NCBI GenBank assembly: GCA_964016885.1
Contig: OZ024741.1
Location: 341,372,001-341,436,000 of the forward strand
Origin: Eledone cirrhosa
Taxonomy: Eukaryota
DNA length: 64,000 nucleotides
Direction of reading: 5' to 3'
In this document: in pieces, positions 1 through 64,000 of the stretch
Position numbering within the stretch: position 1 is the first letter of the stretch
How the letters are laid out: every line of letters starts with the position of its first letter
Translations under genes and position numbers: made by a program
The notes under the pieces: model-generated
Database searches by the model: none
The model's input: the letters and a program-made list of their open reading frames with translations, nothing else
What the model was told of the DNA's origin: nothing

Positions 1-107
1 ATAGTTATATATATATAGTTATATGTTTATATATATTATATATATATGTATATATGTATGTGTGTGTGTATGTATATATATATATATAAATAATTCGTTT
101 TTGAATA

Positions 108-156
<49 letters not shown>

Positions 157-212
157 TCATATATTTATACACACACACATATTTATTCATACATGTAAGT
201 ATGTATGTATGT
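1..212. repeat. (TA)n/(TG)n microsatellite tract
   Basis: Direct reading. The YIYI-type ORFs here are artefacts of the repeat. Confidence 0.95.
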
Positions 213-239
213 AATATTTGTGCACATGAATAACAAGGT

Positions 240-1320
240 ATATGTGAGCTGAGAGAAAAACTTTGCCTAAGATGACTTGATGTAGTGTGCAAGAGAGAAG
301 GAGTGCATTGGTACAGACATGTGATGAGTATGAAAGACACAAGCTCTATAAAGTGCAGAGAAATCTGTGCTGAGGGAACTCATGGAAGAAGCAGACCCAG
401 GAAGACATGGGAAGAGGTAGTGAAAGAAGCTGAACCTCACAACAGAGATAACAAAGGAGCACAAGGACTGGAGACATGTTGTGATGATGAAAACCTGTCT
501 ACCAACTTAACCCATTCACATATATCTTCCTCCCCCATCTGATCTCACCCTTTAGCAGCTACCCTCACTATTGCCACCCCTAACCCACAAACCACCACTG
601 TGGCCCCGTAGAAGCTATTAGCATCAATGTGCACCTCTACCCCCACCGCTACTTTATCCAGAGTCACCTCCACCTCTCCTTAATCCTAACATCCCCATTC
701 TACCCAGGACCACACACACCCATCCTCTTATTCTATTCTAGATACTCATGCTAAACCCTGACACAGGTCATAGCCCCTAGTAACTGTTATCACTACACTA
801 CCTCCCACACTGCCGAAGGTCTCCCTTCCCATCCACTACCACTCAACCCATCAAATCCCTCCACACTTAGGATTACCTTGCTCCCATCAATAAAGAAGAG
901 AATGCCCTTCAGTTGAGTCAATGACACAATCTCTCTAATGATGGCACCCTGATAAATACACCCAGTAAACTCTGTATGTTAGTTGGCAATAGGAAGGGTA
1001 CCCCAATGTAGAAACTCTGCCAAACAGGTTAAGAGGACTCTCTAGTTACACCAGGAGAACGATAACCTCCCTAGTTTTGGTGATCTACATTATAAATGTA
1101 CCCACTACACTCTGTAAAGTGGTTGGTGATAGGACCTCCAGCCATAGAAAAGCTGCCAAACACAGGGTCAGGAAGATTTTTCAGCTACCCCAAAGACACG
1201 ACAATTTCCTTTGTGCTAGGGCTATGGTAAAATTTATTCAGAAAATGTTCCACTTTAGTACTGACCGGTCTTTGACAACATAACAAACCCTTGCTAGCAG
1301 GGAAAACGGACATTAAACAT
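240..1320 (+). mobile_element. Decayed RTE-clade LINE 3' end with 3' UTR
   Basis: Encodes [19 protein letters not shown], the RTE C-terminus. The UTR carries degenerate copies of the GTTGG..TAGGAAGGG motif seen in the other RTE copies. Confidence 0.75.
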
Positions 1321-1322
1321 AG

Positions 1323-1595
1323 ATGAGAAGACTGCGCTGGTATGGATATGTGATGTGCATGGAGGATGACCGCTGGGTAAAGAAGTGCCAAGAAATCCCA
1401 GTGGAAGGAAGATGCAGCAGAGGAAGACTACGAAAATCATGGGCGAAGGTGGTGAGAGCTGACCTCAGATCGCTGAAGCTCACAGAGGAGATGACAAAGG
1501 ACCATGATGAATGGAGATGCTGTGCTGAAAAGGACCCGTCCCACCCTTGCAAGCTGGGAAAAGCAGATGTAAATTGATGATCATGATAATGATGT
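1323..1595 (+). mobile_element. RTE LINE 3' fragment (same family as 14170-17060)
   Basis: RRLRWYGYVMCMEDDRWVKKCQEIPVEG..GRLRKSW matches the C-terminus of ORF 14208-14831. Ends in a GAT-rich tail. Confidence 0.9.
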
Positions 1596-1771
1596 ATGTT
1601 GTTTAGTAATTTTGTTGATTATTGGAGGTTACATCAATATGAACAAATTGATACTAGTCAGGTCTACCATAAAGTCCTAGAGCCAATCATCCCTGTAATA
1701 TATGTAACGTTCAATATACAATAAAAATATTTCAAAGTGAAATTTAGTTCTCTCATACATACAGTGTGTGT

Positions 1772-1821
<50 letters not shown>

Positions 1822-1833
1822 GAGAGAGGGAGA

Positions 1834-1868
<35 letters not shown>

Positions 1869-3257
1869 AGATGAAGCATATAAACTGAAACTTCACCTCA
1901 CTGTTACTTTTGTACTTTGAAAAACAATTCCTACATTCTACTCACCAATATTGAATGCATATTTAGTTAATGTTTTAAATACTATGCCATTTTAAACACG
2001 TATTCTAATATATACATACACATTTACACATTGAGTATATAAACATGTACACAGACCAAATTTTTCCCTGTAAATTGAAAAAATGATAAATATCTTCAAC
2101 TGATTTTTTAACCTTTTGGGATTTTCATCAGAAGATATGTATGTCATGTAAACAAGCACAAGAAAATACATAACTGAGAGGCTTATATGCACCATCACTT
2201 ATAGTAATATTATTGTAAGTGATGTACTAATTTTCATAATTTTAGCTTTCATGTTATGTATTAAGTTATGTATTAGCTAATGATGTTATGTATTAAGTTA
2301 TGAAATGGAGCATTATTTGTTGTTCATGATAATTATAAGAGAGAGAGAGAGAGAGAGAGAGAGAATAGTAGACAGCTACATGATGGTTGTTAGCAATGTA
2401 ATTAATTGAAAAATATGAGTGACAGTGTGATAGAGGAGGTAATAATGAGGATGATAGAAGAGAGAGTACAAAAGAGAACCGTGGTAATACGAGTGAGGGG
2501 ATGATAGAATTGGGATTAATGAAAGAGAGAGAGAGAGAGATGGCTGTGTGATGAAAAATGAAGAGAGAGTGAGAGAGAAAGAGGCAGGATAATAAACTCA
2601 GAATGCTGAAATAATAGTGAAAAAATATATTTCAAACGATTCTTGAATTATCTACTTGTCATCTATATTTATGTTTCTGTATATAAGAGTATTTTATTTT
2701 TTAAATTTCAAACAGCTAAAAGCATATATTTCTGTAAATGTATTCAAGTCTCTGTTCTCGTATAACAAGAGATATCTAAAAAAAAAAGATCTCTCATGTA
2801 TTGCATCAAGGGAAAGCATTCTCCTTAAAGCCCTAACTAGTATACATATGTGCTTTCAATGTTAAAATGTCATGGTGTTTATATAATAACAGAATGCTAT
2901 TTATCCATTTTATTGATTTTTTATGATTGCACAGATCAGCTACAAACAAAAAAAGATTGCACTTGTATCATCAATATATCCAGGTATACATAGACACACA
3001 TACAAACAAACAAACACACACACACATGCACATAGACACACAGACAGACACACAATAATAAACATTTAAAGGCTATTTTCTCTGCAAAGGGGTCAACCTT
3101 GCAGGCCTCATGATAAGGTATATACTTATTATGAGGTCCTTTTGAGGCAATGTTGTATTGCCAGATGCCTTTCCTGTCACCAACACTTTTTGTTGCCTTT
3201 TACAATATGCAGGTATGTGGTGTACCTATTCTAAACCAGATACACACAGTAACACAC

Positions 3258-3308
<51 letters not shown>

Positions 3309-3312
3309 AGGC

Positions 3313-3605
3313 AGAGCCACTACTTCTCCGAATTGAGAGATTACAACTCCGATACTATGGACATGTAGTTAGAATGCCTCAGGAAAGAATTGCTGGACAG
3401 ATTTTACGGGCAAAACCAACAGGTAGGAGACCCAGGGGTAGACCCCGAGCAAGATGGTTGAATAACATCCATGAGTTTGGCTGGTCATGCTTAGGGATCC
3501 AGCCGGATCAGTTGGAGATCATTGCTTCTGACATGACCTGCTGAATGGAGTGTTTAAGGACTCTGCCCACAACGGCCCTCTCAGGAATAAGAGGACAAAG
3601 AAGAG
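3313..3605 (+). mobile_element. RTE-clade LINE 3' fragment (different family)
   Basis: Manual translation gives EPLLLRIERLQLRYYGHVVRMPQER..PTGRRPRGRPRARW. Confidence 0.8.
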
Positions 3606-4734
3606 AACACTCACAGTCATAGCTGACAGAGGTCCAATGCACACACATACTTCAAATATTTTTGTAATGTTTTATGGTTACAATATGTTTGGGAACATAT
3701 TTTAGATGATTTTATTATACCGAATAATAATTATATTTTTCCTTTTTATTTTTCCGAAGAAAGTTTGGTGTTAAGAAATGGTATTGTTTGCTGCCAAAAT
3801 TGTGTTATTAGGTTTCAAAGCTATCTCATAACATATAACTTGGACTATTTTTTATACAGTATTTGACTTGTTCTGTTTATTCTTAACTGAAGTGGCTGGT
3901 TCTATGCTGGAACATATTAAGTGTTTCTTTTCAGAAATGAGAGATTTCATAACACGAAGGTGACACTCATCTATTTGTATTAAGGTGAATACATTTATCA
4001 GTGGCTTCAGCTACCAGGCGTCAATGTTTGCTGTAATCGGTTGTGGTGTAAGATGGAGCCTCTCACCATAAGTGTGAATGTGTGTGTATGTTAACATAGA
4101 GCTGAAGCAATTTTAATACTGATTCCAAACTTGCTCCTACATTTAAGTATCCAATAGCGTATTAATGAAACCTTCAGGCTCAATGATTTGAATAATTGTT
4201 TCATAGCATGGATACAAAACACTGTATATATATATGTATATATATGTATGTATGAGTGTGTATTAATAATGCATAAACAATATGTTGGTGATTTTATATA
4301 TATTATATATACTGCTTCCTATACACCCTATGTTCTACACTATGTTTGCAAAAGTTTAGTATAAAGCTGAACGAAACAAAGGAACTAAACAACACACCAC
4401 ACATCTCTACATAGCAAACCATCAGTAATACCAATTATTGCATATAGACAGGGCATTCTTAACACAGATCTTACATCATCATCATCGTCATCATCATCCA
4501 TATAGTTTACTTTCTATACTGGCATGGGTTGGATGGGTTGTCACAGTCTGAGACAGGTCAGAGAGACCTCAACTTGCTCATATAGACGGGTATTTTTTTT
4601 TTTTATCACTAAAAGATGAAAGGTAAAGTTTACCTCCACTGGATTTGATACACACACACACATAGAGGAAATGCATACACACATGCATATGTAGACAGAG
4701 GATGATGTATCACTGTAGCTGGGTATATCCAGTT

Positions 4735-4985
4735 TATTTGATTTGCTGGCCAATGCCATCGTGCCACATATGAAGCTGTGTCCCCATTAGTGCTTTGGAA
4801 ACCCACAAGCAGTCACTAATAACTGGGGGTGCAAGCTCTCCTATCCCGATGTCATCTCCAGAGACTTTGGTATTGAAATGCAGGACTTGGCAACGGCAAT
4901 GAACGACAGACCCACGTGGAGATCAATTGTTGAGTCCATTTTGGCTAAGGCCACTGGATGATGATGATGATGATGATGATGATAT
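4735..4985 (+). mobile_element. Probable RTE/RTEX-like LINE 3' fragment
   Basis: Degenerate ..YPDVISRDFG..AMNDRPTWRSIV followed by a (GAT)n tail. Confidence 0.55.
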
Positions 4986-5304
4986 CCAGTTTAGAATAGG
5001 TACACCATATCACTACATGTTATAAGAGGTAACTAAAATTGTTGGCACCAGGAAGGGTATCTGGACATAAAACATTGCTAAAAAAAAAGGACTCTATGAC
5101 AAGTATAAAATCTGCTATGGGGCCCATGTGGTTGACTTTAAAATACTTATTATTGTAGTATGAAATACAGGTGACTTACATATACAACCACAAACATATA
5201 CATATGAACCTGTTGTTATTGTTGTACAAAATACAATTGACTCACATGTACTGACAAAAATATTTATATACATATGAAACCCAGTACAATATGGTTCTAA
5301 AGTC

Positions 5305-5575
5305 TGTCTTAAGCCATTTAAGGCTCATTAGGCCAGTGTTTATCCTGGTTTCATGGCGTGAAGCAACTGAGAGTACATAGAAGACTTCCCCTGGACAGGA
5401 CACCAGTCCATTGCAGGGTTAAACCCCCAGCTATTGCTGGTACTCATTTCCAGCTGAGTATACTGGAGCAGCATGAAATGAAGTGTTTTGCTCAAGAACA
5501 CAATACGCCACCCAGAAATCGAACCAATGATATGATTGTAAGCCCAACACCCTTACCATTAGGCCATGCACCTCC
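5305..5575 (-). mobile_element. tRNA-derived SINE with CORE-like middle
   Basis: Minus strand begins GGAGGTGCATGGCCTAATGGTAAGG (A box) and has GGTTCGATTTC (B box) followed by TTCTTGAGCAAAACACTTCATTTCA, like the 59503 family. Confidence 0.75.
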
Positions 5576-5627
5576 ACAATATGGTTATGTATAATAAATA
5601 TGCATATAGTCCCCCTGTGTGGATATA

Positions 5628-5965
5628 ACATGGCTGAGTAGTTAAAGAGATTGTGTTGCAATCATGAAGTCTTGGGTTCAGTTTTACAGTCTGGTGTCTT
5701 GGGCAAGTGTCATTTACCAACGACTCAGGTTGACCAATGCCTTATGAGTGAAACTGGGTAGACAGAAACTGTTTGGAAGCCCATCAGGATCACTGTACCT
5801 GTAAGTCAAAGGGTCAGCCTTGTCACACACACTGTGTCATGTTGAAGCTCTCCAAGAATTACATTAAGACTGCACGTGTCTGTGAAATGCTCAGCCACTT
5901 ACAAGTCAATTTCATGAACTGGCTGTTTTGTTGCAACTTGAACACTCATTGTTGAAACTGACAGA
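5628..5965 (+). mobile_element. tRNA-derived SINE
   Basis: TGGCTGAGTAGTTAA A-box-like, GGGTTCAG B-box-like, then a CTTGGGCAAGTGTC CORE-like segment. Confidence 0.65.
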
Positions 5966-6224
5966 GGTCTATTCTAGTCTTGCTGTGAGTATTTTAAACT
6001 TAAGATCATACCACAGCTAGCCTAGTGTTTGTGTAAAAGTGCTATAAATATATTTCAGGGTTGTTATCCAGCATGCTACAGAATACTCAAGTAATGAAGA
6101 TAATGTCTTTTTATATATAAGTTTTGTAAATAATCTATTTTTGTTGATATCTTATGCACATACAATGCAAGCTTCATAGGTTAGTATGAATTAGTAATAG
6201 CACTAACACAGTGTGGCTCAGAAT

Positions 6225-6478
6225 AAAGACCTTTTTGAATTCCATATATCTAATACCCATCGTCATGCTTACAAAATCGGAAAACATCACAGCTCCTATG
6301 ACTTTCAAAAACATTCGCCAACACTACACCTGATATTCCTCCTTCACACACATGCACACATGTATCTGTGTGTATATCATGACTCATACACTGTTCACTT
6401 TCTTGACATTTGTACATTATTCTGTGTACTATACATGCACCTTTGATGAGTTGTAGTGCACCTGAGCACTATTATATA
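6225..6478 (+). mobile_element. CR1-group LINE 3' end (same family as 52680-53365)
   Basis: The terminal ..TTTGATGAGTTGTAGTGCACCTGAGCACT is the reverse complement of the segment near 52693-52722. Confidence 0.75.
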
Positions 6479-6515
6479 AACAAATGGTGAAAGAGATGAA
6501 AGGAAAATGACTTAC

Positions 6516-6634
6516 CTGTACAAATATATATTCATCTTGAACAATTAAAGAAGATGGTAAGATAGGATTTATAGACATATCCATGGAAATTTCTCCACAG
6601 TAGGGAGCCAAGCATGCCAAATAACGAGTCTCAC
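6516..6634 (-). CDS. Internal coding exon of an unidentified host gene: (G)ETRYLACLAPYCGEISMDMSINPILPSSLIVQDEYIFVQ
   Basis: Acceptor tatttatcctttcttcag|GT and donor CAG|gtaagt. 119 nt, open frame, starts in phase 1 and ends in phase 0. Non-repetitive sequence. Confidence 0.75.
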
Positions 6635-6784
6635 CTGAAGAAAGGATAAATATAATTAATAATATTTTATATGAACTTTAAATTTAAAAACAAACATTTT
6701 AATAAATTGTTGTTTCAAATAGGCATAGGCAAATCTCTGTGGGTAACCCATTTGATACCAACCCTGTCAAAACTGCTTCTGGTT

Positions 6785-7200
6785 CTATAAAACCAAACCA
6801 CTCCTTTCAAAGAGTTCCTGTTTACATTAAAATCTTCCAACATAATTTGATATGAGAACCATATGTTAAGTAGGTATCTTAGTAATGAAATAATTAATAA
6901 TTTTAGTAAATTCTTGATTACTCCTTTTGATGACAACCTACCCAAAACAACCGATTTTAAAGAGTTCCTGTTTAAATTAAAATCTCCAACATAATTTTAT
7001 ATAAGAACAATATGTTAAGTTGCAATGAAATAAGTTTAATAAATTCTTCATTAAACCTTGTCATACCCCCCCCCCCCCTGATTATAAGAAACAAAACCAC
7101 CTATCTTAAAGAGTTCTTATTTAAATTAATATCTTCCAACATAATTGAACATAAGAATTGTTAATATACATTAGAAATAATTTTAATAAATCCCTCCAAA
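6785..7200. repeat. Diverged tandem repeat, ~150-bp unit x3
   Basis: AAAGAGTTCCTGTTTA(C/A)ATTAAAATC..CCAACATAATT recurs at ~6809, ~6959 and ~7108. Confidence 0.85.
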
Positions 7201-7384
7201 TTTTTCATTAATTAATTAAAATACAGTGTATTTCTTTAGAAATATAGTAATGAAAGGGATAAGGAGTTCACTTTCAGACATGAAAAAATAAATACTGGAT
7301 TGATAAGAATGACTAAATCCCTGAATGACAATACCCCAGCATGGTTGCAGTCTAGTGAATGAAACTAATAGAAAAAAGTATTAT

Positions 7385-7612
7385 AAGGGATTGTTTCTGT
7401 TTTCATCATTTACATTCAAGTTATTTCTATCTCAAGATCTTTATATTTGGATAGTTTCTCCAATTCCTTGGTAGATATATTGTCATCTGTGGAGATTGAT
7501 ACATCAATTAAAAGACATTTCTTCTCTTTGTGGTCTTTGGCTATAGTATCTTGTTAGTTCAGTTTGATCTCTCTGTGTATATTGGCATATCCCAGAGTAT
7601 AGTTGCTTGTAT
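7385..7612 (-). mobile_element. R4/Dong-like non-LTR retrotransposon fragment (restriction-like endonuclease)
   Basis: Manual translation gives ATILWDMPI..KCLLIDVSISTDDNISTKELEKLSKYKDLEIEI, with disruptions. Confidence 0.7.
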
Positions 7613-8519
7613 ATTGGCATATCCTAGAATATTAACATTATCATTGTTATTGGTGTTGTTATTGTTGTTAATAGTATTATTATTAGCGTTATCATATTGG
7701 GGAATTTTTCATTGTTATTTTTTGTTACATCCTCTGTTTTTGTTTTTTACACGCAGAAATGCCCATTTGTACCGTCCTGTATTGTCCTGCACTGTCCTTA
7801 ATGTCTACTTTATGTAAACCCTTGTGGTTAATAAAGAAATCATTATTGCTAATAGCAACATCATCTCCATCATCAACATCAATATTATTGTTAATATTAT
7901 AATTTATTAGAAGTAGCATCACCATCATCATCATAACCATCATCACCATCACCATCACCATCACCATCACTATAATCATCATCATCATCATCATCATCAA
8001 CATTATTATTAAGTTGTAGGATGTATAGTTATTAAAGTTGTTCCGCCTCAGTAACTCAACAGAATTTCTCCAGAAAACCCATCTTTGTAAACAGAATTTC
8101 TCAATTATAATTTTTACTTGTTGGAAAATTTCAAATGAATTTTCTTTGTTTTCATTAATGTACATTTTATTTATGCTTTTATGTTATTTTTCTTGTTGCT
8201 GCTGTTGTTGTTTTGTATTGTATTTTATCTCTTAACTTAATTTAAATTGGAAAAACTGTTTTTGATATTGAATTTCATTTTTTTAAATTTGTTTAATACG
8301 TTTTGTTCTGCAATGAAATTTAATTTTCACAAACTTGTTTTATTCAAAACACTAGTATTATTGTAGTATCTTTAGTTTAGTTCCTGTTACTTGCTAATAA
8401 TAGTGATGATAATGATAATAAGGATTCCTTTAATAATAATAATGATAATGCTTTCTTTAGTAATAATGGTTTCTTTATTGGCCACAAGGGCTAACATGGA
8501 TGTTTTCTTTGATAATAAT

Positions 8520-8740
8520 TGTTTCTACTTTAAGCACAAGGCCAGCAATTTGAAGGGGGGGGGGGGTAAGTCGATTAAATCGACCCTAGTGCATTACTGG
8601 TGCTTTATTTATCAACCCCGTAAGGATGAAAGGCAAAGTTAACCTTGGCGAGATTTGAACTCAGAACGTAAAGAGACGTAACTCTATGCTCCAAAGCATG
8701 GTGTCCGATGCTCTAACGATACTGCCAATCCACTATCCTT
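8520..8740 (-). mobile_element. tRNA-derived SINE (family of 14023 and 31590)
   Basis: Reverse complement of GGATTGGCAGTATCG..GAGTTCAAATC..GTTAACTTTGCCTTTCATCC..GGGGT..GGCCTTGTGC. Confidence 0.85.
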
Positions 8741-8769
8741 ATAATAATAATAATTATTATTATTATTTT

Positions 8770-9240
8770 TGTTCTTTGAGTCTCAGTCATTGATGTTATT
8801 TAACTGGAAAGTTTGTTGAAATGAATATCAAGCCACTACCTGCAGCCTTAGATATCCAGGACGTATTGGAGGGTTCTTGTTGTTCCCAGCAAGCATGCCT
8901 TTTTAAGTGTTCCAAAAAAGGGGCTGGACTAATGTTCTTTAACCATCATTGGAAACTCCTTGAGATAGTACCTAATGCTCCTATGACAATTGGGACAACC
9001 TTGATCTCATGACAGTTCCAAATCCTTTTTAACTCCCACTTTAAATCCTGGTATCGGTTAATATTTTCCCTCTTGCACTCTCGTGTCAAATGGGCAGGCT
9101 ACATCTACAATCAGGCACAATCTTTTTTCCTTGTCAAAAACCACCAGGTCAGGCCTGTTGTGTTCTAATTTCTTGTACGTCTGTATCCTAAAATCTCATA
9201 GCACCTTCACTTGATTGTTTTCTATCACCGACTCTGGCTT
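8770..9240 (-). mobile_element. R4/Dong-like non-LTR retrotransposon 3' fragment flanked by (TAA)n
   Basis: Manual translation gives KPESVIENNQVKVL*DFRIQT..NRPDLVVFDKEKRLCLIVDVACPFD..YQDLKWELKRIW..VVPIVIGALG (RLE RPD motif). Short TTA repeats on both sides. Confidence 0.8.
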
Positions 9241-9269
9241 ATTATTATTATTATCATCACCCATCATCA

Positions 9270-9418
9270 TCATCCTTATTAGTCTTATTTCTATTGCATG
9301 TCATCACTGCATTACCAAACACAGCTCTGTGTACCTTGGATATCTGCAGAATGGTTTTTGATGGTGGTATTTCTGTTGTATTGAGAGTACTCTTCATAAC
9401 ATGTGTGCAGTGCCTAGC
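9270..9418 (-). mobile_element. Second R4/Dong-like 3' end, cut by the mariner
   Basis: Minus strand reads LGTAHML*RVLSI, resembling the RLE-element terminus. Confidence 0.5.
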
Positions 9419-9846
9419 ATGAGGAGTGACTGAAAAGTTTTGAGCCTCCAAGAAACGAAGCATATACAAATATTTTCTTGTTTTATTTTTCAACATAGTC
9501 TCCCTTTGAGTCCATACACTTCTTCCACCGGTGCTGAAGTGCCTGGATCCTGCTGAAGTAAACTCCTTAGTTTGGTCTTCCAGGTAGATGTCCACAGCAT
9601 CTATGATGTCATCATCTGTGGCATAGTATTGTCCTAACCATATCCTTTTTCATGTTTGGAAACAAGTGGAAGACAGAGGGTGCGAGGTCTGGCATATATG
9701 ATGGATGAGGGATGAGTTGGAACCCACAGTAATAGATTATTGTCATTATCACCACTGAGGTGTGGGCAGGAGCATTGTCATGATGGAACAAGACCTCTTT
9801 CGTCAGCAATTGTGGCCTCCTCTTCTTGATGTTGTCACGCAAGCAC
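9419..9846 (-). mobile_element. mariner transposon 3' part with TIR
   Basis: HHDNAPAH and HPSYMPDLAPSVFHLF (the YSPDLAP motif). GAGGAGTGACTGAAAAGTT at ~9421 resembles a mariner TIR. Confidence 0.9.
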
Positions 9847-10608
9847 TTAACCCTTTAGCATTCGCATTAATTTTCAAACGTCATGCTTATCTGTTCGCAT
9901 TATTTTCCAGTTAATCATACTCAAGAGGGTTATCAATTTTATTTGTTTGTAATTTTCTTAATTTTCTATGTGCGGGCTTGAAATTTTGTCAGTAGATGTT
10001 TAAATATCAATAATTTACAATTATATAATTTTACCTGATTTTTTAGGTCAAATTTGACTTTTATGGGCAGGTGAAATTAATTAATAGGGGCATTTGAAGT
10101 ATCAACCAGGTGTAAATACTGGTTTAATTTTAAATACGTTGTTTTCGGCATAATACTTGATATATAAGGATCACTAAACCTTATAGCAGTGTTCCAGTAA
10201 TTCCACAGTCTTGGAAATTGTTTTATACCGAATATAATATTTACAGTAAAAAATGCTTGCATTTCTGCAGCATCTGTCGGTCGCCAAACAGATCGGGTTT
10301 TCCTTGATTTGAAATCTGTTGTTGGGCATATCGATTAATCTCTTCTGTCACAACTTCGAAGAAAGTTTCTGGTAAAAACAAAAAGAAATAATCCAGTGCT
10401 TTAGCATCGGGAGGTAATGTGTTGTGGACCAGTAATTTTGAATAAAATCGGAAACATATATTAGTGTGGTATTTTCAACCACGTTGCTGTAATATTTTCA
10501 ATGGCGCCCTGGAGACCTCCTTCATTTCGTGTGTAAAACCTTCAAAGTCGGTATCGCTACTTTCATAAGCCATGTTGATACAAAATAATATATAGGCACA
10601 TATATATA
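9847..10608 (-). mobile_element. piggyBac-type element, internally deleted, inserted into the mariner
   Basis: TTAA|CCCTTT terminus at 9847-9856. Decayed transposase N-terminus from ATG 10573: MAYESSDTDFEGF..FLPETFFEVVTEEINRYA..EMQAFFTVNIIFGIKQFPRLWNYW..YLHLVD. Confidence 0.85.
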
Positions 10609-10828
10609 TCAGCTGTAGAAATGAGATGATAGGGACTCGGGTCCCTATCATTCCACTGCAAAGTGGACGTGTAGGTGCCACGGCAAAAAAGCACCCAGCA
10701 CTCACTGTAAATGAGGTTGGTGTTAGGAAGGGCATCCAGCTGTAGAAATCAAGCCAGAATCAGTTCCCGTCCCACCCTTGCAAGCAGGGAAAAGTGGACG
10801 TAAAATGAAATGATGATGATGATGATGA

Positions 10829-10832
<4 letters not shown>
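10609..10832 (+). mobile_element. 5'-truncated SINE with RTE-derived tail
   Basis: Near-identical to the 3' half of the SINE at 59503-59888. (GAT)n tail. Confidence 0.9.
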
Positions 10833-10881
<49 letters not shown>

Positions 10882-10952
10882 AAAGGTAAACAGAAATAAC
10901 AACGCAATTGGTACCGTATATAGAAGGGATATATTAGGTTATATATATATAT

Positions 10953-11562
10953 ATGAATATTGATTGTTTCTTGTATCTCATTCTGTTATTTTATATCTAT
11001 GTGTGTCATCAAATGTTGTACACACATAGATATTTTTTCAAGTTCCAATTGAGTTCTAGCACGTGGCCTGAATTCCTTTTAGAATTCATTGTCCTGCGCA
11101 TGTATTGTTTTTTTGGCGGTAATTTACTTCCTCATTTTTTTACAGTTTGAGTATTTCTTTAGAACTGCTGGAGTAGCAACCTAACAGATACCTCAGGCAC
11201 TGATGGTGATTATCGCTAAATATTGATGTTGGTTAGATTATCAATATTAGTATTATTGGGCACCCACTGAAGAATTATAAGAGCCCACTTGAATATATAT
11301 CTGTTGATCTTATACAAGCTCCTACATAAATTGGTATAATTTCACCCAAATTGTAGGAATCTTATAATGAAACGAGACGTCCGTCTGGGAAGAGATATAT
11401 TCGATATGTCTCATATGAAATAATACAGCCAATTTTCCACACAATACATTTAGTTAGCACCCCGAACGTTTAATTAGGAATATACTCACTTATTTCCTAA
11501 TGTTTGTTGAGTGAGTTGGAATTTGGCCGGAGTATCGCTAAAAGCTTTCTCCGATAATGTAT
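10953..11562 (+). mobile_element. Penelope-like pseudo-LTR remnant between (TA)n tracts
   Basis: Contains the hammerhead above and a downstream ACTC..GAGTG stem. (TA)n on both flanks. No RT/GIY-YIG coding sequence recognised. Confidence 0.55.
11263..11389 (+). ncRNA. Type I hammerhead ribozyme with extended, branched stem II
   Basis: Stem I CCCA/TGGG; core CTGAAGA (11267-11273); stem II ATTATAAGA/TCTTATAAT; GAAAC-G-AGACGTC-C-GTC with predicted cleavage after 11385. Confidence 0.75.
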
Positions 11563-12045
11563 TTATATATATATATATATATATATATAACAATCATATT
11601 TTTGGAAGCATTGAGCAAATTATGAATTTTTCTTCATGTTTGTTAGATTTAAAAAGTGGACTACGTCACCTGTGGAACTCGATTGCAACAGGTGATGTCT
11701 CCTTTTTTCCATTTCTAGGGGTTTATATGCTCAAATTGTTAGACTATTTTTCATAGTCAAAAACCTGCATTGAAGCTGTTAACTTTAAACTAACATACAT
11801 TGAAAACATTCATAATTCGCTCAATGCTTTTAAACTTACAATTGTTTATTTACCTACTAGATATGGCTTAAAATAAGGAGAAAATTAGTCAGCCTACTTT
11901 TGTGTAATTGGTAGCAAAACCATTGGCATTCAGCAGCTGTGAGTCCCTCAGGTGATGCTGTCCACTTTTCCCCATATTTAAGGGGCTTATTTTTCATACT
12001 CTTAAACCTGTGTTGAAGCTGGAAAGTTTAAGCTAACATAAATTC

Positions 12046-12541
12046 AACTGTAAAGTGATCGTGTAGGTGTCACGACAAAAAATACACAGCACACATTGTA
12101 AATGTGGTTGGCGTTAGGAAAGGCATCCAGTCATAGAACACCAGACCCAAAACACCCAGCCCACATTGTAAAGTGGACATCTAAAAGACACAACAAAAAC
12201 ACCCAGCACACACTGTCAATGTGGTTGGTATTAGGAAGGGCATCCAGCTGTAGAAAACCATCCAGAAACTCTCCTATATGAGCGAGACATGATCACCCAA
12301 CCCAACTTGCCTTTAAATGGGACAAACCCATCTAACCTATGTTAGCGGGGAAGATAGACGTTAATCGATGATGATGATGGTATCTTAGTCCGCGCTGTAA
12401 ATGTAGTTGGCATTAGGAAGAGCATCCAGCCATAAAAACCAAACCAGAAACAGGACACAATCACCAAATCTGACTTGTCTCACAACAGGACAACTTGTTT
12501 CATCCATGCTAGTGTGGAAAATGGACATTAAACAGTGATAA

Positions 12542-12545
<4 letters not shown>
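12046..12545 (+). mobile_element. Cluster of RTE 3' UTR fragments
   Basis: Three GTTGG..TTAGGAA..GCATCCAG motifs, pseudoknot units and two GAT tails. Confidence 0.8.
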
Positions 12546-12603
<58 letters not shown>

Positions 12604-12689
12604 TTATTTATAATAAAGATAATATTAATCTCTACTATCGTATTGAATACTCATTCTCTATATAGATATAGTTATATACATACAATATG

Positions 12690-12920
12690 TGTATGGATGA
12701 TGATTGTTGGGTGAAGAAATGCCAAGATATCCCAGTGGAAAGAAGCTGCAGAAGAGGAAACCTAAGATCTAGACATTAGTGGTGAGAGCTGATCTCAAAT
12801 CACTGAAGGTCATAGATGAGATGATAGAGGAACATAACATGTAGAGGGAGGCTGTGCTGGAGAAAACTCATCCAACCCATGCAAGCTGGGAAAAACAGAC
12901 AGACAGACGATGATGATGAG
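12690..12920 (+). mobile_element. RTE 3' fragment
   Basis: Similar to 1340-1590 (GGGTGAAGAAATGCCAAGA..GTGGTGAGAGCTGATCTC). Confidence 0.75.
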
Positions 12921-13013
12921 AAGGAGGAGGAGAATATACACAAAAGGCTATAGTAGAAAACAGAGAATTTGGCTGCTGTTTCTAGAAGGTTGAATGACCA
13001 CATACAGGCTACC

Positions 13014-13046
<33 letters not shown>

Positions 13047-13119
13047 AACTTGTTGTTGATAATGTTGATAGTGTCGTTGCTATGGTTACTGACAAACTAT
13101 TCTAATATCAGGTTTTTAT

Positions 13120-14020
13120 TTGAAGAGGGAGAGTGAGGGAGAGAGGAGAGTGAATGAGAGAAGCGAGGGGGGGGAGGCAAACAGAAGAAAGGAGGGGAAA
13201 GAAGAGAGAGAGGAAAGTCGGGGAAAGAAGAGAGAGAGGAAAGGAGAAGAAGAGGAGAGAGAGGAGGAAAGGAGAAGAAGAAGAGAGTGAAGGAGAGAAG
13301 AGAAAGAAGAAAGGGGAGAAAGAGAGGCTAGAGAAAGAGGAGAAAGGAAGAGGAAATGAGGAGAGGTATAAGGAAGGAAGAATGTCCTTATTCAATAAAC
13401 AAAAGACTATTTTCTATCTTCTATAATGTAATTTCCTACATTCCTCATATAGGAATATATTTTATTTGAAGCTGAGAATTATTGTAGTTTTTATTGTTGT
13501 TGTTGTTGTTTTTATTATTGTTGTTGTTTTTATTATTGTTTTTGTTGCTATTGTTGTTGTTTTTATTATTGTTTTTGTTGCTATTGTTGTTGTTTTTATT
13601 ATTGTCGTTGTTGCTGTTGTTTTTATTACTGTTGTTGTTGCTGTCACTTTGTTGTTTTTATTGTGCTTATTGTTATTGCTGTTGTTGTTGTTGTTTTTAT
13701 TGTTTTTATTGTTGTTGTTGCTGCTGCTATTGCTGTTGTTATGTGGGTGTTGCTGTTTTTATTGTGGTTGTTGTTATTGTTGTTGCTATTGCTGTTATTG
13801 TTGTTGTTTTTATTATTGTTGTTGCTGTTGCTGCCTCTTTGTTGCATTTATTGTGGTTGTTGTTATTACTTTTGTTGTTGCTGTTGCTATTGTTGTTGTT
13901 TTTATTGTTGTTGTTGCTGCTGCTATTGCTGTTATGTGGCTGTTGTTATGTGGTTGTTGCTATCACATTATTGTTGTTATTGTTGTTGCTATTGTTGTTG
14001 TTCCCACATTGTTGTTATTA
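13120..14020. repeat. Low-complexity GA-rich tract followed by degenerate (GTT/ATT/GCT)n
   Basis: Direct reading. The poly-L/V/C ORFs are artefacts. Confidence 0.9.
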
Positions 14021-14022
14021 AT

Positions 14023-14167
14023 GAGGCGGTGGATTGGCAGTATCGGTAGAGGGTCGGACGCCATGCTTTGCAACATAGAGTTACGGCCCTTTATGATCCG
14101 AGTTCAAATCTCTCCCGAGGTTAACTTTGCCTTCCATTTTACGGGGTCGATAAAATAAAGTACCAGT

Positions 14168-14169
<2 letters not shown>
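14023..14169 (+). mobile_element. tRNA-derived SINE 5' part, split by an RTE insertion (3' part at 17059-17103)
   Basis: Aligns with the intact copy at 31590-31777 up to ACCAGTAAT. The remainder ACTGGG..GGCCTTGTGCC..AGAAAC resumes at 17059. Confidence 0.9.
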
Positions 14170-14206
<37 letters not shown>

Positions 14207-17060
14207 TTTACGTCCGCTTTTCCCTGCTTGCGGTGGGACGAGTCTTATTCAGCACAGCATCTCTCCACTCGTCACGGTCCTTCGTCATCTCCACCGTGAG
14301 CTTCAATGATCTGAGGTCTGTTCTCACCACCTCCGCCCATGTTTTTCGTGGTCTACTTCTACCACGTTTTCCTTCAACTGGCATTTCCTGGTACTTCTTC
14401 ACCCATCGGTCATCCTCCATGCGCATCACATGTCCATACCACCTCAGTCTCCTCTCTTGCACACTACATTCTATCCCTCTCAGACACAGTTTCTCTCTCA
14501 ACACATTTATGCTGGGTCGTTCTCGCACATTTACACTGCACATCCAATGGAGCATGCTTGCCTCATTTCTCTCCAGCCGTCGCATATCCTCTGCAGTTGC
14601 TGCCCATGTCTCACTACCATGCAGCATAGCGCTCCTCACACAGGCATCATACAACCGGCCTTTCGTACGCAGGGAGAAACCCTTCTTCGTCAACAGAGGA
14701 AGCAGCTCCCTAAACTTCTTCCAACCCGTCCTTATTCTAGATACTATGGCATCGGAACACCCCTCTCCCATGCTAATCTGATCTCCTAGGTACCGGAAGC
14801 TATCCACCACTTCTATAGCACCCTCCTGCATTTGAAAAATGTGTCTATCAATGTGAGTTCTACTGTCTAATTTCCCTGTACATCTACTGCATACATATTT
14901 CTCCCTACCTGTTAGTTTGCCTGCTATCAGCTACATCTCTTGTGTACCCAGGATCTGCCTTGTGTGCATTTTATAGAATTTATGCCAGTTCCTTTTCTGC
15001 ATATTGAACATGGCCATTTCCCTGATGGAATCAGAGTTTTGTCCTCTTTTCTACTCATCAACACTTTTGTCTTAGCTAGGTTCACTCTCAGTCCTCTTGC
15101 TTCCAATTGCTGTTTCCATAGCCAGAATTTATTCTCTACCTCCTCTACTGATTCTGCTATAAGAACCAGATCGTCAGCATAGAGAAGTTCCCATGGACAG
15201 CCAGTCTTAAACTCCTCTGTTATGGCTTGGAGGACTATAATGAACAAGAGCGGGCTGAGGACCAAACCTTGATGTACTCCTACTTGTATCTGGAATTCCT
15301 CACTAAACTCCATTCCTACCCTGACTTTACTGAGAGTACCTCTGTACAAAGTTTGCACTGTCCTCACAAGCCATTCCTCAACACCTAGCTTCCTTAGGGA
15401 CCACCAGATGACAGATCGGGGTACCCTATCAAAGGCCTTCTCTAGGTCAACAAAGGCTACTAAGTATAGTGGCTTATTTTTCTCTAAGAACCTCTCTTGC
15501 AATTGTCTCACCAAGAAGAGGGCATCTGTTGTACTCTTCCCAGGCACAAAACCAAATTGCATCTCATCTAGTTTGACCCTTTCTCTAATTAGTTGTGCTA
15601 ATATCCTTTCTGCCACTTTCATAACCTGATCCATCAGTTTTATACCCCTATAATTGCTCCTCTCCAGAGCATCCCCTTTACCTTTGTAGCAATTTATGAG
15701 AATACTGCTGCACCAGTCTTTGGGTATGACACCACCATATATAGCCTGATTTATTATGCGTGCAACCAGTTTAGTGCCTACGTCCCCGGATGCCTTCAGC
15801 ATCTCAGCAACTATTCCCGATGGTCCAGCAGCCTTACCATTTTTCATTTCCCTAATCGTCAATCTCAATAGCTGGTCCCTCTGTCAGATCTACCAAGGGT
15901 AATTTCTCTCTCTCCCATTCGTTCTCCACATTCATCAGTCTCTCATAATGACATTTCCAGGCCTCCTTTTTCTGATCATTCGTGACACTAAGTACACCGG
16001 CATCATCCCGGACACATTTAACTCCAACAACATCCTGATTTGCATTGACACACTGCCTTGCAATGTGGAACACCGCACGCCTCTGATCTTCCCGTCGCAG
16101 AACATTGGCAAACCTCCTACTCTCCGCCTCCCTGCGTGCTAAGTACACCTGACGTCTAGCTTCTCTCTTAGTGGCTGTATATTCTTGCCTACTCCCACCC
16201 TTTTTCCAAGCCTTCCATGCTAGTCTTTTGTCTCTAATGGCCTTATCTACTGTGCTGTTCCGCCACCAGGTCACTCTCTGTCTGGTTGGACCTCTGCTCC
16301 AGCCACAAGTTTCATCAGTAGCCTGCAGCAAGTTGTCACGTAAGAAATTCCAGTTATTATCTATGTCATACGACTCTAAATCGTCTTCTTTTTCGTCATA
16401 TACATCTTGAAGGGCTTTCCTAAATTTGTATTTTAGTGAAAGGTCTTTTAGCTTCCAGATCACCTTCCTATATGTCTCATTCCATCTCTTGCTTACTGAG
16501 ATATCACTAACGACTAACCTATCCTGTGGGGTACATTCTTCCCCAGGGTATGCCTTGGTATTAGACACTATCTGCCTGTCCCGCTGCCTAACTAGTAAAA
16601 AGTCAATCTGGGTTATGTGCTTACCAGATTTGTAGGTTATTAGGTGATTGGCAGGTTTCTGGAAGTTTGTGTTGCAAATAGTCAATGTACCTGCATCACA
16701 AAATTCAAGAAGTCTCACTCCTTCTTCATTTCTTGAGCCGTAACCGTGCCCACCATGTACCCCAGTGTAACCATCCTGGAGCTGTCCAACATGACCATTG
16801 AAGTCTCCTGCTAGCATAACGATGTCTCCGTCCTCTGTCATTGCGGTTGTTTGTAAAAGTTGCTCGTAAAAGCAGTCTTTCTCATCTTTGCCTAGGCCTG
16901 CTTGGGGAGCATAGGCCGAGATGATTGTCAGTAGTCTCCTGCCTACAACTAATCTAAGCTTAATTATTCGATTACTAACTCAAACTACCTCTATTGTCTT
17001 ATTGATCCATTTCTCAGCCAGGAAAATGCCTACTCAACCTAACCCATCATCCTTACCTAC
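14170..17060 (-). mobile_element. Near full-length, frameshifted RTE-clade LINE (partial APE endonuclease, RT, Cys/His finger)
   Basis: APE motifs AGDFNGHVG and QIDF; RT motifs AFVDLEKAFD, GVHQG.VLSPLLF and LLYADD; C-terminal WPCSICRK..WVHKRC and LRWYGHV. (GAT)n tail at 14170-14205. Split across three ORFs. Confidence 0.97.
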
Positions 17061-17236
17061 TGGGATAATTGCTGGCCTTGTGCCGAAAATAGAAACAGTT
17101 ATTACTGTTTGTATTATTGTTGCTGCTGTTATGTGGTTGTTACTGTCACATTGTTGTTGTTGTTGCTACTACCGCATCGTTGTGGTTATGGTAGCAGTGG
17201 TAATGGTGGTGGTGCTGCTGGTGGTGGTTGTGGTAA

Positions 17237-17283
<47 letters not shown>

Positions 17284-17733
17284 CTTGTTGTCATCATTAT
17301 GTGTGTATGTGGAAGGTTCAGATTGTCAACAATCTCTGTGGCTGTCCAGTTGTTGATGTTTCATGGTCAACAAGATCATCCTTATCATAACCATTGTTAT
17401 AATCCTTATCATCATCACCTCCAAACTTCCTTCTCAGTTCTACATTGTCTCTGTTCCCCCAACAACTTTACAGAGTGTACTGAGTATTTTTTTAATTTTT
17501 TTTACCATAACAGTGTCAATAGAGAGGTTGTCATTTTCTCATTCAAACTATAGAGTTCTCTCAACCCTAGAGTTCTCAACTATAGAGTCCTCTTAACTCT
17601 AAGTTTCATTGCCAACCTCTTTACAGAGTGTACTGGGTGTATTCTATCCTCACACCCATACAAATTAGGTTATTATATGCACAGCAGGATGACATATAAA
17701 TGATAATAGAATAAGAATTAAGAGTGGACTTAC

Positions 17734-17795
17734 CAGTAGAATCCAATAGCTCCATATGGACCACAGCCATAGACTGGTCATGTCCTTCCACAGCC
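17734..17795 (-). CDS. Coding exon of the same host gene: AVEGHDQSMAVVHMELLDST(G)
   Basis: Acceptor ccatttttctattccag|G and donor ACTG|gtaagt. 62 nt, ending in phase 1, which matches the phase-1 start of exon 6516-6634 (G+GT = Gly). Confidence 0.72.
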
Positions 17796-17864
17796 CTGGA
17801 ATAGAAAAATGGTCCAAATATTATCAGTTTAAATATCTAATAAAACATCTAGAGTATATAGTGA

Positions 17865-18035
17865 AAGAGTTGGGCTTAGTGGTTAGGATACTGAGCCCAC
17901 AGTTACAATGTTGTGTGTTCAATTCCAGTCCTTGAGCAAGACACTTTATTTCACATTGCTCCAGTCCACTCTTTTGGAAAAAACGAATTGCTATAACACT
18001 GGCACCAAGCTGTTTTAGCATTTTCCCTTCCCATG
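17865..18035 (+). mobile_element. tRNA/CORE-like SINE fragment
   Basis: GGCTTAGTGGTTAG A box, GTTCAATTCC B box, CTTGAGCAAGACACTTTATTTCAC. Confidence 0.75.
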
Positions 18036-18154
18036 GATAATATCATTTATAGTGTGTATGAATGTGTGTAATATATATATGGTATATTAAGCTGTATAAT
18101 CCTTTGCTTTTTCCTTGGACAGTGTGTGTATATATATATATACAGACATATATA

Positions 18155-18538
18155 TCATCATCATCATAATTTTACGTCTGCTTTTTCTTGCTTGCAAGGG
18201 TGGGACGGGAACTGATTCTGGCTGCATTTCAACAGCTGGATGCCCTTCCTAACACCAACCTCATTTACAGTGAGTGCTGGGTACTTTTTTTTTCGTGGCG
18301 CCTACACATCCACTTTTCACTGTGGGCTGGGTGCTTTTTGCCGTGGCACCTCCACGACCATTTTGCAGTGGAATGATAGGGACCCCAGTCCCTATCATCT
18401 CATTTCTACAGCTGAGTAAACTGGAGCAATGTGAAATAAAGTGTCTTGTTCAAGGAAACAACACATCACCCGGTCTGAGAATTGAACTCACAACCTTTCG
18501 ATTGCAAGGCCAATGCTTTAACCACTAAGCCATGTGCC
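18155..18538 (-). mobile_element. Full SINE (tRNA head, CORE-like middle, RTE 3' tail)
   Basis: Reverse complement of 59503-59888. Confidence 0.92.
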
Positions 18539-18539
18539 T

Positions 18540-18621
<82 letters not shown>

Positions 18622-19146
18622 GCACATTTCTCTTGACCATTATCTTTTACTTGTCATAAAATTCTCTAAAAAGGCTACAGAATAGATTTCCAAATAAGGG
18701 CGTGAACATTTAATGAAAACTTGTTCACGTGACAGCATAATTTCATTTATAACCAATCAAATTACGTTTATTAAAAAAAAGCCTTCGTGAGCACCCCCTT
18801 TTTTTTAAGTAAAAAGAAATTCAAACACTCATATATGAAAAAACAACCTGTGACACCCACCCCCTTGTTTGAAGAACTTTGTAACACGAACTGGCGCAAA
18901 ATTTATTATAATTATTGACCAACCAATCAAATTACTTCTCAAAAAACCTGGCGTTTCAAGCCACTTTTTCCATATAAAACAAGTAACATTCAAAGACCAA
19001 CCAGATGTGAGAAAAACTACACACCCTCCATCTCAACTCTACTTTTGAAAAGCAGAAGAACTGCGAAACCGGTAAAGGAACCAAATAAATATATATATTT
19101 TAAAAAAAAAAAGAGTCCAGTTGCATTTTCGATTTCATCTTTTTTT

Positions 19147-19195
<49 letters not shown>

Positions 19196-19206
19196 TATAC
19201 ATATAT

Positions 19207-19250
<44 letters not shown>

Positions 19251-19252
<2 letters not shown>

Positions 19253-19748
19253 GGAAAAAATGAAATGAAATTTCATTTCCCACTCTTAGTACGGCTGTTA
19301 CTTAAGTATAAGTATGTACACGTACATACATATATGTATACAGACGGACAGTAGTATGTATATATATATACATGCACACATATATATATGCACGTATGGA
19401 TTCACCGAACATTTATTATAATGCTCGGTGTGTTTGTAAACAAACATCCCGTATTAAGCCATACAGTGTCTAGCAACGATTTTTGCTTGTTTGTTCAACA
19501 CTGACAAAGGAACGCTCTACTAGTTTCAAGCTTATGAGCTATCGTCAGTAATGTATGAGTGACATTGGACGGTAATTCACGGCAAGGGATTTGTTTCCTT
19601 TTTTGAAAACTGGGACAACAGACTGGGATAGAAGGTTTTATGGCACATATCCAGCATCCAGTGAGTTCCGCCACAGGTTGGCAAGAGGAGATGCAAGTTG
19701 GTGTTGACACGGCTTCAAGACACAAGCAGGGAACCTATCGGGTCCTAC
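19251..19748 (-). mobile_element. Penelope-like remnant in (TA)n with a hammerhead core at 19512-19554
   Basis: Minus strand: CTGACGA-TAGC-TCATAA-GCTT-GAAAC-TA-GTA; stem I is degenerate. Its terminal part recurs as the fold-back at 20671-20921. Confidence 0.6.
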
Positions 19749-20004
19749 TATATATATATATATTTATATATATATATATAAATATATATATATATACCAG
19801 TGGCCAACCTATACAGGCTGGAGATAAAATGTGTAGCAACAAGGAGATAAAATGTGTAGCAGCATGGTCTCAGCCGGAGGGCTGAAACAGGTAAAAGAGT
19901 AAAAGAGTATATATATATATTTATATATATATATATTTATATATATTTATATATATATTTATATATTTATATATATATATATATTTATATATTTATATAT
20001 ATAT

Positions 20005-20280
20005 AAATGGGTTTGGATGGGAGTTTTCCCACTTGAGGCAAGAGTGGTTGTCTTGCTTGCAAGGGTTTTCTACGGCTGGATGCCATTCCTAACACCAACC
20101 ACATTTACAGTGGACTGTGTGTTTTTTTGTCGTGACACCTACACGACCCCTAATTTGTGGATTGTGGATATTGTGGTACCAACATAACTTTACATTGAAA
20201 GGGGCTGTGTGGATGGGGTGGGGGGATGGGGGTGTATTTTGTTAGAGGTGCCTACTGACTGTAGTAGGTTTTACTTTGTA
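20005..20280 (-). mobile_element. RTE 3' UTR fragment
   Basis: Reverse complement of ~24115-24436, with deletions. Confidence 0.85.
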
Positions 20281-20322
20281 TTTATATATATATATTTATA
20301 TATATTTATATATATATATTTG

Positions 20323-20353
<31 letters not shown>

Positions 20354-20367
20354 TTATATATATATAT

Positions 20368-20541
20368 CATCCCTATCATCTCATGGGGTCCCTATCATCT
20401 CATTTCTACAGCTGAGTAAACTGGAGCAATGTGAAATAAAGTGTCTTGATCAAGGAAACAACACATCACCCGGTCTGAGAATTGAACTCACAACCTTTGG
20501 ATTGCAAGGCCAATGCTCTAACCACTAAGCCATGTGCCTCC
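20368..20541 (-). mobile_element. SINE 5' half
   Basis: Near-identical to 18390-18538. Confidence 0.9.
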
Positions 20542-20600
20542 CTTATATATATATTTATATATATATTTATATATATATTTATATATATATATATATATTG

Positions 20601-20633
<33 letters not shown>

Positions 20634-20643
20634 TATATATATT

Positions 20644-20670
<27 letters not shown>

Positions 20671-20674
<4 letters not shown>

Positions 20675-20921
20675 AAGTATGTACACGTACATACATATAT
20701 GTATACAGATGTACAGTAGTATGTATATATATATACATACATGCACATATATATATGTACGTATGGATTCACCGAACATTTATTATAATGTGTGCATGTA
20801 TGTATATATATATACATACTACTGTACGTCTGTATACATTATATGTATGTACGTGTACGTACTTATATTTAAGTAACAGCCGTACCAAGAGTGGGAAATG
20901 AAATTCCGTTTCATTTTTTCC
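20671..20921. repeat. Fold-back copy of 19251-19423 embedded in (TA)n
   Basis: 20671-20790 is a direct copy of ~19307-19423, and 20790-20921 is an inverted copy of ~19251-19378. Confidence 0.85.
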
Positions 20922-20924
20922 TTT

Positions 20925-20959
<35 letters not shown>

Positions 20960-21012
20960 ATTTATATATATATTTATATATATATATTTATATATATATA
21001 TTTATATATATA

Positions 21013-21103
<91 letters not shown>

Positions 21104-21132
21104 ATTTATATATATATATATTTATATATATT

Positions 21133-21263
<131 letters not shown>

Positions 21264-21881
21264 ATTTATATATATATATTTATATATATATATTTATATA
21301 TTCACATATATTTACCTAAACTGCGATTCTGTTTTTCTCTCTCTCTCTCTTACTGCTCCCCCATTCTCTCTGTTTCTCTTACTTTCTTTCGCCCTCTCTG
21401 TCATGTCAGTTAACACTTTCTCTCTACTGACCTCTTCCTCACACTTCCACTCACTCACTGTTTCTCCCCTTCTCACTTCACCCCGTTCGCGACGAAAACA
21501 ATTTCCTTCTTTCTTACATTTGGATTCATCTCGAAAGGTCTATTCCTACGCGTTCATATATTAACCCAGCTTATGCTGACAGAATAACTATGTAGCTTGT
21601 GCCTCTTCCTATCTACGGTTAGCTTTCCTCTTTGTTGTTACTTGTCTCACTCGCTTTACGCATTTTAATTGTCCTAATAACTTTATTTAGTTATTATTGC
21701 ACCAACGTGAGGTATATGATTTTTAATGCAATGAAATATCTATGATCGTTGGCAAATCACTGATGAGGGACTCATTTTATAACATGTTATCCGTGTGCAA
21801 CCTGCAGTATTCTTCTCCCCAATTTTTCACATATATTTATATATATATATATATTTATATATATATAAATATATATATATT

Positions 21882-21912
<31 letters not shown>

Positions 21913-21974
21913 TTATATATATATTTATAAAGAAGAAGTTTATGAAACGGAAATGCGGGTATAAAGAATTTATT

Positions 21975-22091
21975 AGGTAACAATTGTTTCTATAGTGTAT
22001 GGGTTACCTATACTTCGCTATTTGTATAATATAAAAATATTATCATAAATCGTAGGTACACTGTTAGAAAACACACCATGTCGTCAGACCT
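21975..22091 (-). ncRNA. Type I hammerhead ribozyme with extended stem II
   Basis: Minus strand: stem I AGGT/ACCT; core CTGACGA; stem II ATGGTGTGT/ATACACTAT enclosing ~70 nt; GAAAC-AATT-GTT cleavage triplet, followed by AATAAA. Confidence 0.75.
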
Positions 22092-22782
22092 TTGTAGTAG
22101 AATGATATGAAAATATTTTATACACTATATATAAGAGAAAGAAGGAGGTAGGAAGGGAAGAGGAAGAGGGAAGCGAGTAAGGGGGAGGGAGTCTTAGGAT
22201 TTAAGACTGTCAGAGTAGTAGAGATTGTAAGGAGAAAATGTTTTGGCAGCAGTTAGCTTAATGAGGCGTGTTAGGGTTGGCGGGGGAAGTAAATTCTTCT
22301 AGTGGTGTTGTTTGGACAAAATTTAGTTAAAGGGGTCAAAGTAATACAGAATTACAGACAAGTTATTGGGGCTATTATAGTAGCAGGTTATTTCTAAAGG
22401 GGTCCAAAAAACAGTGTTTAGCACTATTATTATAGAAAGCCATATCGTGTGTATAAACATATAAAACAGAAATTTGTAAACGGTGGTGTAAAAAGGTAAC
22501 ATTACATGCATTTAAAAAAAGAAAAAGTCGTTTTCAAACGATGGTTACAGTAAAGTGAACGTTCAATTTTGCTGTTCAAAAGTTTGTTTTCCGACGTTAA
22601 AATGCAGTATATCTCCATATTGCATAATTTACAGAATCGATGATTTTGCTAATATGCAGGCGCAACTGAATAATTTGCCAATCAAGGGAGAATGCTTGAT
22701 TGTTCCTCCGAAGCTGCCAGGCTTTATCGGCGAGGGTTGTTACGGAGCGCATTTATCTAGATGATTTGCATTTGGGACATAA

Positions 22783-24478
22783 AATCTAGATGAAATGCAG
22801 TTCGGGCTTGTGTCAGGTAAAAGTACCACAGATGCTCTTTTCATTGTACGACAACTACAGGAGAAGTACCTAGCTAAAAGTAAACCGCTATACTTAGCTT
22901 TTGTCGACTTGGAGAAAGCCTCGTTCCATTATCTGGTGGGCTCTTAGAAAACTAGGTGTTGATGAATGGCTTGTGAGAGCTATACAAGCCATGTATAAAG
23001 AAACAGTCAGCAAGGTTAGAATTAACAAAGAATATAGTGAAGAGTTTAGCGTAAAAGTTGGTGTTCATCAGGGCTCTGTTCTTAGCCCCCTACTATTTAT
23101 TATTGCCCTTCAGGCTATAACAGTGGAGTTCAAGACCGGCTGCCCATGGGAACTCCTATACGCAGATGATCTAACGCTCATAGCTGAATCAATGGCCGAG
23201 CTAGAGAAGAAATTCCAAACATGGAAGCACGGCCTAGAATCAAAAGGCCTTAAAATTAACCTGGCTAAGACTAAAGTTCTAGTTTGTAGGAAAGAAAATA
23301 AGGCGCCGGTCCCTTCCTGGAAATGGCCATGCTCAGTTTGTAGGAAAGGCATAGGTAGAAACTCCATTTTATGTCCCAAATGCAAAGTATGGGTGCATAA
23401 AAGATGTAGTGGGATCACAGGTAAGCTAACTAAGAACATAGATTTTACATGTGGCCGGTGCTCTGGTGCAATAAGTAGCAGCAAGTGCCCACAAAATGCT
23501 AGCTCTTTCAATTGCGCAGAGGGTTCTATAGAAATAGTGGACAGCTTCCGTTACCTGGGTGACAAAATCAGCAGTGGGGGAGGGTGCTCTGAAAGTACAG
23601 TAGCTAGAGTCAGAACTGGATGGAAAAAGTTCAGAGAGCTTATACCACTATTAGCCGCTAAAGGGTTCTCCCTAAAAATGAAAGGCAGGTTGTATGATGC
23701 CTGCATACGAACAGCAATGTTGCATGGCAGTGAGACCTGGGCATTGTGTGCAGAGGATATACGCAGACTAGAGAGGAACGAAGATTGCATGCTCCGCTGG
23801 ATGTGTAATAGTAATATACGTGAACGGCAAAGCATAAACGAACTAAGGGAAAAATTAGAAATAAGAGGCATCAGATGTTGTTTACTCGAGAGAAGGCTAC
23901 GTTGGTATGGTCACGTGATGCGCATGAAAGACGACAGCTGTATAAAAAAGTGCAGGGCAATAAAGATAGACGGTAGCCACGGAGTAGGCAGACCTAGAAA
24001 AACCTGGGACGACCTGATAAATTCCGACCTCACACACTTACACCTCCCCAAGACAATGTCACTGGACCGAGATCTTTGGCGGTACTCAGTAATAGAGAAG
24101 ATCCGCCTTACCTAAATACAAAGTAAAACCTACTACAGTCAGTAGGCACCTCTAACAAAATACACTCCGTCCCACACCCCCACCACATCCACACCGCCCC
24201 TTTCAATGTAAAGTTATGTTGGTGCCACAACAACCAGGCCGAAACAAATGAGTTCGTGTAGGTGTCACGACAAAAAAACACACAGTCCACGCTGTAATGT
24301 GGCCGTGTAGGTAACACGGTAAAAACCTGGTTGGTGTTAGAAAGGGCATCCAGCTGTAGAAAACCCGCCAGACAGTCCTATGCGAGCAAGACAACCACTC
24401 TTGCCTCAAGTGGGAAAACTCCCGTCCAAACCCATGCAAGCGTGGAACATGGACGTTAAACGATGATGATGATGATGA
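22783..24478 (+). mobile_element. 5'-truncated RTE LINE (RT C-half, Cys/His finger, full 3' UTR)
   Basis: GVHQGSVLSPLLF, LLYADD, CSVCRK..CPKCKVWVHKRC..CGRC, LRWYGHV; (GAT)n tail. Confidence 0.97.
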
Positions 24479-24539
24479 TATATATATAATAATAGAGTAA
24501 TAATAATAATATATATAATAATATAGTAATGATAATAAA

Positions 24540-24743
24540 TTTGAAGACTAAAATCCAAAGAGGGCTCGATAAGGATAAATTTATATCAAATATATAAGAA
24601 CCGTAGAGCAAATATTTATTAAAATAACAGATTAAAGTTTAAGCAAAGAATCACTGCTTTCACCCTTAACTGGATCTTCAGAAGATCCCGTTAAGGGTGA
24701 AAGCAGCGATTCTTTGCTTAAACTTTAATCTGTTATTTTAATA
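24540..24743 (-). mobile_element. Fold-back mini-element (palindrome 24617-24743 plus unique tail) with a partial hammerhead core
   Basis: Arms of ~63 bp around a 1-nt spacer at 24680. Minus strand reads CTGAAGA-TCCAGTTAAGGGT-GAAA. Family pieces recur at ~52040-52085 and ~52385-52432. Confidence 0.7.
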
Positions 24744-24786
24744 TATATATATATATATATATATCTATACATATATATACATATAC

Positions 24787-24852
<66 letters not shown>

Positions 24853-24854
<2 letters not shown>

Positions 24855-25420
24855 GGTGTGGGATGCTTAAAGCGTCCGTAAGCGGTAGGCCGTTTGAGCA
24901 CTCTATGCTCTGTAAGAGCAGAGTATGATATCACATAAGAAACGGAGAATCAATGTTGCAACAAATTAAATTTATTAGACATACAATCATTTCTCTGGCA
25001 ACCAGCTCAAGGCACAATCGTAATGATCGAACCTGACTCTGATATCACAAGGTTCTCAGATACGTCTTGATTCTACGAAGCAGAGTTTCCAAATGTCCTG
25101 TTACACCCACAGCCTTCACTCGGCAGCTTAGATCCTATTGTTGTCATTTGATGAGTGGTCAAGAATTGTACACGTCATCAGTATTTTTGGCCATATATTT
25201 GGTCGTATATTTGGTTCCTTTCATTTGCCACCTGTCAATCAAAGTTGTTTCTTAAATCGGAATTACTACTGTAGGAGGTAAGGGGTTGTATGATTGAACC
25301 ACTCGCGCCCTGTCGCAGCCTTCTCAACCTGTAGTCGCCCGCACCCATGTCCATGTTTCGCGCAGGCGTGGTACACATGGGCACTTATACACCCACAGCG
25401 ATCACATACACCCACAACTG
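24853..25420 (-). mobile_element. Penelope-like remnant related to 58230-58443, hammerhead eroded
   Basis: Shares TATCATACTCTGCTC-n5-GAGCATAGAGTGCTCAA with 58366-58402. Minus strand CTTGAGCTGGTTGCCAGAGAAATGATTGTA is a decayed core. Distal boundary uncertain. Confidence 0.55.
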
Positions 25421-26199
25421 TATTATATGCGACAATCACAGTAAATATTGAATGTGCAGCGAATACTTAGAAATAATTTTTTTTTAAATGGAAAAACATT
25501 TAAAAGAACGTTTCAGAAAAACACACCCTCAAAATACATAAAAAACACCATTTCACAAAAAAAAATCCTATAAAAAGAATGTTTTTAAAAGAATGCTTCA
25601 AATAGCCTTTCAAAAAAGTTATTTAAAAGGTATTTTTGATAAATATACACATATCTACACACACACACACACTGTACTCAGGAAAGCATATATACTTAAG
25701 ATGCTGCACATATATAAAGATGAAAAAATGGAAGATCTACACATACATATGCATACACTTACACAGACATGTTCATATAAAGACATCCACCCAGACATGC
25801 ATACACATGCATGTATGCATATGTGCTTGCACACACATACATACATGTACCCGCGCATGGGCATGCTTATACATCTCAAAAAAGGCACATACTTGATGAA
25901 TACCTACACATCCACACACACATACACACAGCTGTGCACATGGCGCATAAAATATCATATGAGACAACATTTTTCAGGCTTGGACCCAATCCATTCATGT
26001 GGTGATATAAGCCTGAAAGTGCATGCACAATATGCATAAATGCAATAGCTACGTAGTAGCCATGCCCTATTCACAGATAACATGGGTGGCACCTATATAT
26101 AAATACGTGTACGAACATAAAATAAAATAAAATGAAATAAGATAGAATAAAATAATGGAAAAAGGAATGTATACATGACAAAGATGCAGAGAGGGTATC

Positions 26200-26237
<38 letters not shown>

Positions 26238-27294
26238 GTTTAACGTCCATCTTCTACGCTAGCATGGGTTTGGACGGGAATTTTCCCACTTGAGGCAAGA
26301 TTGGTTGTCTTGCTCGTATAGGACTGTCTGGCGGGTTTTCTACGGCTGGATGCCCTTCCTAACACCAACCACGTTTTCAGTGTGTACTGGGAGGTTTTTA
26401 CCGTGTTACATACACGGCCACATTACAGCGTGGACTGTGTGTTTTTTTGTCGTGACACCTACACGCCCTGATTTGTTTAGGACTGGATGCTGTGGTACCA
26501 ACATAACTTTACATTGGAAGGGGTGTGGTAGTGGGACCGGGGTGTATTTTTGTTAGAGGTGCCTACTGACTGTAGGTTTCGCTCTGTACTTAGGCAAGGC
26601 GGGTCTTCTGTATAACTGTGTAGCGCCAAAGATCTCGGTCCAGTGACATTGTCTTGGAGAGATGTAAGTGTGTGAGGTCGGAATTTATCAAGTCGTCCCA
26701 GGATTTTCTGGGTCTGCCTACTCCGTGGCTACCGTCTATTTTTATCGCCCTGCACTTTTTTATACAGCTGTCGTCTTTCATGCGCATCACGTGACCATAC
26801 CAACGTAGTCTTCTCTCGAGTAAACAGCATCATTCCATTAATTTTGATCGCCCTGCACTGATCCCTCTTATTCCTAATTTCTCCCTTAGTTCATTTATGC
26901 TTTGCCGTTCACGTATATTACTATTACACATCCAGTGGAGCATGCAAGCTTCGTTCCTCTCTAGTCTGCGTATATCCTCTGTACACAATGCCCAGGTCTC
27001 ACTGCCATGTAACATTGCTGTTCGTATGCAGGCATCATACAGCCTGCCTTTCATTTTTAGTGAGAACCCTTTAGCGGCCAATAGTGGTATAAGCTCTCTG
27101 AACTTTTTCCATCCAGTTCTGACTCTAGCTACTGTACTTTCGGAGCACCCTCCACCACTGCTGATTTTGTCACCCAGGTAACGGAAGGTGTCCACTATTT
27201 CTATAGAACCATCTGTGCAATGGAATGAGCTAGTATTCTGTGGGCACTTGCTGCTACTTATTGCACCAGAGCACCGGCCACATATAAAATCTGT
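26200..27294 (-). mobile_element. 5'-truncated RTE LINE (family of 22783-24478)
   Basis: ORFs 26830-27195 and 26590-26790 are nearly identical in peptide to 22901-24115. Confidence 0.95.
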
Positions 27295-27367
27295 TCATGC
27301 CAATTCCAACCTGCCCTTCCCCTCACATTTATTATTATTACATTCATATATACGTATATATATATAT

Positions 27368-28166
27368 ATCATCATCATCATCATCATCATCATCGTTTAA
27401 CGTCCGTGTTCCACGCTTGCATGGGTTTGGACGGGGGTTTTCCCACTTGAGGCAAGAGTGATTGTCTTGCTCGCATAGGACTGTCTGGCGGGTTTTCTAC
27501 AGCTGGATGCCCTTCCTAACACCAACCACATTTTCAGTGTGGGGCTGGGAGGTTTTTACCGTGTTGCCTACACGGCCACATTACAGCGTGGACTGTGTGT
27601 TTTTTTGTCGTGACACCTACACGATCTCATTTGTTTCGGCCTGGATGTTGTGGCACCAACATAACTTTACATTGAATAGGGCGGTGTGGACGGGGTGGGG
27701 GTGGTGGGACGGGGATGTATTTTGTTAGAGATGCCTACTGACTGTAGTAGGTTTTACTTTGTATTTAGGTAAGGCGGGTCTTCTCTATTACTGAGTACCG
27801 CCAAAGGTCTCGGTCCAGTGACATTGTCTTGGAGAGGTGTAAGTGTGTGAGGTGGGAATTTATCAGCTCATCCCAGGTTTTTCTGGGTCTGCCTACTCCG
27901 TGGCTACCGTCTATCTTTATTGCCTTGCACTTTGTTATACAGCTGTCGTTTTTCATGCGCATCACGTGACCATACCAACGTAGCCTTCTCTCGAGTAAAC
28001 AACATCTGATCCCTCTTATTTCTAATTTTTTCCTTAGTTCGCTTATGCTTTGCCGTTCACGTATGTTACTATTACACATCCAGCGGAGCATGCAAGCTTC
28101 GTTCCTCTCCAGTCTGCGTATATCCTCTGCACACAATGCCCAGGTCTCACTGCCATGCAACATTGC
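27368..28166 (-). mobile_element. 5'-truncated RTE LINE (family of 22783-24478)
   Basis: AMLHGSETW..LRWYGHV..RPRKTW plus the 3' UTR and tail. Confidence 0.95.
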
Positions 28167-28178
28167 AATATCATTATA

Positions 28179-28225
<47 letters not shown>

Positions 28226-28229
<4 letters not shown>

Positions 28230-28453
28230 TAAAAGGAATTCCAACTTGGTCTGATTCACTTGTCTTATTTACAGTCCTTTAAAATTATAATGATATTGTC
28301 ATGAAATAGTATGGTAGAATATTAAATTTTAAGTGTCAATTAACACTTAAAATTTAATATTCTGCCATACTATTTCATTATAATATCATTATAATTTTAA
28401 AGGATTATAAATAAAATGAGTGAATCAGACAAAGTTGGAATTTCTTTTATTAA
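28226..28453. repeat. ~228-bp imperfect palindrome with a short unique tail, between (TA)n tracts
   Basis: Arms symmetric about AAGTGT-CAATTA-ACACTT (28331-28348). No hammerhead core seen. Confidence 0.9.
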
Positions 28454-28501
28454 CATTATCTTCAATACACAATCATACACACCCGTGTATATTTATCTAT
28501 T

Positions 28502-28547
<46 letters not shown>

Positions 28548-28644
28548 CACACATACATACATATATATATATGTATATATATATAGGATAACAAGTTATC
28601 ATTATAGGTAATCTGCGCCGTGGATAGTTTTAACGTACGGCTTT

Positions 28645-28763
28645 GTTTACGGCCATATCACGCTGAAAATACCGGTTCCTGTCTGATCACCGAAGTTAAG
28701 CAACGTCGAGCCTAGTTAGTACTTAGATGAGTGACCGCTTGGGAACCCTAGGTGCCGTAAGCA
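28645..28763 (+). rRNA. Solitary 5S rRNA gene or pseudogene
   Basis: GTTTACGGCCATATCACGCTGAA..GATCACCGAAGTTAAGCAACGTCGAGCCTAGTTAGTACTTAGATGAGTGACCGCTTGGGAACCCTAGGTGCCGTAAGCA. 119 nt with terminal helix TTACGGC/GCCGTAA. Only TTT downstream. Confidence 0.92.
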
Positions 28764-28796
28764 TTTACTGCTATATATATATATATTTTTATTCAA

Positions 28797-31117
28797 CGCC
28801 TATGACAGTAGAGACATTCAATGTGGAAGAGCACTGGGAGTTCCTAAAAAATAACTTTCTAAAGGTGACGGATGAGATCTGTGGCTGGAGTAAGACCACA
28901 GGCAGGGGGAGAGTGACTTGGTGGCAGAACAATAAGGTAGATGAGGCAGTTAAGGCCAAGAGACAGGCATGGAAAGTATGGAAGAACGGGGGAAGCAGGG
29001 TACATTACATAGAGACCAGGAGGGAAGCTAGGCGACAAGTATACTTAGCTAAGAGGGAAGCAGAGGATAGAAAATTCAAGCATGTTTTGCAACGTAAGGA
29101 CCAGAAACAGGAGGTGTTCGAGATTGTGAGGCAGTGTGTCAGAGAGAATTGTGATGTCATTGGAGAGAAGTGTATCCGGAATGATAAAGGTGAGCTTGCC
29201 CTCACAAGTGCTGAGAAGAAAGATGCGTGGAAGAGCCATTATGATAGATTACTAAATAAGGAGAATGCATGGGAAAAAGAGACCCTACCCCAAGTAGACC
29301 CTATAGAGGGGCCAGCAGTACAAGTCAGCAGCAGCATAGTAAGTAAGGTAATCAAAGATATGAAGATGGGGAAAGCAACCGGTCTATCGGGTATAGCTGC
29401 CGAGATACTGAAGGCATCTGGGTCGGTAGGTCACACCATAACCACACATATTGTTAACCAGGTAATACTAGAGTGTGTCATACCAAAGGATTGGTGCAGT
29501 AGCATCATTGTCAACTGCTACAAAGGTAAATGTGATGCACTAGATAGAGGAAACTATAGAGGTATAAAGCTGATGGACCAGGTCATGACAGTAACAGAAA
29601 GAGTTATAGCACAGTTGATTAGGGACCGGGTGAAACTAGATGAGATGCAATTTAGGTTTGTGCCAGGAAGCGGCACCACTGATGCCCTCTTCCTTGAGAG
29701 GCAGTTACAGGAAAAGTACCTAGCTAAAAGTAAGCCACTCTACCTGGCATTCGTTGATCTCGAGAAAGCCTTTGACAGAATTCCACGTGCTATAATCTGG
29801 TGGGATCTTAGAAAACTAGGAGTAGATGAATGGCTTGTGAAAGCTGTACAAGCCATGTATAGAGGAGCAGTCAGCAAAGATAGGATTAGCAATGAGTATA
29901 GCGAGGAATTTAGCGTACAGGTCGATGTCCACCAGGGCTCTGTTCTTAGCCCTCTCCTGTTCATCATAGTCCTGCAGGCAATAATGGAGGAGTTTAAGAC
30001 CGGATGCCCATGGGAACTCTTGTATGCAGATGACCTCACACTTATAGCTGAATCTATGGTAGAACTAGAGAAGAAATTTCAAACTTGGAAGCAGAGACTA
30101 GAAAGAAAGGGTCTCAAAGTCAACCTGACAAAGACTAAAGTCCTTGTAAGTAGACGGGAAAACAGAACCCAGATCCCCTCAGGGAAATGGTCTTGCTCAG
30201 TATGTAGGAAAGGTGTACCACCAAACTCTGGGAGGGCTCTGTAGAAACAGTAGACAGCTTCTGCTACCTAGGTGACCGAATTAGCAGCAGAGGTGTATGT
30301 TCGGAAAGTACAATAACTAGGGTAAGAACGGGATGACAGAAGTTCAGGGAGCTACTGCCACTGCTAGCTGCAAAAGGCTTTTCTCTCAAAATGAAAGCCA
30401 GACTGTATGATGCGTGTATATGAACAGCAATGTTACATGGTAGTGAGACCTGGGCGCTGTCTGTGGAAGACTTGCGTAGATTAGAAAGAAACGAAGCCTG
30501 CATGCTCCGATGGATGTGTAATAGTAATATACGCAAACGGCAAAGCATAAATGAATTGACAGAGGGACTGAGCATAAGAGGAATCAAATGCTGTGTGCAG
30601 GAGAGGCAGTTGTGTAGTTGTGTTGGTATGGACATGTGATATGTATGAAGGGTGACAGCTGCATAAAAAGGTGCAAGGCACTAGAAGTCGATGGAAACCG
30701 CGGAGTGGGGAGACCCAAGAAGACCTGGGATGAGGTGATAAAAGCCGACCCAATTACACCTCTCAAAGGCGATGACACACGACCGTGACCCCTGGCGTCA
30801 CGCAGTAATACAGAAGACGCGACCCCCACCCAACGGGTACAAGCCGAAGCTGAAGTATATAGACAATATGCCCCCACACCTTCCCACTGCAAAGTGATCG
30901 TGGGGGTGCCACAGCAAAAAAGTACCCAGCACTCACTGTAAATGAGGTTGGTGTTAGGAAGGGCATCCAGCTGTAGAAATCAAGCCAAAATCAGTTCCCG
31001 TATGAGCAAGACAAGGTCAGCCGACAGGACACTGCCCACAACAGGACAACCCGTCTAACCCATACTAGCGTGGAAGAACAGACGTAAAACGGTGATGATG
31101 ATGATGATGATGATGAT
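28797..31117 (+). mobile_element. 5'-truncated RTE LINE, second subfamily, with an internal deletion near 30215
   Basis: RT motifs AFVDLEKAFD, HQGSVLSPLLF and LLYADD; stops and frameshifts downstream; (GAT)n tail. Confidence 0.97.
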
Positions 31118-31174
31118 ATATATATATATACATATATATGTAGATACATACACACATATATATATATATAGTGT

Positions 31175-31213
<39 letters not shown>

Positions 31214-31589
31214 TTGCAAATTCATATTTACAACATACAATTTTTGTAAAATCATTGAGTGAGTGGATAACAGTGATTCGAGACAAAATCTAATTGTCTG
31301 GCACTTCATAATTAATGTTTATTTTTCCCTAGTAACAGATAGGCCTTTGATCGTTAGTTGAACATTATTTTTTTTTATATCTCTCGATTTCCACATATTA
31401 TGTACTTCTGTTTTTTTTTTTTTTTTTTTTGGGTATTCACATAGCTACCTTGGTTGAGAACTATGGCACACGTTTCAAACTATTTCAATTTAACTGCCAA
31501 TAGTGTGCTTTGTTCTAACAATGAAATTTGACTACTTGTCACATGATGCTGCACAATGAGGAACTGCTGCCATCATCATAGTGAGATTA

Positions 31590-31777
31590 TACAAGGATTG
31601 GCAGTGTCGGTAGAGTGTCGGACGCCATGCTTTGACATATAGAGTTATGGCCCTTGCCATTCTGAGTTTAAATCCCGCCGAGGTTAACTTTGCCTTTCAT
31701 CCTTACGGGGTCGATAAAATAAAGTACCAGTAATGCACTGGGTAATAGTTGGCCTTGTGCCAAACGTAGAAACAATT
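31590..31777 (+). mobile_element. tRNA-derived SINE with a 15-bp target-site duplication
   Basis: TSD ATCATAGTGAGATTA at 31575-31589 and 31778-31792. Confidence 0.92.
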
Positions 31778-32120
31778 ATCATAGTGAGATTAATTTTAGT
31801 CCTTGCTGGTATCTCAGACGAATTTCCTCGCTAAAATTTAGAACTGAACCCCACAGAAGAAACGCAACATCAGTGCTGACAACCCGGACTTTCTGTGATT
31901 TTTTTTTTAAGAAATAACTAATAAATGTTTTGCTAATGTATCAAATGTGCAAAGGATGTGGCGATGAAACCTTACAGTTTGAAGCACTTTTTGTATTCCC
32001 CCACACAAACCCATCAATCCACTATATAACATATTGTGTCCACTCTGATATGCAAATTCATATTTACAACATACAAAATATGAAATCTAATTGTCTGGCT
32101 CATTATAATTAATGTATATA

Positions 32121-32157
<37 letters not shown>

Positions 32158-32162
<5 letters not shown>

Positions 32163-32445
32163 GATATTAATAAATGGAAACTATATTTATAAAACCATAT
32201 TTATTTCATTATATATATTTCAGAGATACCAAATTAAATTATGGTATGCCTTCATCAGACAAAATACAATATATAACAGTTTTACAAATAAGCTTTGACG
32301 TACCCTATTAAAATGCAACCAATGTTTTTGGAATATAGTTTCCATTTATTAATATCGTATATCTACTCCAAATACTTGTTGAGTGCTTTATATCAGTTAT
32401 AAAAATATTTACTTGTTGTATCCCAACAATTTTAAATAGAACTTT

Positions 32446-32450
<5 letters not shown>
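32158..32450. mobile_element. Penelope-like inverted pseudo-LTR remnant in (TA)n (family of 50350-50800)
   Basis: ~29-bp inverted repeat (ATACGATATTAATAAATGGAAACTATATT), an internal hammerhead and a ~90-bp tail that is the reverse complement of 50350-50440. Confidence 0.8.
32202..32266 (-). ncRNA. Minimal type I hammerhead ribozyme
   Basis: Stem I TATTTTGT/ATGAAATA; core CTGATGA; stem II AGG-C-ATACCA/TGGTAT-C-TCT; GAAA-T-ATAT-ATA. Confidence 0.8.
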
Positions 32451-32499
<49 letters not shown>

Positions 32500-32500
<1 letters not shown>

Positions 32501-32685
32501 TAAAACAGAAAACAAAAAACAAAAACAAAGCGAAGAATGCAGTACAAAGTGTTAGTATTAGGTTCACGCTTGAGATTGGGGGATGGGGGACGACGTTTCG
32601 GGCAAAACCCCTTCATCAGGAGAAAAGTGGGCAGGAAAAGAGTTCCGAGGGTGTGAGTTGAGGTGGTGGAAAAGACATTAAATGG
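32500..32685 (-). mobile_element. Penelope-like 3' remnant with a hammerhead-like core lacking stem I (homologous to 55690-55865)
   Basis: CTGATGAAGGGGTTTTGCCCGAAACGTCGTC on the minus strand (32589-32619). Downstream AAGCGTGAACCTAATA matches AAGCATGAAGCTAATA at ~55805. Confidence 0.65.
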
Positions 32686-32710
32686 GGGGGGGGGGGGGAA
32701 TATATATATA

Positions 32711-35700
32711 CATACTACACTATATACTACATTATATACTATACTATATACTACATTATATACTATACTATATACCACACTGTATACTACAGTATATACT
32801 ACACTGTATACTACACTATATACTACACTATATACTACACTATATACTACACTATGAACTACACTATATACTACACTATATACTATACTATATACTACAC
32901 TATATACTACACTATATACGATATACTATATTATATACTACACTACATACTACACTATATACGACACTATATACTATACTATATACTACACTATATACTA
33001 TACTATATACTACACTATATACTATGCTATATACTATATCATATACTACCCTATATACTATACTATATACTACACATATACTACACTATATACTACACTA
33101 TATACTACACTATATACTATACTATATACTATACTATATACTACACTATATACTATACTACATACTACACTATATACTATACTATATATTATGCTATATA
33201 CTATACTATATACTACACTATATACTACAGTATATACTATACTATATACTACACTATATACTACACTATATATTATACTATATACTACACTATATACTAT
33301 ACTATATACTACACTATATACTACACTGTATACTACACTATATACTACACTGCATACTACACTGTATACTACATATATACTACACTATATACTACACTAT
33401 ATACTACACTATATACTATACTATATACCACACTGTATACTACAGTATATACTACACTGTATACTACACTATATACTACACTATATACTACACTATGAAC
33501 TACACTATATACTACACTATATACTATACTATATACTACACTATATACTACACTATATACGATATACTATATTATATACTACACTACATACTACACTATA
33601 TACTACACTATATACTATACTATATACTACACTATATACTACACTATATACTATACTATATACTACACTATATACTATGCTATATACTATATCATATACT
33701 ACCCTATATACTATACTATATACTACACATATACTACACTATATACTACACTATATACTACACTATATACTATAATATATACTACACTGTATACTACACT
33801 ATATACAATACTGTATACTACACTATATACTACACTGTATACTATACTATATACTACACTATATACTATACTATATACTACACTATATACTACACTATAT
33901 ACTGCACTATATACTACACTATATACTACACTATATACTACACAATATACTACATTATATACCACACTATATACTACACTATATACTACACTATATACTA
34001 CACTATATACTACACTATATACTACACTATATACTATACTGTATATTACACTATATACTATACTATATACTACACTATATATTACACTATATACTATACT
34101 ATATACTACACTATATAGTATGCTATATACTATATTATATACTACACTATATACTATACTATATACTACACATATACTACACTATATACTACACTATATA
34201 CTACACTATATACTACACTATATACTATACTATATACTACACTATATACTATACTATATACTACACTATATACTACACTATGTACTATACTATATACTAT
34301 ACTATATACTACACTATATACTACACTATATACTACACTATATACTACACTATATACTAACTATATACTACACTATATACTATACTATATAATGCACTAT
34401 ATACTATATACTACACTATATACTACACTATATATTACACTATATACTACACTATATACTATACTATATACTACACTATATACTACACTATATATTATAC
34501 TATATACTACACTATATACTATACTATATACTACACTGTATACTACACTGTATACTACACTGTATACTACACTATATACTACACTGTATACTACACTGTA
34601 TACTACACTATATACTACACTATATACTACACTATATACTACACTATGAACTACACTATATACTATACTATATACTATACTATATACTACACTATATACT
34701 ACACTATATACTATATACTATCCTATATACTATACTATATAGTACACTATATACTACACAATATACTATACTATATACTACACTATATACTACACTATAT
34801 ACTACACTATATACTACACTATATACTATACTATATACTACACTATATACTATACTATATACTACACTATATACTATACTATATACTATACTATATAATA
34901 CACTATATACTACACTATATACTACACTATATACTATACTATATACTACACTATATACTATACTATATACTACACTATATACTATAATATATACTACACT
35001 GTATACTACACTGTATACTATACTATATACTACACTATATACTACACTATATACTACACTATATACTACACTATATACTATACTATATACTATACTATAT
35101 ACTACACTATATACTATACTATATACTACACTATATACTACACTATATACTATATACTATCCTATATACTATACTATATAGTACACTATATACTACACAA
35201 TATACTATACTATATACTACACTATATACTACACTATATACTATACTATATACTACACTATATACTATACTATATACTATACTATATAATACACTATATA
35301 CTACACTATATACTACACTATATACTATACTATATACTACACTATATACTATACTATATACTACACTATATACTATAATATATACTACACTGTATACTAC
35401 ACTGTATACTATACTATATACTATACTATATACTACACTATATACTACACTATGAACTACACTATATACTATACTATATACTATACTATATACTACACTA
35501 TATACTACACTATATACTATATACTATCCTATATACTATACTATATAGTACACTATATACTACACAATATATTACACAATATACTATACTATATACTACA
35601 CTATATACTACACTATATACTACACTATATACTATACTATATACTATACTATATAACACACTATATACTACACTATATACTACACTATATAATACACTAT

Positions 35701-38700
35701 ATACTACACTATATACTACACTATATACTATACTATATACTACACTATATACTATAATATATACTACACAGTATACTACACTGAATACTATACTATATAC
35801 TACACTATATACTACACTATATACTATACTATATACTACACTATATACTTCACTATATACTACACTATATACTATACTATATACTACACTATATACTACA
35901 CTATATACTACACTATATACTACACTATATACTATACAATATACTAACTATATACTACATTAGATACTATACTTTATACTACACCATATACTATACTATA
36001 TACTACATATGCTATACTACACTGTATATGCTATACTACACTGTATACTACATTATATACTATACTATATACTACACTATATACCACACTATATACTACA
36101 CTATCTACTACACTATATACTATACTGTATACTACACAATATACTATAATGTATACTACACTATATACTATACTATATACTACACTATATACTACAGTAT
36201 ATACTATACTATATACTACACTATATACTACACTATATATTATACTATATACTACACTATATGCTATACTATATACTACACTATATACTACACTGTATAC
36301 TACACTGTATACTACACTATATACTACACTATATACTACACTATATTCTACACTATATACTACACTATGAACTACACTATATACTATACTATATACTATA
36401 CCATATACTACACTATATACTACACTATATACTATATACTATACTATATACTATACTATATAGTACACTATATACTACACAATATACTACACAATATACT
36501 ATACTATATACTACACTATATACTACACTATATACTACACTATATACTATATTATATACTACACTATATACTACACTATATACTATACTATATACTATAC
36601 TATATACTATACTATATACCATACTATATACTACACTATATACTACACTATATACTATACTATATACTACACTATATACTATACTATATACTACACTATA
36701 TACTATACTATATACTACACTATATACTATACTATATAATACACTGTATACTACACTATATACTACACTATATACTATATGACACACTATATACTACACT
36801 ATATACTATATACTACACTATATACTACACTATATACTACACTATATAATACACTATATACTACACTATATACTACACTATATACTATACTATATACTAC
36901 ACTATATACTATACTATATACTACACTATATACTATACTATATACTACACTGTATACTACACTATATACTACACTGTATACTATACTATATACTACACTA
37001 TATACTATACTATATACTACACTATATACTACACTATATACCACACTATATACTACACTATATACTACACTATATACTACACTATATACTACACTATATA
37101 CTATACTATATACTACACTATATACTATACTATATACTACACTATATACTATACTATATACTACACTGTATACTACACTATATACTACACTATATACTAC
37201 ACTATATACTATACTATATACTACACTATATACTATACTATATACTACACTATATACTACACTACATACTACACTATATACTACACTATATACTATACTA
37301 TATACTACACTATATACTACACTATATACTACACTATATACTATACTATATACTATGCTATATACTATATCATATACTACCCTATATACTATATACTACA
37401 CTATATACTACACTATATACTACACTATATACTATACTACATACTATACTATATACTACACTATATACTATACTACATACTACACTATATACTATACTAT
37501 ATATTATGCTATATACTATACTATATACTACACTATATACTACAGTATATACTATACTATATACTACACTATATACTACACTGTATACTACACTGTATAC
37601 TACACTATATACTACACTATATACTACACTATATACTACACTATATACTACACTATGAACTACACTATATACTATACTATATACTATACTATATACTACA
37701 CTATATACTACACTATATACTATATACTATACTATATACTACACTATATACTACACTATATACTATACTATATACTATACTATATAACACACTATATACT
37801 ACACTATATACTATATACTACACTATATACTCCACTATATAATACACTATATAATACACTATATACTACACTATATACTACACTATATACTATACTATAT
37901 ACTACACTATATACTATACTATATACTACACTATATACTATAATATATACTACACTGTATACTACACTATATACAATACTGTATACTACACTATATACTA
38001 CACTGTATACTATACTATATACTACACTATATACTATACTATATACTACACTATATACTACACCATATACCACACTATATACTACATTATATACTACACT
38101 ATATACTACACTATATACTACACTATATACCACACTATATACTACACTATATACTACACTATATACTACACTATATACTACACTATATACTATACTGTAT
38201 ACTACACTATATACTATACTATATACTACACTATATACTACACTATATACTATACTATATACTACACTATATAGTAAGCTATATACTATATTATATACTA
38301 CACTATATACTATACTATATACTACACATATACTACACTATATACTACACTATATACTACACTATATACTACACTATATACTATACTATATACTATACTA
38401 TATAACAAACTATATACTACACTATATACTATATACTACACTATATACTACACTATATAATACACTATATAATACACTATATACTACACTATATACTACA
38501 CTATATACTATACTATATACTACACTATATACTATACTATATACTACACTATATACTATAATATATACTACACTGTATACTACACTATATACAATACTGT
38601 ATACCACACTATATACTACACTATATACTACACTATATACTACACTATATACTATACTGTATACTACACTATATACTACACTATATACTATACTATATAC

Positions 38701-41700
38701 TACACTATATAGTAAGCTATGTACTATATTATATACTACACTATATACTATACTATATACTACACATATACTACACTATATACTACACTATATACTACAC
38801 TATATACTACACTATATACTATACTATATACTACACTATATACTACACTATATACTATACTATATACTATACTATATACTACACTATATACTACACTATA
38901 TACTACACTATATACTACACTATATACTACACTATATACTACACTATATACTAACTATATACTACACTATATACTACACTATATACTATATACTATCCTA
39001 TATACTACACTTTATACTACACTATATACTACACTATATACTACACTATATACGATATACTATATTATATACTACACTACATACTACACTATATACTACA
39101 TTATATACTATACTATATACTACACTATATACTATACTATATACCACACTGTATACTACAGTATATACTACACTGTATACTACACTATATACTACACTAT
39201 ATACTACACTATATACTACACTATGAACTACACTATATACTACACTATATACTATACTATATACTACACTATATACTACACTATATACGATATACTATAT
39301 TATATACTACACTACATACTACACTATATACTACACTATATACTATACTATATACTACACTATATACTACACTATATACTATACTATATACTACACTATA
39401 TACAATGCTATATACTATATCATATACTACCCTATATACTATACTATATACTACACATATACTACACTATATACTACACTATATACTACACTATATACTA
39501 TACTATATACTATACTATATACTACACTATATACTATACTACATACTACACTATATACTATACTATATATTATGCTATATACTATACTATATACTACACT
39601 ATATACTACAGTATATACTATACTATATACTACACTATATACTACACTATATATTATACTATATACTACACTATATACTATACTATATACTACACTATAT
39701 ACTACACTGTATACTACACTATATACTACACTGCATACTACACTGTATACTACATATATACTACACTATATACTACACTATATACTACACTATATACTAT
39801 ACTATATACCACACTGTATACTACAGTATATACTACACTGTATACTACACTATATACTACACTATATACTACACTATATACTACACTATGAACTACACTA
39901 TATACTACACTATATACTATACTATATACTACACTATATACTACACTATATACGATATACTATATTATATACTACACTACATACTACACTATATACTACA
40001 CTATATACTATACTATATACTACACTATATACTACACTATATACTATACTATATACTACACTATATACTATGCTATATACTATATCATATACTACCCTAT
40101 ATACTATACTATATACTACACTATATACTACACTATATACTACACTATATACTATAATATATACTACACTGTATACTACACTATATACAATACTGTATAC
40201 TACACTATATATTACAGTGTATACTATACTATATACTACACTATATACTATACTATATACTACACTATATACTACACTATATACTACACTATATACTGCA
40301 CTATATACTACACTATATACTACACTATATACTACACAATATACTACACTATATACCACACTATATACTACACTATATACTACACTATATACTACACTAT
40401 ATACTACACTATATACTACACTATATACTATACTGTATACTACACTATATACTATACTATATACTACACTATATATTACACTATATACTATACTATATAC
40501 TACACTATATAGTATGCTATATACTATATTATATGCTACACTATATACTATACTATATACTACACATATACTACACTATATACTACACTATATACTACAC
40601 TATATACTACACTATATACTATACTATATACTATACTATATACTACACTATATACTATACTATATACTACACTATATACTACACTATATACTATACTATA
40701 TACTATACTATATACTACACTATATACTACACTATATACTACACTATATACTAACTATATACTACACTATATACTATACTATATAATGCACTATATACTA
40801 TATACTACACTATATACTACACTATATACTATACTATATACTACACTATATACTACAGTATATATTATACTATATACTACACTATATACTATACTATATA
40901 CTACACTATATACTACACTGTATACTACACTGTATACTACACTATATACTACACTGTATACTACACTGTATACTACACTATATACTACACTATATACTAC
41001 ACTATATACTACACTATGAACTACACTATATACTATACTATATACTATACTATATACTACACTATATACTATATACTATCCTATATACTATACTATATAG
41101 TACACTATATACTACACAATATACTATACTATATACTACACTATATACTACACTATATACCACACTATATACTATACTATATACTATACTATATAACACA
41201 CTATATACTACACTATATACTACACTATACAATACACTATATACTACACTATATACTACACTATATACTATACTATATACTACACTATATACTATACTAT
41301 ATACTACACTATATACTATAATATATACTACACTGTATACTACACTGTATACTATACTATATACTACACTATATACTACACTATATACTACACTATGAAC
41401 TACACTATATACTATACTATATACTATACTATATACTACACTATATACTACACTATATACTATATACTATCCTATATACTATACTATATAGTACACTATA
41501 TACTACACAATATACTACACAATATACTATACTATATACTACACTATATACTACACTATATACTACACTATATACTATACTATATACTATACTATATAAC
41601 ACACTATATACTACACTATATACTACACTATATACTACACTATATACTACACTATATACTACACTATATACTACACTGTATACTATACTATATGCTACAC

Positions 41701-44700
41701 TATATACTACACGATATACTATACTACATACTACACTATATACTACACTATATACTATACTATATACTACACTATATACTACACTATATACTACACTATA
41801 TACTACACTATATACTATACAATATACTAACTATATACTACACTATATACTATACTTTATACTACACTATATACTATACTATATACTACATATGCTATAC
41901 TACACTGTATATGCTATACTACACTGTATACTACATTATATACTATACTATATACTACACTATATACCACACTATATACTACACTATCTACTACACTATA
42001 TACTATACTGTATACTACACAATATACTAAAATGTATACTACACTATATACTATACTATATACTACACTATATACTACAGTATATACTATACTATATACT
42101 ACACTATATACTACACTATATATTATACTATATACTACACTATATGCTATACTATATACTACACTATATACTACACTGTATACTACACTGTATACTACAC
42201 TGTATACTACACTATATACTACACTATATACTACACTATATACTACACTATATTCTACACTATATACTACACTATGAACTACACTATATACTATACTATA
42301 CACTATACTATATACTATACTATATACTATACTATATACTACACTGTATACTACACTATATACTACACTATATACTATACTATATACTATACTATATACT
42401 ATACTATATACTATACTATATACTATACTATATAGTACACTATATACTACACAATATACTACACTATATACTACACTATATACTACACTATATACTACAC
42501 TATATACTATATTATATACTACACTATATACTACACTATATACTATACTATATACTATACTATATACTATACTATATACTATACTATATACTACACTGTA
42601 TACTACACTATATACTACACTATATACTATACTATATACTATACTATATACTATACTATATACTATACTATATACTACACTATATACTATACTATATACT
42701 ACACTATATACTATACTATATACTACACTATATACTATACTATATACTACACTATATACTATACTATATACTACACTATATACTATACTATATACTACAC
42801 TGTATACTACACTATATACTACACTATATACTATATTATATGACACACTATATACTACACTATATACTATATACTACACTATATACTACACTATATACTA
42901 CACTATATAATACACTATATACTACACTATATACTACACTATATACTATACTATATACTACACTATATACTATACTATATACTACACTATATACTATACT
43001 ATATACTACACTGTATACTACACTATATACTACACTGTATACTATACTATATACTACACTATATACTATACTATATACTACACTATATACTACACTATAT
43101 ACCACACTATATACTACACTATATACTACACTATATACTACACTATATACTACACTATATACTATACTATATACTACACTATATACTATACTATATACTA
43201 CACTATATACTACACTATATACTATACTATATACTACACTGTATACTACACTATATACTATACTATATACTACACTATATATTATACTATATACTATGCT
43301 ATATACTATATCATATACTACCCTATATACTATACTATATACTACACTATATACTACACTATATACTACACTATATACTATACTACATACTATACTATAT
43401 ACTACACTATATACTATACTACATACTACACTATATACTATATTATATATTATGCTAAATACTATACTATATACTACACTATATACTACAGTATATACTA
43501 TACTATATACTACACTATATACTACACTATGAACTACACTATATACTATACTATATACTATACTATATACTACACTATATACTACACTATATACTATATA
43601 CTATACTATATACTACACTATATACTACACTATATACTATACTATATACTATACTATATAACACACTATATACTACACTATATACTATATACTACACTAT
43701 ATACTACACTATATAATACACTATATAATACACTATATACTACACTATATACTACACTATATACTATACTATATACTACACTATATACTATACTATATAC
43801 TACACTATATACTATAATATATACTACACTGTATACTACACTATATACAATACTGTATACTACACTATATACTACACTGTATACTATACTATATACTACA
43901 CTGTATACTATACTATATACTACACTATATACTATACTATATACTACACTATATACTACACTATATACCACACTATATACTACACTATATACTATACTAT
44001 ATACTACACTATATACTACACTATATACTATACTGTATACTACACTATATACTACACTATATACTACACTATATACTATACTGTATACTACACTATATAC
44101 TATACTATATACTACACTATATAGTAAGCTATATACTATATTATATACTACACTATATACTATACTATATACTACACATATACTACACTATATACTACAC
44201 TATATACTACACTATATACTACACTATATACTATACTATATACTATACTATATAACACACTATATACTACACTATATACTACACTATATAATACACTATA
44301 TAATACACTATATACTACACTATATACTACACTATATACTATACTATATACTACACTATATACTATACTATATACTACACTATATACTATAATATATACT
44401 ACACTGTATACTACACTATATACAATACTGTATACCACACTATATATTACACTATATACTACACTATATACTACACTATATACTACACTATATACTATAC
44501 TGTATACTACACTATATACTATACTATATACTACACTATATACTACACTATATACTATACTATATACTACACTATATAGTAAGCTATGTACTATACTGTA
44601 TACTACACTATATACTATACTATATACTACACATATACTACACTATATACTACACTATATACTACACTATATACTACACTATATACTATACTATATACTA

Positions 44701-47183
44701 TACTATATACTACACTATATACTATACTATATACTACACTATATACTACACTATATACTATACTATATACTATACTATATACTACACTATATACTACACT
44801 ATATACTATACTATATACTACACTATATACTACACTATATACTATACTATATACTGCACTATATACTATACTATATACTACACTATATACTACACTATAT
44901 ACTATACTATATACTACACTATATACTATATTATATACTACATATGCTATACTACACTGTATATGCTATACTACACTGTATACTACACTATATACTACAC
45001 TATATACTACACTATAAACTACACTATATACTAACTATATACTACACTATATACTATACTATATACTGCACTATATACTATACTATATACTACACTATAT
45101 ACTATACTATATACTACACTATATACTACACTATATACCACACTATATACTACACTATATACTACACTATATACTACACTATATACTACACTAAATACTA
45201 CACTATATACTATACTATATACTACACTATATACTATACTATATACTACACTGTATTCTACACTATATACTATACTATATACTACACTATATACTACACT
45301 ATATACTATACTATATACTATGCTATATACTATATCATATACTACCCTATATACTATACTATATACTACACATATACTACACTATATACTACACTATATA
45401 CTACACTATATACTATACTACATAATATACTCTATACTACACTATATACTATACTACATACTACACTATATACTATACTATATATTATGCTATATACTAT
45501 ACTATATACTACACTATATACTACAGTATATACTATACTATATACTACACTATATACTACACTGTATACTACACTGTATACTACACTATATACTACACTA
45601 TATACTACACTATATACTACAATATGAACTACACTATATACTATACTATATACTACACTATATACTACACTATATACTATATACTATACTATATACTATA
45701 CTATATAGTACACTATATACTACACAATATATTACACAATATACTATACTATATACTACACTATATACTACACTATATACTACACTATATACTATACTAT
45801 ATACTATACTATATAACACACTATATACTACACTATATACTATATACTACACTATATACTACACTATATACTACACTATATAATACACTATATACTACAC
45901 TATATACTACACTATATACTATACTATATACTACACTATATACTATACTATATACTACACTATATACTACACTATATACCACACTATCTACTACACTATA
46001 TACTATACTGTATACTACACAATATACTATAATGTATACTACACTATATACTATACTATATACTATACTATACTATATACTATACTATATATTATGCTAT
46101 ATACTATACTATATACTACACTATATACTACAGTATATACTATACTATATACTACACTATATACTACACTATATATTATACTATATACTACACTATATAC
46201 TATACTATATACTACACTATATACTACACTGTATACTACACTATATACTACACTGTATACTACACTGTATACTACACTATATACTACACTATATACTACA
46301 CTATATTCTACACTATATACTATACTGTATACTACACAATATACTATAATGTATACTACACTATATACTATACTATATACTATACTATACTATATACTAT
46401 ACTATATACTATGCTATATACTATACTATATACTACACTATAAACTACAGTATATACTATACTATATACTACACTATATACTACACTATATACTACACTA
46501 TATACTACACTATATACTACACTATATACTATACTATATACTACACTATATACTACACTGTATACTACACTATATACTACACTGTATACTACACTGTATA
46601 CTCCACTATATACTACACTATATACTACACTATATACTACACTATATACTACACTACGAACTACACTATATACTATACTATATACTACACTATATACTAC
46701 ATACTATACTATATACTATACTATATAGTACACTATATACTACACAATATACTACACAATATACTATACTATATACTACACTATATACTACACTATATAC
46801 TACACTATATACTATACTATATACTATACTATATACTATACTATATACTATATACTATACTATATACTACACTATATAATATACTATATACTATACTATA
46901 TACTATACTATATACTATACTATATACCATACTATATACTACACTATATACTATACTATATACTACACTATATACTATACTATATACTATACTATACTAT
47001 ATACTACACTATATACTATGCTATATACTACACTATATACTATACTATATACTACACTATATACTACACTATATACTATAGGCTATACTATATACTATAC
47101 TATATACTATACTATATACTATACTATATACTATACTATATACTACACTATATACTACACTATATGCTATACTATATACTATA
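32711..47183. repeat. ~14.5-kb tandem satellite, 12-bp unit ACTAC/ACTAT + ACTATAT
   Basis: Direct reading. Recurring variant units define higher-order blocks. Confidence 0.99.
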
Positions 47184-48314
47184 TTGTAAATGTAACTTTA
47201 TTTCATAAATACATTACAAATCGTTTGCAATTCCTTCAGAATGAAAATATAAACAGAGCAGATAAATAAATTTACAGTAGAATAACATAACAAATATCCT
47301 TTAAATATATACATAAATAACATTACAAATGGTTAGATAACATTATAAATAGCTCGCGATTCATTCAGAAAGATATATTTTTTTAATGTTAAAATATTAA
47401 AGAAAATGTAAAGCATGGGGTGAACAATGGAGCCAACACCAGAGCAAAAGACAGCAACGTCCCGAGGAGTACTGGGCCACCTCTCTAATGATTTTTGAGG
47501 CAAGCCAGCACACTAGGAAAGTTGCCTCGTGTAATGGCAAGGCTGATGCACTGAAACAGCCAAGCGCCCTCGCGAGATTCGCCATTTACCTCTATTCGGC
47601 GAGGCCCCAGTGAAGAGAAGAACCTCGCAGTCAGCGGACCGACTCCCCCAAACATCTCGAAAGCCACAGGCTGAAAAATGTAGCTGGCCGACAGATCAGA
47701 GTATTTGAGGGTCCTACTCCACTCGGCTGCAGAAGCTGTGGCTCTCGTCCTAACCGCAGAATCCAGGATGTGGGAAAGATCAAAAGAGTCACTAACAGTG
47801 ATGTCCCAGACAAGGCACCTGCCTCTCGACCAGGGGCACAGGGTAAGACTGTCAGGCCATTTGCCGTCGCTTCTGGACAACCCAGATGGTTCCAAGACCT
47901 AGGGGATATTCGCCCGGGCCAAAGCTCTCTTCAGAATGAGGTTTAGCTCCGTGTGAGGCGAGAAGCGTCCGGCATTCAGGCGGCAAGAAAGACCGTGGAG
48001 GCCTGCGGAGTCAAGGAGTTTGCCGCATTGGCACCTCAAACCCATGCAAACATCAGCTCCCACTCTGAGGGCGATGGAGACACGAAGTTTGTCCAGGCTG
48101 AGTAAGCCACCAACGTTGGCCACGGGTAGGGCACCGACCCAGTCGCCTGAGTATTTGGCGCTGGCAGATAGGAAGCGGCACCTTGCAAACTGATCTGACT
48201 GGACGAAGAGGGAGTCGAAGGTGGCCTTCGAACTTATGCCGTCCCAAGTTCTCTGACTTCGACTGTCCTCCACCTTCTCAGGAAGAGACAAGCCCAACTC
48301 ACTCCATTGCTGGA
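47184..48314 (-). mobile_element. 5'-truncated CRE-like non-LTR retrotransposon (zinc knuckle plus restriction-like endonuclease)
   Basis: CQCGKLLDSAGLHGLSC..HTELN..ANIP*VLEPSGLSRSDGKWPD..LVWDIT..KYSDL..PVAFE..AITRGN, in one frame with one stop at 47899-47901. AATAAA at 47197-47202 (minus). Confidence 0.85.
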
Positions 48315-48797
48315 CTGTATATTACACTATATACTATACTATATACTACAGTATATACTACACTATATACTACACTGTATACTATATACTATACTATATA
48401 CTATACACTACACTATATACTACACTATATACTACACTGTATACTATATACTACACTATATACTACATTATATACTACACTATATACTACACTATAAACT
48501 ACACTATATACTATACTATATACTACACTATATACTACACTATATACTACACTATATACTGCACTATATACTACACTATATACTACACTATATACTGCAT
48601 TATATACTACATTACATACTACACTATATACTACACTATATACTACACTATATAGTGCACTATATACTATACTATATACTATACTATATAGTATACTATA
48701 TACTACATTATATACTATATACTATACTATATACTACACTATATACTATACTATATACTATAATATATACTACACTATATACTACACTATATACTAT
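48315..48797. repeat. Continuation of the 12-bp satellite
   Basis: Same unit. Degenerate traces continue at 49125-49147, 49248-49267 and 52462-52665. Confidence 0.95.
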
Positions 48798-49124
48798 CAG
48801 GGGTTCTCAACCTGGTCCATGTGGACCACTAGTGATCCACAGGAAAATTCAGGTGGTCCACAGCAAATTTCCAATACCAAATTCTTTTTTGATCCATGCA
48901 TTTGACTTAAAGCGGAGTTCTTATTCTTCGCATAAGTACGACTTCAGCTGTTTATTTGCGTAGATTTTTAGGCACTGCGACATGATAATGGCATTTTCTA
49001 ATTCATTGAAAAAAAAAAACATCTACTGATGCTTATAAGTAGCAGTTCTATTACAAAAGATTTAAAAGTTTAGGTGGTCCACAGGAAAAAATTACTTATT
49101 TTGGTGGTCCACAGCGAAAAAAGG
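48798..49124. mobile_element. hAT-type MITE, right end truncated
   Basis: Begins CAGGGGTTCTCAACC. Repeated GGTGGTCCAC subterminal motifs. Ends at AAAAGGT where the TIR would start. Confidence 0.7.
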
Positions 49125-50235
49125 TATTACTATATACTATACTATACCAACCTTGCCTCAAGTGGGACACATCCCGTCTAACCCATGCTAGCGTGGAAGA
49201 TGGACGTTAAACGATGATGATGATGATGATAATGATGATGATGATGATACTATACTATATAATATAATCTACTTATATATATAACCAGCAATTTCTCTGT
49301 CTGTCTGTCCGACAGTGGAAACACTTTTGCACATGCGTAGAGAGAGAGTGAGAGTGAAAGAAAGAGACAGACTACGAGAGGGGGATAGCGGGAGGGAGGG
49401 AGAGAGAGTGAATAGACGCTAAAACACGTGCTACAGAAATATTACCTTCCCCTTCCTTTCTCCACTTTGGTACTACCAAGAGAAACACTGTCGCTATAGA
49501 AACATTACCTTCCCCTCTCCACTGACTTTGGTGACTGAGGCCGAGGGAATCGCTGGTTGCTATAGAGACACCTTGCACAAGCCAGAAGTAACCAGTTCGA
49601 GGCGGTTCTGACCTGACACCATGCCAAGTCTACTTATAATATATAATGGGCATTTCTCTGTTTGTTTGTCTGTCTGTCCGTCTGTAAAAAATGCCAAGGA
49701 AACAAATAGACGCGGTTTCAAATCTCTATGCTTTTCAAATTCATTACATTAATCTTTATTTATACGTTTCGCTTTACGAGTGTTTCGACTTACGAGTGTT
49801 TCGGCTTATCATTATATATAAACGTTTCTATTTCCATCTACTTATATATATAACCAGCAATTTCTCTATCTGTCTGTCCGACAGTGGAAACACGTGTGCG
49901 CGTGCGAATGTTTTTTGCGCACGCGTAGACAGAGAGTGAGAGTGAAAGAATGAGACAGACTACGAGAGGGGGATAGCGGGAGGGAGAGAGGGAGAGAGAG
50001 AGTGAATAGACGCTAAAACACGTGCGCGCGTGCGAATGTTTTTTTGCGCACGCGTAGACAGAGAGTGAGAGTGAAAGAAAGAGACAGACTACAAGAGGGG
50101 GATAGCGGGAGAGAGAGAGAGGGGGGGAATTGAGGAGTGCTACAGAAACATATATACATTTCTGTGTGTGTGTAATATATATACACACACAGAAATATAT
50201 ATATACACACAAATATATATACATTTCTGTGTGTG

Positions 50236-50302
<67 letters not shown>

Positions 50303-50482
50303 GAAATATATATACATTTCTGTGTGTGTTATATATATATATATATATATATGCAAAAGTTTTATTTAAAATTGTTGGGTTACAACAAGTAAATATTTTA
50401 TAACTGATATAAAGCACTCAACAAGTTTTGGAGTAGATATACGATATTAAACAAATGGAAACTATATTTATAAAACCATATT

Positions 50483-50548
50483 TATTTCATTATACATATT
50501 TCGGGGATACCATATTAAAAATATGGCATGCCTTCTTCAGATAAAATA
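50483..50548 (-). ncRNA. Minimal type I hammerhead ribozyme (inverted twin of 50689-50754)
   Basis: Reverse complement of the + copy. Confidence 0.78.
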
Positions 50549-50688
50549 CAATATATAAACAGTTTTATAAATAATTTTGACGTACCATAAATATTGATCA
50601 ACTTTTATGTAAGAAACCAACTTCTTACATAAAAGTTGATCATTATTTATGGTACGTCAAAATTATTTATAAAACTGTTTATATATTG

Positions 50689-50754
50689 TATTTTATCTGA
50701 AGAAGGCATGCCATATTTTTAATATGGTATCCCCGAAATATGTATAATGAAATA
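50689..50754 (+). ncRNA. Minimal type I hammerhead ribozyme
   Basis: Stem I TATTTTAT/ATGAAATA; core CTGAAGA (50697-50703); stem II ATGCCATATT/AATATGGTAT; GAAA-T-ATGT-ATA with predicted cleavage after 50746. Confidence 0.78.
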
Positions 50755-50795
50755 AATATGGTTTTATAAATATAGTTTCCATTTGTTTAATATCG

Positions 50796-50827
<32 letters not shown>

Positions 50828-52679
50828 GAAATATATGGGCATTTCTCTGTTTGTCTCTCTGTCTGTCTGTCTGTCTGTCTGTCCTTCCCTAAAACTCAAA
50901 TGTAGGTGCTACAGAAATATTACCTTCCCCTTCCTTTCTCCACTTTGGTTCTACCAAGAGAAACACTGCCGCTATAGAAACATTATCGTCCCCTCTCCAC
51001 TGATTTTGGTCACTGAGGCCGAGGGAATCGCTGGTTGCTATAGAGACACCTTGCACAAGCCAGAAGTAACCAGTTCGAGGCGGTTCTGACTTGACACCAT
51101 GCCAAGTCTACTTATAATATATAATGGGCATTTCTCTGTTTGTTTGTCTGTCTGTCCGTCTGTAAAAAATGCCAAGGAAACAAATAGACGCGGTTTCAAA
51201 TCTCTATGCTTTTCAAATTCATTACATTAATCTTTATTTATACGTTTCGCTTTACTAGTGTTTCGACTTACGAGTATTTCGGCTTACGAGTGTTTCGGCT
51301 TATCATTATATATAAACGTTTCTATTTCCATCGTTTTATCGTAAACGTTTATATATTTCCATCGTTATATCATAACGTTTATGTATCATAACGTTTATGT
51401 ATCATAACGTTTATGTATCATAACGTTTATATTTCCGTCACTAATCTCTTTTTCTCCTTTTTCGTTTTAACATATATTTATTTCAAAGATTTCACCGTAT
51501 AGATAACATATATATTTATACATGCATAAAAGACACACCGAGAGACGGTGAACATGTGGTGCCGAAAACATTTCTCATCCAAATCTCAACAATATCAGTA
51601 TTTACACTAGATTTGCTAGCAGAAAACCGCTCACCAGGTGGTTTTCTGCTAGTCTATATATCTAAAAGAGAGAGTGTCTGTCTGTCTGACTCCCTAAAAC
51701 TCGAGAACCACCCAACCAATTGTTTTCAAACTTTACACATGTAATACTTATGGTCGTGTGAGTGTTTCGAGCCCTAGTGAGCCCTAGGGACCTCATTTGA
51801 CGATTTAGCGATCTCTCTCTATAATTCTTAGTCTTTCTTTTTAGATAGATACATAGATATAACGTTGTGCCCTTATAATATATGTCTGTATGTCTGGCTG
51901 TCTGCATTACGACATTATGACGCTATATGTGTGTGTATATATATGTATATATAGTGTGTGTGTATATATATATATATATCTAGTGTGTAACGTTTTTCGA
52001 AATATTTTCTTCTGCATTCACAGATTGATTTTTTTAGTTTCAGAAGATCCCATTCTTTGCTTAAACTTTAATCTGTTATTTTAATATATATATATATATA
52101 TATAATTATATATTCGTGTACAGATATTTTTGCATACACAATAACAAAATATAAACAAAAGTATTTATTTCGCGATAAAGTATTGATTTTCTTTGCACGG
52201 AATAAAACCCTGGTAATCTACAATGATATTTTTTTATAAGCACAAAATGTATACACTATCCCGAGGCCGAGGTATTCCGTACTTCTCTGTACTGTGATAT
52301 ATATATATATAATTATATATTCATGTACATATATTTTTGCATAGACAATAACAAAATATAAACAAACGTATTTATTTCACGAAGCTCGATAAGGATAAAT
52401 ATATATCAAATATATAAGAATTCTAGAGCAAATCTCGAGCAACGCCGGGCCATTCTGCTAGTATATATTATAATATATAATATGCTATATACTATAATAT
52501 ATACTATGCTATATACTATAATATATATTATATTACAGACTGTACTATACACTAAACTGTATATTAAACTATATACTATGTAATATACTATATAATATAC
52601 TATATTATATACATTGCTATATACTATATATTATATTATATACTGTACTATAAACTAAACAGTATATTAATAATAATGA

Positions 52680-53365
52680 AATTATTGTGCACAGTGCTCA
52701 GGTGCACTACAACTCATCAAAGGTGCATGTATAGTACATAGAATAATTTACAAATGTCAGGAAAGTGAAGAGTGTATGAGTCATGATATACATGTGTGCG
52801 TGTGTATGGAGGGGGGTATATCAGGTATAGTGTTGGCGAATCTCAGGAAGCATGGAGGTTTTAAAGGATGCAATGCCTTGGCAGCTAACAACTGACACAG
52901 GTATTTTGTTCCATGCTTCAGCAACTCTGACCATGAAAAATTGTTTTTTTGAATTTGTAGGCATGCCCACGTTGTTTTTTTGAATTTGTAGGCATGCCCA
53001 CGTGTGTTAGACACATGGAATTCAAAAAGGTGCCCAAGGTTGTTGTTGGCAGATGGTTAACAATTTTGTGGGTGTTTATCAATTCAGTTGCCAGACGTCG
53101 AAGCTTCAATGTATCCATGCCCAGGGAAGCAAGGCATTCAGAGTATGGTAGATGCCTGATGGGAGGTATTCGCTTGGTTGCATGTCTCTGAACAGTTTCC
53201 AGGAGGTCAATGTTCTGAGAAAGATAGGGGTTCCAGACTGGTGATGCAAATTCTAAGTGTGGCCACACTATAACCATATACAGCTTTAAATAGATAGCTG
53301 GAGAGCAACTGACAAAGGTCTTGATGAGTGATGCCAAGACACTCTCGGCCTTCTTGACAATTTTA
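52680..53365 (-). mobile_element. CR1-group LINE 3' fragment
   Basis: LY..IVWPHLEFASPVWNPYL..IDLLETVQRHATKRIP..LPYSECLASLGMDTLKLRRL. Confidence 0.85.
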
Positions 53366-53527
53366 ATTTTAGAGATATTATACTATATACTATGCAATAT
53401 ATTAACTTTGAGCAATTTGAGCAAAATAGAAGTGGGGCACGGCACAAATAGACTGAAAAACACTGATTTAGGCCTAGATTGGAAATTATTATTATTGATA
53501 TTGTTGATGTTATTTTTATCAATATCA

Positions 53528-54241
53528 CATGGAAGTCAAACCTGGGTGCTGTCTGTAGAAGACTTGCGCAGATTAGAAAGAAACAAAGCTTGCATGCTCC
53601 GATGGATGTGTAATAGTAATATACATGAACGGCAAAGTATAAACGAATTGAGAGAGAGACTGAGAATCAGAGGAATCAAATGCTGTGTGCAGGAGAGGAG
53701 GTTATGTTGGTATGGACATGTGATGCATATGAAGGATGACAGCTGCATAAAAAGGTGCAGAGCACTAGAAGTCGATGGAAGCTGCGGAGTGGGGAGACCC
53801 AAGAAGACCTGGGATGAGGTGATAAAGGCCGACCTTATCCAATTGCACCTCTCAAGAGCAATGACACACAAGCGTAGCCTCTGGCATCACGCATTAATAC
53901 AGAAGAGCCCCTCCCCCCACGGGAACAAGCTGAAGCTGAAGCATATAGACAATATGCCCCCACACCCTCCCACTGCAAAGTGGTCGTGGAGGTGCCACGG
54001 CAAAAAAGCCCCCAGCCCACACTGTAAAGTGGACGTGTAAGCGCCATGAAAAAAAGCACCCAGCACTCACTGTAAATGAGGTTGGTGTTAGGAAGGGCAT
54101 CCAGCTGTAGAAATCAAGCCAGAATTAGTTCCTGTATGAGCAAGACAAGGTCAGCCAACTAGACACTGCTCACAACAGGACAACCCGTCTAACCCATGCT
54201 AGCATGGAAGAACGGATGTAAAACGGTGATGATGATGATGA
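53528..54241 (+). mobile_element. RTE 3' fragment (family of 28797-31117)
   Basis: HGSQTW..RRLCWYGHVM..GRPKKTW; 3' UTR with two pseudoknot units; GAT tail. Confidence 0.93.
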
Positions 54242-54620
54242 TCACAGAGGTAAATTGTTTATGTAGCAGAGAAAATAATGTAATGAAATATCTTATCCAT
54301 TTATAGTTGCAAAGATAAAAGAGGGGAAAACAAGAATGGAGGAATTTTATTGGAAAATATGTAATAACATTTTTCATCAAAATTCCTTTTTGGTCTGAAG
54401 TAAACATTTTCAGGAATGATATCAGGAATATAATACATAGATTTGATATATATATACACACACATAGACAGTATATATCTGAGTGAATGTGCGTGTATAT
54501 ATATATTGTGTATGTATACATCATCCAACCGATGCAAGCATGGAAAAGCAGGCGTAAAAACGATGATGATGACTATATATATATATATGTATATGCATAT
54601 TTATATATGTACATATATGA

Positions 54621-54667
<47 letters not shown>

Positions 54668-54671
54668 TATA

Positions 54672-55299
54672 CGTTATAAGGGCCAGACACATTATAAAAA
54701 TGGCTGTGAAGTGACAAGCCAAGCAGCCGAAAAAATGAGCAATCTAAACAGGTTAACAAAAATTACCTGGACCTTCCAGTGGGAGGTTTCTGTGACTCCT
54801 AAATCAAGTATACTGTCTGCTTCCGGGCCTAGCAATTAATTAGTTAATTCAATTAGACAATTCTATTAACTGATTAATTGTTTAAGTTTATTCAAAAACA
54901 ACCTGGTCGAGAGCTTACTTCGATTTGTGCAGTTTTTTGCAATTTTTTGCAATTCTTTTACACATTTTGAATGCACCCGCCAAAAACAGAGGTTACCTCC
55001 TTTGCAGGGTAACCACGTGGGATAATGGCTTCACTAATGCTTCATTTCAACCCGTAGGCGGTTGAGAGCAAAAACCTGTTGACAAAGTGTCTACCTTGTT
55101 CGATCATTATACCAAAAGCTTACAACGAAAGCAGACAGTATACTTGATTTAGAGTCACAGAAACCTCCCATTGGATTATACCACCATGTCCCAGGAAGGT
55201 CCAACTAATTTTTGTTAACCTGTTTATATTGCTCGTTTTTCTGGCTGCCTGGCTTGTCACTTCACAGCCATTTTTATAATGTGTCTGGCCCTTATAACA
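54672..55299. mobile_element. MITE with ~150-bp TIRs and TA flanks (Tc1/mariner-like)
   Basis: TA|CGTTATAAGGGCCAGACACATTATAAAAATGGCTGTG.. and ..CACAGCCATTTTTATAATGTGTCTGGCCCTTATAACA|TA. Confidence 0.85.
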
Positions 55300-55689
55300 T
55301 ATGTTAATTGCTCTGGCTTCTTCCTAGTCCATTGAGCGTTTGCCTGCATATCTTGAAAATTGCATTTCGTTTTGTTTTGGCTGCCACCGAAATACGATTC
55401 GCTGAAATTATATTTATATACATATATATATATATACACACAAACACACACATAAATACAAACGCAAATACATATATATATATACATACACTGCCATATA
55501 AATATACATAGATACATGCATGCATACCCTCACACACACACATATATGTGTGTATATATATATATACATATTACATTCAAAGTTATGGATGTCATGATTG
55601 AGATAATCTTAAACATGTCGTGTCTCCAACTATTTATTTTCACTTCATGTTTTATATTTATTTTTAGTTCTATTTTTGCCCCGCCCTTT

Positions 55690-55865
55690 AATTTTTTCCC
55701 CCACTAACTGCCCCCTCACTCATTCTTGGAGTTCCTCCCCCAACTTTCATGATGAAGGATTTATGTCCAAAACGTTGTAAACAACCCCACCCCCTACTCT
55801 AAGCAAGCATGAAGCTAATAACACAATATAACATTTACTCTACATTTACTTTCTTTGTTTGTTAT
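55690..55865 (+). mobile_element. Penelope-like 3' remnant with a mutated hammerhead core
   Basis: ATGATGAAGGATTTATGTCCAAAACGTTGTA at 55749-55779, with C3 and G12 lost. Homologous to 32500-32685. Confidence 0.5.
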
Positions 55866-56009
55866 TTCGAATTATATATATATATATATACAGAAGCGAA
55901 AAGCGAAAACCAACCAAACAGTGAGTGTGTTCTGTTATTAATTCTGGTAATAATACACAAATATGACCCTCCCCAAGTATAACAATATATATATATATAT
56001 ATATATATA

Positions 56010-56925
56010 TTCAGAACTGGATGGAAAAAGTTCAGAGAGCTTATACCACTATTAGCCGCTAAAGGGTTCTCCCTAAAAATGAAAGGCAGGTTATACGATG
56101 CCTGCATACGAACAGCAATGTTGCATGGCAGTGAGACCTGAGCATTGTGTGCAGAGGATATACGCAGACTAGAGAGGAACGAAGCTTGCATGCTCCGCTG
56201 GATGTGTAACAGTAATATACGTGAACGGCAAAGCATAAGCGAACTAAGGAAAAAATTAGAAATAAGAGGGATCAGATGTTGTTTACTCGAGAGAAGGCTA
56301 CGTTGGTATGGTCACGTGATGCGCATGAAAGACGACAGCTGTATAACAAAGTGCAGGGCAATAAAGATAGACGGTAGCCACGGAGTAGGCAGACCCAGAA
56401 AAACCTGGGACGACCTGATAAATTCTGACCTCACACACTTACACCTCTCCAAGACAATGTCACTGGACCGAGATCTTTGGCGGTACTCAGTAATAGAGAA
56501 GACCCGCCTTACCTAAATACAAAGTAAAACCTACTACAGTCAGTAGGCATCTCTAACAAAACACACCCCCGTCCCACCACCCCCACCCCATCCACACCGC
56601 CCCTTTCAATGTAAAGTTATGTTGGTGCCACAACATCCAGGCCGAAACAAATGAGATCGTGTAGGTGTCACGACAAAAAAACACACAGTCCACGCTGTAA
56701 TGTGGCCGTGTAGGCAACACGGTAAAAACCTTGCAACCCCACACTGTAAATGTGGTTGGTGTTAGGAAGGGCATCCAGCTGTAGAAAACTCGCCAGACAG
56801 TCCTATGCGAGCAAGACAACCACTCTTGCCTCAAGTGGGAAAACTCCCGTCCAAACCCATGCAAGCGTGGAACATGGACGTTAAACAACAACAACAACAA
56901 CAACGACGACGACGACGACGACGAC

Positions 56926-56928
<3 letters not shown>
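56010..56928 (+). mobile_element. 5'-truncated RTE LINE (family of 22783-24478)
   Basis: Near-identical to 23610-24460. Tail changed to (AAC)n(GAC)n. Confidence 0.95.
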
Positions 56929-56962
<34 letters not shown>

Positions 56963-56963
<1 letters not shown>

Positions 56964-57355
56964 AGGCACATGGCTTAGTGGTTAGAGCATTGAGCTTGCA
57001 ATCGAAATGGTTGTCAGTTCAATTCTCAGACCGGGTGATGTGTTGTTTCCTTGAGCAAGACACTTTATTTCACATTGCTCCAGTTTACTAGCTGTAGAAA
57101 TGAGATGATAGGACTGGGGTCCATATCATTCCACTGCAAAGTGGTTGTGGAGGTGCCATGGCAAAAAAGCACCCAACCCACACTGTAAAGTGGACGTGTA
57201 GGTGCCACGGAAAATAAAGCACCCAGCACTCACTGTAAATGAGGTTGGTTTTAGGAAGGGCATCTAGCTCTAGAAATCCAGCCAGAATCAGTTCCCATCC
57301 CACCCTTACAAACAAGGAAAAGCGGACGTAAATGATGATGATGATGATGATGATA
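56963..57355 (+). mobile_element. Full SINE (tRNA head, CORE-like middle, RTE tail)
   Basis: Same family as 59503-59888. Confidence 0.92.
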
Positions 57356-58229
57356 TACATATATACCAGTAATTTGGACTCTGTGCTGATGTCAATTAGC
57401 ATGTTTCGAACTGACAACAGTTAATCTGGCCATATATAGTTTATAGATAAAACTTTCTTGACAACATTCTTCTTTTGAGTCTCTCAAAGGAGACACACCA
57501 CATACAGTTGGTTTTCACTAAGCACAGAGATGTAGCACTTAGCCAAACACTCCAGCCCTCTCAACAAAGGCCAGATTCAACAAAGGTCAGTCTACAAAAC
57601 ATAGTAAATAGCATCTTTTGAATCATTGTACCTAAGCATACACCACAACCACAGAAGCCTTGTATCTGTATACTGTCAACAACAGGCTCATATCAGGTTT
57701 TTAAATTAATAAATACATTTAAGTAGTAACTTGGTTTTTATCTCATTACTTATGTGATGAAGCTAAATCATTTACCCAAAGAATCATCACATCATCATCA
57801 TCATATTGAATACTGTAGCTCATTTGAACACCTGCAATCTCTAGTCACACTGTATCAGGCACATAAGTCTTCACCTACACTCTACACACACATAACCACA
57901 TCACAAAGCAATCCACAAGAGAACAAGGAACCACAGTACCAACTAACATTACCAACTTATCTACTGCTATATTGGTATGTTAGTTTGTACTATGGTTCAT
58001 TGGAGAACATAAGTTTACTATGAAAGCTATATCTAACAGCACATGTGATGATTTGCCAGCAAATATAAGAGGAAGAAAATAATTGTATTTCAAGGTTAGC
58101 CTTAGGATGGGGGATAAGGGGGAAGGAGGAGGAGGAGAAGAAGAAGAAGAAATGGTGACAAAGTTATTTGAATACATGTGTGCATTTGTGTGTGGGAGTG
58201 AATTTGAGTAAGCACATATATATATATAT

Positions 58230-58443
58230 ATAGAATGGAAAACGAAAAATCAGTGATGCATCGGAACTCAATTTATTGCATATTACAATTGTTTCCCCGG
58301 CGAAACAATTGTAATACGCAATAAATTGAGTTCCGATGCATCACTGATTTTTTTGCTTTCCATTCTATCATACTCTGCTCCGTAGGAGCATAGAGTGCTC
58401 AACTGGAATACCACCTATGGATGCATCTTAGATACCATAAGAC
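58230..58443 (+). mobile_element. Fold-back Penelope-like remnant (palindrome 58230-58368 plus tail) retaining the hammerhead 3' half
   Basis: Centre GTTTC-CCCGGC-GAAAC, then GAAAC-AATT-GTA, AATAAA and the ACTC..GAGT tail hairpin. (TA)n flanks. Confidence 0.75.
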
Positions 58444-59502
58444 ATATATATATATATATATATATATTCATTTTATTATAGAAATGACTTCTATAGGACT
58501 AGAACCTTTTCATTTGTAAGAAATTATCAGGACTTTCTTGATGATTATGAATGAAACAGTTCTAGGCGGGTCCTGTATACATATATCTGCATGGTGGCTG
58601 CCAACTCGTTTTCGAGTACGGCCACTACTTTATATCCATGTAGGAGAAACCCTACCGATGGGCTGAACGAGTGTGACTTTTTAGTCCAGCCTGCGACATG
58701 AAAACTCTGGTACAAACATTACACTTGTGACAATTATTGACACATAGTGCTGGGCCCATGGTACCATGTGACGACAAGTGCAGAGAGATCTCCAGATATA
58801 AAGCAATGCATGTGCCGTGAAGCTTTTATAGTGAGCAAAGGCACTGCACAAAGCCAGTCCTCCTCTCTTAACCAAGATGATATTTACCAAAAAGAAGAAC
58901 AAGTCAACATCATTGGATACCATCAGGGTTGCAGGTGTTATATCAGAGTTTTCCTTCTCCTAGAATTCTGCCTTGACAAAGGCTAAGGGGTCATCTCTCC
59001 TGTATGTATGTATATATCTGCATGGTGGCTGCCAACTCGTTTTCGAGTACGGCCACTACTTTATATCCATATAGCCATCATATATATGTATATATCTAGG
59101 AAGGTATACACCAGTAGCCATGTATTTTAGACAATATAGTATATAACATGTATATAGACACTTACATATAAACACTCATGAAGCCAGATATCTATACACT
59201 CAACCACATACAACCACTCCCGCAACAACAAAAAAATACTTTCATGAAGAAATTTTACAATTAGATAAACAATGTATGCCCTTATTTGGACAGACAACCC
59301 CTCCTGGTGAGACAGCCAGTTAACCACCAATGCTTTCAGCAATCAGTTTGGAACTAGCTGTTGAAACAGCAAGAGCTCAACCATCGGGGCCCTGACTCTT
59401 TATAATGTAACCATACTCTACTATCCCGAGTATCAAGTACTCTGGTGAGTAATGGTTTAACCAGTTTCAAACTGAAGCTATCTTGATTTATATATGTATA
59501 TG

Positions 59503-59884
59503 GAGGCACATGGCTTAGTGGTTAGAGCATTGGCCTTGCAATCGAAAGGTTGTGAGTTCAATTCTCAGACTGGGTGATGTGTTGTTTCCTTGAGCAAGAC
59601 ACTTTATTTCACATTGCTCCAGTTTACTCAGCTGTAGAAATGAGATGATAGGACTGGGGTCCCTATCATTCCACTGCAAAGTGGTCGTGGAGGTGCCACT
59701 GTAAAAAAGCACCCAGCCCACACTGTAAAGTGGACATGTAGGTGCCACGGAAAAAAAGCACCCAGCACTCACTGTAAATGAGGTTGGTGTTAGGAAGGGC
59801 ATCCAGCTGTAGAAATCAAGCCAGAATCAGTTCCCGTCCCACGCTTGCAAGCAGGGGAAAAGCGGGCGTAAATTGAAATGATGA

Positions 59885-59888
<4 letters not shown>
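59503..59888 (+). mobile_element. Full SINE (tRNA head, CORE-like middle, RTE 3' UTR-derived tail)
   Basis: A box TGGCTTAGTGG, B box GAGTTCAATTC. The 3' ~170 nt match the RTE 3' UTR at 53970-54135. (GAT)n tail. Confidence 0.92.
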
Positions 59889-59935
<47 letters not shown>

Positions 59936-60037
59936 CGGGGTGTCCCAAAAAATGTATACACACTTTGATTATCAGTACAGGCAATATTTTTATTATACTG
60001 CTGTTGAAGTGTGTACATATTTTTTGGAGACACCATG
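59936..60037. mobile_element. ~100-bp Tc1-type MITE
   Basis: TA|CGGGGTGTCCCAAAAAATGTATACACACTT..AAGTGTGTACATATTTTTTGGAGACACCATG|TA. Confidence 0.8.
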
Positions 60038-60231
60038 TATATATATATATATACATGTTTTATATACACATACATATATACATATTTTTATATACCCACA
60101 TATGTATATACATATTTTTATATACCCACATACGTATATACATATTTTTATATACCCACATACATATATATATACATACACACACACACACATATATATA
60201 CGCATATATAGATATATACATATATATGTAT

Positions 60232-60336
<105 letters not shown>

Positions 60337-60432
60337 GGGGTCTTACTGGTTCCTATTACCCACTCTACTACCTCAAGTATTGAGTACTTTGGTGCGTTAT
60401 GGTCCACCTGGTTCCTTACCACATTTCCTTCG

Positions 60433-60474
<42 letters not shown>

Positions 60475-62060
60475 AATATATACTCTGATTTGATTCATCA
60501 ATCAATCTATTGAATTAATTAGTAATGCTCAACGGTGTCTTACATAATTAATTTTATTGATTGAGTGCTTACCATGATAGAAAAGAAAAAGAGAAGGTAA
60601 ATTCCGTGAATTTGTGAAGAACCCGTCAATAATTGTGTATAAGGATAGTGATGCATGGATAATTCCTTCATCTGCCATTAGAGGTTTTAACTGTCAGCAT
60701 GATGAAATTGGTAAAGCGACGAGATTCTCTGCTGAAATTATTAGAGACAATCTGCAGCAAGTTGTTACTCTCTTGTGTCATTCCTCAACTGTCTTCTGCA
60801 GGAATGAAGCAGTAAAAGAGGAAAAAAGAGGGAAGACATGCTGCTCAATAATATGTTTCTACCTGAAATGTTAACGAGTTTATGCATCTGGGAGGGCATC
60901 CAGCCATAGAAACCAAGCCAAAACCAGTTCTGTGTGAGCGAATTACTGTACCTCGACCTGGTCTCTCACAAAGGGACAGCCTGTCCTACCCATGATAGCA
61001 TAGAAGATGGACGTTAAATGATGATGATGACACATACATACACATATACAAAGGTTTATATCTAGCTACACAGATAGATAGACAACAGGTATAAAGCAGA
61101 CATATCTAGAGAGGTTGGTAGATAGTTAAGACAGGCAGGAAGATAGATAGACACGTAGAGCAAATAGATAGATAAGTAGATAGACAGATATACAATATTT
61201 CTGTCATGTTCAGACAGACATATAATTTACTCTGTCTGCCGGGACTGTGGGGTGGCCAGTCCACCGGGGCTGTGGGGCAGCAAGCGCATGGGCCCCCATT
61301 TGCACATAATAGTGAGAGATGGGGAGAGCAGGCGAGATGGAAGCAGTGACAGTGGGAGTTTGGTTTCTTTGTGTTCAGATCTGGTGTATATGTATATGTT
61401 TCACAGACACATTACTCATTCTAAGCCTTGCTAGCAGCAAAAGAAGGGGTTACCAAGACTATGATGATGATATAGAGAGGCTGGTTGATACGTAAGGCAG
61501 GTAGACAAACGGGCAGATAGAGAGACAGGTAGGGCAAACAGATAGACAGATAGATATAGATATACATACATGCACACATACATATACACTTACAGAGGTG
61601 TATAGCTAGCTAGACAGATACAAATCAGACAAATATAGATGGCTAACTAATAACATGTGCTTTCTTTCCTCTTTCTTTTCCTTACTTTCTTTTTCTTCTT
61701 CTCTCTCCCAACAACCTCTCGTCTCTTTTTCAATCTTTTAATGAAGGACTAGCATAAAAAACATTAAAACTTTTTGGCAATTTTACCAATCATTAAACAA
61801 ATATACCATTCTCATATTGTATTGTTCTCCTGTGTTGTGTTTCCTTCTTGACATTTATCATATGCATGTGCATATATATATATATTGTGATTATTCATGA
61901 AGTAATAATATAATCATGAGTACATTTCTCATTTATATTCAAACACTGACTATTCAAATATAATTCTCATTATCATAACATTTCCTGCTGTTTACTCTTT
62001 AAAATCACACCCACTCACACACACTCACACACACACACACACACACACAGACACACACAG

Positions 62061-62094
<34 letters not shown>

Positions 62095-62099
62095 ACACA

Positions 62100-62136
<37 letters not shown>

Positions 62137-62352
62137 TACATTGATCAAACACCACTGTATTCAGTTAATAAGTTTTTGATATACTCCTGTTTAATTGTTT
62201 TTCATTTTTACTTTAATGTTATTTTTGTTGTTGTTTCTATTGTTATTGTTGTGTTTAATTTGGTTGCTGTTTGTTGTTATTGTTGTTGTTGCTGCTTCAG
62301 TTATTTTTGTTGTTATTGTTCAATATTTTCTATTCTCAATACACAATACAAG

Positions 62353-62803
62353 TATCATCATCATCATCATCATCAACGTTTAACGTCCGTGTTCCACGCT
62401 TGCATGGGTTTGGACGGGGGTAGTCCCACTTGAGGCAAGAGTGGTTATCTTGCTCGCATAGGACTGTCTGGCAGGTTTTCTACAGTTGGATGCCCTTCCT
62501 AACACCAACCACATTTACAGTGTGGGTCTGGGAGGTTTTTACCGTGTTGCCTACACGGCCACATTACAGCGTGGACTGTGTGTTTTTTTGTCGTGACACC
62601 TACACGATCTCATTTGTTTCGGCCTGGATGGTGTGGCACCAACATAACTTTACATAGAACGGGGTGGTGTGGATGGGGTGGGGGTGGTGGTGGTGGGACG
62701 GGGGGGGGGGGGGTATTTTGTTAGAGATGCCTACTGGCTGTAGTAGGTTTTACTATGTATTTAGGTAAGGCGGGTCTTCTCTGTTACTGAGTACCGCCAA
62801 AGG
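62353..62803 (-). mobile_element. RTE 3' end (family of 22783-24478)
   Basis: Near-identical to 27390-27806. Confidence 0.92.
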
Positions 62804-62865
62804 TGTAGATTTCAAATTTGCTCTACTGCTGACTTGAGACTTGAACTACTACTACTACCACCACC

Positions 62866-62896
<31 letters not shown>

Positions 62897-63003
62897 TAAC
62901 GACTTTTAGACCCTTTCAAGTGTGGGAACAGGCTCAGGCCAGATGTGAAATGTTGTCCTTCCCAAATCTGATAATAGGTCCAGACCAGATGTTAAATATA
63001 ATC

Positions 63004-63034
<31 letters not shown>

Positions 63035-63153
63035 AACTACTGAAATGTGAAATGTTGCCCCTGTCCAGCTGGTAATAAACCCAGGACAGATGTGAAAGTG
63101 AAATGTGGGCCCACAAAGCTAGTAGATTTACTTCCCTATTTCCATCCAAGTCC

Positions 63154-63575
63154 CCAGCCCACCCTGTAAAGTGGTAGTTTTGGTGCCACAACAAAAAGCA
63201 CTCAGCTCACACTGTAAAATGGTCATGTAGGTGTCAATGAAAAAGAGCCCAGCCCACACTGTAAAGTGGTTGTGTAGGTGACATGACAAAAAGCGCCCAG
63301 TCCACACTTTTAAGTGGTCGTGTAGGTGTCATGACAAGAAGCACCCAGCCCACACTTAAAAGTGGTTGTGTAGGTGTCACGACAAAAAGCACTCAGTACA
63401 CTTTGTAAATATGGCTGGTGTTATGAATAGCATCCAGCTGTAAAAACCAAGCCAAAATCAGTTCTGTGTTAGTAAGATAGTCATCTGACCTGGCATGTCT
63501 TTTAATAGGACAATTCGTCTAACCCATGCCAGCGTGGAAAAATAAACATTAAACGATGATGATGATGATGATGAC
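63154..63575 (+). mobile_element. RTE-type 3' UTR with five tandem ~47-bp units
   Basis: Unit consensus CAGCCCACACTGTAAAGTGGTCGTGTAGGTGTCACGACAAAAAGCACC, then the conserved terminal motif and (GAT)n. Confidence 0.85.
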
Positions 63576-64000
63576 ACTTGAGAATTTCCTAATATAATAT
63601 TTTTCATTTGCATGTGCGTGTGCATGCATATGTGTGTATGTGCCTGTCTGTGTGTGTGTGTCTGTGTGTGTACATGTGCATTCATGTGTGAGTGTGTGTG
63701 TGTGTGCATGTGTCTGTGTGTGATTAGTTGCTAGTTTTGAAATCCAAATCATGTCAGCATGAAAAAAACAAACAGTAAAAGACAATCCCTAAAATAAAAC
63801 TATAATACAACCATGACAATTCAACTATTTTAATTCTCCTCAGTTCTCTTTTGAATGTTTCCATATTCCAAATTTACTTTACTGACTAGAAATACCACTG
63901 ATAAAAACACCACCATCAATCACAACAACAACAACACTATCACCACCCCTAATAACACCATCACTATCCCCCACCAGCAACAACAACAACACTATCACCA

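Follow-up and report, generated by a model that had tools for sequence, protein, structure and literature searches.

The tandem array and its setting

A short tandem array near the end of a 64,000-nt stretch of the Eledone cirrhosa genome (the window) raises the question of whether its repeated unit is a selected RNA structure, and what such a structure would do in the RNA of a retrotransposon. The first-pass annotation had described a unit of about 47 nt, a hairpin followed directly by an H-type pseudoknot, and had read it as a module of variable copy number in the 3' UTRs of RTE-type LINEs and SINEs. Its tandem arrangement was borne out by repeat detection: the array runs from 63153 to 63396 on the forward strand, with a period of 48 nt, 5.1 copies and 79% matches, and each unit consists of two elements that we call PK-A and PK-B. 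It belongs to the 3' end of a 5'-truncated and decayed RTE-type LINE of family R4 (63146–63574, +; similar to other R4 loci from 63146 on), where the cassette is followed by the RTE 3' stem-loop signal and a (GAT)n tail (63517–63574, +, evident from the sequence). The (GAT)n ends reported earlier for these elements were confirmed. Between array and tail lies a decayed copy of a terminal element, PK-C (63417–63453, +), whose bulged stem, AGGGCA loop and downstream GCC partner were read against intact copies. The family names used here (R1, R1b, R2, R3, R4, F4, F6 and T1) were coined in this analysis; F4 stayed a mixed group and is represented by two array units only.

The units of the array are in different states of decay. 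PK-B of unit 4 (63317–63345, +) has an S1 of 6 bp, an L1 of 2 nt, an S2 of 5 bp, an L2 of 0 nt and an A-rich L3 of 5 nt, with no pair lost and two wobbles. Unit 5 comprises PK-A (63346–63365, +), with a CCAC/GTGG helix and a predicted crossing CAG/CTG helix that is here decayed to CTT, and PK-B (63365–63393, +), with both stems intact apart from wobbles. Unit 3 is short of one S2 pair, unit 1 keeps 4 of 6 pairs in S1, and unit 2 could not be parsed. In terms of exact motifs, CCAC-n8-GTGG is found in four of the five units, while GTCGTG (63317) and CACGAC (63378) occur once each and in different units, so that there is no perfect unit in the array. The two folds offered as examples, 63365–63393 and 18330–18358 on the minus strand, parse as claimed; the final G of the hairpin doubles as the first G of S1a.

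The H-type geometry claimed for each unit is beyond chance for an intact one: dinucleotide shuffling of a single such natural unit gave a 6+5 bp fold of this kind 68 times in 20,000. Only two of the five units here keep both stems. Over a 251-nt stretch holding the array, the summed pseudoknot score of a crude energy model was reached by 0 of 60 shuffles. The same scan, which cannot model bulged stems or long loops, gave no excess for single copies of R2, R1 and F6 (16, 24 and 60 of 60 shuffles as good, respectively) and a weak excess for a SINE copy (6 of 60).

The unit is present at all eight of the other places where it had been seen in the window, and also at 10654, 20064, 26218, 27375 and 62349. 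Two cassettes lie in 3' UTRs according to the ORF list and sequence similarity: an R2-family copy at 24254–24479 (+) behind the ORF at 22898–24115, and an R3-family copy at 53978–54246 (+) behind the ORF at 53294–54040. By similarity, there is a further R3-family cassette of one unit at 30882–31110 (+), an R2-family cassette with its tail at 62349–62607 (−), and other R2-family copies at 26218–26468 and 27375–27624 (both −) and 56657–56816 (+). The cassette is found in SINEs as well, at 59509–59890 (+) and, by similarity, at 18209–18370 (−), 57132–57294 (+) and 10654–10766 (+). As a feature of RTE 3' UTRs, the unit holds for R2, R3, R4 and F6, but not for R1: the R1-family element of the window (14185–16979, −; ORF and similarity), which is 5'-truncated, has no 3' UTR at all and carries the 3' signal in its last codons. 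Upstream of this truncated R1, decayed PK-B/PK-A units of F4 type (17460–17660, −) apparently represent a separate old insertion.

Four predicted folds in one cassette

In our structural model, the 48-nt unit is one module of a larger cassette, made of PK-B, PK-A, PK-D and a terminal PK-C around GGAAGGGCATCC. The four kinds of element are found in varying order and number. In the F6 loci (L332–L360), for instance, the 3' UTR repeats a unit of about 125–140 nt that holds all four types, and in R2 copies (L072–L075, L090, L101:1130–1540 minus) a 112-nt block that includes PK-C is often duplicated.

PK-B has the crossing helices, short L1, L2 of 0–1 nt and A-rich L3 of an H-type pseudoknot, with 6+5 bp in R4 and in unit 1 of R3; in F6, L2 is 4 nt. 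Over 11 family units, 88.7% of the cells of the pairing table are paired, a value reached by 2 of 500 shuffles, and controls in which the strands were slid gave 21–46%. There are two double-changed pairs, one in each helix, a number that 298 of 500 shuffles reach as well, and 17 of the 151 cells lack a pair. The covariation taken alone is thus not significant, and the pattern is compatible with the structure, a modest result that falls short of proof. One further regularity is that the base just before CAC varies over all four letters and in every family unit can pair within S1 or S2.

The main helix of PK-A changes on both sides between families, from CACA/TGTG to CTCA/TGAG and from CCAC/GTGG to CCAT/ATGG. 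Its crossing CAG/CTG helix does not vary across families, and PK-A may therefore be a plain hairpin; this S2 does not enter the pair count, since the register of the terminal units was off. PK-D, which is found in R1, R1b and F6, would consist of two crossing helices of 6–7 bp with a hairpin in L3, and each crossing helix shows one double change between R1/R1b and F6. PK-C terminates the cassette in all families, with an outer stem, a 2-nt bulge, a Y-R pair, a bulged A, GGA/TCC and the loop AGGGCA, for which a partner GCC or TGCY lies 10–13 nt downstream. For a comparison, 21 rows were picked by hand, each for a distinct family (7 from this genome and 14 from outside). Over these rows the PK-C stem has 98% of its positions paired and changes on both sides at three pairs; 0 of 500 shuffles reached this percentage, although the search pattern had fixed much of the stem in the 14 outside rows. 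The crossing helix over the same rows is 76% paired in an ungapped register, with wobble-type changes only.

The statement that pairing is kept across families stood for 195 of 198 family-majority pairs, with the proviso that the helices were fitted to those same majorities. The other three are mismatches. A C.A mismatch in S2 is the majority state of two units: unit 2 of R3 (18 of 22 copies) and unit 2 of R2 (26 of 33). Almost all double changes in the cassette helices are transitions. Nothing stands out in nested folding (z from +0.15 to −1.44, uninformative for pseudoknots), which also offers a rival partner for S2b. Covariation appears better for PK-C and PK-D than for PK-B alone. We regard PK-C as quite likely to be a selected RNA structure and PK-B and PK-D as rather likely to be so; for PK-A as a pseudoknot, the least certain part, the chances look about even. 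These grades, like those given for mechanisms below, are judgements and were not computed.

PK-C beyond this genome

A 22-letter pattern of the PK-C core matches an estimated 140,000 or so stretches of metagenome contigs and 61 stretches in GTDB, and some of these outside matches sit on contigs with RTE-type ORFs. PK-C also occurs in the 5' UTRs of published hagfish RTEs. About 130 of the 148 outside matches that were read belong to one group of short elements starting about 30 nt before the core; in this group, which was entered as four rows, the downstream partner of PK-C is mostly absent. Of the GTDB matches, 12 of the 61 loci were read, plus L242, and the remainder was screened for RT homology only. 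One candidate member, L257, was dropped as a likely chance match. A number of contigs binned as prokaryotic (L242, L244, L249, L259, L266, L273, L276, L287 and L297) hold RTE or SINE sequence of eukaryotic type and are thus likely contamination.

With the linker left free, a GCY partner for the loop was found in 11 of 15 outside families, where 3.3 would be expected; 0 of 5000 shuffles reached this level. The linkers between PK-C and this strand are otherwise unrelated among the outside families, and the partner strand is kept. The core sequence is nearly unchanged across proteins that are only 46–65% alike. The retention of TGCY can, however, also come from shared descent.

Position in LINEs and presence in SINEs

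The Eledone cirrhosa genome (3.0 Gb) is rich in LINEs with a single ORF of 1022–1040 aa, carrying Exo_endo_phos, RVT_1 and a PHD-type finger. We call them RTE-type on account of their architecture, their (GAT)n tails and a domain that they have in common with published RTEs. The place of the cassette in these elements differs between families. In four full-length R1 copies it precedes the ATG, and the microsatellite directly follows the stop codon. R1 is also the family with the most intact ORFs, as about 40 of 109 scored matches lie in open frames of at least 1020 aa. In R1b the cassette precedes the ORF start in 15 of 25 loci, often as tandem 89-nt units, and in both outside RTEs on L242 PK-C is likewise on the 5' side. 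From its partner strand to the ATG the distance is 7 nt (L366), 11 and 19 nt (L242) or 41 nt (L085); the 800 nt upstream of the R1 ATG contain 20 other ATGs. In eight R2 and eight R3 loci, by contrast, the cassette lies behind the ORF, and the 5' UTRs that these loci display hold none. It lies behind ORF ends in F6 too, and R4 arrays follow the C-termini of RTE ORFs in L005, L006, L010 and L015.

The cassette is ancestrally a domain of the 5' UTR, and not a 3' element by origin. A tree built on 159 columns places F6, R2, R3 and R4 in one clade with a support of 93/89, which is under the bar of the tool itself; the exception is a short fragment labelled R4 (L012) that was placed with R1. The 3' signal is intact inside the ORF ends of R1 and L242, whereas the ORF ends of R2 and R3 hold a decayed copy of it and a fresh one stands after the cassette. 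Taken together with the clade of 3' cassettes, this makes one capture the simplest history, and it weakly supports a single move from 5' to 3' in which a short element of cassette plus 3' signal would have been captured behind an ORF.

The element at 59509–59890 has the make-up of a tRNA-derived SINE: a tRNA-like head (59509–59572), which scores 29.9 bits with the Rfam tRNA model where the cut-off is 29, an R3-type cassette, and a 3' signal and tail of R1 type. Non-coding derivatives that keep PK-C and the 3' signal are also seen in L266, L287, L258, L159 and the hagfish SINEs. The suggestion that SINEs captured the module was right in that SINEs do carry the cassette, but the traffic was richer in direction, as the LINEs appear to have gained their 3' copy.

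In R2 and R3 elements whose 5' UTRs are visible (L071, L072, L077 and L080) and lack a 5' cassette, a CCAAT-like motif occurs near the 5' end; perhaps it marks an internal promoter for Pol II that these elements acquired on the relocation of the cassette.

A possible relation to twister ribozymes

PK-A bears a likeness to the twister and T-variant ribozymes at the 5' end of the RTE element Perere-3 (PMC8501958). Both share the order P2, GC, TAAA, P2', but PK-A is without P4/L4 and, except in the first R1 unit, without the GAGGG strand; the twister layout P4-L4-P2-GAGGG is that of Table 1 in the same source. In hagfish RTE-2_EBu, PK-C abuts a stretch that matches this layout by eye. PK-A stands directly before PK-C just as the twister core does in RTE-2_EBu, and this placement is part of the likeness. 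One outside locus (L258) has kept CTCC/GGAG and GGTT and lost P4/L4, with the same order as in PK-A.

A search of the genome with twister-P1 returned no match on the cassette. Its nine matches, of 40–50 bits and all below the cut-off of 67.2, belong to a distant RTE lineage, T1 (L386–L394, e.g., L386:1501–1600), which has 24–29% amino acid identity to R1 and whose copies start at the cleavage site. In T1 the twister-like core runs directly into another kind of compact pseudoknot, in which GGGGC/GCCCT and GGGGT/ACCCC cross with an L3 of 0; all 10 of its pairs are kept in six of nine copies. The cassette itself lacks the twister parts P4/L4 with CCCAAGC and the GAGGG strand that forms T1 and T2. 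The 5' ends of R1 do not map to the cassette either: 19 of 25 copies run upstream through a long leader and a poly(T), two start at the boundary and four further 3'. Since the catalytic parts are absent and the ends map elsewhere, PK-A would be at most a catalytically dead relic of a twister.

Several other candidates were tried along the way. A rearranged active twister in the R1 leader is not supported by the end mapping (2 of 25 copies at the boundary), and the idea that the poly(T) is flanking DNA and not part of R1 was rejected by the 19 copies that run through it. Fits of the cassette to HDV-like and hammerhead ribozymes failed by eye. Old copies resembling the 5' part of hagfish RTE-4_EBu (window 4979–5103, +; L110, L341, L035, L350 and L101:5143–5229) abut PK-C with CCCT-GC, a GTCG/CGAC hairpin and TAAA-AGGG, which is possibly another degenerate twister.

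Growth of the arrays

In 600 kb of unselected DNA together with the window, runs of one unit (40) and two units (14) make up 54 of 60; the others have three units (1), five (2), 13, 14 and 19. The best 30 loci (18 distinct places counted) have 8–50 units each, with variants private to each locus. Of 290 units, 102 have S1 broken at its CpG pair, where independence predicts 109.7, and compensatory changes, sought among the units of long arrays, were not found. Given breakage at the rate of independence and locus-private variants, the best account of long arrays is that they grew as minisatellites once the element had inserted. Beyond about three units, arrays look like expansions of this kind, subject to neutral decay, for which no function is needed. 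Copy number as a tuned trait is thus mostly not what is seen, given the predominance of one or two units and the lack of constraint on long arrays. We set aside a contrast between shared and private variants: changes that keep the pair make up 17 of 33 shared and 74 of 269 private variants (P = 0.008), but recurrent CpG decay is enough by itself to make about half of the shared variants pair-keeping. In the R1b 5' UTRs (L361–L385) there are from one to eight or more tandem 89-nt units, and cassette expansion therefore took place on the 5' side too. It is worth pointing out that the cassette seeds a frequent minisatellite in this genome.

What the cassette may do

The cassette is real and probably selected, and both larger and older than the 48-nt unit suggested. 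Whatever it does, one function must serve non-coding SINEs as well as LINEs that have the cassette before the ATG or behind the ORF. Each of self-cleavage, protection of the 5' end and replacement of poly(A) fails in one of these three settings and is disfavoured, while ribosome docking fits all of them. Our preferred reading, to which we give a probability of roughly 45%, is that the cassette docks the RNA on the ribosome and in this way would capture newly made RTE protein. Its original job would be cap-independent initiation downstream of a self-cleaving 5' end, and it would have been put to new use, behind the ORF and in SINEs, as a tether that does not depend on position. Docking accounts for the spacing from the ATG and for the place behind a cap-removing ribozyme. 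In Perere-3 of Schistosoma, RNA cleaved by the twister still supports translation (PMC8501958).

The observations would be explained nearly as well if the RTE protein itself bound the pseudoknots and so recognised its template at another site in addition to the 3' stem-loop, which we consider somewhat doubtful. Every non-coding derivative retains both PK-C and the 3' signal, the cassette is independent of position, and the proteins have a PHD-type finger behind the RT; there is also a precedent in the zinc finger that binds the 3' UTR pseudoknot of the R2 element (PMC11601368). Direct binding, however, leaves the close ATG spacing of the 5' families unexplained, it sits uneasily with the near constancy of the core despite the divergence of the proteins, and T1 has a different pseudoknot in the same slot.

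A more skeptical reading is that only the terminal domain matters, possibly as a promoter or enhancer at the DNA level, and that the 48-nt unit is a quasi-palindromic minisatellite with incidental pairing. The arrays of up to 50 units with their locus-specific variants and neutral decay speak for it, the covariation of PK-B is weak, and Kojima 2018 (PMC5786205) suggests that the RTE 5' UTR parts of SINEs bind regulators. Yet the variable base before CAC finds its S1 or S2 partner in each family unit, both PK-D helices have double changes, and the PK-C partner strand is kept while the linker turns over, all of which makes this reading unlikely.

To our mind it is less likely again that the folds guard the RNA against exonucleases, either by a cap-like block at the 5' end made by self-cleavage or, in the 3' UTR, by stopping Xrn1 so that a short mobile RNA remains. 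Such protection would suit the twister-like core adjoining PK-C in RTE-2_EBu and the start of the commonest outside family about 30 nt before PK-C, and a cap-like role of the R2 element ribozyme fold is described in PMC13708176; but a cassette behind the ORF cannot shield that ORF from 5' decay, the R1 cassette lies deep inside the leader, and in the SINE the tRNA head precedes it. Very improbable is the earlier idea of a 3' pseudoknot array that replaces poly(A) and tunes stability or translation by copy number as in tobamoviruses, for despite the tandem H-type geometry in the 3' UTRs of R2, R3, R4 and F6 it fails on R1, which has the same microsatellite tail, many intact ORFs, no 3' UTR and its cassette before the ATG, as well as on the 5' cassettes of outside RTEs, the unconstrained long arrays and the lack of an Rfam match.

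Ribosome docking can be extended into a broader proposal, which is speculative and which we think improbable as a whole. Across animals, a compact pseudoknot behind the 5' ribozyme of RTEs would be a minimal ribosome-binding module; in the lineage studied here the ribozyme would have become a relic, the pseudoknot a stack of four types, and the stack would have moved to the 3' side and served SINEs as an Alu-like tether. If true, this would explain why pieces of RTE 5' UTRs form SINE bodies.

Related systems

The upstream pseudoknot domain of tobamoviruses strings several small H-type pseudoknots together in an RNA that has no poly(A) tail. The likeness lies in this serial arrangement; the cassette differs in that it belongs to a retroelement and is not tied to the 3' end, being on the 5' side in R1, R1b, L242 and the hagfish RTEs. 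Rfam gave no match on the cassette in window positions 53000–64000 (E up to 5) or in eight loci, a tighter version of the search pattern had no match among viral contigs, and a phage collection gave one weak chance match. Other parallels are the SRP9/14 tether by which Alu RNA reaches the ribosome and the small IRES and CITE elements of viruses. What is shared is the proposed logic, in which a non-coding RNA reaches the ribosome making the mobilising protein through a structured domain that tolerates different positions; sequence and fold are unrelated, and the ribosome link of the cassette is seen as position and spacing only.

The pseudoknot-hinge-stem of the R2 element (PMC11601368) is likewise a pseudoknot upstream of a 3' stem in the 3' UTR of a non-LTR element. 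It belongs to another clade with another protein and is single, not tandem, while the fold of the cassette is predicted and the cassette is found in 5' UTRs as well.

The sequence is already known as the RTE 5' UTR part of bipartite SINEs (Kojima 2018, PMC5786205; Kojima 2020, PMC7245038); no earlier account appears to exist of its fold, of its relocation to the 3' UTR or of the twister relic. These two papers assign it no RNA structure: the word 'stem' is absent from the main text of Kojima 2020, the cassette motif was not found in the supplement of Kojima 2018 as far as it was accessible, and the latter only speculated on why SINE bodies retain such parts. What differs here is that autonomous LINEs carry the part behind the ORF, and that it is multiplied and enlarged by PK-A, PK-B and PK-D. 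In the literature within reach we found no description of the cassette pseudoknots, and the alpha and beta domains of SINEBase (PMC3531059) may cover the sequence.

With a pseudoknot model, the retention of RTE 5' UTR fragments in the SINE bodies of distant animals becomes testable, and a LINE that remained successful after its 5' cis-element was shifted behind the ORF offers a natural test of position independence. Empirical optimisation of RTE UTRs for RNA-based gene insertion is under way (PMC13708176), and a structural rule for the cassette could guide this work.

Among the other contents of the window are a 14.5-kb array (32712–47181) of about 1218 copies of a 12-bp unit, and ORF fragments from other LINE-like elements at 47485–48321 and 52918–53382.
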